Positions 1-64,000 of a stretch of 64,000 nt of DNA are shown one piece after another; positions within the stretch are counted from its first letter, which is position 1, and the number at the start of each line of letters is the position of its first letter. Position numbers and translations under genes: made by a program. The DNA is taken from positions 2,179,701 to 2,243,700 of the forward strand of contig CBDBOU010000002.1 of assembly GCA_965208535.1 (NCBI GenBank), in the 5' to 3' direction. A model generated the notes under the pieces. That model had not been told where the DNA came from. It was given only the letters and a program-made list of their open reading frames with translations, and ran no database searches. Source of the DNA: Vicinamibacterales bacterium (lineage in GTDB: Bacteria; Acidobacteriota; Vicinamibacteria; Vicinamibacterales; UBA8438).

Positions 1-1984
1 TCTCGGGCTCGAGCAGGTCCAGGCTGCGTCCGGGCACCTCGAGCAGCAGGCTGCTGATCGCCTTGAAGTTCTCCGCATAGCCGGCGAACAGATCCAGACC
101 CTCAACCGGCGTCTCGTAGGTCACGCCGCCGGAGAAGAGCAGGTCCGAATCCGAATCGACCTCCAGGTCCGGATCGACACTGAACAGGTCCTCGCGCGAC
201 ACGCCGACCAGGTACTGCTTGACGCCGCCGCTCAGCGCGAACGGCCCGGCGAAGATCGTCTCCTCCACGTACCACTTGAAGACGTGCTGCGGGAACTGCC
301 AGTCGTACTGCTGCCAATAGGGCTGCTCGTTCCAGTTGAAGCTGAGCGTCGGGTCCAGAATCTGGTGCCAGTCGCGGCCCAGGTCCCGCCGCGTGTTCTC
401 GTACCAGATGCCGGCGCGCAACGTGCTGCCCGCGGTGCCAATGGGGGAGAACCACTCCTCGTCGAGCGTCACGCCGGCGCGGTCCTTGCCGTAGTGGCTG
501 TGGCGGTAGGACTGTACCGCGGTCGCGCCGGGGTGGCACGCCGGGTCGACCGCCGGGCCGCCCGAGCCGTAGTAGTTGAAGATGTAGGACGACGTGCATC
601 CGGGCATCGGCCCGACGGTAGCCCCGTCCGGGTTCACGAAACGGATCAGCCCGAGCTGCGAGCCGCCCAGGACGGGTGTTCCGCCCATCAGCTCCGATTC
701 CGGGCCGCCGCCGTCGTCGGTGACGTCGGCGATGTAGGGCGGCAGCCAGTCGCCGCGGCCCCGGTTGCGGTGGAAATAGCCGCCCAGGCTCAGCGAGGTT
801 ACGTCGCTCAGCGACCAGTCCGCCTTCAGGTAGCCGAACGTGTTGTTCCGCCGCGTCTGCCAGCCCGGCCGGTAGAACTGGTTCAGGTACGGCACGCCGG
901 GCCACTCGCCGACCAGGCGGTCCCAGCGCGGGTTGGCCCGGAAGTCGGCATCGCCGTAGAGCCGCTGGTAGACGTCTTCGTGAATGCTGTCGTACGAGAG
1001 GTAGCTGGTGAGATCGAGGCGTCCGTGCGACGAGACGAGCTTGGCGGCGATGTGCTCCCGCTCGTTCCGTGCCGAGCCCTCCACCCAGTCGGTCGCCTCC
1101 TGCCGGACGGCGGCGATCCAGGCGCGGGTGTCTCGGCCGAACAGCGGCCCGGTGTCGACCCGCATGGAGAACCGCTGCCCCTCGTTCTCGCCGAGCGTGG
1201 ACGACGCGGTGTAGGTCCGTTCCGCCGCCGGATCGTCGGTCCGGTAGTCGAACGTGCCGCCCAGCGCCTCGACCGAGCGTGAGGCGATGTCGGCCGTCCC
1301 CTGCGAGACCTCGACGCCGCCGAGGTTCATCGGGTCGATGAACCGGTTCGCCTTCGAGCCGCTCCAGTAGTCGGACGTGCCGTTCGGGAAGCCGTCGATG
1401 GTCGTGCCGATCTGCGCCTCGTTGATCGTCACCTGGAAGCCGCGCACGGCGACGTTGCTCGACCAGTCGTCGAAGCCGTACGCGTCCCCCTCCTGCACGG
1501 ACACCCCGGGGAGGTTGTCCACCACCGACGTGACTGCGGTGATGTTCGACTGCTGCATCATCATCGGTTCGGCGACGACGTTGCGCGCGAAGATGCGAGG
1601 CTCCTCGGCGACGACGCTGACCGTTTCGAGCAGTCGCGCGATCTGCAGCGTGATCGGGACCGAAGCGGTGGCGCCGGCCTGGACGGCGACTGACGTCTCC
1701 ACCGTCTCGAAACCCGGCAGCACGGCAGTGACGACATAGTCAGCCGCCGCCAGTCCGCCGGCCGTGTAGCTTCCATCGGCGTCGGTCACGTGTTCCTGGC
1801 GCACGCCGGGACCCGTCACCGTCACCACGACACCGGGCAACGCGTTGCCGTTCGCGTCGACGACCGAGCCTTCGATCGTGGCTACTGACTGGGCAAACGC
1901 CGTTGCGGCAACCAACGACGCCAACAGCACCGCCGCGATGCCAAATCGTGTCGAAGTACTGAAGGGCGATGTCGTGGTCGTCAT
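1..1984 (-). CDS. TonB-dependent outer-membrane receptor with N-terminal carboxypeptidase-regulatory-like domain (partial; C-terminus lies beyond the window edge)
   Basis: Frame is open from the ATG at 1984-1982 to position 1. It is absent from the ORF track because it is unterminated. My translation gives MTTTTTSPFSTSTRFGIAAVLLASLVAATAFAQS (signal peptide), then VATIEGSVVDANGNALPGVVVTVTGPG..DADGSY (CarboxypepD_reg-like), then NITAVTSVVDNLPGVSVQEG (plug-like), then beta-barrel-like Tyr/Gly-rich sequence. Confidence 0.85.
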   Translation of the reverse strand, partial: MTTTTSPFSTSTRFGIAAVLLASLVAATAFAQSVATIEGSVVDANGNALPGVVVTVTGPGVRQEHVTDADGSYTAGGLAAADYVVTAVLPGFETVETSVAVQAGATASVPITLQIARLLETVSVVAEEPRIFARNVVAEPMMMQQSNITAVTSVVDNLPGVSVQEGDAYGFDDWSSNVAVRGFQVTINEAQIGTTIDGFPNGTSDYWSGSKANRFIDPMNLGGVEVSQGTADIASRSVEALGGTFDYRTDDPAAERTYTASSTLGENEGQRFSMRVDTGPLFGRDTRAWIAAVRQEATDWVEGSARNEREHIAAKLVSSHGRLDLTSYLSYDSIHEDVYQRLYGDADFRANPRWDRLVGEWPGVPYLNQFYRPGWQTRRNNTFGYLKADWSLSDVTSLSLGGYFHRNRGRGDWLPPYIADVTDDGGGPESELMGGTPVLGGSQLGLIRFVNPDGATVGPMPGCTSSYIFNYYGSGGPAVDPACHPGATAVQSYRHSHYGKDRAGVTLDEEWFSPIGTAGSTLRAGIWYENTRRDLGRDWHQILDPTLSFNWNEQPYWQQYDWQFPQHVFKWYVEETIFAGPFALSGGVKQYLVGVSREDLFSVDPDLEVDSDSDLLFSGGVTYETPVEGLDLFAGYAENFKAISSLLLEVPGRSLDLLEPE

Positions 1985-2475
1985 GGGCGGTCTCTGAGGT
2001 GGTCCCGGTCGTTTGGACCATTCGAGGGCTTCGATAAGGTGTATTCCGGTTGCGAAACCACGCCCTCGTCGTCTGTGTGGTACCTGATCATAGATGATGA
2101 TGCGGTCTCATGAGTGAGTCCGCGAAGCGCGGCGGCGAGCCCCGGGAGGGGGTCCGGGGGAGGGGACGAGAGCGCCGCGGCGACTGGCGCACGAAGCACC
2201 TGCGGGCCTGCCTGCTCTGCGGCCGGGTGTGGCGTCGTCGACGACGCCGGACCTGTCCCGTCTGCCACGTCGACCGCTCGATCTGCCTGACGTGCGATCA
2301 GGTGGCCGTCGAGGATCGCGCGCGGCGCTGCGCCACAGACGAGGCGTTGCGCCGCTTGGTCAAGGCCTACGCCGGCGACTGGGAGTGGGCGCGCCGAGCG
2401 CTCGATGCGGCCGACGGCGATATACCCCGTGCCCTCTCGCGCGCCGAGCGGACCGGACCCGCACAAGGATGAACG

Positions 2476-2643
2476 ATGGTCACGCCCGCGCAACGCGCAG
2501 AGATCCGGCGCCTGTTCTACGGCGAGGGCCGGGAGCTCGAGACCATCGCGGCCCAGATCGGCCTCCACCATGAGACGGTCCGCGCCGCGGTCGAACACGC
2601 GTCTGGCCACTGGCATGTTCACGCCGCCCGCTCCTCGCCGTAG
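2476..2643 (+). pseudogene. IS21-family IstA N-terminal HTH stump
   Basis: A 55-codon ORF, MVTPAQRAEIRRLFYGEGRELETIAAQIGLHHETVRAAVEH.., resembles the N-terminal helix-turn-helix of IS21 IstA proteins. The resemblance stops near 2600, where the IS3-family element begins. No IstA catalytic part and no IstB are visible downstream. Confidence 0.4.
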
Positions 2644-3488
2644 GCCTCGGCCGGCGTGCGACCTCCGAGTGCCGAGTGCGGACGTACGTCGCTGTAGAAC
2701 GTCATCCACGCCCCGATCACCCGCTCGGCCGCGAACCCGTCGGTCAACTCGTGCAGATACACCGCTTCGTACTTCAGCGACCGCCACAGCCGCTCGATGA
2801 AGACGTTGTCCAGGCAACGCCCCCGGCCATCCATCGAGCATTGCGCGCCCGCCGCCAGCACCCGCTCGGTGAACGCCGCGCTGGTAAACTGCGCTCCCTG
2901 ATCGGTGTTGAAGATCTCCGGCGTGCCCGTCCCAAGCGCTGCTTCCAGCGCCTCGATGCAGAAGCCGGTGTCCATCGTGTTCGACAACCGCCAGGCCAGC
3001 ACGTGACGGCTGGCCCAGTCCATGATCGCGACCAGGTACAGGAAACCCGCCGACACCGGAATGTAGGTGATGTCGGCGCACCAAACGTGGTCCGGGCGGT
3101 CGATCGTCAGGTCGCGAAGCAGGTACGGATAGATGCGGTGCCCCGGTTGCGGGCTGCTCGTGCGCGGCTTGCGGTAGAGCGCTTCCAGACCCATCAGGCG
3201 CATCAGCCGGCGGACCCGGTGCCGTCCCACAGCCACGCCCTCGCGCTGCAGGTGACGCGTCATCTGCCGGCTCCCGTAGAACGGGTACTGCAACGACAAT
3301 TCGTCCATCCGCCGCATCAACGCCAGGTTCTCCGCGCTCTCTCCCCGCGGCGTGTAGTAGACCGACGAGCGGCTGAGGCCCAACAGCGCGCACTGGCGCC
3401 GGATGCTCAACGCCCCGTCGCGCTCGACCAGCTCCAGGCGTGCGGCGCGGCTCAGCGTTGCAAGCCGCGCAGAAGAAAATCCCGCTCC
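2619..3488 (-). CDS. IS3-family transposase OrfB (rve/DDE integrase core), expressed by -1 frameshift from OrfA
   Basis: DDE-type motifs are present: HVWCADITYIPVSAGFLYLVAIMDWASRHVLAWRLS, NTDQGAQFTS and CLDNVFIERLWRSLKYE. The frame is -1 relative to orfA. The overlap zone GGATTTTCTTCTGC (about 3470-3488) lacks a canonical A6G heptamer. Confidence 0.85.
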   Translation of the reverse strand, partial: GAGFSSARLATLSRAARLELVERDGALSIRRQCALLGLSRSSVYYTPRGESAENLALMRRMDELSLQYPFYGSRQMTRHLQREGVAVGRHRVRRLMRLMGLEALYRKPRTSSPQPGHRIYPYLLRDLTIDRPDHVWCADITYIPVSAGFLYLVAIMDWASRHVLAWRLSNTMDTGFCIEALEAALGTGTPEIFNTDQGAQFTSAAFTERVLAAGAQCSMDGRGRCLDNVFIERLWRSLKYEAVYLHELTDGFAAERVIGAWMTFYSDVRPHSALGGRTPAEAYGEERAA

Positions 3489-3739
3489 ACCGTCAGTTCG
3501 CCGATCTTCGCGTGCAAGTCCCGCAGCGTCGCCTCGTGGTCCGATTCCCGCGATGCTCTGCCACCGGCGAAGACGTCCTCCAACCCCTCGATCGCCTGGC
3601 GCTTCCACGCGCCCACCTGGTTCGGATGCACCTCGTGCTTCGCCGCAATGGCCTGCACGGTGCGGTCTCCCCGCAGCGCCTCGAGCGCCACCCGCTTCTT
3701 GAAGTTCGCCGTGTACTGGCGTCGCCGTTTCGTCGTCAT
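3452..3739 (-). CDS. IS3-family transposase OrfA (HTH)
   Basis: MTTKRRRQYTANFKKRVALEALRGDRTVQAIAAKHEVHPNQVGAWKRQ.. is a typical IS3/IS911-type OrfA with a coiled-coil-like C-terminus. Confidence 0.85.
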   Translation of the reverse strand: MTTKRRRQYTANFKKRVALEALRGDRTVQAIAAKHEVHPNQVGAWKRQAIEGLEDVFAGGRASRESDHEATLRDLHAKIGELTVERDFLLRGLQR

Positions 3740-5405
3740 TCCAGTGCCTCCTGGAGGTTCTGGAATACACCTTACGCAGTGGTCCGAAAAAGCGGGACCA
3801 CCTCACTCCTCCAGCGAGTGTCTCACTCTTGTCGCAATCCTGTCCGAGGCGGGGCCGTCGCGAGTTCCATCATTGCTCCGACTGGTGCTTCGACCTCATG
3901 AGCACATCCGGTCGGGCAGGACGACGCCAGTCGGCGAGATGCTGGCGACGGCCGCGAAGCGTCGAACACCCGGGCGGACTCCGCTCGTCCTTCGGTGCTG
4001 AGAGACTGCTTCACCCCGGCGGCAACTAGAGGGGATGGCTGGTCACGCGTGCCTCCCAGGCAGCCGCGGGGCCGAGAAGACCCCAAGAGACTTTCGAGAC
4101 GTCCGTCGGAGGCCTGGCCAAACCGTGATTCGATCAGATTCGACATCCGTAGGTGCAACCAGTGCTCGACCGGCCCCGTGCTGGGTGTGCAGATCACACA
4201 AAGACTCTCACAAGCATGTGATAACTGGATGTCAAGAAAGATGACGTCATGTGTTAATTGCATGATCGGGCGGATCTCGCAGGGCGGGGTGCGCGCGGCA
4301 CGTCGTTCGCGGAAGGCTCGGAAGGCAGGACCAGGCGCGCGCGGTTCGTGTCTCGGGGCCGGTCTACCAACCTCACGAAGACACCCGGTCGAACGCAGGA
4401 GCGCTGTTGCGATGCCGGCGTCGCCGTTCGGCAGCCGAGGACGGGCCGGCGGCTTCCGCTGCCGCAAACGTCCGGTCCTGAACGGATCGCGAGGTCGAGC
4501 CGAAGGTCTCGCACGTGTAGAGGGCTGAAGATCCCGCCCAGGTTGCTGACGAGCTCGTTTTCTATCGACGCCGGTTATCCGGTATTCGTCGGCGTTGTAG
4601 GGCGAGCAGCGATCCTCCGAGGCGATGGCGAGTCCTCGCCAGGTGTGCTGGTGGACTAGTCCGCAGGCGGCGCCCCAGGACCGCGACCAGAACGATTCGA
4701 CGATGGCCCCCATCGAGTCACGTCTCCCGCTACGCCCAGTAGCGCCGACGATAGGCCGCGTTGCGAAGAGTTGCACGGGCTGCGCATTCGACGCACCCCG
4801 GCCGCGGCCGCCGGCGCCCGCACCTGGCGCACAGGCCGCGGCGCTTCCGTTCGTCGCGAGTCATCCGGATCCCCGCGTTGCGGAGCTTGGCGCAGCCGTC
4901 GCACAGGGAGCCGTCCGCGGGCGCGACGCACTCGGTACAGACCTTCGCGGCGCGCCGATGGTGGTAGGTCGCCGCCTTGACCGTGGCGTCCAGGTCGCCG
5001 CGCGGTGTTTCGTGTTGCCGGCTGGCTCTCTGGAGCATCCGCCGTGGACCGTGGGCGGACGGCCTGCCTGCCTTGAAGCTGTCGAAGCGAGCGAGGGAGC
5101 TGTATGACCGCGTTGGAACGGCGGTTGACGAGAGCCTGTCGGGAGTTGCCCGCGCAGCACGAGCGGGCGCGGACGCAGCACGCCGAGCAGGTCGCGGCCT
5201 TGTAAGGGCAGGTCGAGCACTTCGCCGGGCAGGTGACGCGCTTGATGGCGGACTGCAGGAGGCTCGTCGAGAGGTTGCGCGGGGCCCTGGAGCTGATGCA
5301 CCAGCACGGCCGGCGGCGCGTACCGGAGCGGGACCACGGCCCGAGCCGCCAACCGCCCGCGGTCTGCGTCGTACACTGGCCACCGGTTTACCAGGAGTTC
5401 ACATC

Positions 5406-6509
5406 ATGATCGACGCATTCCCCCACCCCAGACACGGGACGGTTCGCCCAAGCTTGAGTCGGCGCACGTTCCTCGGCTGCGCCGCAGGTCTCGGCGTCGC
5501 CGCGACGACGGCCTCGGCCCAGGACAACACGCTGTACCTGCTCACCTTGGAAGAGCACTTCGCGACGCCCGAGCTTCAACGGCTCAACCGTGTGCGGGAC
5601 GAGCGCCTCTTCTCGGGAGGCGGCCGGCGGCCCGAGCTCCTCGACGTGGGTGCCGGACGGGTCGCGGACATGGATCAGGCGGGCATCGGCATGCAGGTGC
5701 TGTCGGCCGTGACGCCCGGCGCCCAGAACCTGCCCGGAGCCGAAGGCGTGGCGTTCGCGCGCAACCTCAATTCCTGGGTCGCCAACGAGGTCATTCCGGT
5801 CTATCCCGATCGCTTCCGCGCCTTCGCCACGCTGCCGCTGAGCCAGCCGCAGGCGGCGGCCGACGAACTCGAGCGTGCGGTGCGCGAGCATGGCTTCGTG
5901 GGCTGCATGAGCTATGGCGCGATCGACGGGAAGTACCTCGACCACGTCGACTTCGCGCCGGTGCTCGGCCGGGCTGAAGCGCTCGGCGTGCCCATCTACA
6001 TACACCCGAACTGGGCTTCGCCGCAGGCCATGGATGTCTTCTACGACGGGCTCGGCGACGAGGTGTTGAGCCGGATCATCGGCGGTCCGGGCTATGGCTG
6101 GCATCAGGAAGTCGCGCTTCAGTGTCTGCGGATGATCGCCAGCGGCGTCTTCGACAAGTTCCCCAACCTCCAGATCGTCGTCGGCCACATGGGCGAAGGG
6201 CTTCCCTTCTACTATCGGCGATTCGGCGAGGATCTCGCTCGCATTACCCGGAGTAGGTTGCACAAGCCCGTGCAGCAGTACTTCCACGACAACTTGTGGA
6301 TCACGACCAGCGCATTCTTCCGGGACGAGCTGCTGACGCTGGCTCTGTCGGCCATGGGCGAGGACCGGGTCATGTTCTCGGTCGACTATCCGATGGCGAG
6401 CGGCCAGCGGGGCGCCGACTGGTTCCGGGCGCTTGAGCTGTCGCAGGCCACCAAGGAGAAGATCGCCCACAAGAACGCAGAGAGGCTTCTCGGGATCGGC
6501 CCATCTTGA
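5406..6509 (+). CDS. Amidohydrolase-2 family (ACMSD-like metal-dependent hydrolase/decarboxylase) with Tat-type signal
   Basis: The ATG at 5406 is in frame with track ORF 4977..6509. The N-terminus has RRTFLGCAAGLGVAATTASA. The body (EEHFATPE.., GIGMQVLS, FATLPL, VPIYIHP, VVGHMGEGLPF, VMFSVDYPM) fits the amidohydrolase_2 fold. Confidence 0.85.
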   Translation: MIDAFPHPRHGTVRPSLSRRTFLGCAAGLGVAATTASAQDNTLYLLTLEEHFATPELQRLNRVRDERLFSGGGRRPELLDVGAGRVADMDQAGIGMQVLSAVTPGAQNLPGAEGVAFARNLNSWVANEVIPVYPDRFRAFATLPLSQPQAAADELERAVREHGFVGCMSYGAIDGKYLDHVDFAPVLGRAEALGVPIYIHPNWASPQAMDVFYDGLGDEVLSRIIGGPGYGWHQEVALQCLRMIASGVFDKFPNLQIVVGHMGEGLPFYYRRFGEDLARITRSRLHKPVQQYFHDNLWITTSAFFRDELLTLALSAMGEDRVMFSVDYPMASGQRGADWFRALELSQATKEKIAHKNAERLLGIGPS

Positions 6510-6538
6510 GGGAACGCGACGAAATGATGAATCGGCGT

Positions 6539-7215
6539 TCACCCTGGCGCCGCGTCGCGACGCGGTACATCACCCGGCTGACACACTGCTCGCGCCGGCT
6601 GGGGGCAGTTTATGGCCGTCCGTTCGGCAGCGCATCCCCCCACCCGGCACGCCGGCACCGTTCCAGTCATCCCGGTTCCGCACGACGGACCACCTGTGGA
6701 CTGTCCCGGCGACGCGGATGAAGGCGAACGGCGGGCAGCCGTTCCTCGCGGTCCGGCGATCACGGTCCTGTGTCCGCGGCGCACAGGCATCCGCCTGCCC
6801 TTGGTTGTCAAGCACGCCCAGACCGCCATCGGGGTGCCGACGGATTCGCGACCGTGGTGCTGCCAAGCGTCGATGATGCTGTCGTAGTGGCGCAGTGCGT
6901 CGATTGTGTCAGGGTCGGTGCTGTTCGTCAGGCCCGGCCTGTCCATCTGCCTCGACCATCTCGCCGACGACCGTCACGATGCCCTCGATGGCGGAACTGG
7001 CCTGCGCTTCGATCAGCGCGGCCGTTTGGGACAACGCGTAGGGATCAGCGAGCCTGGTGGTTGCGTTGCGCAGGGTCTCGAGTGCCGCGGTCGCGAGCTG
7101 GCAGGCCTCTCGACCGCGCGCGTCGTCAGACTGCTCGCCGGGAACCGGCGCCAGGTTGTTGTAGGCGAACAGCCGATGCCAGGGCGGGTAACGGCTCGGT
7201 GCGGGGTGCTCGCCG
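6539..7215 (-). pseudogene. Fic-family protein remnant (frameshifted, truncated before the Fic core motif)
   Basis: A minus frame not in the track reads ..YPPWHRLFAYNNLAPVPGEQ...ALETLRNATTRLADPYALSQTAALIEAQASSAIEGIVTVVGEMVEADGQ, the Fic_N hallmark EAxxSSxIEG, and stops at 6911-6909. It continues in another frame (track ORF 6539..6946) as TDPDTIDALRHYDSIIDAWQ. No HxFxxGNGR motif was found. Confidence 0.5.
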
Positions 7216-7492
7216 ATGTCGTGTCTGGTGCTGGCGGTGGTCGTGGCATGTGGTGGTCTGCGCCTGGGCGCCTGCGGAACTGGCGTTGGAATCTGGCTGT
7301 CCGGGTGGATCTTGAAGACGGTGTACCGGCCGTTGACGGCGGCCGAGCGCTCGCTTGGCGGGCGGGGCGGATTTGCGCCGATCGTGCACCGATGCTGACC
7401 TACCGATCGCGGAGCGATGCGGACCGTTCATCCTCTGTTCACCACTGGTGAACCACTCTGCCGGCTCCGCCGGATCCAGCCTTCCCGCAGGG

Positions 7493-7535
7493 AAAAATCT
7501 CAGGTGAGCGACGCCGGAACCGGGGTCGCTCACCC
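7493..7535 (-). terminator. Intrinsic-terminator-like hairpin on the minus strand
   Basis: GGTGAGCGAC (7503-7512) and GTCGCTCACC (7525-7534) form a 10-bp perfect stem. On the minus strand the stem is followed by TGAGATTTTTCC (7502-7491). There is no T-run on the plus-strand side. Confidence 0.45.
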
Positions 7536-8012
7536 CTCTGGATCTCTGATCTCTGTACGTCTGCACGACAGTGCCCTCTTCGGGTGAACGTACGGTGAAA
7601 CGTTGCACTGTTTTCGCGTTTTTGTTCAGGGCTCTTCGGAGCGGTCGGTGAGGACGTCCTCTCGGCGCGTGTCCGTTCGGCTGCATTCGCTTGCAAGTCG
7701 CGTTCTTGCAGTCATTTGGCGTGTGCCTGCCGGGCGTGTGCGGTCTTCGGTTCCGTAGGCTTGACGCTGATGCGAGGGGCTTTTTCGGGTAGCTGGCGGG
7801 GTTACCGGGGCCGCGGGGGTTCCATCGGCACGCGTTTACCAATTGCCCGTTCGGGCTCCGGGCGTTTCCGGGACCGGGTCAGGCCTGGTGGACCCACGAA
7901 CGAACGCGATCTTGACCCCAGTCGAAACGGCGATCGGACTGGCCGGCTGCTGAATTTTCCTGAACGTTGCACCCGTGGTGCATGGTTTTCGAAGATTCGG
8001 GCCGATCTCGTT

Positions 8013-8135
8013 GGGTGATCCGCTTCGTAGCGGAGTGCATGGGGGGCCATGCAGATGAAGCGCGTGGTCGGGTCGGGTGATCCGCTCGGTAGCGTAGTTC
8101 AGGGGGTTGTTTCATGCGGATGAAACGCGTGGTCG
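8013..8135 (+). repeat. Tandem ~62-bp duplication covering the upstream motif and first codons of the RHH gene
   Basis: Copy A (8013-8074) is GGGTGATCCGCTTCGTAGCGGAGTGCATGGGGGGCCATGCAGATGAAGCGCGTGGTCG. Copy B (8075-8135) is GGGTGATCCGCTCGGTAGCGTAGTTCAGGGGGTTGTTTCATGCGGATGAAACGCGTGGTCG. Only copy B continues into a long ORF. Confidence 0.8.
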
Positions 8136-8596
8136 CGTTCCTGCCGATGGCGGCCGTCAAGGCTTGCGATGACCTTGCCGCCCGGTACGGCTCGAACCGT
8201 TCCGAGGTCTTTCGTCTCGCGATAGCCGAAGGCATGCCGGCTGCTGTCCAGGCTCTGGAGAAGCTCCGGGAGATCCGGATGGTCGAGGCGCTCGGCGCCG
8301 GCGCTTCGCGCTCGTGGCGTATCCGGGGGATGCAGAAGCGTCCCGGGCCGGGCCGCCCCCGCAGTGTCCTGGATCCGGATCGTGCCGTTGCGGTTCTCGT
8401 GGACTACGGCCGTGCGGTCCGTGGGGCTGACGCGGAACTGACCGAGGAGGACGTCGGTGCTACCTTGCGTGTTCATGCCCAGGTGATCGGCGTGGCGGCC
8501 GGTGACCTCGAGGACGTCGTCGTCGACGCGGTGTCGCGCCTGTTCGGCCGCCCGCAGATGCAACCGGTCGTGGACCCGTCGCAGCCGCCGGAGTAG
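8114..8596 (+). CDS. Ribbon-helix-helix (CopG/Arc-like) domain protein with long C-terminal extension
   Basis: The N-terminus KRVVAFLPMAAVKACDDLAARYGSNRSEVFRLAIAEGM has a beta-strand / helix / helix RHH pattern. The start could be 8114 or 8120. Confidence 0.6.
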   Translation: MRMKRVVAFLPMAAVKACDDLAARYGSNRSEVFRLAIAEGMPAAVQALEKLREIRMVEALGAGASRSWRIRGMQKRPGPGRPRSVLDPDRAVAVLVDYGRAVRGADAELTEEDVGATLRVHAQVIGVAAGDLEDVVVDAVSRLFGRPQMQPVVDPSQPPE

Positions 8597-8599
8597 AGG

Positions 8600-8977
8600 G
8601 TGATCCGCGAACGAGCGGAGTGGGGTGTTCCGATGCCGTTGCCGCCGATCTGGGAACCGGATGCCGAGCCGCTGGACCGGACCGTGAAGCTCAGGCTGTC
8701 TGCGCGTCAGCTCGAGCATCTCAACCTGGCGGTGAAGGAGTTCGGGATGTCGCGCTCCTGGGTGCTGCGCGAATCGCTCGCGCTGGGTTTCCCGCTGTTC
8801 GTCGACAAGGTCCGCCAGCGGCGGCGTGCGGGCCTGGTGCCGCGTGGGGAGTATCAGAACCCGAAGGCGGTGGGTCCGCGGCGCGGGCCGCGGTCGGACG
8901 GCACGCGTGCGGACCGCTGGGTGAATGCGCCCAAGGCGCGCGAGCCTCGGTCGCTGCGGGGAAAGCGCGGGAAGTGA
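8600..8977 (+). CDS. Ribbon-helix-helix domain protein with basic C-terminal tail
   Basis: RTVKLRLSARQLEHLNLAVKEFGMSRSWVLRESLALGF fits an RHH pattern. The start is GTG at 8600 or ATG at 8633, the latter with GGAG 12 nt upstream. Confidence 0.55.
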   Translation: MIRERAEWGVPMPLPPIWEPDAEPLDRTVKLRLSARQLEHLNLAVKEFGMSRSWVLRESLALGFPLFVDKVRQRRRAGLVPRGEYQNPKAVGPRRGPRSDGTRADRWVNAPKAREPRSLRGKRGK

Positions 8978-9210
8978 TTTGGTTGGGGGAGCCAGAGTTG
9001 GCGGTTTGTAGACGGGCAGGGTCGAATCTGCGGGCGAAATCGGCGTGCCGGTACCAAGTGTTGCACTACTCGGTGCCGGAGGGCTGGTTAGATGCGGAAT
9101 CCGGCTGTTTGGTTCCGGGTGAGCCGAAAAAAAGTGTCTCGGAGCTTTTCCATGCCTTTGCTGTGGGTCCCGGTCGGACGGGCCTTGTGTGGACTCCGGT
9201 CCTGCTCTTG

Positions 9211-9358
9211 TGGGGTCGGTACGCTCGGTGAGCCGGGGCCGGTACTTCTCGGTGTCGTTCTCTGCTGGTGGGACACTCGGCGAGTGCTGGCGTCTTCACT
9301 GTCCCGCTCGACGGTTTCGGGAATGTTCCCTGGGATTCTGGGGCCGGTATTCTCGGCG
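9211..9358 (+). repeat. Iteron-like ~20-nt direct repeats
   Basis: u1 is TGGGGTCGGTACGCTCGGTG (9211-9230). u2 is CGGGGCCGGTACTTCTCGGTG (9234-9254). u3 is TGGGGCCGGTATTCTCGGCG (9339-9358). A degenerate copy, TGGTGGGACACTCGGCG, lies at 9266-9282. All are in the same orientation in apparently non-coding DNA. Confidence 0.6.
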
Positions 9359-9520
9359 ATGTCTGCCGGGATTGTCCGCTCGGCGGGTCGTCGTGGTGAG
9401 GATCGTCCTGGGCCGCGTGCGTTCCGTCAGTTGCTGTGCGCTCGGCGGTTACGGGTGGTACGTGCGGCTCGGCGCCTGCGCGCGCTGGGCGGGTGTGTCG
9501 CAGCGAGAACTGGTCGAGAG

Positions 9521-9937
9521 TCAGCGGATGGCGAGGAGTGGTCCGTCCGGATGCCGTGGTGTCAGCCTACGGTTCTTGCAGTCTGCGATCAGGTCGAGCG
9601 CCTCGAGCACCAGCTGGCCGATCAGTACCTCGCTGTTCGGGACCCCGATGATGGCTTCGGTGCGTGTCGAGAGGTTTCCGATCTCGATCGTGACGTCCGT
9701 CACGGGCCGTTCTTCGCGTTGCTCGTTCGCGTAGATGACTGTCCTGGTGCCCCACTGCCGCAGGCCCAGCTCGGTTGCGATCTCTTCGGGGATCACGAGG
9801 CTCACTGCTCCGGTGTCGACGACGCCTTCGATTGTTGTTCGGCGGATGTCCGTCTGGGTGCCGTAGCCGCGGTCGACGACCGCTCGGTCGTCTCTGTTTT
9901 CCAGCGTGACGCTCTGTCGAATCTCTCCCATGTTCAT
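9521..9937 (-). CDS. Stand-alone retropepsin-like (clan AA) aspartic protease
   Basis: The catalytic-type motif VVDTGAVSLVIPEE (D-T-G-A) sits in a protein of about 135 aa, with a later IIGVPNSEVLIG.. segment, as in retroviral-type protease monomers. A GGAG lies upstream of the ATGs at 9937 and 9931. Confidence 0.7.
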   Translation of the reverse strand: MNMGEIRQSVTLENRDDRAVVDRGYGTQTDIRRTTIEGVVDTGAVSLVIPEEIATELGLRQWGTRTVIYANEQREERPVTDVTIEIGNLSTRTEAIIGVPNSEVLIGQLVLEALDLIADCKNRRLTPRHPDGPLLAIR

Positions 9938-10552
9938 GGTTCTCCGATTGTGATGCATCCGGACGCGCGGGTCCAACCCTGCTCGGCGCGTGCGGGCTGG
10001 GTGTTCTTCTTGGCGCCAGCAGCGCTCGTTGCGCTTCGGTTGGATGTTGCGCTCGGCGCAAACGTTCGCTCGACGGGCTCGTTCAGGATGTACTGCTCGG
10101 CGCAGGTGGTGGCGGGCCGGGTCGTCGCTTGGTGTTTTCGGTCACCGGGCCTGTTCCTGCGATGAGCGCGACATGCTGCCGTTTCGGGCGGCGTCCGCCG
10201 GGGGCGGGGCGTCTGGTTGACGTGGCCCTTGTGGAATACGCGCATCCTCTCGACGCCTTCTTGAAGTTGTACCGTTCGGCGCCAGCGGCGTTTCCGGGGG
10301 ACTTCTCGGCTCGGTGGCGGGCGCGCTGTTCTTCCCTAGTCCCTGAAGCGGTCCAGGACGAGCTACAGGCGCGTTCCCAGTCTTACGACGGTCTGTTCGT
10401 CGCCTACGCTGGACGGCTGCTGAGGCGGCGTCTGACGGGTTCTGGCACACGCTCTGTTCTGCGTCGTCGTCGTCGCCGGCGGGTTCGCTGCGCTCTGTGC
10501 GTTCCGATCGGGTCTTGCGCTCGGCGCGTGTCTTCGCTCGGCGCCTGCGTGG

Positions 10553-11026
10553 TCAGTGAACAGTCTCGGCGGGTTCGACGATCTCGATGGATGCGGCGAG
10601 GCGTTCGATCGTTGTCCAGTCGACCCCTTGCGGCGTGAGCTTGTCGCGTTCGTCATCGGGGACCGATTCGCCGACCAGCCGGGCCGTGCGCAAGATCAGT
10701 GCCGCGCAGACGGTCATCGGCCCGCCGGGGAAGTCGGTTCTCGAGAACGGGAAGTGCAGCTTGCGGAACGCTCGCCCTTCGTGGATGACGTGTTCCGTCC
10801 GCGCGATGGCCTTGCCGTCCATCCGGAGACGGTCGATGGCGTTCATGGTCTCTTCGGTCGGATCGATTCGAGGCGGCGCCGACTCTTCTCTCTCGTCGGC
10901 CTCGGTCGGGTACGGAGAGAAGGCTTCCATCAGCGCGACCAGTATCGTGTCGAGGACGGGGACGTCCTTCTCGGTGAGTGCTTGCGGCATGTCGGTTGCT
11001 CGGTCTCTCGGCGCGTCCTGCTTCAC
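10553..11026 (-). CDS. Hypothetical protein
   Basis: Protein-like sequence with no recognised motif (..MNAIDRLRMDGKAIARTEHVIHEGRAFRKLHFPFSRTDFPGGPMTVCAALILR..). The start is uncertain: GTG at 11026 or ATG at 10990. Confidence 0.5.
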   Translation of the reverse strand: MKQDAPRDRATDMPQALTEKDVPVLDTILVALMEAFSPYPTEADEREESAPPRIDPTEETMNAIDRLRMDGKAIARTEHVIHEGRAFRKLHFPFSRTDFPGGPMTVCAALILRTARLVGESVPDDERDKLTPQGVDWTTIERLAASIEIVEPAETVH

Positions 11027-11056
11027 GGTTCCGGTGACGCCGTGCTGTTCAGAAGA

Positions 11057-11515
11057 TTAGAGCGGACTGCGCGTGCCGGCCACCCGGCCGCGGTGCTGCT
11101 GTCGCCGACCCCGCTCCTTGTGCCTGCCGGTCTGTGCCCTTCTCCAGCAGCTCCTTGAGCTTCGACCAGCGCCTGCGCCCGGTGACGTTGCGGACTGCGA
11201 TGGCGACGGCCTTCTTCTGACCGACCAGCAGGACGAGCTTTTTCCGCGGGTCACCGCGGTGCAGAGCAGGTTCCGCTGCAGCATCGTGTAGTGCCGGGTG
11301 AGCTCCGGGATGACCACGGCCGGGTACTCCGAACCCTGGCTCTTGTGGAGGGTGGCGGAGTACGCGAGCACGACGTCGTCGAGCTCGCCGAAGGGTAGAC
11401 GTGCTCTGCGCCGTGGAACCGAGTGGTCAGGCGTTGTCTGCGCCGCCCAGCCGCGGTGACACGTTCTCGGCAGCGTCGTGCCGTTAGTGTCTCTATAACC
11501 GTGTTGCCTGGGTTC
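11057..11515 (-). pseudogene. Decayed duplicate of the recD2 3' end (last ~150 codons)
   Basis: The nucleotide sequence aligns by eye at roughly 85 percent identity to 12454-12905. Fragments read [63 protein letters not shown] and RWSKLKELL in three different frames, which implies at least two frameshifts. Confidence 0.8.
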
Positions 11516-11795
11516 ACGGTGCCCGAAGGACTCGCTGTTGGCTTGACGTCGTCGGGCTTTGGACCTGTGCGGGGCGCGGGATGTCATCCGGCCACGTCAA
11601 CGACTCTGGCCAGTGCTCGGACAGGAACCGAAGGGCCCGGTCTGCGCGCCGGGTCGTGATGGCGTGACCGCGCCGCAGTCGTGTGATGGTTTCGCCGCTG
11701 CCGGTCGCGTGGCGTGAAATCGTCGAGACACTGCGTCCCGTCTGTTCAGCGAGGGTTTCGCACAGCGTCACGAGTCGCCGAACCGTTTCGTCCAT
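11514..11795 (-). CDS. Small HTH DNA-binding protein
   Basis: [44 protein letters not shown].. has an HTH-like segment. It is divergent from the 11896 gene. Confidence 0.5.
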
Positions 11796-11895
11796 GGTCC
11801 GGGAGCATGGCACGCATGGAGAGTCGAGCGCAAAGCGGGCAGACACGTAGTGCTGTGGCTCACTCGAAATCCTGGAGCCCACGTCCGGCGCTTTC

Positions 11896-12339
11896 TTGAT
11901 GTTTGGTAACGTGTGCGGAATGCCGCGAGTTCAGCCTGTTGAGTATCTGCGAGGGCTCGTGCGTCAGCGCATTGCGCAGGAAGGCTTGCGACCCTTCTCG
12001 CGGCGCACGGGCATCCCGCTGGGGCAGTTGCGGAGCCTTGCCGAGGGCCGGGCGGTCCGGAGCACGCGCTTGGAGTCGATTGCCGCTGTCCTGGATCTCG
12101 AGTTCTACATCGGCCCGCCGCGGTTGGATTGTACCGTGCGGCACCGGTTGCCCCCTGAGCTCGCGCAAGCTCTCGGTCTGCGCGGAGACGCCACCGTCGC
12201 GGAAGCTGTGGCCGCGATCGACAAGGACGTTTTGGCGTCCCGCCTGCGCGAGGGGCTCAGCATGTTGCGGGATCTACTCGGTAGCGATTCTGTGCACCGT
12301 CGCGATGCTCCCCTGGTGTCGCGGACTGAACCTCGTTGA
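11896..12339 (+). CDS. XRE/cI-like HTH regulator
   Basis: LRPFSRRTGIPLGQLRSLAEGRAVRSTRLESIAAVLDLEFYIG fits a Cro/CI-type HTH pattern. The start is ambiguous (11896 or the internal Met, residue 9 of the track ORF). Confidence 0.55.
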   Translation: MMFGNVCGMPRVQPVEYLRGLVRQRIAQEGLRPFSRRTGIPLGQLRSLAEGRAVRSTRLESIAAVLDLEFYIGPPRLDCTVRHRLPPELAQALGLRGDATVAEAVAAIDKDVLASRLREGLSMLRDLLGSDSVHRRDAPLVSRTEPR

Positions 12340-12453
12340 GCCTGAGGTCTGTCTGACGCTGCTGGTGTTCGAGCTGGCCGGTTTCCCGGCGTCGGGCGTG
12401 GAACGATCTGGAGTTCGTGGCTGGCGGGGGCCGGGCGTTCGGTGTTCTCGTCG

Positions 12454-14721
12454 TTAAGGTCGCCCTCGACGTGTTTCCTGCATTGTCGCATTGCGCTTTG
12501 CCGTTCCCGTACGTGCGCTGTAACGGTCTGCGAAGTCTTGCAGCCATTCGTTGAGCTTCGACCACCGCTTGCGTTCGGTGACGTTGCGGACCGCGATGGC
12601 GACGGCCTTCTTCTGGCCGACGAGGACCACGAGGCGCTTTCCGCGGGTCACCGCGGTGTAGAGCAGGTTGCGCTGCAGCATCGTGTAGTGCTGGGTGAGC
12701 ACCGGGACGACCACGGCCGGGTACTCCGACCCCTGGCTCTTGTGGACGGTGGCGGCATAGGCGAGCACCAAGTCGTCGAGCTCGCCGAAGGCGTAGACGT
12801 GCTCGGCGCCGTGGAACCGGGCGGTCAGCTGCTCGTCGTCCGTGTTCACCTCGGTGACGTTCCCGGTGTCGCCGTTGTAGACGTCCTTGCGGTAGTCGTT
12901 GACGGTCTGCATGACCTTGTCGCCGGGGGCGAAGGTCTGGCCGAAGCGCTCGACCTTGCGCTCGCGGGGCGGGTTCAGCGCCGCCTGGAGCGCGACGTTC
13001 AGCGCCCTGGCGCCGGCGCCGCCCCGGCTCATTGGGCACAGGACCTGGATGTCGCGGAGCGGGTCGAGGCCGAAGCGCTGCGGTATCCGCGTCTTCACCA
13101 GATCGACGATCCGCTCGGTGGCCTTCTCGGGCTCTTCGGCGCGGACGAAGTAGAAGTCGGTGTCGCCGGCGGGCGGGCGCAGGTCGGGGATCGCCCCGCG
13201 GTTGATGCCGTGCGCGTTGGTCACGATGCGGCTCCGCGCCGCCTGGCGGAAGACCTCGGTCAGCCGTATTACGGGGACGGTGTCCGATGCGATCAGGTCG
13301 GCGAGTACCTGTCCGGGTCCCACCGACGGGAGTTGGTCGGTGTCGCCCACGATCAGCAGCGCCGCGGTGTCGGGGACGGCGGTCAGCAACGAGCGCATCA
13401 GCCTGACGTCGACCATCGAGGTCTCGTCGACGACCAGCAGGTCGCAGTCGAGCGGGTTGGCCGCGTCGCGCTTGAAGCGCCCGGTGGCCGGGTCGGTCTC
13501 GAGCAGCCGGTGGATCGTGCACGCCTCCATCGCGGTGGCCTCGGTCATCCTGCGAGCGGCGCGGCCGGTCGGGGCGCACAGCTGCAGCCTGACGCCGGTG
13601 GTCTCGAGGATGCGCAGGACGGTGTCGATCAGCGTCGTCTTGCCCACGCCGGGTCCGCCGGTGACGATGGCGACCTTCGAGGCCAGCGCCAGCCGCACCG
13701 CTTCGTACTGCTGCGGCGCCAGCGACAGGCCGGTCTGCTTGCCGGCGCGCCGGATCGCCTGCTCGACGTCGAAGTCCGGCCAGAGGGGCGCTCCGGTTGC
13801 GAGGCTGGTGAGCCTGTCGGCGATCTCGTGCTCGGCGCCGTGCAGCTCTGCGAGGAACGCGCACGGCGCGCCGGCCACGGTGTCGGCGACGACGGCGCCT
13901 TCGGCCAGCTCGTGCTCGAGCGCGGTCAGGACCAGGCCTTCGGGCACCTCGAGCAGCTCGGCGGCCAGCGGGCGGAGCTCGTCAACGGGCAGTCCGCAGT
14001 GTCCCTTCTTCGTCGCCTCGTCGAGCGCGTAGCCGATGCCGGCGCGCACCCGCGTCATGGCGGTCTTGCTGATGCCCAGCTTCATGGCGATCTCGTCGGC
14101 GAGCTTGAAGCCGATCCCGCGGATGTCGCGCGCGAGCCGGTAGGGGTTGCTGCTTATGACCTCGACGGCGTCGTTCCCGTAGGTCTTCAGGATCCGTACC
14201 GCGCGTGCGGTGCCGGCGCCGTGCTCGTGGAGGAACACCATGATCTCGCGCACGGCCTTCTGCTCGGCCCACGCGTTGGTGATGCTCCCGGCGCGTTTCG
14301 GGCCGATGCCCGGGACCTCGCGGAGCTTGTCCGGCTCGGCGTCGATGACGTCGAGGACCTTGTCGCCGAAGGCTTCGACGAGCTTGTGCGCGTAGGTGCG
14401 GCCGATGCCGCGGATCATGCCCGAGCGCAGGTACTTCTCGATGCCGTGGGTCGACGACGGCGCGGAGCTGCGCAGGAAGCGGGCGTTGAACTGCCGGCCG
14501 TAGGTCGGGTGCTCCCTCCAGTAGCCGGTGGCGGTCAGCCACTCGCCCTCCGTGATGGCGGCGGTTGTGCCGATGATGGTTACCTGGTCGCGGTGTCCGC
14601 GGGCGTCGACCTGCAGCACGCAGAAGCCGGTGTCCTCGTTGCGGTAGCTGATGCGCTGGATCGTGCCGGCGAGCACCTCGCCGTCATTGTCGCGGCGCGT
14701 TGCTGTCTTCTGGGCGTGCAT
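12454..14721 (-). CDS. recD2: RecD2-type (RecD/TraA family) ATP-dependent DNA helicase
   Basis: 755 aa. There is an N-terminal OB/HhH region (VPGIGPKRA, IRGIGFKLAD). Walker A is VTGGPGVGKTT. Other helicase motifs are LLVVDETSMVD, IVGDTDQLPSVGPG, and C-terminal [15 protein letters not shown] / YTAVTRGK. Confidence 0.9.
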   Translation of the reverse strand: MHAQKTATRRDNDGEVLAGTIQRISYRNEDTGFCVLQVDARGHRDQVTIIGTTAAITEGEWLTATGYWREHPTYGRQFNARFLRSSAPSSTHGIEKYLRSGMIRGIGRTYAHKLVEAFGDKVLDVIDAEPDKLREVPGIGPKRAGSITNAWAEQKAVREIMVFLHEHGAGTARAVRILKTYGNDAVEVISSNPYRLARDIRGIGFKLADEIAMKLGISKTAMTRVRAGIGYALDEATKKGHCGLPVDELRPLAAELLEVPEGLVLTALEHELAEGAVVADTVAGAPCAFLAELHGAEHEIADRLTSLATGAPLWPDFDVEQAIRRAGKQTGLSLAPQQYEAVRLALASKVAIVTGGPGVGKTTLIDTVLRILETTGVRLQLCAPTGRAARRMTEATAMEACTIHRLLETDPATGRFKRDAANPLDCDLLVVDETSMVDVRLMRSLLTAVPDTAALLIVGDTDQLPSVGPGQVLADLIASDTVPVIRLTEVFRQAARSRIVTNAHGINRGAIPDLRPPAGDTDFYFVRAEEPEKATERIVDLVKTRIPQRFGLDPLRDIQVLCPMSRGGAGARALNVALQAALNPPRERKVERFGQTFAPGDKVMQTVNDYRKDVYNGDTGNVTEVNTDDEQLTARFHGAEHVYAFGELDDLVLAYAATVHKSQGSEYPAVVVPVLTQHYTMLQRNLLYTAVTRGKRLVVLVGQKKAVAIAVRNVTERKRWSKLNEWLQDFADRYSARTGTAKRNATMQETRRGRP

Positions 14722-14829
14722 GGCGTTCGATGACGGAGTTGACGAACTCGGTGAAGGTTGTCTTCGGTACGCGGCGCGGGTCGTGCGCGGGAGCGTCGGC
14801 GGCGTTGACGCTCAGCTGGATCGACACTG

Positions 14830-14861
14830 GGTAGTGTCTCAGTTTGAACTGAGACACTACC
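14830..14861. promoter_or_regulatory. 32-nt near-perfect palindrome upstream of recD2
   Basis: GGTAGTGTCTCAGTT-TG-AACTGAGACACTACC has 15-bp arms. A third GACACT copy lies just 5' (14823-14828). It is locally AT-rich and has no flanking T-run on either strand. Confidence 0.6.
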
Positions 14862-14941
14862 TGCCTCGTCGCACAGACGGTGCCACAACTGCCGGCGGCT
14901 GGTTACCGTGCAATGCACGGTGTACGTGAATTGCGCCTGCC

Positions 14942-15499
14942 TCAAGACGAGAAGATGTCGTCCACGTGGAGTTCGAGGCCGACGAGGAGCGGCGAGCGCA
15001 GAGTCTCTTGCCGGCGGAAGCTCTTGGTGGGCGCCAGCACGCCCCCGTGTTGGCGATGGATCGAGACGGTCTCGGCGATCGGGTCGACCAGCCAGTACTC
15101 CGTGACACCGTGTCTGCCGTAGAGGTCGCGCTTGGCCCCGCGGTCTGTGTCTGCTGATGAGGGAGACAGGATCTCGATCACTAGGTCGGGTGCGCCCCGC
15201 ACCTTCTGGCCGTCGCTCAGCAGGTGCTCGCGTTCCCGGGAGACGAACAACAGATCGGGCTGCACGACGTCGGTATTGGACAGGAACACGTCGCAGGGCG
15301 CGTAGAAGAGTTCGCCTAGGTCGCGTTCCTGGATGAACTGGTTCAGTTTCTGACCGAGGTTGCGCTGAACCCTCTGGTGCTTGAGATTCGGGGCGGCAAT
15401 CATGATCAGATGACCGTCGAGCAGCTCGTAGCGCTCGTCCTCCGGCGTGGTGAGGTAGTCCTCGTAAGTGAACCTGACGGCGGGTTGCGTGCTCGCCAC
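14942..15499 (-). CDS. Uma2-family (DUF820) PD-(D/E)xK-like endonuclease
   Basis: YELLDGHLIMIAAPNLKHQ.., VVQPDLLFVS and PDLVIEILSPSSADTDRGAKRDLYGRHGVTEYWLVDP match the Uma2 pattern. Confidence 0.85.
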   Translation of the reverse strand: MASTQPAVRFTYEDYLTTPEDERYELLDGHLIMIAAPNLKHQRVQRNLGQKLNQFIQERDLGELFYAPCDVFLSNTDVVQPDLLFVSREREHLLSDGQKVRGAPDLVIEILSPSSADTDRGAKRDLYGRHGVTEYWLVDPIAETVSIHRQHGGVLAPTKSFRRQETLRSPLLVGLELHVDDIFSS

Positions 15500-15694
15500 G
15501 TCGGTGCCTCCCGTTCCCCCGGGTGATCGCGAGATTCATCATAGCGAGTGTCGGGATGCGCGGGGCCCTGCGGGCGGGCGCACGGTTACCGCGCACCATG
15601 TGCACGGCCGCGGGGCCGCCGAGCTGGCTAGATCCCGTTCGGTGCGTTCCGGTTGCTCGTGTCGCTCCGTGCGTTTCGTGGGTGGGTTGTGTTG

Positions 15695-15925
15695 TCAGCT
15701 TGCCGTGTGCTGCTTCATCATAGCCAGGGTCACCAGGCGCCCCAGGGCGTCGGATCGGCATTCGTGTCTCTGACGGTCGTGGAGGCCCTTCAGGGCGTGC
15801 ATCTTTCCGGTGTTCCAGAACGCGCCGTCCTTCCACGCGCGGGCCAGGATCAGCTCGTCGAGCCGGATCTCGACCATATCGTCTCCGCGGGGGAGCAGGG
15901 TCACCGTGGTTGGTTCGCTGTTCAT
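15695..15925 (-). CDS. Small hypothetical protein (76 aa)
   Basis: MNSEPTTVTLLPRGDDMVEIRLDELILARAWKDGAFWNTGKMHALKGLHDRQRHE.. A GGAG lies 7 nt upstream of the ATG at 15925. It is directly downstream of pnkp. Confidence 0.5.
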   Translation of the reverse strand: MNSEPTTVTLLPRGDDMVEIRLDELILARAWKDGAFWNTGKMHALKGLHDRQRHECRSDALGRLVTLAMMKQHTAS

Positions 15926-15983
15926 GTGTGTCTCCATTCCCCCGATCCGGGGGTGGGTGTGGGCGGGTTCCGCGCTCGGCGCG

Positions 15984-18909
15984 TCAGAGCCTCGGGTCGA
16001 TCGGCTCGGCCTCGAGCGCGAGGATGGCGAACACGGCGCGGTGGACGTTGCGGAGCGGCGCCTTGGCGACGAACTGTTCCAGCGCCTCGATGCCGAGCGC
16101 GAACTCGCGCAGCGCCAGCGTCATCTTGCGGCCGGTGTTGCGGCGGCGCAGCCGCTCAAGCTGGTCGGGCGCCGTGTACTCGGGACCGTAGATGATCCGC
16201 AGGTACTCGCGTCCGCGGCACTTCAGCGCCGGGGCGGCTACGCCCCGCTCGGTGCGGGTGATGAAGTCCGCGGGCTTGACGACCATGCCTTCCGAGCCGC
16301 TTTCCGTTCGCTCGGTCCACCAGGCCGTGGCTTCGGCCACTTCGCTGTCGTCGTCGACATCGACCTCGCGGTGTTCGGTGGTGGTGAGGATGCCGTCGGC
16401 GCCGCATATGCGTTGGGCCAGTTCCATGTGCCAGCGGTGCGGCTTGTCGGCGTGTACGGCGCCTTCGGTCGCCAGCACGTGGAACGGCGCGACCTTCAGG
16501 CCTTCGATACCTTCGACGGGCCAGCTGTAGCGCCGATAGGCTTCGTCGTAGCAGGCGGTGAGCGCGGCGCGCTGTCTGAAGCGGTCGAGCAGGCCGGAGA
16601 TCTCGATGTCTCTGTCAGCCGCCTGCCGCAGTGCGGCCGTCGCCTCGCGGAGTCCCGTCCGCGCCGCGTCGCCCGCCGGCTCGTAGTGGTTGCGGATGAG
16701 TCCGCCGCCCTTGGCGGACCACGGCATGATCTCGGTGTCGATGACGGCCCAGGCGGTGTCGAGCGTGGACCATATCCGGGCATAGTCGAGTCCGGCCCGG
16801 ACCTGGTCGAGCACCTGCCGTTCGATGCCGGCGTCGTCGAAGAAGCGGCGTCCCGTGCGCGTGTGGATGATGCCGCCGTTGTCGTTGCGTACGCCGAATC
16901 GCTCCTCGGCGGCCGCGGCGTCCCGGCCGAGCACGATGATGGCCCGCGACCCCATGTGCTTCTCCTCGCACATGACGCGGCGGATGCCCCGGGCGCGGAA
17001 GTACCCGAACGCCTCTGCCGGGTGCTCGAGCAGCCCCTCGACGGTCGCCGAGGCGCACGGGGCCACGGTCGGCGGCAGGTAGACGAGCCAGCGCGGGTCG
17101 ACGGCGAATCGCGCCATCGTCTCGAGCGCGGCCGCGCAGTTCTCCGGGCGGACCGATACGCTTCCGGCGATGCGCGTGTGCAGCCGCAACGGTCCGGCGA
17201 CGTCGTCGAGGTCGAGCAGCGCGTCGCTCTCCTGCTGGCGGGTGGGGCCGGTGGTCGACCGCAGCGCCGCGGCCAGCGTCTCGGGCGGCTTGGCCCAGGC
17301 GCGTTCCGCCGGTACGGACACCAGCTCGCGCTCCGGCCAGCGCAGCGCGGTCAGGCGCCCGCCGAAGGCGCAGCCGGTGTCGATGCAGATCGTGTTGTTG
17401 ACCCACTCGGCGCGCCCGGCCGGCGTGTGGCCGTAGACCACGGCCGCGCGGCCGCGGTAGTCCTTTGCCCAGTCGAGCCGTAACGGCAGGCCCTCGGCGT
17501 CGGTCTCGCCCGTGGTCTCCCCGTAGAGGCCGAAGTCGCGTACCTGGCGCGAGGTGCGGTTCTGCAGCTCCTCCTTCATGCCGGCGTGGGCGACGACGAG
17601 CCTCCCGCCGTCGAGCACGTAGTGGCTCGGCAGCCGGTCGAGGAACTCCGCCACGCGCTTGCGGAACTCCTCGGGCGTCGCTTCGAGCTGCTCGAGCGTC
17701 TGCATCAGTCCGTGCTTGCGCTCGACGTTGCGGCCGGCGAGCGCGCGGGTTGCCGGGGATCGCCAGCGCGCTGCCGGTCTCGACCATGTCCATGACCAGC
17801 GCCAGGGCGCCGGCGCTGTCGGGGCCGCGGTCGACCAGGTCGCCGACGAACACGGCGGTGCGGCCCGCCGCCGGCGTGACGCGGTAGCCGGGGCCTGTGG
17901 CCGTGTCGTTGCGCTCGACGCGGTAGCCGAGCTTTCCTAGCAGCGTCTCGAGCTCGCCGCGGCAGGCGTGCACGTCGCCGACGATGTCGAACGGGCCCGT
18001 CAGGTCCCGGCGGTCGCAGTCGAGCGGCTCGCGGACGAGCTCGGCGCCGCGGGCGTCTTCGGGCGAGCGCAGGCGGTGGCGGCGCCGGAAGCCCTCGGCG
18101 GAGAGCTTCTTCATCCAGCGCTGCATCGAGCGCCACTGGCGGCGCACGGCATGTGGGGGACGCGCGTCGGCACCCCGGGCGGCGTTCTGTGCAAGGCAGT
18201 CGCGCTCGGTCAGGTCGAAGGCGATGGCCGTCAGCGGGGCGTGCTCGTCGCGCGCGAGCCGCACGTAGCGCTTGCGGTCGTCGGGCGAGACGTTGGTGGC
18301 GTCGATGACGGTGAGCCGCCGGGCGCGCAGGCGCCTGGTGGCGATCGCCTCGATGACGTCGAAGGCGTCCTTCGTCGTCGTGGCGTTGCGCTCGTCGTCG
18401 CCGACGACGCTGCGGTAGTGGTCCGAGGAGAGGACCTCGGAGGGGCGGAAGCAGCGCTGGGCGAACGTCGTCTTGCCCGACCCGCTGGGGCCGACGAGGA
18501 CGACGAGGCCGTAGTCGTGGATCTTCAGTTGCATCGGTGGAACGGTCCTGCTGCGGTCCTCGTTCGTGTTCACGTGGCGGAGCGGGCCGCGTGCAGCGCC
18601 GCATTCGCGCATGTATCCGACGGCTTCGGCTGCGGCGTCGGGATGGTTCGTCGAGACGGGTGTCACATCGGCCGGCGTGATGCCCGGCATCTTGCGGACG
18701 AGTCCGCCGAACACTTCTTCGAGCCACCCGCACGGGTACCCGAACTCGGCGTCTTCGAGCTCGACGCTGAGCGTCTGGCCGCGGGCCGCGGCTTCCCGCA
18801 CCTGCGGGATCAGCACGTCGTTGCGGAACTCCTCGCCCGAGCAGGCGCCCTGTTCGCGGTAGCGCGGTCCCGGGTGTCTGACGTCAGCGCGCAATCGTGT
18901 TTCCGTCAT
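15984..18909 (-). pseudogene. pnkp: Polynucleotide kinase-phosphatase/ligase Pnkp with N-terminal STAS-like (DUF4325-like) extension, interrupted near 17745
   Basis: The upstream frame (part of track ORF 16615..19275) reads MTETRLRADVRHPGPRYREQGACSGEEFRNDVLIPQV..FGYPCGWLEEVFGGLVRK (STAS-like). It continues as MQLKIHDYGLVVLVGPSGSGKTTF (the canonical Pnkp kinase N-terminus), GDVHAC and VFVGDLVDRGP..ALAIPGN. The rest (RALAGRNVERKHGLMQTLEQLE.., VVAHAG, VVYGHTP, and the ligase part with EEKHMGS, MVVKP) is in another frame (track ORF 15984..17705). The total length is not a multiple of 3. Confidence 0.8.
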
Positions 18910-19328
18910 TTCTTCGGGTTCGCGGCGTCTTCCGTTTCCGTGTTGGCCTCGAGGAACTCCTCGACGGTCTCGAACACCGGCGCGTTCCAGTCGAGCTGTT
19001 CCGCCAGCCGGTCGGCGAGGTCCTCGTCGTTGCCGATGCCGGGCCACGGCATGCCGGCGCTGTCGCGCAGCTGCAGCAGGAGGTAGCCGGCGCAGTGCTG
19101 GGTCTGCTCGCCGGAAACGTAGGTTTCCTCTCCGGTGAACGGGTTCTCGTCGCACTCGGGGGAGAGGTGACAGGGGAAGCCGTGGCGGTAGGCGTGTTCC
19201 TCGATCTCTTCGGCGCGCTCGCGCCCGCGGAACGTGATGCGGGTGTCGTCGGTCCGGAACGGGCAGTGCTTGCAAGGTTCCTTCAGGTCGAACGCATCGT
19301 CTTTTCCGTGTCGGCTCCGGGCCGTCAG
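18906..19328 (-). CDS. Cys/His-rich small protein between hen1 and pnkp (start codon unclear)
   Basis: ..DDAFDLKEPCKHCPFRTDDTRITFRGRERAEEIEEHAYRHGFPCHLSPECDENPF..QTQHCAGYLLLQ.. Its stop overlaps the pnkp ATG (ATGA at 18909-18906). There is no in-frame ATG, GTG or TTG after the hen1 stop. The only candidate start is a CTG overlapping the hen1 TGA (CTGA at 19328-19325). Confidence 0.55.
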   Translation of the reverse strand: MTARSRHGKDDAFDLKEPCKHCPFRTDDTRITFRGRERAEEIEEHAYRHGFPCHLSPECDENPFTGEETYVSGEQTQHCAGYLLLQLRDSAGMPWPGIGNDEDLADRLAEQLDWNAPVFETVEEFLEANTETEDAANPKK

Positions 19329-20680
19329 TCGCGGCGGTGGAACAGCGCCCGCTGGGTGGGTGCGCCCACCTCGGCGTCCTCGGGGCCGATCTCGCCGATC
19401 TCGACCCGGTACCCGTGGCGCTCGGCGGTCGCGCGGGCCCAGGTCCCGAACTCTTCGCGCGTCCACTCGAAGCGGTGGTCGCGGTGGCGCAGCTTCCCCG
19501 GCTCGAGGAACTCGAACCGCACGTTGTGCTCGCGGTTCGGCGTGGTCAGTGCGACCAGCGCGGGCCGGGCATGGCCGAACAGCGAACGCTCGAAGGCGTC
19601 GAGCCGTTCGGGGTCGATGTGCTCGACGACCTCGACGACGGCGGCCGCGTCGTACCCCGCGAGCCGTTCGTCGCGGTAGGTGAGCGCGGACTGGATCAGC
19701 CGGATGCGGCCGTCGCCGCTCTTTCTGCGGCGCTTGAGCTTCAGCCGGCGGTCGGCGATCTCGAGCGCGTGTACCGACGCGTCCGTGCCGGTGATCTCGG
19801 TGAACTCGGGCACGTCTGCGAGTCGGCGCAGCAGGCGGGCCTGGCCGCAGCCGATGTCGAGGATGCGCCTGGCGCCGGCCTTGCGGAACGTCCCGATGAC
19901 CCATTCGTGGCGCGCCTGGTGCAGGCTGACGCGCTCGGGGGGCTCGGTTTCTGCGTCGGCGTCGCCGTCCTCGGCGTCGTCGGGAACGCGCAGGCGCGCG
20001 GCGGCGTCGGCGGCCAGCGTGTGCCGGTGGCCGAGGTAGCGGCGGACGATGACGTCCTTCTGCGGGTGCTCCTCGAGCCAGCCCGCGCCGTGGGCGAGGA
20101 GTTTTTCGACCTCGGCCTCGCCGATCCAGTAGTGCTTGCGGTTGTCGGCGACGGGCAGCAGCACGTAGACGTGGTTGAGCAGCTCGGCGAGCGTCTTCGT
20201 CGCCCGCAGCCGCACGTTGCGGTAGCGCGGGCGCTCGTCGTCGGGGTCGGCCGTGGTCTCGACGTCGTAGCCGAGCGGTCCGAACAGGTCCTCGACCAGG
20301 GTCTCGGCGCCGCGGCAGGGGACCGCGGCCAGCGTCGCCTCGAGCGGGATCGGGGCACCGGCCAGCTCGGGGCGTTCCTTCGCGCGGCCGCTCATCGCGG
20401 TCCCGAACACGCGGGCCATCGCCACCGAGAGGAACGACGAGGAGACGTACGGCCGGTCGTTGACGTAGTCGGTGAGCACGGCGCCCGGGCCGCGGACCAG
20501 CTTCAGCGGGTCGATGTCGAGCAGGAGTGCGGCGGTGCAGCGCTCCGGCGTGGCCTCGGTGTAGAAGACGTGGGCGCTACCGAAGGCCAGCTCGAAGGTC
20601 TGCGCGCGGGCCGGGTTCTTGTGCAGCAGGTAGCCCAGGTCGGTCGCCGGGCGGTGCGTGGTGGAGATGGTCAGCAGCAT
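19325..20680 (-). CDS. hen1: Bacterial Hen1 3'-terminal RNA ribose 2'-O-methyltransferase
   Basis: MLLTISTTHRPATDLGYLLHKNPARAQTFELAFGSAHVFY is a characteristic bacterial Hen1 N-terminus. The SAM-methyltransferase motif ILDIGCGQARLL and VVEVVEHI are in the C-terminal half. Confidence 0.9.
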   Translation of the reverse strand: MLLTISTTHRPATDLGYLLHKNPARAQTFELAFGSAHVFYTEATPERCTAALLLDIDPLKLVRGPGAVLTDYVNDRPYVSSSFLSVAMARVFGTAMSGRAKERPELAGAPIPLEATLAAVPCRGAETLVEDLFGPLGYDVETTADPDDERPRYRNVRLRATKTLAELLNHVYVLLPVADNRKHYWIGEAEVEKLLAHGAGWLEEHPQKDVIVRRYLGHRHTLAADAAARLRVPDDAEDGDADAETEPPERVSLHQARHEWVIGTFRKAGARRILDIGCGQARLLRRLADVPEFTEITGTDASVHALEIADRRLKLKRRRKSGDGRIRLIQSALTYRDERLAGYDAAAVVEVVEHIDPERLDAFERSLFGHARPALVALTTPNREHNVRFEFLEPGKLRHRDHRFEWTREEFGTWARATAERHGYRVEIGEIGPEDAEVGAPTQRALFHRRD

Positions 20681-20717
20681 CGTGTCGTTCCGGTGCGGTG
20701 CGGTCGCTCGGTGTCGG

Positions 20718-21251
20718 TCACGCCGGGTCCTTCCCGGCGCCGGGTTTGCCGTAGTGCGCCTCGTACTCCATGCGCAGCATGTTGTTCGGTGAACTCAGCG
20801 CGCGTACCAGGGCGCGTCCGGTCTCGCAGTTCGGGTTGTCGGCCGCCGTGGCGAGGTGTTCGACGACGGCGGGGTCGATGTCGAGGATACGCGCGATCTC
20901 CGCCCTGTGCGGGCCTTCGTGCAGGATGGCCGCGGCGGCGTACAGCGTGGCCTCGCGGTCGAGGCTCTCGGGCGCGGCGTCCGGGTCCTCCTCGTCGAGG
21001 TGCTCGCGGACGTGCTGCCGCTCGCGGTCCACCGCCTCGGCGAGCTTCCGGTGCTCCGGGTCCTGCAACAGCGCGTCGATACGGTCGCCGCGGTGGATCG
21101 TTGCGGTCGCCAGCGGGCACAGCCGCAGTTCCGGGTGGTTGTCGGTGTCCTCGATGGCGACGTACCGGATGCTGCCGAAGTACAGGCCCCAGCAGTAGTC
21201 GCGGAGCTCTTTCTTCAGCATCTCGATGGCCTTGCGGGTCGGTCCGGTCAT
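20718..21251 (-). CDS. Hypothetical protein, tandem paralog 1 (177 aa)
   Basis: MTGPTRKAIEMLKKEL..CPLATATIHRGDRIDALLQDPE..ATLYAAAA..GRALVRAL. It aligns along its full length with the 21274..21807 product. Confidence 0.65.
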   Translation of the reverse strand: MTGPTRKAIEMLKKELRDYCWGLYFGSIRYVAIEDTDNHPELRLCPLATATIHRGDRIDALLQDPEHRKLAEAVDRERQHVREHLDEEDPDAAPESLDREATLYAAAAILHEGPHRAEIARILDIDPAVVEHLATAADNPNCETGRALVRALSSPNNMLRMEYEAHYGKPGAGKDPA

Positions 21252-21273
21252 GACGGGTCTTTGCGGTCGCGGG

Positions 21274-21807
21274 TCATTCCGCGGCGTCGGGGTTGCCGTA
21301 GTACGTCTCGTACATGGCCCCCAGCCACTCCGAGGCCGGGTCCAGGGCGCGTATCAGCGCTCGGCCAGCTTCCGAGTGCGGGTCGTCGCTCGCGTCGACG
21401 AGGGCGGCGATGGTGTTCTCGTCCATCCGGAGGATCCGTTGCGTCACGACGTTGTGGGGGAAGGTGTCCACGAAGGCCGCGGCGGCGTGCAGCGTCGCGT
21501 CGCGTTCCAGGTCCTCGGCGTGTTCCGGCGTGCGGTGGTGGTTCACCGCCTGGAGGTGTTCGCGGATTCCCGGGCGGACCGAGGCCACCCAGTCGGTGAA
21601 CTCCTGCTGCTCCGGGTCCTGCAGGAGCTCGAGCATCCGGTCGCCCTGCTCGTACGCCGCCATGGCGAGCGGGCAGATCGTCCGTTCGCCGTGTCCATGG
21701 GTATCCTCGAGAGAAGTGCACACGATGCGTCCGCGGTTAAGTTCCCACGGGTGCATGTCGAGTTGCTTCCCCAGTGTTTCGATGGCCTTGCGGGTCTGTC
21801 CGGTCAT
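21274..21807 (-). CDS. Hypothetical protein, tandem paralog 2 (177 aa)
   Basis: MTGQTRKAIETLGKQL..CPLAMAAYEQGDRMLELLQDPE..ATLHAAAA..GRALIRAL. It has the same length as its neighbour and shares those sequence blocks. Confidence 0.65.
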   Translation of the reverse strand: MTGQTRKAIETLGKQLDMHPWELNRGRIVCTSLEDTHGHGERTICPLAMAAYEQGDRMLELLQDPEQQEFTDWVASVRPGIREHLQAVNHHRTPEHAEDLERDATLHAAAAFVDTFPHNVVTQRILRMDENTIAALVDASDDPHSEAGRALIRALDPASEWLGAMYETYYGNPDAAE

Positions 21808-21870
21808 GTGCGTCCTCTGGTGTGGTGCGTGTGGTCGGGTTTGTTGCGGCGCTCGGGGGCGACGCTTCGG

Positions 21871-22653
21871 CTACTCGTTCGTTTCGACGCTGATTTCGAC
21901 GGCGTCGACTCCCGGGTGCTTGACGACGCGTACCGTGCTTCGGTCGGGGATCAGGTGTGCGACGCGGTGCTGGATGGAATAGCGGAGCTTCTCGTCTCTG
22001 GCGGCGGTTTTGTCGAGCAGTAGATCGCACGCCGCGTAGTACGCGTTTTCCCGGGAGTCCTTCAGCTGGGTTTCGAACGAGTCGTCGTTCTCGTCGCCGC
22101 CGGGTTCGAAGACCGCGTCGTGGATGAGGACACTCAGCTCGTCGATGTCGAGCCTGCTGCCGGCGCCGAGAAGGACGCCTGCGGTCGTCGCGTCGGACTC
22201 GTACTCGTCGGCGACGGCGAAGTCGGTGGGAAGCTTCAGTGTCCGCGTGTCGTTGTCGTCGTTGCCGCGCTGCAGGACGGCGTGGACCGTGATGGCGTCG
22301 ACCGACGCGTGGTTGTTGTAGTCGTCCACCCCGTTCCGCGGGCATTCGAGCGTGACGGTCTTGCCGTCCAGCCGGTACTCGATGCGCATGGCGACGATCC
22401 GTTCGAGACCGTCGTGCCAGGGCGTCCGCTCGCTGAGCGGTACCGGGTCGAACAGCCGCTTGGCGAGACCGTTCCGCTCGGCGGCCCGGTGGAGCGTCAC
22501 CCGGTCGCGGTTCTCCGGCAGGCCGCCCAGTGCGACGAGGATCGGCGGGTCGCCGATGGCGGCCGTCGTGTCGAACGTCTCGAAGACTTCTTCTTCGCGG
22601 TTCCAGCTTCGCGGGCGCCACCGGCGCAGGCTTGCGGGTGCGGTTGCGTTCAT
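21871..22653 (-). CDS. Hypothetical protein (260 aa, acidic)
   Basis: Coding-like composition with no recognised motif. Its start overlaps the stop of the upstream gene by 4 nt (22653/22656). Confidence 0.6.
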   Translation of the reverse strand: MNATAPASLRRWRPRSWNREEEVFETFDTTAAIGDPPILVALGGLPENRDRVTLHRAAERNGLAKRLFDPVPLSERTPWHDGLERIVAMRIEYRLDGKTVTLECPRNGVDDYNNHASVDAITVHAVLQRGNDDNDTRTLKLPTDFAVADEYESDATTAGVLLGAGSRLDIDELSVLIHDAVFEPGGDENDDSFETQLKDSRENAYYAACDLLLDKTAARDEKLRYSIQHRVAHLIPDRSTVRVVKHPGVDAVEISVETNE

Positions 22654-22655
22654 CG

Positions 22656-23201
22656 TCAGGCTCCTCGTGTGTCGTGGCGCAGTTCCGACCAGAGCGGATA
22701 TGCGCGAGCGTGGAACGGCATCAGGTAGGCGAGTGCGGGCGCGGTCGCGTCCTCTCCGGTCCAGACGCCGATGGGCATCTTCGCGTCGTTGTTGCCGGGG
22801 TCGGCCGCGCGCCAGATCGTTCCCGTTCGCCGGTGGCGCCAGAGGACGTAGGCGGCGATGTCGGCGGGGAGGACCAAGCTGTCGATCAGCCAGAAGAGTG
22901 GTCGTCCCATTACGAGCGACCAGCCCAGGGGCCTTTGCACGGGCGAGTTCCGCACGTTGCCGATCCAGGGCGTGCTCTTTGTGTCGATGCAGTGGAAGGG
23001 CTCGGCGTCGTCCGGCTCCGGCGGTTTCCGGTGCAGGAACATGTTGCTCCCGTCGTGGCTGTAGCGCGTCGTCCCGCAGACCTGGATCGTCCGCGGGCAG
23101 TCCGGGCGGGGGACCGCGACCGGAGTGAAGCCGTCGAACGGACGCGGCCTCATCTCGTCGAGCGTGGCGACGAGGTCGCGCCAGGATGCGGGTTCACGCA
23201 T
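22656..23201 (-). CDS. Hypothetical protein (181 aa)
   Basis: Trp-rich and protein-like. It overlaps the upstream gene by 8 nt (23194/23201). Confidence 0.6.
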   Translation of the reverse strand: MREPASWRDLVATLDEMRPRPFDGFTPVAVPRPDCPRTIQVCGTTRYSHDGSNMFLHRKPPEPDDAEPFHCIDTKSTPWIGNVRNSPVQRPLGWSLVMGRPLFWLIDSLVLPADIAAYVLWRHRRTGTIWRAADPGNNDAKMPIGVWTGEDATAPALAYLMPFHARAYPLWSELRHDTRGA

Positions 23202-23883
23202 TCTCGTCCTCGTCCCTGTCGACTGGCGCGAGCACCAGCACGTGGCTGTGCCATTTGCTCAGGATCCAGTGGCCCCACATCGCCCAGCCGCCGTAGACCG
23301 TTCCGCACAACGCCGCCAGTCCGATGTCGACGGCAGGGTGCAGTCCGGTCGGCGTCAGCAGCGATCCGGCCGCGGTTGCGGCTGCCGTCACGATCCCCGC
23401 GGCCGCGCGGGTGGTCCGGTGGTGGAACGCCGGGTACCGCGGCGCGTGTGCGCCGACCACCTCGATGATGCTCGCGATGGTCGCGCGGCGCCATGCGCCG
23501 TCCCTGCTCGTCACGCTCAGCCGTGTGTGTCCGTCGCAGGCGTGCATGCGGATGGCGTCGTCGTCGACCGCCGCCAGGCGGCGCGTTGCACTCAGCGACC
23601 AGTCGCGGCTGCGCACCGGCTCGTTCAGCCCGTCGAGGTCGCTCTCGTCGATCCGCACCGTCTCGCGGTTCCGCCGATTCCACGTTGCGGAGAACGTCAC
23701 GCGCGGTTCGTCCAAGCCGTGCCGGTCCGGGACCCGCGTGCCGTCGGCGCTTTCCATCGCCGTCCGCGCGGCGTCGCACAGCGCGTCCAGCGCGGCGCGG
23801 TCGACGCGTACCGGCGGCAGCTTCACCTCCGCCGTGGTCACTCCGCTTTCGTTCCGGGCCTTTTCGCCCTGTGTCGTCGTCAT
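23194..23883 (-). CDS. Hypothetical membrane protein (C-terminal hydrophobic helices)
   Basis: The C-terminus AAAGIVTAAATAAGSLLTPTGLHPAVDIGLAALCGTVYGGWAMWGHWIL suggests two transmembrane segments. Confidence 0.6.
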   Translation of the reverse strand: MTTTQGEKARNESGVTTAEVKLPPVRVDRAALDALCDAARTAMESADGTRVPDRHGLDEPRVTFSATWNRRNRETVRIDESDLDGLNEPVRSRDWSLSATRRLAAVDDDAIRMHACDGHTRLSVTSRDGAWRRATIASIIEVVGAHAPRYPAFHHRTTRAAAGIVTAAATAAGSLLTPTGLHPAVDIGLAALCGTVYGGWAMWGHWILSKWHSHVLVLAPVDRDEDENA

Positions 23884-23917
23884 GGTCGCTCTCGTGGTGC
23901 GAGTGTGCGGGGGCGGC

Positions 23918-25255
23918 TCAGGCTCCGCACCCGCGCGCGGGGACGGACTGGTCGCAGGCGGCCGGCGCCCCGGGTGTTCGGACGCTTTCTCTCACGGTGC
24001 GGTAGTCGAGCTTGCTCAGTCCGAAGAAGCCGATCCGGGTCGGGTCGTCCGTTCCGCCGCGCTCCCGGCGCATGCGGTGCTCGGCGACGAGGTCCCGGCC
24101 GTACTGCGCCTCGATCCGCTCCCACCACCGGATGTCGCACGGCGTCCCCGTGGTCGGTCCGAAGCCCGGCGCCGGTTGCGGATCGCGCATCGCCGCGTGC
24201 ACGGCCTCCAGCTTGCGCGCCCCCTTCAGGAAGCAGTAGACGCAGTTGGAGAGCTCGGCCGCCGGGTCGAGGCCCAGGTCCCAGGACTGGCGGCTCCAGA
24301 ACCGGTTCACGTCGCCGCGGTCGATGCCCATGCGCTCGAACGGCATGTAGACGTGCTCGCCGTTGTGGTCCGCCTTCGCGTGCGGGTCGTCGTTGCGGCT
24401 GCGCACGCGCGCGATCCGCGCCGGTTCGTCGTTGCGCAGCCCGATCAGGACGACGTACTCGGCGCCGCCCTTGCCGAGCGTGGCGCGGCCGCCGAAGACG
24501 TGTGGTTCGATCTCTGGGTTGTCGAACGGTCGCGCGGCGTCGGAGAAGTCGGCGTAGGCTTGGGCGGGGCGCCTTGTCGGCCGACCGAGCACGTACTGCC
24601 GCTTGCCGATCAGGATCGCGCGCGGGACGGTCCCGCCGGCGCGCCGGTGCAGCTCGTACATCTCGTCGAGGTCGACGCGCGAGTGCGCGCAGCCGTGTCC
24701 GAGGGCGTCGATGCCCGGCTTGCCGGCCAGCCAGTCGGCCAGGAAGGCGCGGGTCGGCCCGAGCTTCAGCTCGGCGGTGCAGACGCGCCGGTGGCGGTTG
24801 GGCAGGTACGCCCTGTGCGAGACCAGCTCCTCGAACACTTCTCCGCGCCAGTGGAAGCCGTTCGGGTTGTTCTGGGTGCGCGGGCGTTCGTTGACCAGCC
24901 GGTAGGACTGCAGGCGGCGCCAGCGGCCGCGGCGCGCGTCCTCGCAGGTCTGGAACTCGGCAAGGAAGAAGGGGATGCGGTAGGTCCGCTCGACGCGTCG
25001 CTTGCACTCGGCGACGAAGCGGTACGTCTCCGGGTGCTCGCAAGCGGTGTTGTTGAAGACGACGACGTCGCCGCGTTCCGGCTTCAGGATGCCGTTCTCG
25101 AGCAGGACGAAGAGCAGCATTCCGCTCGACCGTCCGCCGGAGAACTTGACCACGTGCGGCAGGCGCTCGTGCGTTTCGGAGCGGTACGTCAGGGTGTGGG
25201 AGGCGTGGTTCGCGGCGTCCGTCGTGCGGATCTCGAGTTCGGGTATCGCGTTCAT
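23918..25255 (-). CDS. PAPS-reductase / DndC-like PP-loop ATP pyrophosphatase family protein (446 aa)
   Basis: The ATG at 25255 is in frame with track ORF 23918..25996. The PP-loop VVKFSGGRSSGMLL is followed by NNTACEHPETYRFV, as in the PAPS-reductase fold. A long C-terminal extension carries NCVYCFLKG. Confidence 0.75.
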   Translation of the reverse strand: MNAIPELEIRTTDAANHASHTLTYRSETHERLPHVVKFSGGRSSGMLLFVLLENGILKPERGDVVVFNNTACEHPETYRFVAECKRRVERTYRIPFFLAEFQTCEDARRGRWRRLQSYRLVNERPRTQNNPNGFHWRGEVFEELVSHRAYLPNRHRRVCTAELKLGPTRAFLADWLAGKPGIDALGHGCAHSRVDLDEMYELHRRAGGTVPRAILIGKRQYVLGRPTRRPAQAYADFSDAARPFDNPEIEPHVFGGRATLGKGGAEYVVLIGLRNDEPARIARVRSRNDDPHAKADHNGEHVYMPFERMGIDRGDVNRFWSRQSWDLGLDPAAELSNCVYCFLKGARKLEAVHAAMRDPQPAPGFGPTTGTPCDIRWWERIEAQYGRDLVAEHRMRRERGGTDDPTRIGFFGLSKLDYRTVRESVRTPGAPAACDQSVPARGCGA

Positions 25256-26085
25256 GTCGGGTCTTGTGCTTTGAGCGCGACGCCGTGGATGCGGCCGGCC
25301 GCGAAGCAGCACGGTGCAGCGCCCATGAAGTGGGGCGGGCCGCCTTCGAGCAGCACCATGCCGAGCCGGGTGGCCGCGAAGTCGGCGGTGAAGTGGACCT
25401 CGTCCTGAAGCGGTCCTCCGGCGGCGGCCCTGCCGCCGTCCGGTGCCCCCCGCATCGCGTTCGCGCGCATCTGCTCGCTGGCGATTACCGGCCACTCGAA
25501 GGGCGGCTCGAGCTCGTCGAGCAGCGCGGCGACGTGCTTCTCGATGACGGCGAGGTGTTCGTCGTTGCGGGGCAGCGGGCGCTGCGGATAGTAGGAGGAG
25601 ATCCCGACCAGCTTGCCGCTCTCGACGAACGCCCGGTACTCGACCGGGTAGCCGTCGAGGAAGAGCATCTCGTCGCCGATCCAGGGGCGGCGCCACACGG
25701 GGACGACGACGCGCGGGTAGTCCTCGAGGATCTCCAGCAGGCGGCAGTCGACCGGGAGCGAATGCCGGGTCCCCGCGTCGGGCTTTCGCCCCTCGTTCAT
25801 CGAGAACTTCAGGTCCGCGCTGGCGCAGCAGTCCCAGCGGAGCATCCAGTTGGGGGACGTGGCGCGGCGCACGGCCTCGTACGCGGCGTCGAGCCGTTCC
25901 TGGTGGGGGCCCGCTTCGTCGTGCTGCAGCAGGTCGTAGCGCTCGAAGTCGGTCACGTGCATCGCGGGCACGTGCGGTATCTCGGCGCGTTCGCATGCGC
26001 GGATCCAGTCGCCGAGCGAGTAGGGGCAGAACCTCGACGGGCTCAGCAGCCGGTCCTCCGGGCGGCGGTCGTCGGGCAGCAGCAT
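25252..26085 (-). CDS. ATP-grasp-like protein (putative amidoligase)
   Basis: YPVEYRAFVESGKLVGISSYYP and ..HFTADFAATRLGMVLLEGGPPH resemble ATP-grasp strand motifs (ExRxFV..G and D..E.N-like). Its stop overlaps the ATG of the PP-loop gene (ATGA at 25255-25252). This call rests on motifs only. Confidence 0.5.
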   Translation of the reverse strand: MLLPDDRRPEDRLLSPSRFCPYSLGDWIRACERAEIPHVPAMHVTDFERYDLLQHDEAGPHQERLDAAYEAVRRATSPNWMLRWDCCASADLKFSMNEGRKPDAGTRHSLPVDCRLLEILEDYPRVVVPVWRRPWIGDEMLFLDGYPVEYRAFVESGKLVGISSYYPQRPLPRNDEHLAVIEKHVAALLDELEPPFEWPVIASEQMRANAMRGAPDGGRAAAGGPLQDEVHFTADFAATRLGMVLLEGGPPHFMGAAPCCFAAGRIHGVALKAQDPT

Positions 26086-26137
26086 GGGTGGTTCCTCGTG
26101 GGTTGTCGGCCGCCGGGTGGAAAGGGCTTCGTTGGTG

Positions 26138-26593
26138 TTACCGCGCGTGGTCCCAGATGCGTCCGGGCATCTCTCCGGCCAGCACGCGGTCGATGGCCGT
26201 GGCCGCCTGCTCCGGCGTGATGGTGTGCAGGTTGACGTGCGGTGGCGGGGACAGCAGCCGGTGGGGCGCCAGCCCGTTGAACCCGAGGATCGTGTCGGCG
26301 ACTTCCATCGGTCCCTGGCGGTGGCCGCGTCTGTGCTGCGCGTTGTCGGCGATCCGTGTCGCCGTCTCCGGGTACAGCTCGATGGTGAGCCCGACGATGG
26401 AGCCGACCGTGCAGCTCTCGCGTTCGGCGTGGATGACCCGCATGTCGAGCGTGTCGATCCGCGGCAGCTCCTTCGGCGCGCTCGTCAGCGTGTCGGCTCC
26501 GGTGACGCTGGTCTGTGCCGAGGACCTGTTGTCGGTGATCGACTTCAGCGTGCGTACGGTGTCCCGGACCTTGGTCAGCCTGTCGCGTTTCAT
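26138..26593 (-). CDS. Hypothetical protein (151 aa)
   Basis: MKRDRLTKVRDTVRTLKSITDNRSS.. Its start overlaps the stop of the upstream gene by 4 nt (26590/26593). Confidence 0.55.
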   Translation of the reverse strand: MKRDRLTKVRDTVRTLKSITDNRSSAQTSVTGADTLTSAPKELPRIDTLDMRVIHAERESCTVGSIVGLTIELYPETATRIADNAQHRRGHRQGPMEVADTILGFNGLAPHRLLSPPPHVNLHTITPEQAATAIDRVLAGEMPGRIWDHAR

Positions 26594-26943
26594 TGTGGCC
26601 TCGACGCCGGCGGCGGCTGGATCGCGGCGCGCCGGGCGTTCCTCAGCCAGGCGTGGACCAACTCCTGCACCGCTTCGGGGTTTTCGAGGTCGTCGAATGC
26701 CTCGGGTGCGTCCAGGGCTCGCCACGCCGGCGCTACAAGGCCGCTGACGGGATCCCTGTCCGCGTTGAGCCGCAGGATCAGGACGTCGAATCCTCGTTGC
26801 GCCAGCGTTCCGAAGGCGCGGCGTTCGTCCTTGTCCAGCATGGATCCGGGCGCCAGGGTCCTGACGACGAGCACCCGGTCGCCGATGGTCAGGAACGACG
26901 CCTCGTGCAGTTCGACGCCGTCGAGCAGTTCGTTGGTGTTCAC
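26590..26943 (-). CDS. Hypothetical protein (117 aa)
   Basis: MNTNELLDGVELHEASFLTIGDRVLVVRTLAPGS.. has coding-like composition. Confidence 0.55.
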   Translation of the reverse strand: MNTNELLDGVELHEASFLTIGDRVLVVRTLAPGSMLDKDERRAFGTLAQRGFDVLILRLNADRDPVSGLVAPAWRALDAPEAFDDLENPEAVQELVHAWLRNARRAAIQPPPASRPQ

Positions 26944-27068
26944 TTGGACCAGTTGGATCCGCTCGTCCGTTCCCGGTTGGAGTCTTGCGGATGGCGGTTA
27001 GTGGTTGTTGAAACCGGAGGTTCCGCTTCCGGGAAACAGCGTACCTTCAGGCGGTGTCCGGGTGGTGG

Positions 27069-27272
27069 TCAGAACCTGAACGGCCGGCCCAGCCGGTGCG
27101 AGATGCGTCTTTCGTCCCGCCGGTCGAGGAAGTCGCGCGCGTCGTTCGCGTTCGGGTGCAGCGTCTTCTTGCTGCTGGTTGTGCCGGTTTTGCCGGTTCT
27201 CTCGGCCGGGGCGGCCGGCCTGGTCTGCTGCTGGGCGCGCTCGACTTTCTTGGCCTGGCATCGTTTCATCAT
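27069..27272 (-). CDS. Small basic hypothetical protein (67 aa)
   Basis: MMKRCQAKKVERAQQQTRPAAPAERTGK.. A strong RBS, GGGGGGAGAGAGAC, sits directly upstream of the ATG at 27272. Confidence 0.5.
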   Translation of the reverse strand: MMKRCQAKKVERAQQQTRPAAPAERTGKTGTTSSKKTLHPNANDARDFLDRRDERRISHRLGRPFRF

Positions 27273-27315
27273 GTCTCTCTCCCCCCGCGGTTTGTCTGCG
27301 TTGCGGGCCGGTCGT

Positions 27316-27951
27316 TCACGGCTTGATCGGTTCGACGCACGTTGCGAGCAGCTGCAGGAGGCGCTCGGTTTCCGCGTTGACGGGGATCTCCCGGGTCCGG
27401 GGGCCTTCCGGGTCTTCGTCCTCGAGGACGAGCTCGAGCGTGGCGACGACGTGCATCGGCTTGCCGTCGCAGTCCAGCGGGCACTGCACGTAGTAGCCCG
27501 GCGCGGCGCCGAGTGCGATCCGGATCTCTTCCGGGTGGCGTGGCTTGCCGTCCCAGGTGTTCCACTGGGAGCGCGCCTCGGTGCGGAGTACGGTCTGAAG
27601 GCCGACGTCGCGGCGCAGCTCCGCCGCGCCGGCAGGGCTGCGCTCGTACGCCTCGGCATATCCGGCTCGTTCGTCTTCCCCGGGGTGGTGCAGCCGTACC
27701 AGGTGGTCTTCGCCGGTTGCGTCCAGGTGTGAACGTCTCTTGACGTATATGCGTGTTACGCCGCCTGCGGGGTTCTTCGCTTCTATCGGCCGGTTCGAGA
27801 TCTGTAGGATGACCGGGTCGGTCTCTTCCGGCTGCAGGATCCAGTCCTCGATCAGGGCGAAGGCGTCGCTCAGGTACTTCAGCAGCGAGTGCAGCTCGCG
27901 CGGCGGTGCGGGGTCGACGTTCAGGAAGTCGTACGGATGGTCGTCGTTCAT
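27316..27951 (-). CDS. Hypothetical protein (211 aa)
   Basis: MNDDHPYDFLNVDPAPPRELHSLLKYLSDAFALIEDW.. No recognised motif. Confidence 0.6.
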   Translation of the reverse strand: MNDDHPYDFLNVDPAPPRELHSLLKYLSDAFALIEDWILQPEETDPVILQISNRPIEAKNPAGGVTRIYVKRRSHLDATGEDHLVRLHHPGEDERAGYAEAYERSPAGAAELRRDVGLQTVLRTEARSQWNTWDGKPRHPEEIRIALGAAPGYYVQCPLDCDGKPMHVVATLELVLEDEDPEGPRTREIPVNAETERLLQLLATCVEPIKP

Positions 27952-27990
27952 CGGCTTGTGGTGCTGCGGCCGGTGCCGGCCGCGGTGGTC

Positions 27991-28194
27991 TCACAGGCAG
28001 GTATTGTTGTTCTCGTCCGACGCGGCGGCTTCGAACTCGGCGGACTGCTGCTCTCCGCAGCTCTCGCAGGCCATCTTGCGGCCCTTCGGGTGGTAGAAGG
28101 CGCGCTCTCCCTTCTTGATCTTCCGCCGGCACGTGGCGCACTCTCCCGGGTACCGGGTGGTGATCCATCGCGGGTCGTCTCTGTAGCGTGCCAT
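27991..28194 (-). CDS. Small zinc-ribbon protein (67 aa)
   Basis: TRYPGECATCRRKIKKGERAFYHPKGRKMACESCGE contains a CxxC..CxxC pattern. An AAGGAG RBS lies upstream of the ATG. Confidence 0.6.
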   Translation of the reverse strand: MARYRDDPRWITTRYPGECATCRRKIKKGERAFYHPKGRKMACESCGEQQSAEFEAAASDENNNTCL

Positions 28195-28257
28195 CGTTTG
28201 CTCCTTGCGGTTCGCCGGTTGTGGCCGTGTCGCTCGCGTGGGTGCGGTTGCCGGGTG

Positions 28258-30350
28258 CTAGCCCAAGTTTAACAAGGGTATTTCTAAGCTATTTGGAATC
28301 AGCGGTTTACGCCGGCAAGAATGCTCAAGTGGCACTACAAACGCGCACAAACCGGGAATGGGTCGGTCAGATGGTCGTCTTGCGGACTCCTCCCGGCTGC
28401 GGGTCGATGCCGAGCGCGTCGTAGATGGCCCGCTGTTCGGGTTCGGCTTGCGTGGCGGTGCGCACGTGCAGCGTGCGTCGGTCGGGGCGCCGGAAGGTGG
28501 CGGTGACGCGCTGCTGGCCTTCGAGGATGCGGCGTAGGGTGGTCCAACTGGCGTGTTCGCCGTGGGCGCGCAGCCGGGTGCGGATGACCTGCACGAGCTG
28601 GTAGGCGATGACGGTGATGAACAGGTGGCCGTCGGCGCGCCGCGGCTTGTGGTGGTAGATGGGACGCAGTCCGAGCTCGGACTTCAGCGCGCGGAAGACG
28701 GCCTCTACGTCGGTGAGCGTGGTATAGGTGCGCCACAGGGCGTCTTCGTCCCAGTCGGTCTCGCTGCTGCGCAGACAGTAGACGCCCGGATGCGTGGCCA
28801 TCGAGCCGTCCTGGGGCCGTCGGGTCCAGGTGACGGTGGCGGCCTTCTCACCGGTCTGGTCGGGGGTGACCTCGATCTGGTAGTGCGGGGCGACGCGGGA
28901 ATGCTTTGCCTTCAGTCGCCCGATGCGCTGCCAGACCTGGCCGAGGCGCTTGTGCGCGCGGGGGCGCGCCAGCCCGTCGTTGAGATTGGTCAGGGCCGTC
29001 TCGAAGCGGGCGGCGAAACGTTCGACGATGCCGCGTTCCTTCTCGGCCCGCTCCTCGGAGTAGCAGTACAGGCGCACCTCGTCGGGGTCGGTCGAGACCA
29101 CCTTGTGCAGATGCACGGTCTGTTTGGATTGGGTCTGGATCGCGACGGCGGCCTCGGCGTCGAATTGCCGGTGGCGTTCACGACTGACGACCAGATAGCG
29201 GTAGCCGTTGTCGCGCAGCCACCCGATGGCGGCCTCGGTGGCGACGCCGCGGTCCATGACGACCAGAGCGCCGGCCGGCGCACGAAGCGCCTCGAGCATG
29301 CCGGCCAGCGTGCGGTGCTCGCGGACGTTGCCGGCAAAGACCTGCGAGCGGCGCACGAAGCCGCTGGCGTCGAGCATCAGTCCCAGGGTCAGCAACGGAC
29401 AATCGCTGCGCTTCTCCTTCGAGTGCCCGCGCTTGGCCTGCGGCTGTGCGCTCGCCTCGCCTTCGAAGTAGGTGTTGGTCAGGTCGTAGAGGGTGACCGT
29501 CGGCTGCAGGTCGAACAGGCCCATGGCCCGTTCGAACAGGTGTGCCTCGATCGCGTCGCGATGCTTCACCAGCGCGTCCGAGGCGCGGTAGAGCTGCATC
29601 GCGCTGACGGTCTCGAAGTCGACGCCGAGCAACTCGCCGAGACCGCTGCGGGTTTGCAGCCAGCGGTGCGTCGCGCGCTCCGAGGCCGGCTGGGCCAGGC
29701 GCCCGACGACGGCGCCGACCGCCGCGGTGCGCAGCGCGCCGTTGACACCCAACTCAGTCAGCAGGGCCGGTAGGCCCAACTGCTCCAGGGCCCACAGGCC
29801 GACCTGCTCGACGCCGACGCAGCGGGGGCGGACCAGGCGCAGCGAGTCGACGTCGACCGGCTGGATGTCTGTCGGTCCGGCGGCCGGTCCCTGCACGGGT
29901 GTGCCGCGGGCGATCAACTGTGCGGCTATCCGTTGCGCTTCGTGTTCGACGGCGGTCGGGCAGTCGGGGACCAGGGGCGTCTGGCCGGCCAGGATGTCGT
30001 CGATGCGGGAGCAGAGCAGCGGCCATTGCGCTTGGGGAATGTCGAAGTGGCGTCCGAGATTGAGCAAGGTGCGCTGGCGGACGGCGTTGCCGATGCGCTC
30101 GGAGTGGACGAGGCGATGCGAGAAGTAGGGCTGTCCGTCTTCGGTCCGCCGGGTTTGGGTACGCCGAACGAACATGCGCCCACGATAACGGGTGCACGTC
30201 CACCGAAGCAACACATCCCTGAAAATTATGGCACTACATTCAGCTCTGCCAACCTCCGCTTCTTTAGAATCAACAAGTTACGAGCCTGCGACCTCTGAAA
30301 TATCGCCCAGATCTACAGAATTGTCGGCAATCCTGTTAAACATGGGCTAG
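28258..30350 (-). mobile_element. IS1634-family (IS4 superfamily) insertion sequence, 2093 bp
   Basis: Terminal inverted repeats are CTAGCCCAAGTTTAACAAGG (28258..) and, as the reverse complement of ..30350, CTAGCCCATGTTTAACAGGA. Low-GC ends flank a single long transposase gene. No clear target duplication was found. Confidence 0.85.
28367..30175 (-). CDS. IS1634-family DDE transposase
   Basis: MFVRRTQTRRTEDGQPYFSHRLVHSER.., YDLTNTYFEG, KRGHSKEKRSDCPL, LVVMDRGVATE and YTTLTDVEAVFRALKSELGLRPIYHHK are typical IS1634 blocks. Confidence 0.85.
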   Translation of the reverse strand: MFVRRTQTRRTEDGQPYFSHRLVHSERIGNAVRQRTLLNLGRHFDIPQAQWPLLCSRIDDILAGQTPLVPDCPTAVEHEAQRIAAQLIARGTPVQGPAAGPTDIQPVDVDSLRLVRPRCVGVEQVGLWALEQLGLPALLTELGVNGALRTAAVGAVVGRLAQPASERATHRWLQTRSGLGELLGVDFETVSAMQLYRASDALVKHRDAIEAHLFERAMGLFDLQPTVTLYDLTNTYFEGEASAQPQAKRGHSKEKRSDCPLLTLGLMLDASGFVRRSQVFAGNVREHRTLAGMLEALRAPAGALVVMDRGVATEAAIGWLRDNGYRYLVVSRERHRQFDAEAAVAIQTQSKQTVHLHKVVSTDPDEVRLYCYSEERAEKERGIVERFAARFETALTNLNDGLARPRAHKRLGQVWQRIGRLKAKHSRVAPHYQIEVTPDQTGEKAATVTWTRRPQDGSMATHPGVYCLRSSETDWDEDALWRTYTTLTDVEAVFRALKSELGLRPIYHHKPRRADGHLFITVIAYQLVQVIRTRLRAHGEHASWTTLRRILEGQQRVTATFRRPDRRTLHVRTATQAEPEQRAIYDALGIDPQPGGVRKTTI

Positions 30351-30434
30351 GCGGTCGGCCGGTGTGACTGGCCTGCCGTCTGCGGCTGCGTGTGTGACGC
30401 GTGGCGTCGCGGGCGGTTCAGGCTGTGTCGCGCA

Positions 30435-31262
30435 TCAGAAGGGGATCTCGTCGTCTTTCCCCTCGCCGTTCGGGTCCTCGGCTTCGGGGGCGGGCTCGGG
30501 GATGCGCTCGATCTCGGCGCGGGCGATGGCGAGGGTGGACGGCGCGAAGTCCTTCTGGAGCATCCAGAACAGGAAGTCGTGATGCGCGGCGATCGGGTCT
30601 CCCCGGTGCTTCCCGAAGTTGAACACGACCCGGTCCTGATCGTCGCGCACGAACTTGCCGGCGACGTCGACCATGTTCGGGTTTCCCTCGGTGTGTAGCT
30701 CGTTTGCGCTGGCCTGTCCGGCCATCGCCTCGATGACGGCGATCGTCATCCGCACGTCGTCGCCGGCGTCGTGCGCGCGCAGCGTCTCGGGGACTCGCCC
30801 GACGAAGCGCTCGTAGGCGTCGGTCAGCTTGCGCGGCTCGCGTTTGTGCCACAGCCGCAACGGGTCGACGATGCGCAGGTCCGTGGTGCGCAGCTCGCAG
30901 CTCGCCGCCTCGATCTCGCGCTCGAGGATCTGGGCGTCGGATGAGACCGAGTAGCCGCCGATGTCGGCGCCGTCGAGGAAGGCGGCGACCTCGGCCGCCA
31001 CGTTGCGGAACGGCGGCCACGAGGCGGCCTCTTCGTCGGTGATGCCGTGCACGGCTTTCGAGCCCGGGTCGATGGGCGTCTCCGGATTGACGAACCACTC
31101 GCGTTCCTCGACGGCGCCACCGGGCAGCAGCTTGTGGACGGCGAGGCTCACGAGCCGGGCGTCGGCCGGCGACGGGCCGGTCCACTCGGTGTCGATGACG
31201 CACAGCGGCCGCGTCAGGCCGGGGAGCGCATGGCGGGGTGGGACGGTGCTGTTTTCGGGCAT
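30435..31262 (-). CDS. DnaQ-like DEDDh 3'-5' exonuclease with C-terminal FGKHRG-type (DUF3820-like) domain
   Basis: The ATG at 31262 is in frame with track ORF 30435..31805. Motifs are CVIDTEWTG (ExoI), VHGITDEE, GGYSVSSDAQIL (ExoII) and AHDAGDDVRMT (ExoIII, H-x4-D). The C-terminus reads VVFNFGKHRGDPIAAHHDFLFWML. Confidence 0.8.
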   Translation of the reverse strand: MPENSTVPPRHALPGLTRPLCVIDTEWTGPSPADARLVSLAVHKLLPGGAVEEREWFVNPETPIDPGSKAVHGITDEEAASWPPFRNVAAEVAAFLDGADIGGYSVSSDAQILEREIEAASCELRTTDLRIVDPLRLWHKREPRKLTDAYERFVGRVPETLRAHDAGDDVRMTIAVIEAMAGQASANELHTEGNPNMVDVAGKFVRDDQDRVVFNFGKHRGDPIAAHHDFLFWMLQKDFAPSTLAIARAEIERIPEPAPEAEDPNGEGKDDEIPF

Positions 31263-31327
31263 GGTTTTCCTGCAGCCCGCTGCCGGGGATTCCGGGGCGC
31301 GGTCATTGTGCGGTGGTCGTCGCGCTC

Positions 31328-32401
31328 CTACGGCGCGGTCTTCCCGAACCCGCTCGGGTAGCGTGTGCGGTGGTGCGTCCAGTAGCGGTTGCCGGGGTCG
31401 CGGCCGGCGGCGCGCAGAGCGGCTACCAGAGCGCCTACCGCCTCGCCGGCGCCGGTGTCCAGCGGCTGGTCGTCGATCAGGACCGCGCGCGAGGCGCGGT
31501 CGTAGCGCGCCAGCGTGGTGTGGTGGGCGTTCGGGCCGCTTGACAGGTGCATGACCCAGGCGTTCTTCGGGTCGCCGGGCGTTAGCCGCGGCCAGCAGCG
31601 TGTCAGCAGCAGCCGCGCCAGCGTCTCGGGCTCGCAGGTTTCGACGCGCGGCTCCACGGAGTCGTCGACCGCGCGGGTCCTTACCTGGATCGCCGCCCCC
31701 GCGGCGAAGGCGCGGGCCGCGGCTGTCAGCATTCCCGGCGTGGGCGCCGGCGGCCGGAACCCCGCGTTGTCGGTGGCCGCGACCCGGGCCAGGCGTCCGA
31801 GGCACGGCGGCGCGATGTCGACGCGTTTGTCCCCGGCGGTGATCTTCGGGTTGACGAGTGGGTCAACCGGGTCGACGTTGAGCGTCAGCGGCAGTGCGTC
31901 GCCATGTCCCGGCCAGCCGTCGATGCGCAGGCGGATCCGCGCTGCGGCGCCGGCCGACGGTGCAACCGTCGTCCCGCGCGGGCTGTCGAACGAGACATCG
32001 ATCGTGTCGGTCATCGACGCGGTGAGCCGCTCGATCCGCATGGCGGCGGTCTCAGCCGCCCGGCGGTCTTCATTGCTCGTGCGCGGGCGCTCGCGCTCGC
32101 GGCGCTGGCAGGCCAGCACAGCCTGTTGCAGGCGATCGAATCCGAACATCTCGACCGCCGTCGCGGTCGAGAGGCGCTCGGCGACCGCCGGCGCCGCGCT
32201 GGCCAGCGGCAGGAACGGCGCGGCGGCCCGCTCGGTCGGACCGGGGCCGCCGCGCGGGACGGCCAGCGGGTAGGGGTGCGGTTCGTTGCGGGTATCGCGC
32301 GCGGTCGCCAGGTGGAAGTCGTGCCGGGCTATCCGCCAGTCGGCGGCGTCGCCCCTTGCGTTCGACCCGCGTCCGGCTCTGCTGGAGGTGTTCGTCGTCA
32401 T
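31328..32401 (-). CDS. Hypothetical protein (357 aa)
   Basis: High-GC3 coding-like frame with no recognised motif. Confidence 0.55.
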   Translation of the reverse strand: MTTNTSSRAGRGSNARGDAADWRIARHDFHLATARDTRNEPHPYPLAVPRGGPGPTERAAAPFLPLASAAPAVAERLSTATAVEMFGFDRLQQAVLACQRRERERPRTSNEDRRAAETAAMRIERLTASMTDTIDVSFDSPRGTTVAPSAGAAARIRLRIDGWPGHGDALPLTLNVDPVDPLVNPKITAGDKRVDIAPPCLGRLARVAATDNAGFRPPAPTPGMLTAAARAFAAGAAIQVRTRAVDDSVEPRVETCEPETLARLLLTRCWPRLTPGDPKNAWVMHLSSGPNAHHTTLARYDRASRAVLIDDQPLDTGAGEAVGALVAALRAAGRDPGNRYWTHHRTRYPSGFGKTAP

Positions 32402-32437
32402 GGCCGGTACTGTAAGCCGGCCGGGTGCCCGGGCGGG

Positions 32438-32758
32438 TCAGTCGAGGGGGAACGCGTAGCGGTCGGGCGGGATCCGGATCCCGAGCACGGTGGTGCGCAC
32501 GTACGCGTTGCGGCCGTACCGGACGTGCTCGCGGCGGTAGACGCCCAGGTGGCGCAGCGTGCAGCGGACGCACCAGCACGCGCGGCGGTCGGGCTCGATG
32601 CCGCCCAGGCGGCCGATCAGGCGGCAGATGGCGGCCGCCGGCCCGCGTGTCCGTCCGCGCGACCAGTGATGCGTGGTCCGGTTCGTGTTCGGCATCTGGT
32701 TCTTCCGCCGGCTCTTCGGCGGCAGGGGTGCCGACGGCGCCGGGATCGCTCGATCCAT
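32438..32758 (-). CDS. Small basic Cys-containing hypothetical protein
   Basis: ..HHWSRGRTRGPAAAICRLIGRLGGIEPDRRACWCVRCTLRHLGVYRREH.. The start is 32758 or 32695. Confidence 0.4.
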   Translation of the reverse strand: MDRAIPAPSAPLPPKSRRKNQMPNTNRTTHHWSRGRTRGPAAAICRLIGRLGGIEPDRRACWCVRCTLRHLGVYRREHVRYGRNAYVRTTVLGIRIPPDRYAFPLD

Positions 32759-32777
32759 GGTCGATGTGCAGTCCTTC

Positions 32778-33242
32778 TCAGCGCGCCGGCATGTACAGGA
32801 GCCAGCGCAGCCGCGGGTGGCGCGCGGCGGCGGCGAGCAGCAGGGCGCGCACGTCGTTGCGGTCGAGGCCGCCGAGGCCGCAGCCGAGCGGCGGGACGGC
32901 GACCGAGCCGATCTCGTACTCGGTGCAGCAGGGGCCGATGGCGTCGATGGTGGAGCGCACCAGGGCGATGGGCGACGGGTCGCGCCAGTGGACCTTGGTG
33001 GGGCAGTGCAGCACGTGCCGGCCGTCGGGCAGGCGGTGCGCGTGGACGAGGCCGCGGCCGAGATCGCCGCTGCGCAGCGCGTCGCGGTAGGCGAGGAAGC
33101 TCGAGGGCCAGCGTCTGCGGAACTGCAGCGCCAGCCCGCGGCCCATCACGCCTGTCAGGTTCACCGGGTTGCAGATCGCGTCGGCCGGCGCGTCGAGCAG
33201 GTCGCCGGCCGTGAAGTTGACGTTGGCCGGTGCTTTCTGCAC
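32778..33242 (-). CDS. Stand-alone macro domain protein (ADP-ribose binding/hydrolase fold)
   Basis: FTAGDLLDAPADAICNPVNLTGVMGRGLALQF.. and SVAVPPLGCGLGGLD match the macro-domain N-x6-GG-type loop and the G-x-G-G motif. Confidence 0.8.
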   Translation of the reverse strand: MQKAPANVNFTAGDLLDAPADAICNPVNLTGVMGRGLALQFRRRWPSSFLAYRDALRSGDLGRGLVHAHRLPDGRHVLHCPTKVHWRDPSPIALVRSTIDAIGPCCTEYEIGSVAVPPLGCGLGGLDRNDVRALLLAAAARHPRLRWLLYMPAR

Positions 33243-33245
33243 CGC

Positions 33246-33482
33246 TCAGGCTCCCTGCGCGGTGCGCTTGCGCGCGAGGCGCTCCTGCTGGCGCAGCCTG
33301 CGGCGCTGCTCGGCGCTGCCCTGCACGGGCTTCGGGTAGCGGTCCGCCCGCGGCGCGCCCATTACGCGTCCGGCGAGGTTGCCGATCCCGCCGGCCATGG
33401 CCAGCGCGGTGGCGGAGAGTCCGAGGTCCCGCGGCGTCCAGCCGCCCGAGCGCTTCGGCTTGCGCTTGCGGTCGTCGATCAT
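33246..33482 (-). CDS. Small hypothetical protein (78 aa)
   Basis: High-GC3 frame, MIDDRKRKPKRSGGWTPRDLGLSATALAMAGGIGNLAG.., with a basic C-terminus. Confidence 0.5.
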   Translation of the reverse strand: MIDDRKRKPKRSGGWTPRDLGLSATALAMAGGIGNLAGRVMGAPRADRYPKPVQGSAEQRRRLRQQERLARKRTAQGA

Positions 33483-33686
33483 TGCTCTTCTCCTTCTGCG
33501 CCGTGCGGGCGCTGCGGCGTGTTGTTCGTGCGGGTTCGCTAGGGCGTCGGTCCGATTCGCCGTCCCGGCGGTGTCGAGTGTTTCTGCACAACGGCCGGCT
33601 TCGTCCGTGACGGGCCGGTGCGTGCGGGATTCGAAGCGTCGTTCGGATGCGGCGGGCGCCGTTTCCGCGGTGAGGTGTCGCCGGGG

Positions 33687-34115
33687 CTACCAGCGCAGGC
33701 AGGCGTCGGCGGGCGCGAGCATGTCGTCGACCGCGTCCAGAAGGGGAACGATGGCGCCGGTGTGCGGGTCGTCTTCGCGCTCGCTGTCGGCGACGTCGTG
33801 CCCGAGGTCGTCGACGACGTTGCGCTCGAGGTCGTCGGTGAGCATGCCTGAGACCACGATCTCGTACGGCGTCATGGCGTGGTTGAGCAGCCAGCGGCGG
33901 CGGTTGAAGCAGTGGATGCAGCGATCGCCGCTCGAGCGGTTCACCAGCCGCCCGCAGGTGCCGGATTCCAGCGGCAGGTCGACACCGGCGCACAGTCGCT
34001 TGTAGTAGAGCGGATCCGAGCGGTAGCGGCGCATGGCCGTCCGCTTCATGACGCGCTTGCGCAGGCGGCGCAGCGCGGCGAGCTCGCTCGGGCGCAGCAG
34101 GTCCTTGATGGGCAT
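33687..34115 (-). CDS. Cys-containing hypothetical protein (142 aa)
   Basis: MPIKDLLRPSELAALRRLRKRV..LCAGVDLPLESGTCGRLVNRSSGDRCIHCF.. The C-terminus is acidic. The ATG at 34115 is in frame with track ORF 33687..34292. Confidence 0.55.
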   Translation of the reverse strand: MPIKDLLRPSELAALRRLRKRVMKRTAMRRYRSDPLYYKRLCAGVDLPLESGTCGRLVNRSSGDRCIHCFNRRRWLLNHAMTPYEIVVSGMLTDDLERNVVDDLGHDVADSEREDDPHTGAIVPLLDAVDDMLAPADACLRW

Positions 34116-34416
34116 GGGCGTTCTCCGATGCGGGAATGGCCCGGAACGGGCCGGGTGAAGCGGGCCGTCAGGCCCCGGGGCGTGTCCGATAGCGGGTCTT
34201 CGACCGGCGGCGTGCGAGCCGGGGAGCAGGAATGCAAGGCGTTGCCTTGCCCGCCCGGCTCTCTCTCTACCCGCCCGCCCGATCTGTCCCATTCTCGCCT
34301 CTCCGCCGTCCTCCCTCGTGGCTTCGTCTCTTCTCGCGCCGACTCCGGGAGGCGCGTCGGTTCGGAGTAACGGTGGCGGGCCTTTTCCCTGTTGGCCGCG
34401 GCGCGGCCGATACCGC

Positions 34417-36528
34417 TTACAGCGGGCGTTCGGGTCCGAGCGGACCCATCTTCACGTCGCTCGGCGGTTTGGCGTGGGGGCCGGGGAGAGCGACGCTGGT
34501 CCGCAGGTTCTCGGGGATCTCGGCCAGGAAGGGCGACGGGGAGGTGGGCCGCTGCTTGTCGCCGTGCCCGGTGACGGCCGGCACGCTCAGGTACAGCTCC
34601 GTGCGTGCGCGGGTCATTCCGACGTAGGCGAGACGGCGCTCCTCCTCGATGGCGCCGCCGGTGTCGGTCGCCGCACCGACCGTGCGGCGGTGGGGCAGGT
34701 GCTCGGCGTCGAAGCCGGCGATGACGACCGTGTCGAACTCGAGCCCCTTGGCTCCGTGCAGCGTCGACAGGGTGACCCGTATGGTTCCGTCGTCCCGCTC
34801 GGGGGTTCGCATCGCCCGGCAGTGCTCGAGGAAGGCGCCCAGCCGCCGCCGGCCTGCGAGGGTGTCGGTGTCGGCGCCGCCGTCGTCATCGGCGAAGACG
34901 CTTGCGTCGTGGGCCAGCTCGGCGAGGTTGTCGAGCCGGTCCGCGGCGTCGCCGTCCGCCGATTCGGCCACGGCTCTTCGGTACCCGGTGCAGTCGAGCG
35001 TTTCGTCGACCAGCGCATCGAGCGCCAGCCGCCCGGCCGCGTCGTGCAGTGTGGCGGCCAGGTCGAGTCGCAGGCGCAGGTTCGTGGCGTGGTAGGTGGA
35101 CAGCGTGCGGCCGTGCGTGGCCCGCTCGGCGCGCTCCCGGAAGCTGCGGCCGGGCATCGAGTCGATCAGCGCGGAGGTCTTGCGCCCCGTCCGCGGGTGT
35201 GGGGGCAGCTCCACGAACCGGCGCATCGCCTCGTCGTCGTCGGGGTCCCAGGCGGCCTGCAGGCAGCAGAGCGCGTCGAGGATCTCCGGGCGGCTGTAGA
35301 AGCTCTCGCCGCCGGTGATCCGGTAGCGGATGCCCGCGCGCCGGAAGGCGTTCTCCAGCGGTCCCGACTGCGCGTTGGTGCGGTAGAGGACGGCGACCTC
35401 GCCGTCGTCCTGCCGGATGCGCGCGCCGGCGCGCTCGACGGCGAAGCCGGCCTCGGCCGCGGCGTCGGCCACGTGGTGCACGGCCGGGGGCTGCCCAGCC
35501 GGGTTGGCGCAGCGAAGCGTGTGGTCGAGCCGCTTGCCGTTGCTGCGGATCATCGCGCCTGCGGCCTCGAGCAGCCGCGCGGTCGAGCGGTAGGCCAGGT
35601 GCAGGTCGATGCGCCGGGCCTTCGGGAAGTCGTGATGGAAGTCGAGGATGTTCTGCAGCTCGGCCCCGCGCCAGCCGTAGATCGCCTGGTCGGGGTCGCC
35701 GACCACGAACACGTCGTCGCGGCCCTCGGCGATCTGGCGTACCAGCACGTACTGCGGCAGGTTCGTGTCCTGGTACTCGTCGACCAGCACCCGCGGGTGG
35801 CGCTCGCCGGCGGCGCGCCGCGCGTCGGGGCTCTCGTGCAGCAGGCGGACGGCGCTCAGGAGCATGTCGTCGAAGTCGAGACCATTGGCCTCGGTCAGCG
35901 CGGTCTGGTAGGCGGCGGCCAGCCTTGCGTTGCGCTCGGCGTAACCGTCGTCCTCCCACTCGTCGGGGTCGGCCGGCGTGCGCATCCGGTTCTTCAGCGT
36001 GCTGATGCGGTGCAGCAGCGCCTGCGGCTTGTGGATGCGGACGTCGACGTTCGCGTCGAACATGCACTGGCGCATGACGCCGATGCGCTCGACGCCCTCG
36101 ACGATCCGGAAGTCGGCGGGCACGTCGATCTCCGTGCCGTGCTCGCGCAGCAGGCGGCCGCAGAGGCGGTGGAATGTCGAGATCCAGACCCGCTGCGACT
36201 CGAACGACGGCAGCATCGTGCGCAGGCGGGCCGCCATCTCGTCGGCGGCCTTGCGCGTGAAGGTGATCGCGGCGATGCGGTCGGGGGCGGCGCGGCCGGT
36301 CCGGACCAGGTGCGCGATGCGGGCGCAGATGACGCGGGTCTTGCCCGAGCCGGGGCCGGCGATCACCAGCGTCGGGCCGTCGGGCGCGGTCACCGCCTCG
36401 CGCTGGCGGTCGTTCAGGCCGGCGAGCAGGCGTTCGTGCTCGCCGGCGGATGGTGCGGGAACGGTCGTGGACATGACGGGATCCGGGTGGCGCCGCGCAG
36501 CCGGGGACTGCCGGCCGGGCGGGTTCAC
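34417..36528 (-). CDS. UvrD/PcrA/Rep-family (SF1A) DNA helicase
   Basis: LNDRQREAVTAPDGPTLVIAGPGSGKTRV, ITFTRKAADEM, VLVDEYQDTN, VVGDPDQAIYGWRGA, YRSTARLLEA, STLHGAKGLEFDTVVI and RRLAYVGMTRAR. The GTG start at 36528 overlaps the upstream stop (GTGA). An alternative ATG is at 36474. Confidence 0.9.
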   Translation of the reverse strand: MNPPGRQSPAARRHPDPVMSTTVPAPSAGEHERLLAGLNDRQREAVTAPDGPTLVIAGPGSGKTRVICARIAHLVRTGRAAPDRIAAITFTRKAADEMAARLRTMLPSFESQRVWISTFHRLCGRLLREHGTEIDVPADFRIVEGVERIGVMRQCMFDANVDVRIHKPQALLHRISTLKNRMRTPADPDEWEDDGYAERNARLAAAYQTALTEANGLDFDDMLLSAVRLLHESPDARRAAGERHPRVLVDEYQDTNLPQYVLVRQIAEGRDDVFVVGDPDQAIYGWRGAELQNILDFHHDFPKARRIDLHLAYRSTARLLEAAGAMIRSNGKRLDHTLRCANPAGQPPAVHHVADAAAEAGFAVERAGARIRQDDGEVAVLYRTNAQSGPLENAFRRAGIRYRITGGESFYSRPEILDALCCLQAAWDPDDDEAMRRFVELPPHPRTGRKTSALIDSMPGRSFRERAERATHGRTLSTYHATNLRLRLDLAATLHDAAGRLALDALVDETLDCTGYRRAVAESADGDAADRLDNLAELAHDASVFADDDGGADTDTLAGRRRLGAFLEHCRAMRTPERDDGTIRVTLSTLHGAKGLEFDTVVIAGFDAEHLPHRRTVGAATDTGGAIEEERRLAYVGMTRARTELYLSVPAVTGHGDKQRPTSPSPFLAEIPENLRTSVALPGPHAKPPSDVKMGPLGPERPL

Positions 36529-37187
36529 ATCGTGCGCGCCGGCCCGCTTCGCTGGCGGTCGCGTGCGGCGGCGGCGTTGTGCGCAGGGGTCGGCGCCTTC
36601 GGCGGGGCCGTGTTGACATGGCCCGCCGTGAACGTCGGCATGCTCTTCGGCCGGTCGATGACGTCGGTGCGCGAGAAGTTCTGCGGGCCGTAGCTGCTTT
36701 TCTGCGACATGGTCGTGATCGACGGCCGGCCGGGCGAGCGCGGGTCGCGCGGGTCGCGCAGCGCCGCCTGGCGCGGTGGCAGGTCCTCGGGACGCACCGG
36801 CCGGTCGACGGTCGGCGCCTCGCGTGGGTCCCCGTGCGAGCGGGTCGCGTTGCGCGCCGCGCGTTCGGCCGCTCCGACTCCGGCCAGCTCCATCTCGCGG
36901 CGGTGGGCCTCGAGCACCGAGCGCAGGTGTTCGTTGGTGCGGCCGTCCCCGTCGCTCGCCCGGCCCGGGGCGTCGCGGGTGTGGTTGGCATGCTGCGACA
37001 CGATCCGGTCCATGTGCGCGTCGATGCTGCCGCCAGAGCCCGCACCCGGGGCGCCGGCGGCCGCGCGGGCGCGGATCGTGGCGACGCTCGAGGCGACGGA
37101 CTCGCGCACGTGGTGGTGCCGCGGCTGGGCCAGGGCCTGCTCGGTGGTGAGTGTCTCGCGCCGGTCGTCGTGGCGGTCGGCGGGCAT
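36525..37187 (-). CDS. Hypothetical, probably disordered protein (220 aa); first gene of the minus-strand array
   Basis: Very high GC3 and a coupled stop/start with the helicase gene. No motif was recognised. Confidence 0.5.
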   Translation of the reverse strand: MPADRHDDRRETLTTEQALAQPRHHHVRESVASSVATIRARAAAGAPGAGSGGSIDAHMDRIVSQHANHTRDAPGRASDGDGRTNEHLRSVLEAHRREMELAGVGAAERAARNATRSHGDPREAPTVDRPVRPEDLPPRQAALRDPRDPRSPGRPSITTMSQKSSYGPQNFSRTDVIDRPKSMPTFTAGHVNTAPPKAPTPAHNAAAARDRQRSGPARTM

Positions 37188-37222
37188 CTGTTCCTCCCCT
37201 CGGGTCGGCGGAACGCGTCTCT

Positions 37223-37237
37223 TACGCTAGCAGCGTA
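37223..37237. promoter_or_regulatory. Palindrome in the divergent intergenic region (candidate operator)
   Basis: TACGCT-AGC-AGCGTA lies in the gap between the minus-strand array (start 37187) and the plus-strand genes (start 37285). Confidence 0.3.
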
Positions 37238-37284
37238 CGGCAACGGCGGGGGCCGCCGGGCCGGGGACGGGAGGTTCGCGACAG

Positions 37285-37641
37285 ATGCGACTGCTGCTGT
37301 TCTTGCTCTATTACGGGATCGCGTTCCTGATGGGGTTCGTCATCCGTGCCCGGTTCGACACATGGATGTACTCGAAGCCGCACATGCAGGCGCGCCTGGT
37401 CGTCTGGGCTGCCGACACGGTGAGCTACGTCGAGAGCGGCGGTCCCGGTCCGGTGCTGCCCCCGGAGACCACCGACGCCCAGGCGTTCTCCCCGGTGCTC
37501 GGGCAGTCACGCATCGGCCGGCTCGCGCGGCGCGCGGACGCCGAGGATGCGGCCGGGGCGGTGTCCGAGGGGCTGGCCGGCGAGCAGCCGCCTGCCGCCG
37601 ACGACGGGTCCGGGGCGCCGCCGCCGGTGCGCCCGGCGTGA
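37285..37641 (+). CDS. Small membrane protein
   Basis: MRLLLFLLYYGIAFLMGFVIRARF is an N-terminal transmembrane helix, followed by a Pro/Ala-rich tail. Confidence 0.45.
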   Translation: MRLLLFLLYYGIAFLMGFVIRARFDTWMYSKPHMQARLVVWAADTVSYVESGGPGPVLPPETTDAQAFSPVLGQSRIGRLARRADAEDAAGAVSEGLAGEQPPAADDGSGAPPPVRPA

Positions 37642-37734
37642 GCGGGGCGTGGTATTTCCCTTTGCGAAACAAAGGCGGATGTGCGTACGGCGTGTTCGCG
37701 GGGTCGGGCTGCTCATGTTGCACGGAGGTGATCG

Positions 37735-39327
37735 GTGTCGGATGCGCTGCAGAAGTTGAGTCCGGAAGGGCTGGGCGGGCTGGACAAGGACCCCGAGGGT
37801 CTGGAGAAGGCGGTCGACAAGGCGTTCGCGGATGCCGCGAAGGACGTCTACGAGTACGAGGGCAAGACGTACACGGCGCATCCGGCGGCCACCGTCTTCC
37901 CATTGTTCACGGGCGAGGCGTTCGACAAGCTGGTCCTCAGCCTCCAGGTGAACGGGATGCGTCAGCCCGTGCTCCTGCTCGGGGACCAGATCGTCGACGG
38001 GCGCAACCGTTTTCGCGCCGCCAAGAAGGCGGGCGCCAGGATCATCTTCAAGCAGCTCGATCCGGGCGAGGACGCCTGTGTCGTCGCGATGGAGATGAAC
38101 GTCCTCCGCCGCGACCTGACGTCCGGTCAGCGAACGGCCCTGGCGTCCACGTTGCGGCGGATGGCGATGCGTATAGCAGCGATGCGGCGCGAGGAGGTGG
38201 CACGCGCCGGCCGCGAGAGCCGTGAGAAGGATCGTGCGGCTGCACAGGCCGCGGGCGTCGGCGAGGGTGGCTCCCTGGGTTCCGGCCTGTCCGGGACTCC
38301 CGCGGCCGGCGGTTCGGGCGGGGATGCCGTTTCGGGGGAGAGTGTCGATGCGGATTCGGCCGAAGCGGTGCAGACGCTGAACCCGTCGCTTCTGGACTCG
38401 CCTCCTTCGGCGCTTGCGACCCGTGCGAAGGCGGCGGAGGCCGCCGGCGTATCGGAGAGCTCGATCAAACGGTTCGACAAGGTGGTCGACAAGGCTCCGG
38501 AACTCCAGGAGCCGATCGCGGCGGGGGAGATGACCGTTGCCGATGCCGCGGTCGTCAGCGAGGAGGATCCGGAGGTCCGCCAGCAGGCCGTCGAGGACGT
38601 TCGCGCGGGCCGCGCGCGCACCGGGGCGGAGGCCATCGAGCAGCGGACCGGTCGGGCGCCGAAGGCGCGTACGCGCCAGCAGAGGTCGGTCGGCGGGAAG
38701 GCGCAGGGGGACGGTGCCGCCGAGGGGATGCCGCCGCTGCCGGCGTTTGGCGCCGTCGGCGGCAAGGACGCTGCTTCCGGTTCGTCTCCGGACCCTTCCT
38801 CCGCGTCTGCGTCGTCGCAGCCGTCGCGGGCCACGCTCCCGGACCTGGCGATGTCGCCGATGCTGTTGCTGGCCGGCGTGCGCAAGGTCATGCCGAAGAT
38901 AAACCTGGACCCGTGCTCGTCGGAGATCGCGAACGGGAAGGTCCGGGCGCTGCGGTACTTCAGCCGTGAGGATGACGGCTTGCAGCAGGCATGGGACGCG
39001 GAAGACGTCTACGTGTTTCCGCCGTCGAAGTCCGCGGGGCGCTTCGCCTCGAAGCTGACGGGGGAGATGTTCGCCGGGCGCGTGCGGCGTGCGCTGTTTC
39101 TCGTTCCGTCCGACCTGTCCGATCAGGACCAGGCCGTGCTGCTGCGCAGCACCCAGTTGACCGGAATCGTGTACGAGACCGAACGGACCTCGTACGACGT
39201 CGAGGGTAGCGGAAAGGCCAAGGCTCCCTCCCGGATGGTGCTCTACGTGTTCGGGATCGAGAAGAAGGAGCTGTACTCCGCGTTCGAGTCGTGGGGCAAG
39301 GTGTTCGTCACCGCTGGCAGGCAGTGA
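37735..39327 (+). CDS. ParB/Srx-like N-terminal domain fused to a phage Dam-like N6-adenine DNA methyltransferase-like C-terminal domain
   Basis: The N-terminus has MRQPVLLLGDQIVDGRNRFRAAKKAG (ParB-type DGxxR). The middle is a low-complexity linker. The C-terminus reads INLDPCSSEIANGKVRALRYFSREDDGLQQAWDAEDVYVFPPSKS, which resembles the phage Dam family, but the (D/N)PP(Y/F) position reads FPPS. Confidence 0.7.
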   Translation: MSDALQKLSPEGLGGLDKDPEGLEKAVDKAFADAAKDVYEYEGKTYTAHPAATVFPLFTGEAFDKLVLSLQVNGMRQPVLLLGDQIVDGRNRFRAAKKAGARIIFKQLDPGEDACVVAMEMNVLRRDLTSGQRTALASTLRRMAMRIAAMRREEVARAGRESREKDRAAAQAAGVGEGGSLGSGLSGTPAAGGSGGDAVSGESVDADSAEAVQTLNPSLLDSPPSALATRAKAAEAAGVSESSIKRFDKVVDKAPELQEPIAAGEMTVADAAVVSEEDPEVRQQAVEDVRAGRARTGAEAIEQRTGRAPKARTRQQRSVGGKAQGDGAAEGMPPLPAFGAVGGKDAASGSSPDPSSASASSQPSRATLPDLAMSPMLLLAGVRKVMPKINLDPCSSEIANGKVRALRYFSREDDGLQQAWDAEDVYVFPPSKSAGRFASKLTGEMFAGRVRRALFLVPSDLSDQDQAVLLRSTQLTGIVYETERTSYDVEGSGKAKAPSRMVLYVFGIEKKELYSAFESWGKVFVTAGRQ

Positions 39328-39890
39328 GGGTGGGAGCGGTGTTCTCGCGCACCTGGCTTGCGGTGCTGGCCGGTTCGCTCGCCCTGTGGGGGATGGGTCG
39401 CCTCGGCGGCGTGTCGCTGCCGGAGCCGGTCGGCAGTCAGCCGCCCGTCTTGACGGCCCGTTCGTCGGCAGCCGCGGCGGAGGCGGTGCCCGCGCTGGCG
39501 GCGTGTCTCGAGGACGTCGCCGCACTGGATCCGGACGCGGCGGCCGGTTCGGACGTCCTGCCGGTCGCGGGGCGGTACGGCCGGTGGTGCCGTCCGCTGC
39601 TCGACGGCGAAGCGTTCGACGCGTTCTCCGTCGTGTACGGCGAGCGGTCGCGGGCGGTGGTGCTCGCGATCCTCGAGCGCGAGCAGCGGCTGGCGGCCGA
39701 GCTGGCCGCCGACCCGCGGCGCGGGACGCTCGCTCCGGACGTGATCTGGGCCGCGGCGTTGCGCCGGGCGGCCTCGGACGTGCGGGTGTTCGATGTCGAG
39801 CTGTCCGGGTGGTTCGACGCGTGGTCTCCGGTCCGCACCGGCGCTGCGGGGGGCGGCCGCGCGTCGCACGTTGCGGCGGCGGGACGGTAA
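39324..39890 (+). CDS. Hypothetical secreted protein
   Basis: The GTG at 39324 overlaps the upstream stop (GTGA). The N-terminus VRVGAVFSRTWLAVLAGSLALWG is signal-peptide-like. Confidence 0.5.
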   Translation: MRVGAVFSRTWLAVLAGSLALWGMGRLGGVSLPEPVGSQPPVLTARSSAAAAEAVPALAACLEDVAALDPDAAAGSDVLPVAGRYGRWCRPLLDGEAFDAFSVVYGERSRAVVLAILEREQRLAAELAADPRRGTLAPDVIWAAALRRAASDVRVFDVELSGWFDAWSPVRTGAAGGGRASHVAAAGR

Positions 39891-40642
39891 TGGTCCTGAT
39901 GTCGCGTGTCGTAATAGCCGTCCTGTTTGCTGCCGCGCTGGCGGCCTGCGTGCGCAACCCGCTGCCTGAAGCGCTGGCGCCTGCGCCAACGGGCACTGGT
40001 CCCGGCGATCCGGTGGATTCCGAGTCCGCCCCGGAGGTGCGAACGGAGTCTTCAGGCCCGGTAGACCGAAGGCCCTGGGAGAGGTACCGGGCGGCGTCGC
40101 GCTCGGTGAGGGGCGTGGAGCATTCCGCTGCGCCTCTGCCGCGGCAGTGGCGCGGGCTGACCGTCGCCGAGCCGGCGCGCTGCGCGGCGTTCGACGGGGC
40201 GGACTATGCGGCGGCGGGTCTGCCGGTCCCCCGTCTTCGGGACGAAGGGGGCCGGTTCCGCGAGCCGCTGGGCTGCTCGCTGTTCGGCGCTGGCGGCCGG
40301 ACGGTCCGAGCGGGACGCGTGGTTTCGGCGGCGGCGGCGCATGACGCCGGGCTGTGCGGTCGCCCGGAGGCCCGGGCGGCGTTCGCCGGGGACCCGGACA
40401 ACCGGTTGTACCTGTCCGCCGTGGTTGACGCGGCGCGGGAAGAGGCGGTGGCGCGCGGGGACGCGGAGTGGCTGCCGGGCCGCAACCTGTGCTGGTACGT
40501 GGGAACGCAGTTGCGGGTCCGCCGGCGCTACGGGCTCAGCGTGTCGCCGTGGGAGGCGCGCCTGTTCGAGGCGGCGTTGCGGGGTTGTCCCGCGGTGGCC
40601 CAGGCTCCGACCTGCGACGTTCGCCGGGGCGACGTATGGTGA
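39890..40642 (+). CDS. Lipoprotein with DUF1524/HNH-like (His-Me finger) nuclease C-terminal region
   Basis: TAATG start overlap at 39888-39892. The lipobox-like VLFAAALAAC is present. The C-terminus GDPDNRLYLSAVVDAAREEAVARGDAEWLPGRNLCWYVGTQLRVRRRYGLSVSPWEARLFEAALRGC resembles the D..N..K..W.P....C.Y...W..VK..Y.L pattern, although the usual N/K positions are altered. Confidence 0.55.
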   Translation: MVLMSRVVIAVLFAAALAACVRNPLPEALAPAPTGTGPGDPVDSESAPEVRTESSGPVDRRPWERYRAASRSVRGVEHSAAPLPRQWRGLTVAEPARCAAFDGADYAAAGLPVPRLRDEGGRFREPLGCSLFGAGGRTVRAGRVVSAAAAHDAGLCGRPEARAAFAGDPDNRLYLSAVVDAAREEAVARGDAEWLPGRNLCWYVGTQLRVRRRYGLSVSPWEARLFEAALRGCPAVAQAPTCDVRRGDVW

Positions 40643-40664
40643 CCGGTGGCGTGGTCTGTCGGCG

Positions 40665-41099
40665 TCAGTGGACTGTTGAAACGTTCGGGTGTTTCCGGTT
40701 CGTCTCGGACACTTTCCGGATGTAGGCGACGCACTCGACGAGTAGTTCCACCAGGTCTTCGGCCATTTGGTACGTGGCGGTTCCCGCCGTCGCGTGCCGT
40801 TCGATGATCTGGACGATCTGGTCGAGATCGAATTCGCTGTCCTTGGGTATGGCGTTGATGATGGTCTCGTGGTGGTCACCAGCATCTCCAGCGGCGCTCT
40901 GACGTAGATCTCGTCGATGGCGTCGATCTCGTCACGCGTGCATCCGTCCCTCTCGGCGCGAGTCGCCTCGGCGTGCAGATCGCACGTTGCCTTGTCGAGT
41001 GCGGCCAGGTGCTCGTCGATTCTTGCGGATCACCCGTTCGATGCAGCTTGTCGAACGCTCGTTGCCGGACCGTGCGCAACGGTCGGGGTTCTTGGGCAT
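40665..41099 (-). pseudogene. Frameshifted hypothetical gene (lower GC than its surroundings)
   Basis: Three protein-like pieces lie in different minus frames: MPKNPDR.. from 41099, RIDEHLAALDKATCDLHAEATRAERDGCTRDEIDAIDEIYVRAPLEML, and ETIINAIPKDSEFDLDQIVQIIERHATAGTATYQMAEDLVELLVECVAYIRKVSETNRKHPNVSTVH, ending at the stop 40667-40665. The last two pieces lack start codons. Confidence 0.4.
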
Positions 41100-41331
41100 G
41101 GAGAGTCCTGCTGTTCGGATTCCGGGATTGCGAGTCGGCGCACGCGCCGTAGAGAGTGTGCGGGACGTTGCCGGGTTTGCGCTGGCTTCGTGGCGGGCTT
41201 GCGCGCTCGTGTTTCGGGTTGTCGGCGTTCCGCGCGTTCGCGCTCTTGGTGTTCGCGTCGCGGTTATTGCGACGGCACCTGACATGAGGTCCGCATACTC
41301 GTCGCTGACAGCGGAACGCGGGAGGAAGTGG

Positions 41332-41589
41332 ATGTTCGATCCTGACAAGCTGTATCTGACGGATGATCCGGCGCTGCTGGTGCTTGGCCGGCCTCTGACG
41401 CTTGCTCACTGGCGGTGCGAGGGTCGTGGGCCTGCATACATCAAGATGAACGGGCGCGTTGCGTACCGCGGCTCGGACCTAAACGAGTGGCTGGAGGCTC
41501 GGACGGTCCGACCGACCGATGATTCGCGAGGGGGAGTCAGCCGGGATTTCGGTGCACGCAGCGGGTCTGCCCAGTCGGCTGGGAGCTGA
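41332..41589 (+). CDS. AlpA/excisionase-type (MerR-like) HTH protein
   Basis: MFDPDKLYLTDDPALLVLGRPLTLAHWRCEGRGPAYIKMNGRVAYRGSDLNEWLEART fits the AlpA pattern (..W...G.GP.......V.Y...DL..WL). A GGGAGG RBS precedes the ATG at 41332. Confidence 0.7.
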   Translation: MFDPDKLYLTDDPALLVLGRPLTLAHWRCEGRGPAYIKMNGRVAYRGSDLNEWLEARTVRPTDDSRGGVSRDFGARSGSAQSAGS

Positions 41590-41969
41590 TCCCGCCAGTG
41601 CAGGGCGATGGCGCTTCGTCAGGCAGGTGCTCGCCGGGAACCTTGATCCCGCAGGTTGATCACCAGCGTCGCCGTCTGGTGTCTGTCGACGCGGCAGCGG
41701 TGCTTGTGCTTCAGGTCGTCTTCGTTCACTTCGGATCGATGTACCGCACCTTGCCCGTGACCTGTCGTGCTTTGTGGTTCACCGCGTTGCAAGCGTGGCT
41801 GCGAGCGGGAGCGTGGCAACACGCGAACCAGCAGTGCGACTTCCGGCTCCGGATTCTCTGGCTGATCGCGTGGTGTCTGGAGCTGATCCGTGGTCGATGT
41901 CGTCCTGACGCCGTGTTGACGCGGAACAGTGCCGCTTCTTCTCGACTACCTGTAAGTTATTGATTTTAT

Positions 41970-42045
41970 TGGAGCCGGCGAGCGGACTCGAACCGCTGAC
42001 CTGCTGATTACGAATCAGCTGCTCTACCAACTGAGCTACGCCGGC
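41970..42045 (-). tRNA. tRNA-Thr (anticodon CGU)
   Basis: The reverse complement folds by hand as GCCGGCG-TA-GCTC-AGTTGGTA-GAGC-A-GCTGA-TTCGTAA-TCAGC-AGGTC-AGCGG-TTCGAGT-CCGCT-CGCCGGC-T-CCA. This gives a 7-bp acceptor stem, a TTCGAGT T-loop, an encoded CCA and anticodon CGT. Confidence 0.93.
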
Positions 42046-42160
42046 TTCCTCGGGCGGAGGGACGGATTGGGGCGCAGCATCCCGGCCGCGCAGCCAACCC
42101 TCAATGCTAGCACACGGGGTGCGTCGTTTCGCTTTCCCCCAAGGCGCTCGTGCCGCGGTC

Positions 42161-42556
42161 TCAGCCCGTCCCTGAGCGCCGCTCAAAGAGCATGCGCCCC
42201 TCGTCCGACAGCAGCACCCACAGCCCGTAGGCGCCCAGGGCCGAGCCGAAGGGGAAGTTGAACAGGTGCAGCAGCGACAGCACAACGGTGAGCATGCGCG
42301 CCCACGGGCGGTAGTTCATCAACCCGAAGCCTGCCGCGATGCCGGGGAGCGACAGGATCAACGCGGCCAGCATCAGGATGGTGCCGACGAGACCGACGAT
42401 GGGCGCTGCGATCAGGGCGTCCGGATCCGAGGCGGCGCCGAGGGCGATCAGGCTGGCGGCTCCTCCGAAGACGAGCAGAATCGCGAGGGCAGCGACCAGG
42501 CCGAGGGCGCCGAAGGCGATGTGAAATGCGCCGAGAATTGTCACATGTCGTTCCAT
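42161..42556 (-). CDS. Small integral membrane protein
   Basis: [32 protein letters not shown].. has four hydrophobic segments. A GGGGGAG lies upstream of the ATG at 42556. Confidence 0.65.
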
Positions 42557-42706
42557 GCGGGCTCCCCCGGTGACCGTTGCAGGATTGCGGGCAGACACCT
42601 AGAATAGCCTGTTGCCGTCGCGGCGCAAGGCGTCGCCATGGCGGTCGCACCGTTCGCCGAGCCCGGGACGCGGCGCGCCGCCCGCGTCCGTACCGCCAGG
42701 ACACGC

Positions 42707-45628
<2,922 letters not shown>

Positions 45629-45638
45629 CGGAACCGCC

Positions 45639-46250
45639 GTGCCCGATGCAGTTCGCCTGCCGCGCTCGTTCTACCGTGGGGCGCCGCTGGATGTCGCCCG
45701 GTCCCTGCTCGGCAAGGTGGTCGTGCACAGGGGCCGAGACGGAGCGGCGGCCGGGCGCATCGTCGAGGTGGAGGCGTACGGGGGCGAGGACGATCCCGCC
45801 TGCCATGCCGCGTCGGGCCTCACCCCGCGCAACGCGCCGCTCTACGGTCCCCCCGGCTACGCCTACGTCTATCTCAACTACGGGATCCACTACCTGCTGA
45901 ACGCCGTCACGGGGCCGGCGGGGTTCCCGGCCGCGGTGCTCGTTCGCGCGCTCAGTCCCGTGGAGGGACTCGACCGCATGCGCCGCCGCCGGCGGGTGCG
46001 GCCCGGCGCGGTGCCGCCCACCGACGAAGCCCTCTGCCGCGGACCGGGGAACCTGACGCGGGCGCTCGGCGTCACGCTGCGGCAGAACCGTCTCGACCTG
46101 TGCGGGGAGCGCCTCTTCATCGAGGATCGGGGGCTGCCGGTGGGCGCGGTGCGCTGGGGGCCGCGGATCGGGATCGCGGTGGGGACGGCGCGGCCCTGGC
46201 GCGGCTACCTGGCCGATTGCCCGGCGGTTTCGCGCGCCGGGCCGGCGTGA
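45639..46250 (+). CDS. DNA-3-methyladenine glycosylase (Mpg/AAG family)
   Basis: LDVARSLLGKVVVHR..GRIVEVEAYGGEDDPACHAASGLTPRNAPLYGPPGYAYVYLNYGIHYLLNAV. Confidence 0.85.
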   Translation: MPDAVRLPRSFYRGAPLDVARSLLGKVVVHRGRDGAAAGRIVEVEAYGGEDDPACHAASGLTPRNAPLYGPPGYAYVYLNYGIHYLLNAVTGPAGFPAAVLVRALSPVEGLDRMRRRRRVRPGAVPPTDEALCRGPGNLTRALGVTLRQNRLDLCGERLFIEDRGLPVGAVRWGPRIGIAVGTARPWRGYLADCPAVSRAGPA

Positions 46251-46354
46251 GCGGCGATGGGGCGGCGGGTTTGGCGTCCCGATCCGGGGCGCTTCTGCGG
46301 CGCGGGCGTCTTTGGACCGCCTCGCGCCGCCTGTAGTACGATCTCCGGCCGCGT

Positions 46355-46918
46355 ATGGAATCCATTCAGGCCACCCGCATCCGCAAGGGCATGTTGGTCA
46401 AGATGAACGCGACGCTGTACCGCGTTCTCGAGTTCAACCACGTCACTCCCGGCAAGGGCCGTGCGTTCGTGCAGACGCGCATGCGCAACGTCATTGCCGG
46501 CACCCTCACCGACCACAAGTTCGCATCCGGCGACGTCGTCGAGCGCGCGATGCTCGACACGCGCAAGATGCAGTATCTCTACGCCGACGGCGACGGGCAC
46601 CACTTCATGGACACCGAGACCTACGAGCAGGTGCACCTGGGCGCGGATACGCTCGGCGACGCGGTCAGCTACCTGCTGCCGGATTCCACGATCACAGTGG
46701 AGTTCTTTGAGGGCTCGCCGGTGGGCATCGAGCTGCCGCTCACCGTGGATCTGACGGTCGAGGAGACGACCCCGGCGATCAAGGGCGCGACGGCCAGCGC
46801 GCAACTGAAGCCCGCCCGGCTCGAGACCGGTCTCGTCGTGCAGGTGCCCCCGTTCGTCAGCAACGGGGACAAGGTCCGCGTGAACACCGACACGGGCGAG
46901 TACCTCTCGCGAGCCTGA
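46355..46918 (+). CDS. efp: Elongation factor P
   Basis: RKGMLVKMNATLYRVLEFNHVTPGKGRAFVQTRMRNV.. and KPARLETGLVVQVPPFV. Confidence 0.93.
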   Translation: MESIQATRIRKGMLVKMNATLYRVLEFNHVTPGKGRAFVQTRMRNVIAGTLTDHKFASGDVVERAMLDTRKMQYLYADGDGHHFMDTETYEQVHLGADTLGDAVSYLLPDSTITVEFFEGSPVGIELPLTVDLTVEETTPAIKGATASAQLKPARLETGLVVQVPPFVSNGDKVRVNTDTGEYLSRA

Positions 46919-46950
46919 GCGGGGAGGGGGACATCGACGTTTCCCAGGCG

Positions 46951-47493
46951 GTGCGCGTCGCGCTGTTCGCACTCGGCGTCGGGTTCCTCGTCGCCAACCT
47001 GCGCATTCTCGGACAGTTCGTCCGCTACCGGCGCCTGCGCGCGTCGGCGCTCGTTACCTGGCCGAGCCAGAAGCCGCCCCTCTACGGCTGGCTGCTGGCC
47101 CTCGGAGTGGCTGCCGGCGTGCTGGTGTTCGTGAAGCTGGTCGTGCAGCAGCAGCCGCCGCAGCGGGCCTTCGGCGAGGGAATGATGCTCCTCTACTACG
47201 CCTACGCGGTCCCGTTGCGCTTGCGCATCGGGCGCGGGCTGTACGCGGGGGGCATCTGGTCGGACGGCGGTTACGTACCCTACTCCAAGATCGGCGGCCT
47301 GAGCTGGCGGGAGGGCGCCACCATCACGCTGGTGATCATCTACCGGCTGCGGAGTCTCGCCCGCAGGCTCACCGTGCCGCGGGCCCACTACAGCGAGGTG
47401 CGCCGGCTGCTGCGGGACAAGATTGCCGCGCACGACATTCACTTCACCGGCAAGACGCTGGACCTGGGAACGGATCAGCGCGACCTGGTGTGA
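46951..47493 (+). CDS. Hypothetical membrane protein
   Basis: Three hydrophobic segments (ALFALGVGFLVANL, LYGWLLALGVAAGVLVFV, MMLLYYAYAVPL). GTG start. Confidence 0.55.
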   Translation: MRVALFALGVGFLVANLRILGQFVRYRRLRASALVTWPSQKPPLYGWLLALGVAAGVLVFVKLVVQQQPPQRAFGEGMMLLYYAYAVPLRLRIGRGLYAGGIWSDGGYVPYSKIGGLSWREGATITLVIIYRLRSLARRLTVPRAHYSEVRRLLRDKIAAHDIHFTGKTLDLGTDQRDLV

Positions 47494-47549
47494 CCCGGGG
47501 GGGCGTGCCGCTTGCCGCCTCGCAAGTGCGCGCGGCTCGCGGAGCGGGG

Positions 47550-47753
47550 CTATCTCAGCCAGGCCCGGACGATGCCGATCAGTCCCGGTCCGCCGGCCAT
47601 GGGGTCGCCGAGCCACCCCGGCGGCGTCAGCCAGATGAACGCGAGAATGGCGATGACCATCAGGTCGTACTGCCACGTGGCGCGCTCGAAGGTCCAGAAG
47701 AGCGCATGCCAGAGCATCCGGAACGGCAGTGTCATCGCGCGCGACAGGCTCAT
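47550..47753 (-). CDS. Small membrane protein coupled to the phosphatidyltransferase gene
   Basis: Its ATG overlaps the upstream stop (47750/47753). The hydrophobic core is DLMVIAILAFIWLTPPGW. Confidence 0.45.
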   Translation of the reverse strand: MSLSRAMTLPFRMLWHALFWTFERATWQYDLMVIAILAFIWLTPPGWLGDPMAGGPGLIGIVRAWLR

Positions 47754-48352
47754 GCCGGCAGCTCCCGGCTGTCGGATCGGAGTTCGCGCCAGGTGAAGTA
47801 GATCCGGTCGAGCACCGTCAGTACCGACAGCACCAGGATGACCCAGAGCACGGCGGCCATCCGGTTGGTGAAGGCGCCGATCATGAAGAGCACGATACGC
47901 TCCGGACGCTCCATGAAGCCGACCTTGCAGAGCGGGATGATCGATTCTGCGCGGGCCCGCGTGTAGCTGGTCATCACCGAGAACGTGAGCGTCAGCGCCG
48001 CGATCAGCACGTAGTCCGGGCGGCCGAGCGCGGCGTAGAGATAGATGAGGCCGGTCAGGATGAACAGGTCGGAGAAACGGTCCATGACCGAGTCCCAGAA
48101 GCCGCCGAAGCGGGAGCTCAGCTTCAGCTCGTCGGCCACCTTCCCGTCGATGAAGTCGAAGATGTTGGCCACCAGCATGATCCAGCCGGCCAGGCCGAAG
48201 CGGCCGGCGGCCAGCGCCCAGCCGGCCGCGCCGTTGATGATGACGCCGGTCAGCGTCAGCACGTTCGGATGAATCCGAAGTGCGACGCAGAACGCGATGA
48301 TGGCTCGAAGCGGAAACAGGCAGGCGCGGCCAATGGCCCCGGTGAACGTCAT
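47750..48352 (-). CDS. CDP-alcohol phosphatidyltransferase family protein
   Basis: The signature DFIDGKVADELKLSSRFGGFWDSVMDRFSD fits D-G-x2-A-R/D-x8-G-x3-D-x3-D. The protein has multiple transmembrane segments. Confidence 0.85.
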   Translation of the reverse strand: MTFTGAIGRACLFPLRAIIAFCVALRIHPNVLTLTGVIINGAAGWALAAGRFGLAGWIMLVANIFDFIDGKVADELKLSSRFGGFWDSVMDRFSDLFILTGLIYLYAALGRPDYVLIAALTLTFSVMTSYTRARAESIIPLCKVGFMERPERIVLFMIGAFTNRMAAVLWVILVLSVLTVLDRIYFTWRELRSDSRELPA

Positions 48353-48397
48353 CGATGCTCGTGATGTGATCCGTGCAGCCCTAGTATTCTAGGTCGG

Positions 48398-50326
48398 ATG
48401 GCGATTCGTGATCTGCGGGACGCAATCGCCCGGCTGCCGGAGCAACCCGGAGTCTACCTGTACTTCAACGGCCGCGGCGAGACGATCTACGTGGGTCGGG
48501 CGCGCGCGCTGCGCGACCGGGTCCGGAGCTACCTGGGCGCGTACGGCAACAGCCCGAAGACCGACGCCCTGCTCGACGAGGCGGTGCGGCTGGAAGTGAT
48601 CGTGACCGACTCGGTCGTCGAGGCCCTGGCCCTCGAGAACAACCTGATCAAGGCGCGGTCGCCGCGCTACAACATCCTCCTGCGGGACGACAAGAACTAT
48701 CCCTACCTGCAGTTGACGACCGCCGAGGAGTTCCCACGGGTGCTGGTGGCCCGCTCGGTGGCGCGGGACGGCAACGTCTATGCCGGGCCTTTCATGCCGG
48801 CAGCCTTCGCTCGCAAGACGATGTCGCTGACCCACCGGCTGTTCGGCATCCGTTCCTGCAACGAGGTGATCACCGGGCAGCGGGATCGCCCCTGCCTGGA
48901 GTACGACATCAAGCGCTGCGTCGCGCCCTGCGTGTCCGAGATCTGCAGTCCGGAGCAGTACGCGGAGTCGGTCGACCAGACGCGTCTCTTCCTGGAGGGG
49001 CGCACGGACGAGGTGATCGGGAGCCTGCGGCGCCAGATGCAGGAGGCGTCCGACGAGGAGCGGTACGAGCGCGCGGCGCAGTGCCGCGACGCCGTGCGCA
49101 CGGTCGAGACGCTGCGCAATCGGCAGCAGAAGATGGCGACGAGCCGGCTGGGGGACAGGGACGCGTTCGGCGTGAAGCTGGGACCGGAGGGCGGGATGAT
49201 CCAGGTCTTCCAGATGCGTCGCGGGCGTGTCGTGGAGCGCGTGGAGCTGGTGGCGGACGACGTGCGATCGGCCGCCGACAGCGAGCGCGACCTGGTTCAG
49301 GCGGCGGTCCAGCAGTTCTATGCCACGCACGACGTGCCGCCGGAGGTGCACGTACCGGTCGAGGTGGAGGAACAGGACGAAGTGGAGCGTTGGCTCTCGT
49401 TGCGGGCCGGGCGCCGCGTGCGGCTGCATGTGCCCAAGCGGGGCGATGCACGCGGACTGCTGGAGCTGGCGTCGCGCAATGCCGGCCTGGCCTACGACTC
49501 GCGTTACAGCGAGGACGCGCGGGTTCATGCCGGCGCGCTGGAAGAGCTGCGACGGGTGCTCGACCTGCCGGCGACGCCGCGCCGGGTGGAGTGCTTCGAC
49601 ATCTCGACGGTGCAGGGTCGCGAGACGGTCGGGTCGCTGGTCGTCTGCGAGGATGGCCGGATGCAGCGCGGCGAGTACCGGAAGTTCCGGGTGCAGGGGC
49701 TGGAAGCGGCCGCACGCCGTCGGGCCGGACGTGCAGGCCGCCGCAGGGGATCCGCGGTCGACCAGCGTGGAGCCGCGCCCTCGGGGTCGGCGTCCGATCG
49801 GCAGTCGGTGGCGAAACCGGACGACTTCGCCGCGATGGAAGAGGTCGTGCTGCGCCGCTACCGCCGGTTGCTGGACGAGGGCGGGCCGTTTCCGGATCTG
49901 GTGGTGGTCGACGGCGGCAAGGGCCAGTTGACGTCCGCGTACAGCGCCTTCGAGACGCTCGGCCTGGGCAATCTGGTCGCGGTCGGCATCGCGAAACGCG
50001 ACGAGGAGTTGTTCACGCGCGGCGCGTCCGAGCCGATCCGCCTGCCGAAGTCGAGTCCGGCGCTGCACCTCATCCAACGAGCCCGCGACGAGGCGCACCG
50101 GTTCGCCGTGACCTACCACCGCCGGGCGCGCCGGATGCGCGATTTCGAGTCGGAGCTGGATCTCGTCCCGGGCATCGGACCGCGCCGGCGCCGGGCGCTG
50201 CTCGAGCGGTTCGGGAGTCTCGCGAACGTGCGGCGCGCCTCGCGTGAAGAACTGCTTCCGGTGCTGGGCGCGAAGCTGGCCGACGCCGTCCTCGAGCATT
50301 TCGCGAGACCGCCCATCAAGACCTGA
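48398..50326 (+). CDS. uvrC: Excinuclease ABC subunit C
   Basis: GIY-YIG N-terminus (PGVYLYFNGRGETIYVGRARALRDRVRSY), a UvrBC-interaction region, an endonuclease V-like domain and a C-terminal (HhH)2 (VPGIGPRRRRALLERFGS). Confidence 0.93.
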   Translation: MAIRDLRDAIARLPEQPGVYLYFNGRGETIYVGRARALRDRVRSYLGAYGNSPKTDALLDEAVRLEVIVTDSVVEALALENNLIKARSPRYNILLRDDKNYPYLQLTTAEEFPRVLVARSVARDGNVYAGPFMPAAFARKTMSLTHRLFGIRSCNEVITGQRDRPCLEYDIKRCVAPCVSEICSPEQYAESVDQTRLFLEGRTDEVIGSLRRQMQEASDEERYERAAQCRDAVRTVETLRNRQQKMATSRLGDRDAFGVKLGPEGGMIQVFQMRRGRVVERVELVADDVRSAADSERDLVQAAVQQFYATHDVPPEVHVPVEVEEQDEVERWLSLRAGRRVRLHVPKRGDARGLLELASRNAGLAYDSRYSEDARVHAGALEELRRVLDLPATPRRVECFDISTVQGRETVGSLVVCEDGRMQRGEYRKFRVQGLEAAARRRAGRAGRRRGSAVDQRGAAPSGSASDRQSVAKPDDFAAMEEVVLRRYRRLLDEGGPFPDLVVVDGGKGQLTSAYSAFETLGLGNLVAVGIAKRDEELFTRGASEPIRLPKSSPALHLIQRARDEAHRFAVTYHRRARRMRDFESELDLVPGIGPRRRRALLERFGSLANVRRASREELLPVLGAKLADAVLEHFARPPIKT

Positions 50327-50468
50327 TCGCAGCGCGTTCCGCGCCGAGAGCCGGCGCGGCGCGGCTTGCCGGCCGCGGGTCATGCCGTTATGCTGGTAAT
50401 CCGTGTTCGAGACCGGCCGTCCGGGTCGTCCTTTCTTTCCGGTTCCCGTTCTTTCTTCCCGAGGTTTC

Positions 50469-50504
50469 GGAATCCGGCGGCTGTTCGAGCAGCCGCCGGA
50501 TTCC
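50469..50504 (+). promoter_or_regulatory. Perfect 15-bp stem-loop 16 nt upstream of the trpS start
   Basis: GGAATCCGGCGGCTG-TTCGAG-CAGCCGCCGGATTCC, followed only by TT and preceded by a CT-rich tract. It could be a weak terminator for uvrC or a trpS leader element. Confidence 0.45.
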
Positions 50505-50520
50505 TTGATCCGTACCGTCC

Positions 50521-51540
50521 ATGGCTGACGACAACTCGAAGCCCCGCGTCGTCTCCGGGATGCGTCCCACCGGCAGGTTACACCTGGGACACCTGGCGGG
50601 CGCCCTCGGCAAGTGGGCGGATCTGCAGGCCGACTACGACTGCATGTACTTCGTCGCCGACTGGCACGCCCTGACGAGCGAGTTCGCCGACACGTCGGGG
50701 CTGACCGAGTACGCCTACGACAACGTCGCGGACTGGATCGCGGCCGGCGTCGATCCGGAGCGGAGCACCCTGTTCGTGCAGTCGCTCGTGCCGGAGCACG
50801 CGGAGCTGTTCCTCCTGCTGCAGATGGTGGTGCCGATCCCCTGGCTGGAGCGGGTGCCGACCTACAAGGAGCAGATCGACCAGTTGACCGAGCGCGACCT
50901 GTCGTCGATCGGCTTCCTCGGCTATCCGTTGCTGCAGGCCGCCGACGTCATCATCTACGATGCGCGGTACGTTCCGGTGGGCGATGATCAGGTCCCGCAT
51001 CTCGAGCTGGCCCGCGAGGTCGTCCGCCGGTTTCATCAGTTCTTCGGCGAGGTCTTCGTCGAGCCGCAGCCGCTGCTGACGCACTTCCCCCGGTTGCCCG
51101 GCCTGGACAACCGCAAGATGTCGAAGAGCTACGCCAACACCATCGACATGGCGGACGACGCGAAGACCGTGCGCAAGAAGGTGATGCGGATGTTCACCGA
51201 TCCGAAGCGCATCCGCGCCGATATTCCCGGGACGGTGGAAGGCAACCCCGTGTTCGTCTACCACGACGCCTTCAACCCCGACACCGCGCAGGTAGACGAC
51301 TTCAAGGCGCGCTACCGGGCGGGCAAGGTGGGCGACGTCGAGGTGAAGGTGGCGCTGGCCGACGCGATCAACGCGCACCTGGAGCCGCTGCGCGAGCGGC
51401 GTGCCGAAATACTGGCGCGCCCCGGCCGGATTCGTGAGATCCTGCAGGATGGTTCGGCCCGCGCCGGCGCGATGGCCCGGACCACGATGGAACGCGTGCG
51501 CGAGGCGGTCGGGCTGCGGTACCCCGCGCCGCGCGCGTGA
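50521..51540 (+). CDS. trpS: Tryptophan--tRNA ligase
   Basis: SGMRPTGRLHLGHLAGAL (HIGH-type) and KMSKS, with class-I TrpRS length (339 aa). Confidence 0.92.
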   Translation: MADDNSKPRVVSGMRPTGRLHLGHLAGALGKWADLQADYDCMYFVADWHALTSEFADTSGLTEYAYDNVADWIAAGVDPERSTLFVQSLVPEHAELFLLLQMVVPIPWLERVPTYKEQIDQLTERDLSSIGFLGYPLLQAADVIIYDARYVPVGDDQVPHLELAREVVRRFHQFFGEVFVEPQPLLTHFPRLPGLDNRKMSKSYANTIDMADDAKTVRKKVMRMFTDPKRIRADIPGTVEGNPVFVYHDAFNPDTAQVDDFKARYRAGKVGDVEVKVALADAINAHLEPLRERRAEILARPGRIREILQDGSARAGAMARTTMERVREAVGLRYPAPRA

Positions 51541-51559
51541 CAGGACGGAGGCAACCGAC

Positions 51560-52435
51560 ATGGCGGAACGGGACGCGGGTGTGACCGACGCGCCGGTAGC
51601 CGGCCTGGACGTTCCGCCGAACTTCGAGTCGATTCTGCCGGACTACCCGGTCCGCCTTTCCAACTTCGAGGGTCCGCTCGACCTCCTGATTCACCTCATC
51701 AAGAAGAACGAGGTCGACATCTACGACATCCCGATCGTGTTGATCTCGAAGCAGTACCTCGAGTATCTGGACCTGATGCGCGAGATCGACCTGGACGTGG
51801 CCGGCGAGTTCCTGGTCATGGCCGCCACGTTGATTCATATCAAGTCCCGGATGCTGGTGCCGCGGGTGGAGGCGGGGGTCGAGGGCGACGAGCCCGAGGA
51901 GGACCCGCGCGAGGCCCTCGTGCAGCGCCTGCTCGAGCACCAGCGGTTCAAGGCCGCGGCCGAGATGCTGCACGAGTGCGAGACGGTGCGGAGCGCGCAG
52001 TGGACCCGTCCGGATGAACGGGTCGAGGAGATTGCCGGGGCGCCGTTCGAACGCGAGCTCGAGGTGGACCTGTTCAGCCTGCTGCAGGCGTTCCAGGCGG
52101 TGCTGACCCGGGCGCGCAACCGGCAGGCCGACGTTTGCCTTCCGGCCGAGGCGGTGTCGATCGAGGCGCGCATGGAGGAGATGCTCGCGCGGTTGGCGAA
52201 GTGCGGATCGTGCGGGTTCGACGAGTTGTTTGCCGACCTGTCGTCCCGCCAGGAGATTATCGTGACGTTTCTCGCCACGCTGGAGTTGATCCGGACGAAG
52301 TTGATTCGCGTGCTTCAGGCTCGTGTTTGCGGTCCGATTCGGATCTATCTCGGCGAGCGGGTCGCGGAAGCGCCGGCCGCTCCGGCGCCCGGCGATCGGG
52401 ACTCGAGCGGTGACGTCGGGGAGGAGCCGGGGTGA
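51560..52435 (+). CDS. scpA: Segregation and condensation protein A
   Basis: VRLSNFEGPLDLLIHLIKKNEVDIYDIPI.. A GGAGG lies upstream of the ATG at 51560, in frame with track ORF 51401..52435. Confidence 0.88.
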   Translation: MAERDAGVTDAPVAGLDVPPNFESILPDYPVRLSNFEGPLDLLIHLIKKNEVDIYDIPIVLISKQYLEYLDLMREIDLDVAGEFLVMAATLIHIKSRMLVPRVEAGVEGDEPEEDPREALVQRLLEHQRFKAAAEMLHECETVRSAQWTRPDERVEEIAGAPFERELEVDLFSLLQAFQAVLTRARNRQADVCLPAEAVSIEARMEEMLARLAKCGSCGFDELFADLSSRQEIIVTFLATLELIRTKLIRVLQARVCGPIRIYLGERVAEAPAAPAPGDRDSSGDVGEEPG

Positions 52436-53076
52436 GGGACCCGCTGGGTGATCTCAAGGCGACCATCGAAGCGCTGATCTTCGCGTCGCCGGACCCGCTC
52501 ACGCTCAGGGTCCTGCTGAAGACCCTCGATGACGAGCCGCGCGAACACGTAGAGGAGGCGCTTGCCGCGTTGCGTACCGCTTGGAAGGACCGGCCGGGCG
52601 GCCTGCAGCTTGTCGAGGTGGCCGGCGGGTTCCAGATTGTCACGCGGCCCGAATTGCACGATCGCGTGCGGCGCCTCTTCCACGAGCACGCCAGCCAACG
52701 GCTCTCCGTGCAGGCGCTCGAGACGCTGGCCGTCATCGCCTACCGGCAGCCGGTCACCGGGCCGGAGATTGCCGAGATCCGCGGCGTGAACACGTCCGGG
52801 GTGATCGGAACGCTGGTCGACAGGCGTCTCGTCAAGGTCATCGGTCGCAAGGCGGTGATCGGGCGGCCCTTCCTCTATGCCACCACGCGCGAGTTCCTCG
52901 ACCGGTTCGGATTGAACGACCTGTCGGATCTGCCCAAGGTGGAGGACATGGCCGAGGCGCTCGGCATGGAAGTGCCCCCGGCTCTCGCCGACGGCCCGCG
53001 CGAGGCGGCTCTTCCCTTCGAGACTCCCTCCCAAGCCGCGCCGGTCGCAGCGCGCGGATCCGACAAGGTCCACTGA
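52432..53076 (+). CDS. scpB: Segregation and condensation protein B
   Basis: IEALIFASPDPLT, LVEVAGGFQIVTRPE and ETLAVIAYRQPVTGPEIAEIRGV. The start overlaps the scpA stop. Confidence 0.88.
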   Translation: MRDPLGDLKATIEALIFASPDPLTLRVLLKTLDDEPREHVEEALAALRTAWKDRPGGLQLVEVAGGFQIVTRPELHDRVRRLFHEHASQRLSVQALETLAVIAYRQPVTGPEIAEIRGVNTSGVIGTLVDRRLVKVIGRKAVIGRPFLYATTREFLDRFGLNDLSDLPKVEDMAEALGMEVPPALADGPREAALPFETPSQAAPVAARGSDKVH

Positions 53077-53107
53077 AGCCCGCGGCCTGACGAGAGTTGT
53101 CGAACGG

Positions 53108-53902
53108 ATGAACGCGCCGCCGATCCCGACCAACGTGCCGGTGCGGCTGCAAAAACTGCTCTCCGCGGCCGGGGTGGCTTCGCGTCGGGCGGCGGAGCGG
53201 CTCATCGCGGACGGCCGGGTGACGGTGAACGGACGGACCGTGCGGGAACTGGGCGCGCGCGCGGATCCGGGCGGGGACGACGTGCGCGTCGACGGGCGGC
53301 GCATCGCGCGAGAGGTGCGCCGGCGGTACCTCGTGCTGCACAAGCCGCCTGGCTACGTCACGACGCGGAGCGATCCGCACCGGCGGAAGACGGTCCTGGA
53401 TCTGATTCCGGGCGTGCGCGAATACATCTATCCGGTGGGCCGGCTCGACTACGACTCCGAGGGACTGCTGCTGCTGACCAACGACGGTGCGCTGGCCGCC
53501 GTTCTCACGCACCCGCGCCACGGCGTGGCCCGCGTCTACGAGGCGACGGTGCGGGGCGTGCCGAGCGGCGCACGGCTGCGGCGGCTCGCGTCCGGTGTCG
53601 ATATCGACGGTCGCCCGACGGCTCCCGCCGACGTACGCATGCTGCCCCGGGGGGCGCCGGGGCGGAGCGACGAGGCGCTGGTGCGCATCGTGATCCGCGA
53701 AGGGCGCAACCGGCAGGTGCGCCGCATGTTCGACGCGATCGGCCATCCGGTGCGGCGGTTGCGCCGGACGCGGCTCGGCCCCATCAGTTTGCGCGGGCTG
53801 CGGCCGGGTGCGTCGCGGGACCTGACTCCGGCCGAGGTGGGGGCGCTGCGGCGCGCGGTGCGGTCCGCGGCGTCGCCTCCGGCGGCGGGGGGCCGCGGAT
53901 GA
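53108..53902 (+). CDS. Pseudouridine synthase, RsuA/RluB family
   Basis: An S4 domain (VRLQKLLSAAGVASRRAAERLIADGRVTVNG) and the catalytic GRLDYDSEGLLLLTNDG. Confidence 0.88.
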   Translation: MNAPPIPTNVPVRLQKLLSAAGVASRRAAERLIADGRVTVNGRTVRELGARADPGGDDVRVDGRRIAREVRRRYLVLHKPPGYVTTRSDPHRRKTVLDLIPGVREYIYPVGRLDYDSEGLLLLTNDGALAAVLTHPRHGVARVYEATVRGVPSGARLRRLASGVDIDGRPTAPADVRMLPRGAPGRSDEALVRIVIREGRNRQVRRMFDAIGHPVRRLRRTRLGPISLRGLRPGASRDLTPAEVGALRRAVRSAASPPAAGGRG

Positions 53903-54579
53903 GCGCTCCCGACGTCATCGCGATCGACGGGCCGTCGGGCGCGGGCAAGGGCACGGTGGCCCGCGCCGTGGCGAAGGCGCTCGATTGCCGCCATGTCGAC
54001 ACCGGGGCGATGTACCGGGCCGTCGCGTGGCGGGCCATGCAGACGGGCCGCGCGCTCGACGACGAGCCGGCGATGGCGGCGGTGGCCTCCGGCGCGGTCT
54101 TCACGCTGGACGGGAAACGCATCGCGATCGACGGCGAGGACGTCAGCCTGGCGATCCGGACGCCCGAGATGGACGTCGCGGCGGCCGCCGTGGCCAGGCT
54201 GCCGCGGGTGCGCGCCGCGCTGGTCGCCCGCCAGCGCGACCTTGCCGGCGCGGGCAGCGTCGTGATGGAGGGGCGCGACATAGGCACCGCCGTTTTTCCC
54301 GACGCGCCGGTGAAGATCTACCTCGACGCTTCACCGGAGGAGCGGGCGGCCCGGCGCGCACGGGACCCCGCGCACCGCCTGCCGCGGGGAGCGGGTCTGG
54401 CCGACGTGGCCCGGGCTCTGAAGGCGCGCGACCGATCGGATCGGACCCGGCGCGCCTCGCCGCTCGAGCAGGCGCCGGACGCAGTGCGGATCGACACGAC
54501 CGGGCTGTCGATAGACGTCGTCGTGCAACGCGTGATGGAGGTGATCCGCGACCGCCGAGGCGGGCCCTCGCGGAGTTGA
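53899..54579 (+). CDS. cmk: Cytidylate kinase
   Basis: IAIDGPSGAGKGTVARAVA, HVDTGAMYR and VMEGRDIGT. Confidence 0.9.
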   Translation: MSAPDVIAIDGPSGAGKGTVARAVAKALDCRHVDTGAMYRAVAWRAMQTGRALDDEPAMAAVASGAVFTLDGKRIAIDGEDVSLAIRTPEMDVAAAAVARLPRVRAALVARQRDLAGAGSVVMEGRDIGTAVFPDAPVKIYLDASPEERAARRARDPAHRLPRGAGLADVARALKARDRSDRTRRASPLEQAPDAVRIDTTGLSIDVVVQRVMEVIRDRRGGPSRS

Positions 54580-54708
54580 CGCGCTTTCGGTAACTATCGT
54601 ACAGTCTGTCGCTTACAGCGCATCAGGGGACCCTCCCAACGGGCGGCCGGCAGCCGGGATGGCGCTCGGTCGCCGCGGGAGACGGATCGGGAAGAAGGAA
54701 AGGACAGG

Positions 54709-56493
54709 ATGATAGACGCACCAGATGGCGCGGCCCCCGTCGAGGCCGCCGGCGCAGGCGAGAACCCCCCGGCCGCGCCGAAGCCTCCCGAGCCTCCACG
54801 TTTCGTGGATCCGGACGAGGAAACGGTCGACCCCGAAGAGCATGCCCGCCTCGTCGCCCTCTACGAGAGCAGCCTGAAGAACATCGCCGAGGGAGAGGTC
54901 ATCAAGGGCACCGTGCTCAAGGTGTCCGAATCCGAGGTGATCGTCGACGTCGGCTACAAGTCGGAGGGCCTCATCCCGTTGTCGGAGTTCTACGACGAGA
55001 ACGGCGAGCCTATGGTCCAGCCCGGCGACACGGTCGACGTGCTGCTCGAGCGGACCGAGGATCGTGACGGCCACATCGTGCTCTCGCGCGAGAAGGCCGA
55101 GAAGATGAAGATCTGGGACGAGGTCGAGAAGGCCTACGCCGAGCGGAAGGTCGTCATCGGGCGCGTCATCGAGCGGATCAAGGGCGGCCTCGCGGTGGAC
55201 ATCGGCGTGCGCGCGTTCCTGCCCGGCTCGCAGATCGACGTGCGCCCCGTCCGCAACCTCGATTCGCTGCGCGGCCAGGAACTGCGCATGCGCGTCATCA
55301 AGGTGAACAAGAAGCGGGGCAACATCGTGCTGTCGCGCAAGGTGCTCATCGAAGAAGAGAACGCGGAGAAGAAGAAGGACACGCTCGCGACTCTGGCCGA
55401 GGGCAAGGTCATGCAGGGCGTGGTGAAGAACATCACCGACTACGGCGCCTTCATCGACCTCGGCGGCATCGACGGGCTGCTGCACGTCACCGACATGTCG
55501 TGGGGGCGGGCGCAGCACCCGTCCGAGATCTTCAACGTGAACGACGAGGTCGAGGTCATCGTCCTGAAGTTCGACCCGGCGACCGAGCGCGTCTCGCTCG
55601 GCTACAAGCAGCTCCATGCCGACCCGTGGACCTCGGCGGCGGACCGGTATCCGGTCGGGCAACGCCTGCAGGGCAAGGTGGTCAGCCTCACCGACTACGG
55701 CGCCTTCGTCGAGCTCGAGCCGGGCGTCGAGGGACTCATCCACGTGTCGGAGATGTCCTGGAGCAAACGCGTCAAGCACCCGTCGAAGCTCCTCAACGTG
55801 GGCGACATGGTCGAGTCGATGGTCCTCGGGGTCGACCCGAACGCGCGCCGGATCGCGCTCGGGCTGAAGCAGATCGAGAGCAACCCGTGGCAGCAGCTCG
55901 GCGAGAAGTACCCCGTCGGGGCGAAGATCACCGGCACGGTCCGCAACCTGACCGAGTTCGGCGCCTTCGTCGAGGTCGAGGAGGGCATCGACGGGCTGAT
56001 TCACATCTCCGACATGTCGTGGAGCAAGCGGCTGAAGCACCCCTCCGACGTCATCAAGAAGGGTGACGAGGTCGAGGCCATGGTGCTCAACATAGATCCC
56101 GAGAACCAGCGGCTATCGCTCGGCCTCAAGCAGCTCGCGACGGATATCTGGGACGACTTCTTCTCCACGACGAAAGTGGGCGACGTCGTCGAGGGCAAGG
56201 TGGTCCGGATCACCAGCTTCGGCGCGTTCGTGGAGCTGGCCGAGGGCATCGAGGGGTTGATTCACGTCTCCGAGTTCGAGGATCAGGGCCGCGGCGACAA
56301 GGCCGAGCTGAAGGTCGACGAGACGATCCAGATGCGCGTCATCAAGTTGAGCCCCGCCGAGCGGAAGATCGGGCTCAGCGTGCGTGCGCTGGCGAACGAG
56401 AACTTCGAGGCCGACTGGCGCAGCTACGCCAGCAGCGAGTCGCCCGAGGTGACGCTGGGGGATCACTTCAAGCAGCAGACGTCGTCCGATTAG
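54709..56493 (+). CDS. rpsA: 30S ribosomal protein S1
   Basis: Six S1 repeats of the type G..V.G.V..I..FGAFV.L..G..GL.H.SE. Confidence 0.93.
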   Translation: MIDAPDGAAPVEAAGAGENPPAAPKPPEPPRFVDPDEETVDPEEHARLVALYESSLKNIAEGEVIKGTVLKVSESEVIVDVGYKSEGLIPLSEFYDENGEPMVQPGDTVDVLLERTEDRDGHIVLSREKAEKMKIWDEVEKAYAERKVVIGRVIERIKGGLAVDIGVRAFLPGSQIDVRPVRNLDSLRGQELRMRVIKVNKKRGNIVLSRKVLIEEENAEKKKDTLATLAEGKVMQGVVKNITDYGAFIDLGGIDGLLHVTDMSWGRAQHPSEIFNVNDEVEVIVLKFDPATERVSLGYKQLHADPWTSAADRYPVGQRLQGKVVSLTDYGAFVELEPGVEGLIHVSEMSWSKRVKHPSKLLNVGDMVESMVLGVDPNARRIALGLKQIESNPWQQLGEKYPVGAKITGTVRNLTEFGAFVEVEEGIDGLIHISDMSWSKRLKHPSDVIKKGDEVEAMVLNIDPENQRLSLGLKQLATDIWDDFFSTTKVGDVVEGKVVRITSFGAFVELAEGIEGLIHVSEFEDQGRGDKAELKVDETIQMRVIKLSPAERKIGLSVRALANENFEADWRSYASSESPEVTLGDHFKQQTSSD

Positions 56494-56539
56494 GAGCTTG
56501 CGCCTCGGAACGCAGCGAAGCGAAGTGCCGAGGCGCAAG
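56493..56539. repeat. REP-like palindromic element, copy 1 (just after the rpsA stop)
   Basis: GGAGCTTGCGCCTCGG-loop-CCGAGGCGCAAG has a 12-bp stem. It shares GGAGCTTGCGCC..GGCGCAAG and loop similarity with copy 2. Confidence 0.6.
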
Positions 56540-56668
56540 GTCATGAAGCGGGGGGGATGGCCCGAAACGCCGAGCCAGCGAGGCGTTTCGGGGCGCTAGT
56601 CGGTGCCGTCCCACGCGGGCGGCCGCGGCGGCGTGCGCGGAATCGAGGAGGCGGTGGTCCGTGGCAGC

Positions 56669-57085
56669 ATGACCAAGGCAGTGCTGGTGGAGGAGGTGGC
56701 CAGGGTCACCGACCTCACCAAGAAGGACGCCGAGGTCATCGTCGATACCGTGTTCCGCTGCATCGTCGACGGGCTGCACCGCGGCGAGAAGATAGAGTTG
56801 CGCGGTTTCGGCAGCTTTCGGCTGCGGCAGCGGGAGTCCCGCAAGGGGCGCAATCCGAAGACCGGAGACCGGGTGGACGTGCCGTCCAAGCGGGTCCCCT
56901 ACTTCAAGCCCGGCAAGGACCTCAAGGAACGGATCAACCGGGGCCCGGACGAGTCCCGGCAGCCGGCGGCGGCGAAGCTCCCGGCGGGGGCGACCGCCGC
57001 GGGGCGGGACCCGGTGACGTCCGGCCGGCGGCACGTCCCGGCGGGAGGGCCCCGGGGGCGTACCGCCGTGCCGCTGCGGAGCTGA
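56669..57085 (+). CDS. HU/IHF-family DNA-binding protein with Pro/Ala/Arg-rich C-terminal tail
   Basis: MTKAVLVEEVARVTDLTKKDAEVIVDTVF..RGFGSFRLRQRESRKGRNPKTGDRVDVPSKRVPYFKPGK. Confidence 0.88.
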   Translation: MTKAVLVEEVARVTDLTKKDAEVIVDTVFRCIVDGLHRGEKIELRGFGSFRLRQRESRKGRNPKTGDRVDVPSKRVPYFKPGKDLKERINRGPDESRQPAAAKLPAGATAAGRDPVTSGRRHVPAGGPRGRTAVPLRS

Positions 57086-57091
57086 CGGCCA

Positions 57092-57141
57092 GGAGCTTGC
57101 GCCGTAGAGCGCAACGGAGTGAGTTCTAAGGCGCAAGCTCC
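57092..57141. repeat. REP-like palindromic element, copy 2 (just after the IHF/HU stop)
   Basis: GGAGCTTGCGCC-26 nt-GGCGCAAGCTCC has a 12-bp stem. Confidence 0.6.
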
Positions 57142-57147
57142 TGGGCG

Positions 57148-57726
57148 GTGGGGGATGGGGCCGAACACGGAGCCCTGCGACGGGTTTGGCGGCGCGCGGC
57201 GCGCGTCGGCGGGAATGCCTGCAAGGTGGAGCGACTCTGGGCCCCGTGGAGACTGGAGTACGTGACCGGCGCGGCGCGCGGTGAGGCTCCCGCCTGCGTC
57301 TTCTGTGCGGCGCTCGATCCGGCGAGCCCGTCGCCGCACGTGGTGTTTCGCGGCGAGCGGGTCTTCGTCATTCTCAACAAGTACCCGTACAACAACGGGC
57401 ATCTGATGGTCGTCCCGATGCGGCATGTGGCGCGGCTGGCGGAAGCGTCGGCGGAGGAGCTGCGCGAGTTGATCACGCTCATGCAGGTCGCCGAGACGGC
57501 GCTGACCGAGAGCTACGGGGCGCACGGCATCAACGTCGGCATGAACCTCGGGCGGCCCGCGGGGGCCGGCGTGGTCGGACACCTGCACGTGCACCTCGTT
57601 CCGCGCTGGGACGGGGACACGAACTTCATGACCGTGGTCGGCGATACGCGTGTCGTTCCCGAGCAGCCCGAGGCGAGCGTGGCCCGCCTGCAGCCGGTCT
57701 TCGAACGGCTCGCGACGGGCTCCTGA
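57148..57726 (+). CDS. HIT-family (Ap4A phosphorylase/GalT-like) nucleotide hydrolase/transferase
   Basis: WAPWRLEYV, VFVILNKYPYNNGHLMVVP and the histidine triad HLHVHLVPR. The true start is probably internal, about 57225. Confidence 0.8.
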   Translation: MGDGAEHGALRRVWRRAARVGGNACKVERLWAPWRLEYVTGAARGEAPACVFCAALDPASPSPHVVFRGERVFVILNKYPYNNGHLMVVPMRHVARLAEASAEELRELITLMQVAETALTESYGAHGINVGMNLGRPAGAGVVGHLHVHLVPRWDGDTNFMTVVGDTRVVPEQPEASVARLQPVFERLATGS

Positions 57727-57785
57727 GAGTCTGCGCCGCAGACCAGCGGGCGGACGACGCCGGGTGCGCGACAGGCCGCAAGCGA

Positions 57786-58931
57786 ATGCAACTCGAGCTC
57801 ACTGCCGAGCAGAGCCGGTTCCGGAAGGCCGTCCGCGACTTCGCGGCAACCACGGTAGCCCCGCGGGCCGCGGAGATCGACGCGTCCGATCGATTTCCCC
57901 AGGATCTGGTTTCCGCGGCGGCCGCCCACGGGCTGCTGGGAGTCACCGTGCCGGAGGCTGCGGGAGGCGCCGGCCGCGACTACGTCAGCTACGCGCTGGC
58001 GGTCGAGGAAGTCGCTGCCGCCAGTGCGACGCTGGGGGCCGTCCTGGTTGTCAACAACTCGCTCGTGGCCGAGGTGGTGCACCGCTTCGGCACGGAGGGG
58101 CAGAAGGACGCGTGGCTGGCGCAACTCGCATCCGGCCGCGCCGTCGGCGCCTTCGCCCTGTCGGAGGCGCAGGCGGGGACCGATGCCGCCCGACAGGAGA
58201 CGACCGCGACGGCGCACGGCGAGGGGTACGTGCTGCGGGGACGCAAGGTGTGGGTGGCCAACGGCGCGGCGGCCGACGTCGCGGTGATCTTCGCGGCTAC
58301 CGGGACCGCCGCCGGCGGGCGCGGCGTGAGCGCGTTCCTCGTGCCGCTGGACGGACCGGGACTGACACGCGAGGCGACGGACGACCCGCTCGGCGTGCGC
58401 GGCCTCGGCTGCGTCGATCTGCGGCTCGACAACGTCGCGGTGCCCGCGGGGGCGTTGCTGGGTGGCCCCGGCCGGGGATTCGACGTCGCGAAGTGGGCGC
58501 TGGACGGCGCCCGGATCGCCATCGGGGCCGAGGGGCTCGGCGTCGGACGGGCGGCGTTCGAGGTGGCGCTGCGGCACGCCCGCACCCGGGAGACGTTCGG
58601 TCATCCCATCGGGGAGTATCAGGCGATCCAGTGGCAGATCGCCGACATCGCCACCGAGCTGGACGCGGCACGGATGCTGGTTCTGCGCGCGGCGGCGGCG
58701 AAGGACGTGCGCGAGCGCGTCACGCTGGAAGCCTCCATGGCGAAGCTCGCCGCCTCGGAGGCGGCGCAGCGCGCGGCGGATCGGGCGCTGCGGATTCTCG
58801 CCTCGGCCGGCTACCGGCGGGGAACGACGGCGGAGCGGCTGTTGCGCGACGCGCGGGCCCTGGAGATAGTGGCGGGCACGTCCGAGGCGCAACGGATGAT
58901 CATCGCCGCGCAGGTGGCGGCCGGCGCTTGA
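57786..58931 (+). CDS. Acyl-CoA dehydrogenase
   Basis: GAFALSEAQAGTDA, ARIAIGAEGLGV and EIVAGTSEAQRMII. Confidence 0.88.
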   Translation: MQLELTAEQSRFRKAVRDFAATTVAPRAAEIDASDRFPQDLVSAAAAHGLLGVTVPEAAGGAGRDYVSYALAVEEVAAASATLGAVLVVNNSLVAEVVHRFGTEGQKDAWLAQLASGRAVGAFALSEAQAGTDAARQETTATAHGEGYVLRGRKVWVANGAAADVAVIFAATGTAAGGRGVSAFLVPLDGPGLTREATDDPLGVRGLGCVDLRLDNVAVPAGALLGGPGRGFDVAKWALDGARIAIGAEGLGVGRAAFEVALRHARTRETFGHPIGEYQAIQWQIADIATELDAARMLVLRAAAAKDVRERVTLEASMAKLAASEAAQRAADRALRILASAGYRRGTTAERLLRDARALEIVAGTSEAQRMIIAAQVAAGA

Positions 58932-59049
58932 CGAGATGGTCGTCCGACCCGGGCGGGCAAGGGGGCTCGTGTCGGGTGGGGTGGACGGTTTCCGGCGGCG
59001 GTCGCCCGAGCGCCGCATGTCCTTCCAGCCGCGGCGGCCGTCCGGCGGA

Positions 59050-60240
<1,191 letters not shown>

Positions 60241-60288
60241 GCGGCGCGATGGTATCATTGGACGACGCGCCAGCCTGCGAGGACACCT

Positions 60289-62421
60289 ATGAATACACGC
60301 TGGATCGCCGCCTGCCTGACCGCCGGGCTGTTGCTGATGGTGTCCGGGTACGCCGCACCGCAGCGCCGACCCGCCGACCCGCCGCAGTCCGAGCCGGGCG
60401 AGACGCAGCAGACCGCCGCCGGTGAGTCCGTTGAGCTGCAGGGCGGAGTCACCGTCTTTCGCAGCGGTATCAACTACGTCCGCGTCGACGCCTTCGTGAC
60501 CGACGACGACGGCAACCCGGTGTTCGACCTCACGCAGGACGACTTCGAGGTGTACGAGGACGGCGTCCTGCAGACCGTGGACTCGTTCCAGGTGGTCCAG
60601 GTCGACCCGACCCCCCAGCTCTCGGGCGAGCCGGTGACCGGCGTCGGGGTCACGCGCTCGGACCAGCAACTGGCCGCGTCGCGGCCGGACATCCGGGTGT
60701 TCGTGATCTTCCTCGACGACTACCACGTGCGGGAGGGCAACAGCATCCGGGCCGGGCGCATGCTTATCGACTTCATCGAGAACGACCTGATCCCGACCGA
60801 TCTGGTCGGCGTGATGTACCCCCTGATGCCGGTGACGGAGGTGCTCCTCACCCGCAATCACGAGGCGGTGATCAATGCCATCCGGCAGTTCCGGGGGGTC
60901 AAGTACGACTACGACGTGCGCAACCTCTACGAGGCGCGCTACAACATGTACCCCACGGAGATCGTCGAGCGGGTCCGCAACGAGGTGTCGCTGTCGGCCT
61001 TGCGCGGGCTGATGACGATGCTGGGCGGGCTCCGCGAGGGGCGCAAGTCCGTGCTGCTGGTGAGCGAGGGCTACACGAACTACGTGCCCCCGCAGATGCG
61101 GAGCCAGGTCGCCGACCTGCGGGCGGACCCGGCCATCAACCCGGCCGTGCTCGATCCGTTCGCGGGCGACACGCCCTTCGAGGAGACGATGTCGTTCTTC
61201 CAGGGGAGCGAGATTCTGTCCGACATGCGGCGCATCATCGAGACCGCGAGCCGCTTCAACGCCTCGATCTACTCCGTGGACCCGCGCGGGCTCGCCGCCT
61301 TCGAGTTCGACATGGACCAGCCGCAGATCAGCTTTCGCACCGATCAGCGGGCGCTGCGCTTCACCCAGAACACGCTCCGGATTCTGGCCGACGAGACCGG
61401 CGGGCGGGCGATTGTCAACCAGAACGACCTGGGTCCCGGCCTGCAGCAGATGCTGGACGATGCCAGCGGCTACTACCTGCTCGGCTACAACTCGACCGCC
61501 GCGCCGACCGACGGGGAGTTCCACGAGATCGAGGTCCGCCTGAAGCGCCCGGGCCTGCGCGTGCGCGCCCGCGAGGGGTACTGGGCGGTCACCGTGCGCG
61601 ACGTCGAGCGGTCGCTCACGACCCGGGCCCACGAGCCTCCCAAGGCGGTCGACGTCGCGCTGTCGGCGCTGGCCGAGCCGCGCCGCGGCCGGCTCGTGCG
61701 GACCTGGGTGGGCACCTCTCGCGCGGAGAACGGCCGGACCGAGGTGACCTTCGTGTGGGAGCCGACCGAGGAGCGCGGGCGTCGCGATTCCGCATCGCGG
61801 GTTCTCGTGACCGCCATGGGGGACACCGGCGGCGCCTATTTTCGCGGCCGCGTGCCGGAGCAGGCGCGCTCGCCCGGGCGCCGCTCGAGCCGCCGCCGGA
61901 GCCGGAGGGCGGCCCCCGCGCCGCCGCCGGTCACGCGCGTGGTGTTCGAGGCCGACCCGGGCACCATGCAGATGAACCTGGCCATCGAGGGCGAGGCCGG
62001 AGAAGTGCTCGACCGGGACCGCGACGAGATCGTCGTTCCGGACTTCACGGCCCCGGAGCTCGTCCTGAGCACACCCTACTTCGTGCGCGCGCGCAACGCG
62101 CTGGAGTTCAACGCACTCGTTTCCGACTGGGACGCGCAGCCCACCGTAGCGCGTAACTTCCGTCGCACCGATCGCCTGTTGCTGCGGTTCGATGTGTATG
62201 CCCCGGGCGACGCGGCGGCGGATCTGGAGGCCAACCTGCTGAACCGCGGCGGCGACACGATGTTTCCTCTCGACGTCACCACGTCCGACGACGGAGGCGT
62301 CTCTCGCCAGGTGGAGCTGGCGCCGTCGTTCCTGCCGCCCGGCGAGTACATCATCGAGATCCGGGCGACGCTGGGTGACGGCGAAGCGAGCGAGATGGTC
62401 GCGTTTCGCCTCGGTGCGTGA
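60289..62421 (+). CDS. VWA-domain protein of the Acidobacterial VWFA-related type, with signal peptide
   Basis: The ATG at 60289 is in frame with track ORF 58936..62421. The N-terminus is [20 protein letters not shown]. Further blocks are [45 protein letters not shown] and [10 protein letters not shown]. Confidence 0.8.
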
Positions 62422-62429
62422 CCCGTTCC

Positions 62430-64000
62430 ATGTCCGTGGCGAGAACATCGGCGGCCCCCGGAACCGATGCGGGCACGGCGGTCCCCGGTCCGTCGGCAAC
62501 GGCGGTCCCCGGCCCGTCGGAAGAGGTGCGCCCGACGCATGACACGGCGGATCTCGCCGGCCTCGACTACGCCCGGGATCTGAACGATCCCGGCGGGTAT
62601 CCCTACACCCGGGGCATTCACGCGTCCGGCTATGGCGGCAAGCTGTGGACGATGCGTCAGTTCTCCGGCTTCGGAACGCCGGAAGAGACGAACCGGCGCT
62701 ACCGGGAGTTGCTGGCGGCCGGCGGCACGGGTCTGAGCGTCGCCTTCGATCTGCCTACGCTGATGGGACGCGATCCGGACGACCCGCTGTCGCAGGGGGA
62801 GGTGGGCAAGTGCGGCGTCAACGTGGCGTCTCTCGCCGACATGGACCGGCTGCTCGACGGGATCGAGCTCGAGCGGGTGACCACCTCGATGACGATCAAC
62901 GCGCCGGCGGCGATGATCTTCGCGATGTACCTGGTCGTCGCCGAACGGCAGGGCGCCGACTGGGCGCGGCTCTCGGGCACGTTGCAGAACGACATCCTGA
63001 AGGAGTACATCGCCCAGAAGGAGTACATCTACCCGCCGCGGCCGTCGATGCGGCTCATCACCGACGTGTTCGCGTTCTGCGCCGATCACGTCCCGCGCTT
63101 CAATACGATTTCGGTCAGCGGCTACCACATCCGGGAGGCGGGTGCGACCGCGGTGCAGGAGCTGGCGTTCACGCTCCGGGACGGCATCGAGTACGTACAG
63201 TACGGCGTCGACGCCGGTCTCGAAGTCGACCGGTTCGTGCCCCGGATCTCGTTCTTCTTCAACGCCCACAACCGGTTCTTCGAGGAGATCGCCAAGTACC
63301 GCGCTGCCCGCAGGGTATGGGCGCACGTGATGCGCGAGCGCTTCGGCGCCACGGACGAGCGCTCGTTGAAGCTGCGTTTCCACGCCCAGACCGCCGGGGT
63401 CTCGCTCACTGCGCAGCAGCCGTACAACAACGTCGTGCGGACCGCCGTACAGGCGCTGGCCGCGGTGCTCGGGGGAGCGAACTCGCTGCACACGAACGCG
63501 CTGGACGAGGCGCTGGGGCTGCCCACGCGCGAGGCGGCGCTGCTGGCCCTGCGTACGCAGCAGGTGATAGCGCACGAGAGCAGCGTGACGGCGGCCGTGG
63601 ACCCGCTCGGCGGCTCGTACTTCCTCGAGACGCTGACCGGTGCGCTCGAGTCCGGTGCGCGCGACTACATCGACAAGATAGATGCGCTGGGCGGCATGGT
63701 GCCGGCCATCGAGGCGGGTTACCCGCAACGCGAGATCGCCAACAGCGCCTACAGCACGCAGCAGGCCATCGAGGCGGGTGAGCAGGCCGTGGTCGGCGTG
63801 AATCGGCACGTCGACGAGTCGCCGCCCGCGGTCGAGACCCTCTACATCGACGAGAGCGCCGCCGAGCGCCAGTCCGGGCATGTGTTCCGCACGAGGGAGT
63901 CGCGCGACCCGATGCGGGTCGAACGAACGCTCGACGTCCTGCGCCGCACCGCGGCGGACACCGGCAACCTGATGCCGCCGCTGATAGAGGCGGTCCGGGC
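62430..64000 (+). CDS. Methylmalonyl-CoA mutase family, catalytic (large/N-terminal) domain, partial at window edge
   Basis: An unterminated frame, not in the track. My translation gives [57 protein letters not shown], then [25 protein letters not shown] and LRFHAQTAG. Confidence 0.9.

What the first reader, a model, noticed from the sequence alone, without database searches (positions are those of the whole stretch)
15984..20680. Expanded Hen1 / Pnkp RNA-repair cassette with a Cys-rich ORF wedged between the two genes and a STAS-like domain fused to the Pnkp N-terminus
The described bacterial RNA repair system (Clostridium thermocellum and Anabaena Pnkp/Hen1) is, as I recall it, a two-gene cassette. 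Pnkp heals and seals broken RNA ends, and Hen1 2'-O-methylates the junction.

Here the order is hen1 (19325-20680), a 140-codon Cys/His-rich ORF (18906-19328), then pnkp. All three are stitched together by 4-nt overlaps (CTGA and ATGA).

The pnkp reading frame does not start at the canonical MQLKIHDYGLVVLVGPSGSGKT. It starts 125 codons earlier, at 18909, with a module reading GPRYREQGACSGEEFRNDVLIPQV..LEDAEFGYPCGWLEEVFGGLVRK. I recognise this as a STAS-like / DUF4325-type domain, and there is no stop between it and the kinase domain.

The cassette is the distal part of a 25-kb one-directional array in a mobile-element-like island, next to a Uma2 nuclease. A sensor-like domain and a zinc-binding partner added to an RNA end-healing, sealing and methylating machine would be a four-module variant that I have not seen described. 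It could be a ribotoxin-countering or conflict system.
Basis: partly seen in the sequence, partly recalled or inferred. Interest (0 to 1): 0.75.

Follow-up and report, generated by a model that had tools for sequence, protein, structure and literature searches.

The report
Broken Hen1–Pnkp RNA-repair operon with two inserted genes
This is a damaged copy of a known bacterial RNA-repair operon (Hen1 plus Pnkp) that, in one group of soil Acidobacteria, carries two extra small genes between the two enzymes; the apparent fusion of a sensor-like domain to Pnkp comes from a one-base insertion, not from a designed four-part enzyme.

Summary
hen1 (19325-20680, minus strand) is intact.

The "stitching" does not hold up.
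- The Cys-rich gene has no start codon in its own frame. Its real ATG (19297) is put out of frame by a 1-nt deletion at codon 3.
- The STAS-like module is a separate 110-176 aa gene with its own stop in every intact relative. Here an extra T (18603) removes that stop, so the frame runs into pnkp.
- pnkp is itself broken. A 17-nt deletion near 17749 removes the His of the phosphatase GNH motif and shifts the frame.

The nearest relative (98% identical) shares the extra T, carries a stop codon inside the STAS-like gene, and has an intact pnkp. No intact fusion was found anywhere.

Intact relatives, probably Vicinamibacterales (Acidobacteriota), carry a four-gene operon: hen1, DUF6283-like, DUF4325-like, pnkp. 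Both small genes are under purifying selection in those relatives.

Genes between hen1 and pnkp are common: 23 of 75 surveyed loci have more than 450 bp there, including RlaP, MazE/MazF and Thg1-like genes.

Verdict: a decayed copy of a lineage-specific variant of a known system. Interest is modest.

The parts
19325..20680 (-). hen1, intact (451 aa): N-terminal Pnkp-binding domain plus C-terminal RNA 3'-terminal 2'-O-methyltransferase
   Evidence: TIGR04074 626.7 bits over model positions 1-461 of 462. Pfam Hen1_L 328 bits. PDB matches to C. thermocellum and Anabaena Hen1 domains, E 1e-80 and 1e-61.
18906..19297 (-). DUF6283-like Cys/His-rich gene, frameshifted. The ATG is at 19297-19295. A 1-nt deletion (TTT to TT) lies at 19292/19291. 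The stop is at 18908-18906. Adding one T back gives a 130-aa protein.
   Evidence: Pfam DUF6283 22.5 bits, below the cutoff of 27. 287 homologues found; the aligned ones begin with M, mostly MRFDLKEPC. Indel seen against L002. Conserved CxxC...CH...HC pattern. dN/dS 0.21-0.45.
18570..18909 (-). STAS-like DUF4325-type gene. The ATG at 18909-18907 overlaps the upstream stop (ATGA). An extra T at 18603 shifts the last 9 codons and bypasses the ancestral TGA at 18572-18570.
   Evidence: Pfam DUF4325 17.7 bits, below the cutoff of 23. Relatives P0006, P0138, P0150 and P0151 pass the cutoff. Homologues are standalone proteins of 110-176 aa. DNA alignment shows the inserted T. Removing it restores ...MREAALHAARSAT*, identical to L001 and L088.
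15984..18534 (-). pnkp pseudogene. The kinase and the N-terminal half of the phosphatase are in one frame (18534 to about 17749). The C-terminal half of the phosphatase and the ligase are in another frame (about 17747 to 15984). A 17-nt deletion at about 17749 removes the His of the GNH motif.
   Evidence: TIGR04075 positions 1-260 (313.9 bits) and 266-851 (873.8 bits) lie in different frames. PNKP_ligase 550.6 bits. Deletion seen against L002. tblastn of the L088 Pnkp matches residues 1-262 and 269-855 in different frames.
15695..15937 (-). Small conserved ORF (80 aa) downstream of pnkp, function unknown
   Evidence: 80% identical to the 76-aa gene that follows pnkp in L088.
14942..15499 (-). 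Uma2-family putative endonuclease
   Evidence: PF05685 136.1 bits. PADLOC candidate family PDC-S03, 138 bits.
12454..14721 (-). RecD2-like SF1 helicase, downstream of pnkp as in L001, L002, L003 and L088
   Evidence: Pfam OB_YrrC, HHH_RecD2, AAA_19/AAA_30, SH3_13 and UvrD_C_2. Synteny. 90.6% identical to the L088 orthologue in a single frame.
20718..23883 (-). Five conserved genes of unknown function upstream of hen1: two paralogous 177-aa genes (20718-21251 and 21274-21807), then 21871-22653, 22656-23201 and 23194-23883
   Evidence: No Pfam or PHROG hits. Four of them (20718-21251, 21871-22653, 22656-23201, 23194-23883) match L001 genes at 64-82% identity, each in one frame. 21274-21807 matches only as a 41%-identical paralogue of 20718-21251.

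Best explanation
The window holds a defective copy of a lineage-specific variant of the bacterial Hen1-Pnkp RNA-repair operon.

The ancestral form is seen intact in related soil-metagenome contigs, probably Vicinamibacterales (Acidobacteriota). It has four separate co-directional genes: hen1, a ~125-aa DUF6283-like protein with conserved Cys and His residues that probably bind zinc, a ~112-aa STAS-like DUF4325 protein joined to it by an ATGA or GTGA overlap, and pnkp (855 aa).

In this window three of the four genes carry frame-breaking lesions:
- a 1-nt deletion at codon 3 of the DUF6283-like gene;
- a 1-nt insertion that removes the last 9 codons and the stop of the STAS-like gene, so that it reads in frame into pnkp;
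- a 17-nt deletion in pnkp that removes the phosphate-binding His of the GNH motif and shifts the frame.

Only Hen1 can still be made whole. The longest product from 18909 would be 764 aa. It would contain STAS-like residues 1-103, a 22-aa read-through linker, the kinase, half of the phosphatase and about 376 out-of-frame residues. Healing, sealing and methylation of broken RNA by this copy is therefore presumably lost.

The gene order, the lesions and the conservation in relatives are shown by the data. The following is inference. In intact relatives Hen1 and Pnkp should work as in the characterised complex: kinase and phosphatase heal the ends, ligase seals them, and Hen1 2'-O-methylates the junction. 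The two small co-translated proteins probably act as accessory or regulatory subunits. My preferred guess, at about 30%, is that the STAS-like protein gates Pnkp and the zinc protein binds RNA or a partner protein.
For: Family assignments.

Lesions: each is defined against relatives. Single-base repairs restore full-length proteins identical or nearly identical to relatives.

Intact relatives with separate genes: L088 has 458-128-112-855 aa, L090 has 464-127-176-855 aa, L089 has two extra genes, and L091 has a 123-aa STAS-like gene followed by an 855-aa pnkp. L001 has the same order.

Selection: dN/dS is 0.17-0.45 for both small genes.

The lesions are clustered. Proteins from L001 and L088 align to the window in single frames for hen1, RecD2, four upstream genes and the 76-aa ORF. 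Only the three adjacent genes are broken. Housekeeping genes at 42-64 kb give full-length Pfam matches.

The extra T is shared with an independent contig, L002, which differs by 1.8% overall (98.2% identity; 122 mismatches plus 54 gap positions in 9.7 kb).

CthPnkp Asn263 and His264 contact the scissile phosphate and were identified as essential by alanine scanning (PMC3675462).
Against: - I could not look at reads, so some or all lesions could be assembly errors. TTT to TT is a typical homopolymer error. Related long-read metagenome contigs also show frameshifts: pnkp and RecD2 in L001, Uma2 and RecD2 in L002.
- hen1 is still intact, which is unexpected if the whole operon is under relaxed selection.
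- Nothing here tests the function of the two small proteins. Foldseek gave no match for either model.
Confidence: 0.7

Rival explanations
1. The lesions are sequencing or assembly artefacts. The organism actually carries an intact four-gene operon (hen1, DUF6283-like, DUF4325-like, pnkp) with no fusion and no pseudogenes.
For: The deletion at 19292 is in a T homopolymer. Related contigs from low-coverage long-read metagenome assemblies also have frameshifts in otherwise conserved genes: pnkp in L001, L010, L032, L062 and L068, and Uma2 and RecD2 in L002. After single-base repair the window's genes show no other sign of decay.
Against: The extra T at 18603 is not in a homopolymer and is shared with L002, a separate contig that differs by 1.8% overall. 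A 17-nt deletion is not a typical consensus error. About 22 kb of housekeeping genes and the flanking island genes in the same window show no frameshift. L090, labelled 2x coverage, has four intact genes, which suggests accurate reads in this type of assembly.
Confidence: 0.2
2. This is the first reader's view: a genuine, functional STAS-Pnkp fusion with a zinc-binding partner, forming a four-module RNA-repair or conflict machine in this genome.
For: The frame from 18909 through the kinase is open. The open frame needs two changes relative to L001 and L088: the extra T and a spacer shorter by 5 nt. Both are shared by the window and L002.
Against: No intact example exists. The window's pnkp is frameshifted 262 codons into Pnkp and lacks the GNH His. 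L002 has TGG to TAG at the invariant Trp62 of the STAS-like part. All 10 close homologues are standalone proteins of 110-176 aa. No hit covers both halves of a STAS-plus-kinase query. None of the top 150 profile hits is longer than 536 aa. Being in frame after two indels has a chance probability of about 1 in 3. The partner ORF has no usable start codon.
Confidence: 0.05
3. This rival concerns function and is independent of the options above. The two small genes are mobile-element cargo that landed in a permissive intergenic slot, and they have nothing to do with RNA repair.
For: Relatives of both genes sit in unrelated mobile-element contexts. The DUF6283-like gene lies next to ArdC-N/MPTase genes in L004-L006 and in another context in L007. 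It matches phage family phrog_5443. The next-closest DUF4325-like protein, P0133, lies next to Thy1 and a D12 methyltransferase. The hen1-pnkp slot holds many unrelated genes in other lineages, including ankyrin and HEAT repeat proteins, a histidine kinase and a transposase. L003 and L009 have only the DUF6283-like gene, and L091 has the DUF4325-like gene without a DUF6283-like gene immediately upstream.
Against: The order hen1, DUF6283-like, DUF4325-like, pnkp, with a 4-nt start/stop overlap between the small genes, is kept across contigs whose small proteins are only 61-88% identical. dN/dS is below 0.5. The DUF4325-like subfamily was found almost only next to pnkp. Other occupants of the same slot are RNA-related: RlaP, MazE/MazF and Thg1-like.
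Confidence: 0.4

Closest known systems
Bacterial Pnkp-Hen1 RNA repair system (Clostridium thermocellum, Anabaena variabilis)
   Same: The same two enzymes match at equivalog level (TIGR04074 and TIGR04075). They lie on the same strand with hen1 upstream of pnkp, as in all 75 surveyed loci that have both genes. PDB matches to the Cth and Ava Hen1 domains were found.
   Different: About 790 nt carrying two extra small genes lie between hen1 and pnkp. In this window pnkp is split by a 17-nt deletion and lacks the GNH His. The literature describes the two genes as always in the same operon (PMC4411300). Accessory genes between them are not discussed in the papers I could read.
RlaP-containing RNA-repair operons (PF10127; Burroughs & Aravind 2016, as cited in PMC12776372)
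   Same: This is a precedent for accessory genes placed inside RNA-ligase repair operons. I found two tandem RlaP genes between hen1 and pnkp in L018, L021, L028, L044 and L068.
   Different: The accessory genes here are a DUF6283-like Cys/His-rich protein and a STAS-like DUF4325 protein, not nucleotidyltransferases. No enzymatic function is predicted for either.
Pnkp1-Rnl-Hen1 three-protein complex (Capnocytophaga gingivalis)
   Same: It is a variant RNA-repair system with more than two proteins and a Hen1 methyltransferase (PMC4411300).
   Different: In that system the kinase-phosphatase and the ligase are split into two functional proteins, and hen1 is encoded elsewhere. Here the split of pnkp is a frameshift inside the phosphatase domain, not a domain boundary. 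Hen1 matches 4xrp only weakly (E 9e-9).
STAS-domain partner-switching proteins (SpoIIAA, RsbV)
   Same: Pfam labels DUF4325 as STAS-like. The model is a small alternating beta-alpha protein. That SpoIIAA and RsbV act by partner switching is from my own knowledge, not tested here.
   Different: Foldseek returned no STAS structure (best E 0.11, to macro-domain proteins). No partner kinase or phosphatase gene is adjacent. The resemblance is a lead only.

Membership tests
Bacterial Hen1 (TIGR04074) | Full-length match above the curated cutoff, with an N-terminal Pnkp-associating domain and a C-terminal methyltransferase | tested here: met
   626.7 bits against a cutoff of 340, covering model positions 1-461 of 462. 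Hen1_L 328 bits plus methyltransferase domains.
Bacterial Pnkp (TIGR04075) | A single polypeptide of about 850 aa with kinase, phosphatase and ligase in one reading frame | tested here: not met
   Model positions 1-260 and 266-851 lie in different frames. A 17-nt deletion is seen against L002. Intact relatives have 855-857 aa.
Bacterial Pnkp (TIGR04075) | Phosphatase GNH(E/D) motif; in CthPnkp, Asn263 and His264 contact the scissile phosphate | tested here: not met
   The window reads ...IPGN|PRA..., and the sequence encoding HDAKLA is deleted. The role of these residues comes from PMC3675462.
Bacterial Pnkp (TIGR04075) | P-loop kinase domain and C-terminal adenylyltransferase (ligase) domain present | tested here: met
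   AAA_33 102.8 bits and PNKP_ligase 550.6 bits over positions 1-377 of 377.
Pfam DUF4325 (STAS-like) | Score at or above the Pfam gathering threshold (23 bits) | tested here: inconclusive
   The window scores 17.7 bits and P0001 18.3 bits, both below the cutoff. Relatives P0006 (26.5), P0138 (28.2), P0150 (40.9) and P0151 (30.5) pass it. The family link is therefore credible through relatives.
Pfam DUF4325 (STAS-like) | STAS-type fold | tested here: inconclusive
   The AlphaFold model has pLDDT 80.6 and a beta-alpha-beta-alpha-beta-alpha order. The Foldseek search of the PDB gave no match with E below 0.1 and no STAS protein in the list.
Pfam DUF6283 | Score at or above the Pfam gathering threshold (27 bits) | tested here: not met
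   The window scores 22.5 bits. 57 of 119 relatives match at E<=1e-3, with a best E of 6e-6. It is best described as a DUF6283-like sister group. The conserved pattern is C9, C12, C43-H44 and H68-C69.
   The genes are separate in L001, L088, L089, L090 and L091. No hit covers both parts. The two contigs with the open frame each carry an inactivating lesion.

The most novel reading that the evidence does not exclude
In the intact relatives (L088, L090, L001, L089) the Hen1-Pnkp operon may have recruited a zinc-binding DUF6283-like protein and a STAS-like DUF4325 protein from mobile elements as dedicated subunits. They could act, for example, as a switch that holds the kinase or ligase inactive until RNA damage or a ribotoxin is sensed. 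More generally, the hen1-pnkp junction may be a conserved accessory slot where lineage-specific RNA-damage modules are plugged in: MazE/MazF in cyanobacteria, tandem RlaP, and a Thg1-like enzyme with a kinase. That would point to the still-unknown natural triggers of this repair system.
Probability: 0.25. Interest if true: 0.55.

Novelty: new variant of a known kind. Interest (0 to 1): 0.3.

Why it matters
The in vivo role and the triggers of Pnkp-Hen1 RNA repair are still unknown. Accessory genes that sit between the two enzymes are the most direct genomic clue to them. If the DUF6283-like and DUF4325-like pair, or the MazE/MazF, RlaP and Thg1-like inserts seen in other lineages, prove to be functionally linked, they would name candidate regulators and candidate sources of damage.

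For this window the practical message is a caution. In high-GC DNA an open frame across a gene boundary, or a "4-nt overlap", can arise from a single indel. The specific four-module fusion proposed for this window is not real.

Tried and rejected
- Foldseek of both AlphaFold models against the PDB, and of the DUF6283-like model against BFVD. No match had E below 0.1, so no functional lead came from fold.
- PADLOC gave no hit for either small protein. NCBIfam gave no hit for the Cys-rich ORF.
- A JGI metagenome scan with the DUF4325-like alignment returned one distant locus, L094, which had no hen1, pnkp or small-gene HMM hits.
- Looking up the window's own Hen1 to identify the source contig and its coverage: not on record.
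- Burroughs & Aravind 2016 (NAR 44:8525) could not be read by DOI or by PMC5062991. I cannot say whether that survey already lists these neighbours.
- Literature searches for DUF6283 or DUF4325 found three papers, each mentioning DUF4325 once and none mentioning DUF6283; I did not open them. The search for Hen1 + Pnkp + MazF found three papers; I did not check how any of them uses the MazF term.
- A CTG start for the Cys-rich ORF was rejected. The aligned relatives start with ATG 30-64 nt after the hen1 stop, and the window keeps that ATG out of frame.
- Programmed frameshifting was rejected. The three sites share no common motif, and relatives encode the same proteins in single frames.
- I looked for an integrase to define the island. 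I found only an rve transposase (2622-3806), a DDE transposase (28367-30214) and a tRNA-Thr at the boundary. No tyrosine or serine recombinase was found among the ORFs tested.

Full report
**What is at the coordinates**

All genes discussed here are on the minus strand.

hen1 (19325-20680, 451 aa) is intact. It matches TIGR04074 end to end (626.7 bits, cutoff 340). It has the Hen1_L and methyltransferase domains. It also matches solved Hen1 domains from C. thermocellum and Anabaena.

Downstream there is a Cys/His-rich open frame ending at 18906. It gives a weak DUF6283 match (22.5 bits, cutoff 27). Next comes an ORF starting at the ATG at 18909, which overlaps that stop as ATGA. Its first ~100 residues give a weak DUF4325 (STAS-like) match (17.7 bits, cutoff 23). 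The frame then runs without a stop into MQLKIHDYG..., the start of the Pnkp kinase (ATG 18534).

*1. The Cys-rich frame has no start codon.* The proposed 'CTGA' overlap needs a CTG start. No ATG, GTG or TTG lies in that frame anywhere near it. All 14 aligned homologues begin with M, and 11 of them with MRFDL. The window has ATG CGT TCG at 19297, where the 98%-identical contig L002 has ATG CGT TTC. One T of a TTT run is missing at 19292, so the real ATG is out of frame.

*2. pnkp is not one reading frame.* TIGR04075 positions 1-260 lie in the frame that starts at 18534. Positions 266-851 lie in a different frame, 17756-15984. Against L002 the window lacks 17 nt, CCACGACGCCAAGCTCG, so GNHDAKLARAL becomes GN|P.... 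In CthPnkp, Asn263 and His264 of this motif contact the scissile phosphate and were identified as essential by alanine scanning (PMC3675462).

*3. The STAS-kinase fusion comes from one extra base.*
- The 10 close homologues of the N-terminal module are standalone proteins of 110-176 aa ending ...GYMREAALHAARSAT*.
- The window reads GAA T GCG GCG CTG CAC.... Removing the T at 18603 restores exactly that C-terminus and the stop TGA at 18572-18570.
- The window and L002 share this T and a spacer shorter by 5 nt. Together these put the upstream frame in register with pnkp.
- L002 also has TGG to TAG at the invariant Trp62 of the STAS-like gene. Neither contig therefore encodes an intact fusion.

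**Search for real fusions**

- A profile of the STAS-like subfamily was searched against 1.84 billion representative proteins. It gave 977 hits. Most of the top 150 are 100-180 aa, and none exceeds 536 aa.
- A query spanning the STAS-like part, the linker and the kinase found no protein covering more than 58% of it.
- One caveat applies. Clustering can hide rare variants behind a representative that lacks the extension.

**What the ancestral locus looks like**

Contigs carrying close homologues show four separate genes:
- L088: hen1 458 aa, DUF6283-like 128 aa, DUF4325-like 112 aa, pnkp 855 aa, then a RecD2-like helicase.
- L090: 464, 127, 176 and 855 aa.
- L089: the same four genes, with two more small genes after hen1.
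- L001: the same order.
- L091: a 123-aa DUF4325-like gene followed by an 855-aa pnkp.

The two small genes overlap by 4 nt in L001, L088, L089 and L090. The STAS-like gene always ends 4-338 nt before the pnkp ATG.

L003 (a 7.39-Mb circular contig) and L009 have only the DUF6283-like gene between hen1 and pnkp. L008 keeps a remnant of it.

Pairwise dN/dS is 0.21-0.45 for the DUF6283-like gene and 0.17-0.44 for the DUF4325-like gene. Both are therefore real genes under purifying selection.

The closest named genomes are Vicinamibacterales and Acidobacteria MAGs, with 78-80% Hen1 identity.

**Are the lesions real?**

I could not inspect reads.

Arguments for real decay:
- Proteins from L001 and L088 align to the window in single frames for hen1, RecD2, four upstream genes and a 76-aa ORF. 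Only three adjacent genes are broken.
- Ten housekeeping genes at 42-64 kb give full-length domain matches.
- The extra T is not in a homopolymer and is shared with a contig that differs by 1.8% overall (98.2% identity; 122 mismatches plus 54 gap positions in 9.7 kb).
- A 17-nt deletion is not a typical consensus error.
- L090, labelled 2x coverage, has four intact genes.

Arguments for artefact:
- TTT to TT is a classic homopolymer error.
- Related long-read metagenome contigs also carry frameshifts.
- After repair the genes look fully conserved.

I put real, recent pseudogenisation at roughly two to one over artefact. Under either reading the fusion is not a designed architecture.

**Is a two-gene cassette the rule?**

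I scanned one genome per GTDB species with a Hen1 methyltransferase alignment. It found 548 loci, and the best 80 were kept.
- hen1 lies upstream of pnkp on the same strand in all 75 loci that have both genes.
- The gap between them is at most 130 bp in 46 loci, 131-450 bp in 6 and more than 450 bp in 23.
- The gaps hold two tandem RlaP nucleotidyltransferases in five loci. They hold a MazE-like gene in eight cyanobacterial loci, three of which also have a PemK/MazF toxin.
- One Aulosira locus holds a P-loop kinase plus a Thg1-like enzyme. Other gaps hold ankyrin or HEAT repeat proteins, a histidine kinase and a transposase.
- RlaP in RNA-ligase operons is already known (PMC12776372).
- The DUF6283-like gene occurred in only 2 of the 80 loci, and the DUF4325-like gene in none.

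An intervening gene is therefore common, but this particular pair is rare and lineage-restricted.

**What the small proteins might do**

The DUF6283-like family keeps C9, C12, C43-H44 and H68-C69, which suggests zinc binding. The model is confident (pLDDT 88.6) but has no structural neighbour in the PDB or BFVD. Homologues at 53-67% identity sit in mobile-element contexts without hen1 or pnkp. The family matches phrog_5443.

The STAS-like model (pLDDT 80.6) is an alternating beta-alpha protein with no significant PDB match. Its next relative outside the operon lies beside Thy1 and a D12 methyltransferase.

Both genes therefore look like mobile-element genes recruited into the slot. I favour an accessory or regulatory role, at about 30%, over pure hitch-hiking, at about 40%. 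Neither was tested, and the remainder is undecided.

**Context**

The cassette lies in a co-directional minus-strand array from about 12.4 to 37.2 kb. The array contains Uma2, RecD2-like and UvrD-like helicases, a macro-domain protein, a DDE transposase and many unknown genes. A tRNA-Thr at 41970-42045 separates this region from the housekeeping genes uvrA, efp, uvrC, scpAB and rpsA. The 'island' description is plausible, but I did not define its ends.

**Verdict**

The gene content is right. The fusion and the overlap stitching are wrong, and the pnkp break was missed.

The locus is a defective copy of a new, narrow variant of a known system. Interest is 0.3.

Noticed in passing
L024, L035, L038, L049, L069, L071, L072, L081 (cyanobacterial genome loci), between hen1 and pnkp; for example L049:10672-11246: A MazE/AbrB-type antitoxin gene sits between hen1 and pnkp in eight cyanobacterial loci. 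Three of them (L038, L049, L072) also keep a PemK/MazF endoribonuclease toxin. This places a ribotoxin module inside an RNA-repair operon. A full-text search for Hen1 + Pnkp + MazF found three papers; I did not open the MazF passages to see whether the arrangement is described.
   Followed up: partly
L018, L021, L028, L044, L068, between hen1 and pnkp; for example L021:11132-12892: Two tandem paralogous RlaP (PF10127) nucleotidyltransferase genes lie between hen1 and pnkp in Longimicrobium, Acidobacteria and Armatimonadota MAGs.
   Followed up: partly
L080:10625-11825 (Aulosira sp. MAG): A P-loop kinase (AAA_33) and a Thg1-like tRNA-His guanylyltransferase family protein lie between hen1 and pnkp. 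This would add a 5'-end repair enzyme to the cassette.
   Followed up: partly
window 20718-21251 and 21274-21807 (-): Two tandem paralogous 177-aa genes lie immediately upstream of hen1. They are about 41% identical to each other. They are conserved upstream of hen1 in L001 and L088. They have no Pfam, PHROG or PADLOC match.
   Followed up: partly
window 41970-42045 (-): A tRNA-Thr (CGT) lies at the boundary between the minus-strand array of mostly unknown or mobile-type genes and the housekeeping block (uvrA, mpg, efp, uvrC, scpA/B, rluB, rpsA). It may be an island integration site. No integrase was identified.
   Followed up: partly
L002 (ENA ERZ24894577 ctg481033l), about 5228 and 6823: The window's closest relative has its own set of lesions: a 10-nt tandem duplication in Uma2, a +1 insertion in RecD2, a -1 deletion in the DUF6283-like gene and a nonsense codon in the DUF4325-like gene. 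Its pnkp is intact. The two strains have therefore lost different genes of the same island.
   Followed up: partly
L090:3106-3636 (P0009, 176 aa): This DUF4325-like protein carries a C-terminal extension with CxxC...CxxC (CNRCGQ...CDQC). That looks like a zinc ribbon added to the STAS-like module.
   Followed up: no
L010 (Vicinamibacterales MAG) 3990-7180 and 9146-13176: Two hen1-pnkp cassettes lie in tandem. The upstream one is fragmentary: a Hen1 C-terminal piece and a pnkp in three frames.
   Followed up: no
window 32778-33245 and 34417-36528 (-): A macro-domain protein and a UvrD-like helicase lie in the same co-directional array as the hen1-pnkp cassette. A DDE transposase lies at 28367-30214.
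   Followed up: no

Follow-up and report, generated by a model that had tools for sequence, protein, structure and literature searches.

To our knowledge, all phosphorothioate writers known so far, with the exception of TdpC, require a P-loop ATPase as partner. tdpC by itself is sufficient for phosphorothioation, and the cysteine desulfurases DndA and SspA are often substituted by IscS (PMC12914056). For ATP-grasp enzymes of the R2K.2 and R2K.3 families a function as protein-modifying ligases in phage-host conflict has been proposed (PMC4431377).

The window considered here, a stretch of 64,000 nucleotides from a Vicinamibacterales bacterium, harbours a PP-loop enzyme (gene G) related to SspD, BrxP and DndC, in agreement with the PAPS-reductase/DndC-like fold ascribed to it in an earlier note. 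Neither in the window nor in the parent cluster of the G family (see below) is a P-loop ATPase partner found. The earlier note had taken 12 genes, A to L (Table 1), for a single system which is built around F and G, feeds into hen1 and pnkp and serves nucleic-acid modification or conflict rather than metabolism. While this general theme is supported by our analysis, the single-system reading is not.

Organisation of the gene array

All 12 ORFs are indeed present on the minus strand between positions 20718 and 28194. Recomputed from the coordinates, the intergenic gaps measure 39 nt (A/B), 43 nt (B/C), 125 nt (C/D), 52 nt (E/F), 34 nt (G/H), 63 nt (J/K) and 22 nt (K/L), and hen1 starts 37 nt beyond gene L, which reproduces the range of 22-125 nt and the distance to hen1 given previously. 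Out of four reported start/stop overlaps those of D/E (4 nt), F/G (4 nt) and H/I (8 nt) exist, while I and J (22653/22656) are separated by a 2-nt gap. A high-GC third-position coding signal is observed in 11 of the ORFs, the exception being gene C, and all 12 possess homologs in related elements, with dN/dS values ranging from 0.13 to 0.82. From 15500 to 28600 the minus strand has no terminator-like site, and we infer that the array is co-transcribed. Its boundaries as drawn are arbitrary; the same strand holds most of the confidently called genes between ~9.5 and 37 kb.

Table 1. Features of the array and its surroundings (positions within the window)
Feature	Coordinates	Strand	Description	Basis or remark
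Gene A	27991..28194	-	67-aa zinc-ribbon protein (CxxC...CxxC)	weak TIGR04104, phrog_1581/5664 matches
Gene B	27316..27951	-	211-aa acidic protein	ORF, coding signal
Gene C	27069..27272	-	67-aa basic ORF, pI 11.6	coding signal weaker than in the other 11; uncalled by GC3 model
Gene D	26590..26943	-	117 aa	ORF, coding signal
Gene E	26138..26593	-	151 aa	small gene commonest across the element family
Gene F	25252..26085	-	R2K-clade (Cdc123-like) ATP-grasp enzyme, 277 aa	fold prediction, Foldseek
Gene G	23918..25255	-	orphan PP-loop putative sulfur-transferase (PAPS-reductase superfamily, SspD/DndC/BrxP-like), 445 aa	motifs, profile matches
Gene H	23194..23883	-	229 aa, mildly hydrophobic C-terminus	ORF, hydropathy
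Gene I	22656..23201	-	181-aa Trp-rich protein, one hydrophobic segment (residues 102-120)	ORF, hydropathy
Gene J	21871..22653	-	260-aa acidic protein	ORF, coding signal
Gene K	21274..21807	-	177-aa paralog 1	44% identical to L
Gene L	20718..21251	-	177-aa paralog 2	44% identical to K
hen1	19325..20680	-	RNA 2'-O-methyltransferase	Hen1_L E 3.2e-98 and methyltransferase domains
Two small conserved ORFs	18939-19292, 18595-18909	-	between hen1 and pnkp	tblastn; weak DUF6283, DUF4325 matches
pnkp	15984..18534	-	disrupted	PNKP_ligase E 2.5e-165 (C-terminal part)
IS transposase	28367..30214	-	DDE_Tnp_1; adjoins upstream end of array (gene A)	Pfam DDE_Tnp_1 E 1.6e-11
tRNA-Thr(CGT)	41970..42045	-	probable boundary of the element carrying the array	ARAGORN

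Searches of Pfam, NCBIfam, PADLOC and PHROGs yield family matches for F and G only, besides the weak ones of gene A; none of these collections contains a match to gene B, and gene J gives neither a PDB nor a family match. The product descriptions proposed before hold for the zinc ribbon of A (five cysteines), for the basic gene C, for the Trp-rich (I, 4.4% Trp) and acidic proteins (B, D, J, K and L) as well as for the paralogs K and L. In contrast, the assignment of gene H as a membrane protein finds only weak support because no 19-residue window exceeds a Kyte-Doolittle value of 1.5.

Distribution in related elements

The element family in question is found in MAGs of Vicinamibacterales, Acidobacteria and Gemmatimonadetes; L numbers denote the loci compared, inside and outside this family. 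Only L001, L111 and L112, the G proteins of which are 81-85% identical to that of the window, retain the order A to L. L119 contains extra genes and lacks K and L, L120 lacks F, and in L076 and L083 gene G occupies other positions and is not accompanied by F, H, I or J. Conversely, E and F are present and G is absent in L086 and L087, and at least 20 further loci also carry F without G. The adjacency of F and G is confined to the closest relatives, and homologs of the array do not co-occur beyond the immediate element family. The array is a mosaic of independently exchangeable accessory genes in an integrated mobile element and not one pathway.

The small genes display the same patchiness. Gene A has homologs of 60-93% identity in L001, L111/112, L085 and L076 (dN/dS 0.14-0.36). 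Gene B is specific to the present element family, where it occurs in L001, L111/112, L119, L120, L085 and, at another position, L083. Gene C persists as an independent ORF of 64-68 aa in L001 and L119, and in L111/L112 a 201-aa E-like protein ends in a stretch that corresponds to its C-terminal ~25 aa; L120 and L085 show similar C-terminal matches. Homologs of D are restricted to L001, L002 and L111/112, while those of E (34-96% identity) are encountered in L001, L002, L085-L087, L076, L083, L119 and L120; E immediately precedes F in L086/L087 and G in L120. Gene H comes after G in the window, L001 and L111/112 and lies beyond an extra 182-aa gene in L119; I recurs in L001, L111/112, L119 and L120, and J in L001, L111/112 and L119. 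For both H and J dN/dS is fairly high (0.46-0.66). Among 5.8 billion proteins the K/L family is represented by no more than 22 clusters. L112 and L076 each have a single copy, L111 has two and L001 retains a remnant; a further homolog lies in L113, an unrelated element which encodes an LPD1/LPD5 polyvalent protein and is devoid of hen1. Apart from F and G, nine array products would be fast-evolving small proteins specific to the element.

The integrated island would span ~6.5-42 kb and end at tRNA-Thr. AT skew is negative from ~6 to 42 kb, and beyond the tRNA gene lie what we take, by eye from the translations, to be the housekeeping genes of UvrA, EF-P, UvrC, TrpS and S1. Where the window has the IS transposase, relatives carry ArdC and other small genes. 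ArdC (ArdcN and MPTase domains) occurs in L085, L111, L112 and L119. In the window itself a single ORF matches ParB_N and Dam weakly, and a macro domain as well as an RNase_T-like exonuclease are encoded; searches of the window turned up no gene for an integrase, a relaxase or type IV secretion.

The hen1-pnkp cassette

While hen1 is present in L111/112, L119, L076 and L083, the entire hen1-pnkp cassette is missing from L001, a close relative which keeps A to J. The two ORFs between hen1 and pnkp are 86% and 78% identical to 128-aa and 111-aa proteins of L112 (tblastn). In the window, pnkp is split across two frames (tblastn), and nucleotide alignment with L112 and L076 reveals a 17-nt deletion at ~17748 which causes a frameshift and the loss of the GNHD motif; judged from this alignment, the gene is inactivated. 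The claim that the array feeds hen1-pnkp is not supported: hen1 and pnkp, with the two small ORFs between them, make up an RNA-repair cassette of their own, which has been inactivated in the window.

Genes F and G

The ATP-grasp-like nature of F proposed in the earlier note is borne out by its AF2 model (mean pLDDT 74.8), for which Foldseek returns Cdc123 (4zgp, E 4.8e-6) and viral Cdc123/ATP-grasp proteins as best matches. Its Pfam match to R2K_3 is below threshold (E 0.02), and PF18299 or PF14243 is precomputed on some homologs. No conserved neighbour of F exists across 28 loci, and in L001 and L002 the gene seems to be split. It would be an independent conflict gene, probably encoding an ATP-dependent protein-modifying ligase.

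The family of gene G is large (more than 1100 homologs) and strongly conserved, and G possesses an SGGRSS PP-loop motif together with invariant Cys motifs. It matches PAPS_reduct (E 6e-4, below the Pfam threshold) and the PADLOC profiles SspD (5e-10) and BrxP (1e-5); no sequence match to the PDB is obtained, and the pLDDT of its AF2 model is 37.6. All columns invariant in a 16-sequence family alignment, including PP-loop and CVYC motif, are retained, and dN/dS amounts to 0.31-0.37 against the relatives at 81-85% identity. By these columns and by its dN/dS G looks functional; it is a putative sulfur-transferase, probably of the Fe-S type. The first Cys of a nearly invariant C-terminal CxC motif, however, is lost in the window G and in P0002, P0004 and P0006, and L085 has a truncated G, so that decay of some copies is possible. 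In P0307 a G-family domain (35% identity, 7e-77) is joined to a complete C5 cytosine DNA methylase (3.9e-70), and similar fusions are seen in P0301 and P0300. These three proteins point to DNA as the substrate, on which G may place a sulfur mark.

The parent cluster of the G family

Counting the window itself and four duplicate loci, 88 sequences have a match to the G family, and they are accompanied by a desulfurase in 76, a GHKL protein in 75, a PDC-M33B protein in 72 and a DUF6339-like protein in 70 cases. At ~75 of the 83 other loci the G family thus resides in a cluster different from the array, beside a GHKL-like ATPase (PADLOC PDC-M33A), a PDC-M33B-like and a weakly DUF6339-like protein. 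The usual extra partner is a DndA/SspA-like cysteine desulfurase, giving clusters of four to five genes (PADLOC: SspA 1.9e-143, DndA 3.1e-142, PDC-M33A 1.1e-27, PDC-M33B 3.6e-8). In the reverse search, the GHKL matches listed are accompanied by the PP-loop gene in 62/66, PDC-M33B in 66/66 and the desulfurase in 48/66 cases. The GHKL protein shows invariant motifs, and weak HATPase_c matches are obtained for 8 of 10 members. This undescribed, defence-like cluster may represent a sulfur-based (phosphorothioate-like) DNA modification-restriction system, its PP-loop enzyme being the writer.

None of the partner genes was found in the 64-kb window, nor does any of A to L resemble them by hhalign; G copies without any partner occur only in the present element family. 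The clade of the window copy is closest to the canonical L007 (63-67% identity), while G of L076 and L083 is 56-59% identical to other canonical sequences versus 49-53% to the window's clade. The element family captured G at least twice.

Discussion

The reading we prefer, with a probability of roughly 0.55, is that of an integrated element whose mosaic array includes G as an orphan writer protecting the element's DNA, with F independent and hen1-pnkp separate. G would be a stand-alone copy of the parent cluster's PP-loop sulfur-transferase which, most likely supplied by a housekeeping cysteine desulfurase, marks the DNA of its own element in the same way. The self-sufficiency of tdpC and the replacement of DndA/SspA by IscS serve as precedents. 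So marked, the element would evade the cognate restriction module in hosts carrying it. Orphan methyltransferases on plasmids and phages follow the same logic. We count ArdC in the relatives and the weak ParB_N/Dam, macro and RNase_T-like matches of the window as an anti-restriction setting in support of such a role. What the orphan-writer model does not explain is the G-H-I-J run in the window's clade together with the F/G overlap. These features would suit a self-contained module F-G-H-I-J or G-H-I-J, in which G writes a mark and the small, in part hydrophobic proteins H, I and J, as effector or sensor, replace the GHKL module for exclusion, addiction or mini-defence. The run is kept in the window, L001, L111 and L112 and, with one inserted gene, in L119; H/I overlap like F/G, and only 2 nt separate I from J. 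Yet no homolog of H or J is detectable in L120, which has G and I, the second orphan clade (L076, L083) does without all three, and H, I and J neither resemble the parent-cluster partners nor, in the case of H and J, show low dN/dS. With so few and such closely related loci, shared ancestry may be all that links these genes, and we consider this module unlikely. Slightly less credit is due to G as a non-functional passenger, a decaying remnant of a captured defence cluster which would leave the array without modification activity. The lost CxC cysteine in four copies, the truncation in L085, the split F and the nearby pnkp pseudogene fit this idea, but the full-length ORF, its intact invariant columns, its dN/dS and the retention of two independent captures in related elements speak against it.

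That all 12 genes and hen1-pnkp form one modification/repair system, G adenylating, F ligating and the products passing to methylase and ligase, appears improbable. Co-directionality, short gaps, three overlaps including F/G and the lack of terminator-like sites would favour it, as would the recurring order in three relatives. This order, however, is lost quickly with distance, F and G each occur without the other, G normally belongs to a different conserved cluster, hen1-pnkp is absent from L001, a K/L homolog occurs without hen1 in L113, and pnkp is inactivated here; comparative genomics largely refutes this reading. Least probable of all is that G thiolates RNA, e.g. tRNA, alongside Hen1-Pnkp against ribotoxins. 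PP-loop, Fe-S and cysteine-desulfurase chemistry is shared by the tRNA thiolases ThiI, MnmA, TtcA and Ncs6 (PMC12914056), and an RNA-repair cassette does follow the array. But the family includes C5 DNA methylase fusions, the proteins conserved beside it (PDC-M33A/B) are defence candidates instead of RNA enzymes, and hen1-pnkp is unlinked to G in the ~75 canonical loci and in L001.

As to known systems, the lack of a P-loop ATPase partner in the window and in the parent cluster speaks against the reading we prefer, since the phosphorothioate writers other than TdpC need one; the sub-threshold PAPS_reduct match of G, its missing PDB match and its poor AF2 model likewise weigh against it. The sulfur-modification reading of the parent cluster builds on Dnd, Ssp, Tdp and BREX-4 as its analogues.

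Structure of the array

Genes in the window, whose G+C content is about 69%, were called from a listing of open reading frames in combination with a coding model based on third-position GC. Twelve minus-strand genes, designated A to L (see the table), were thereby located exactly where an earlier note on this DNA had placed them. F encodes an ATP-grasp-like protein, G a PP-loop enzyme, and K and L are paralogs sharing 44% identity. The gaps of 22 to 125 nt and the start of hen1 37 nt after L were reproduced as well, and the compositions of the products agree with those described before. Of the four start/stop overlaps reported, those of D/E (4 nt), F/G (4 nt) and H/I (8 nt) are real, whereas I and J are separated by a 2-nt gap, which is the one small correction to the original observation. 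As no terminator-like hairpin is found on the minus strand of the array, its twelve co-directional and closely spaced genes have, judged from sequence, the features expected of an operon.

All twelve genes possess homologs in related elements, with dN/dS values of 0.13 to 0.82. Searches of family libraries substantiated the view that solely F and G belong to recognisable families. PDB sequence searches returned nothing meaningful for J, B, K/L and E, and the proposed check for phage replication or morphogenesis families yielded nothing for B, D, E, H, I, J, K and L in PHROGs, NCBIfam and PADLOC; within the reach of these three collections, ordinary phage genes of this kind were rejected. Gene C is kept as a separate ORF of 64 to 68 aa in L001 and L119, two of the loci fetched from other genomes. 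Its C-terminal 25 or so residues (27069-27149) recur at 78-95% identity at the C-terminal end of an E-like protein of 201 aa encoded in the loci L111 and L112 (L112 7954-8034), and similar matches are present in L120 and L085. This stretch might represent a tail module common to these proteins; alternatively, C might be left over from an E-like gene.

Features of the window in and around the twelve-gene array
Feature	Position	Strand	Remark
IS3-family transposase-like OrfA/OrfB (presumed)	2619-3739	-	two adjacent ORFs, outside the island; from translations only
RecD-like helicase, second gene	11057-11587		3' fragment; repeats 11128-11430 and 12524-12828
RecD-like helicase	12454-14721		intact
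pnkp	15984-18534		
Small cassette ORF	18595-18909	-	between hen1 and pnkp; 78-86% identity (both small ORFs) to L112 counterparts in same position
Small cassette ORF	18939-19292	-	between hen1 and pnkp
hen1	19325-20680	-	
Gene L	20718-21251	-	ORF listing
Gene K	21274-21807	-	ORF listing
Gene J	21871-22653	-	ORF listing
Gene I	22656-23201	-	ORF listing
Gene H	23194-23883	-	ORF listing
Gene G	23918-25255	-	ORF listing
Gene F	25252-26085	-	ORF listing
Gene E	26138-26593	-	ORF listing
Gene D	26590-26943	-	ORF listing
Gene C	27069-27272	-	ORF listing; weakest coding signal of the twelve
Gene B	27316-27951	-	ORF listing
Gene A	27991-28194	-	ORF listing
IS transposase (DDE_Tnp_1)	28367-30214	-	directly upstream of gene A, abutting it
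Macro-domain gene	32778-33242		
530-aa ORF	37735-39327	+	weak ParB_N and Dam-type N6-adenine methylase matches
AlpA/excisionase-like ORF	40987-41589		same island edge as tRNA-Thr
tRNA-Thr(CGT)	41970-42045		island edge

The island surrounding the array

The array is part of an island which we interpret as a mobile element that has integrated and has decayed in part. It is flanked by what we take, by eye from the translations, to be housekeeping genes (UvrA, EF-P, UvrC, TrpS and ribosomal protein S1). AT skew is negative between about 6.5 and 42 kb, and from about 9.5 to 37 kb most of the confidently called genes lie on the minus strand. In addition to the features tabulated, the island encodes a Uma2 nuclease, an RNase_T-like exonuclease and a helicase which we presume from its sequence to be UvrD-like. 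The RecD-like fragment, whose DNA is 81-92% identical to the end of the intact gene, suggests the remnant of a tandem or of an earlier element. Fusions of ParB and methylase domains, as weakly indicated for the 530-aa ORF, are typical of anti-restriction proteins in plasmids and phages.

In the related elements L085, L111, L112 and L119 ArdC is encoded upstream of the array. Since ArdC and several small genes occupy the very position where the window has its IS transposase gene, the array is possibly truncated or re-promoted at this IS. ArdC was not found in the window, nor were integrase, relaxase or type IV secretion genes, nor an att direct repeat of at least 18 nt around tRNA-Thr. A plasmid collection contained no match to G, a phage collection solely distant PAPS-reductase matches to it, and IMG/VR one remote match to G and two to F; nothing in these results thus identifies the element as a known phage or plasmid.

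Composition of the array in related elements

The order of A to L is kept in L001, L111 and L112, whose G proteins are 81-85% identical to that of the window. Yet L001 (85%) lacks hen1-pnkp and carries an IS110-type transposase gene in that place, and L111 (81%) has additional genes between K and L. Additional genes also occur in L119 (G 73-74% identical), from which K and L are missing, while L120 (70%) has E immediately before G and lacks F. In L076 and L083 (52-53%) G is found at other positions and F, H, I and J are absent; L086 and L087, conversely, are devoid of G and show E-F followed by unrelated genes. The K/L family comprises 22 clusters only. One homolog resides in an unrelated element (L113), where its neighbour is an LPD1/LPD5 polyvalent protein and hen1 is missing from the vicinity; hen1, in turn, occurs without K/L in L083 and L119. 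K/L was for this reason rejected as a hen1-specific partner. We consider it probable that the array is a mosaic of mobile-element accessory genes, and would caution that genes arrayed neatly and in one direction on a mobile element do not necessarily make up a single system.

The cassette downstream of L consists, in this order, of hen1, two small conserved ORFs and pnkp. Hen1 is intact in the window (Hen1_L and methyltransferase domains). The small ORFs, which show weak matches to DUF6283 and DUF4325 (STAS-like) and of which the one at 18939-19292 has a homolog in L076, possibly belong to this Hen1-Pnkp cassette as accessory components. L112, L076 and L083 possess the cassette with an intact Pnkp of 855 aa. 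Compared to L112 and L076, the pnkp gene of the window has suffered a 17-nt deletion at about 17748 which takes out the GNHD(A/S)KL phosphoesterase motif and causes a frameshift. As a consequence, the RNA-repair cassette has probably lost its activity in this element.

For F, an AF2 model was obtained (pLDDT 74.8). Foldseek retrieves Cdc123 as the best match both in the PDB (4zgp_A, E 4.8e-6, probability 1.0, TM 0.41-0.45) and among viral proteins (E 2.6e-6), and the model accordingly assigns F an ATP-grasp fold closest to Cdc123. The sequence stays below the Pfam R2K_3 cut-off (15.5 versus 26.3 bits), and the F homologs P0163 and P0174 carry precomputed PF18299 or PF14243 (R2K_2/R2K_3) domains. 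R83, D85, K93, E149, R151, D235 and E247 are invariant; picked by eye, they are candidates for the catalytic and Mg-binding residues of ATP-grasp enzymes (Lys/Arg in the RAGNYA strand, the E-x-R strand, and D ... ExN). Among 351 homologs of F, no conserved neighbour was apparent in the 28 loci examined.

The family of G and its parent cluster

G contains several invariant cysteines and the PP-loop motif SGGxxS (FSGGRSSGM, residues 38-46), which is invariant in all 16 aligned family members. It falls short of the gathering threshold of PF01507 (PAPS_reduct; 20.3 versus 22.5 bits), the match being confined to residues 34-89. None of the PADLOC writer models matches it over its full length: SspD does so at E 5.2e-10 over residues 144-177 only, BrxP at 1.1e-5 over residues 35-102, and DndC at E 0.04-0.07. 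A PDB sequence search with the G profile gave no match, and the AF2 model computed from the 16-sequence alignment reached a pLDDT of 37.6, too low for a fold comparison. Clustered at 90% identity, the family still numbers more than 1100 clusters; in a library clustered at 50%, 168, 718 and 1424 representatives are retrieved at E <= 1e-30, 1e-10 and 1e-3, respectively. Its members are 50-60% identical even between phyla. A scan of JGI metagenomes produced no close relatives of G.

In the fetched loci four genes nearly always come after the G-family gene. These encode a DndA/SspA-like desulfurase (beside 76 of the 88 sequences with a family match), a GHKL-like protein of about 660 aa with invariant GHKL motifs (PADLOC PDC-M33A, 1.1e-27), a PDC-M33B-like protein of about 285 aa (PADLOC, 3.6e-8) and a protein of about 333 aa weakly matching DUF6339. 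A reverse search starting from the GHKL protein recovered, among the 66 loci listed, the PP-loop gene in 62, PDC-M33B in all 66 and the DUF6339-like gene in 62; the desulfurase accompanies 48 of these 66 and is hence dispensable. No P-loop ATPase (DndD, SspC, BrxC) is encoded in the window or in the usual cluster, whose ATPase is the GHKL-like protein. An example of the cluster is L013 (9971-16306), and it is likewise seen in L007, L010 and some 100 further loci from many MAG phyla. The titles of several MAG records point to sponge association (Ca. Poriferihabitaceae, Ca. Entotheonella, Ca. Hopanoidivorans cymbastelae).

By analogy to Dnd, Ssp, Tdp and BREX-4 we infer that this parent cluster serves the sulfur-based modification and restriction of DNA. 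In the literature searched, we found neither a description of the cluster, nor a paper on PDC-M33 or DUF6339, nor a link of PDC-M33 to a PP-loop enzyme and desulfurase; in the text of a paper reappraising the Dnd machinery (PMC10853773), neither GHKL nor MORC nor ATP-grasp was matched. This unstudied arrangement of four to five genes, present in more than 100 fetched loci, many of them from symbiont MAGs, may represent a new kind of sulfur-based restriction-modification.

Partner-free copies of G

G of the window is an orphan, its family normally residing within this four- to five-gene cluster. Copies devoid of any partner are confined to the window, L001, L002, L004/L085, L111, L112, L119, L120, L076 and L083, all of them related elements of a single family found in MAGs of Vicinamibacterales, Acidobacteria or Gemmatimonadetes. 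No cysteine desulfurase is encoded within the 64-kb window, and cryptic partners among A to L were rejected since hhalign comparisons with the four partner families all gave probabilities below 13%. Among canonical loci, that of Vicinamibacterales in L007 comes closest to the clade of the window's G (63-67% identity). The G proteins of L076 and L083, in contrast, are 56-59% identical to other canonical sequences as opposed to 49-53% to the window's clade, which indicates at least two captures of G.

Interpretation

The explanation we favour, with a probability of roughly 55%, combines a mosaic array of accessory genes with an orphan anti-restriction writer, G. Such an enzyme would place the mark of the parent cluster on the element's own DNA, which would thereby escape the corresponding restriction. 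Taken by itself, the anti-restriction role of G, drawn by analogy, is suggested tentatively and at somewhat less than even odds. A wider proposition, which we regard as rather doubtful, is that the PP-loop family defines an undescribed sulfur-based DNA modification-restriction system (writer, optional desulfurase, GHKL ATPase, PDC-M33B and DUF6339-like protein), either a fifth one of phosphorothioate type or one setting another sulfur mark, the writer having been captured at least twice by one family of mobile elements as a stand-alone counter-defence gene. If true, an orphan “sulfur writer” would here be seen to serve anti-restriction for the first time.

The earlier note had proposed one dedicated multi-gene system acting together with an RNA methylase and an RNA ligase. 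Its interpretation is supported in part. The operon-like arrangement agrees with a single system, but co-occurrence of the genes is limited to a single element family and erodes within that family, and the ligase it invoked is encoded in the disrupted pnkp, which leaves a single system very improbable. A smaller self-contained module of F/G-H-I-J, intact in the relatives that keep the array's order and lacking F, H, I and J where G lies at other positions, appears unlikely. That G is a decaying passenger would fit the truncated copy in L085 and the C-terminus (23918-23950) of the window's G and its homologs P0002, P0004 and P0006, which reads ...GGC(G/A)(A/V) versus the near-invariant ...PC(D/A)C(T)... 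and has thus lost the first Cys of the CxC motif. The window's G, on the other hand, retains every column invariant in the family alignment and has a dN/dS near 0.3; we judge decay to be quite unlikely. Activity of G on RNA, to which the adjoining Hen1 might point, is the least probable of these alternatives. The best available sign of the substrate is a C5 cytosine DNA methylase fused N-terminally to the PP-loop family domain in the homologs P0307 (PF00145, E 3.9e-70), P0301 and P0300, which lends indirect support to DNA.

Comparison with known systems

The likeness to the PADLOC phage defence candidate PDC-M33 consists in the 660-aa and 285-aa partners of the G family matching PDC-M33A and PDC-M33B; the PADLOC entry differs in being a two-protein candidate, and its genes are absent from the window. 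With the bacterial Pnkp-Hen1 RNA repair system the cassette shares adjacent Hen1 and Pnkp (kinase, phosphatase, ligase), but it contains two inserted small ORFs, is carried by a mobile element, has a broken pnkp and does not obligatorily accompany the upstream array. Within the R2K clade (Cdc123, R2K.2/DUF4343, R2K.3) the F family stands out by an invariant E-G-G-P-P in place of the usual ATP-grasp ExN (ExGD in R2K.3). In its sporadic distribution, mobile contexts and want of fixed partners it resembles R2K.2 and R2K.3 as published, for which a role in phage-host conflict as peptide ligases that modify proteins has been proposed (PMC4431377).

With the writers of Dnd, Ssp, BREX type 4 and Tdp (DndC, SspD, BrxP, TdpC) the G family has in common the SGGxxS PP-loop and a C-T-x-x-L-K motif, and the best PADLOC matches of G, restricted to short segments, are SspD, BrxP and DndC. 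Like phosphorothioate writers it usually adjoins a DndA/SspA-like desulfurase and defence-candidate genes; unlike DndC, SspD and BrxP it has no P-loop ATPase partner, and the window's G has no partner at all. A precedent for a lone writer exists as tdpC alone suffices for phosphorothioation, and IscS can substitute for DndA (PMC12914056). In the papers searched we met with no mobile element whose orphan phosphorothioate-type writer had been shown to counteract restriction. What appears to be new is that the orphan modification enzyme carried by this element stems from a divergent DndC/SspD-like family with an apparently undescribed parent cluster.

A functional parallel would be the orphan DNA methyltransferases and ArdC of plasmids, ICEs and phages, the former being thought to evade restriction when located on plasmids (PMC11602122). 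As in those cases, a partnerless modification enzyme is found on a mobile element in a long co-directional array, for which the term “leading region” applies as an analogy only, given that the searches revealed neither a relaxase nor oriT nor genes for type IV secretion. The chemistry of G, in contrast, would be sulfur transfer rather than methylation. Should our reading be correct, orphan methylases are not the only means by which mobile elements evade modification-dependent immunity, a backbone- or sulfur-modifying writer being another.
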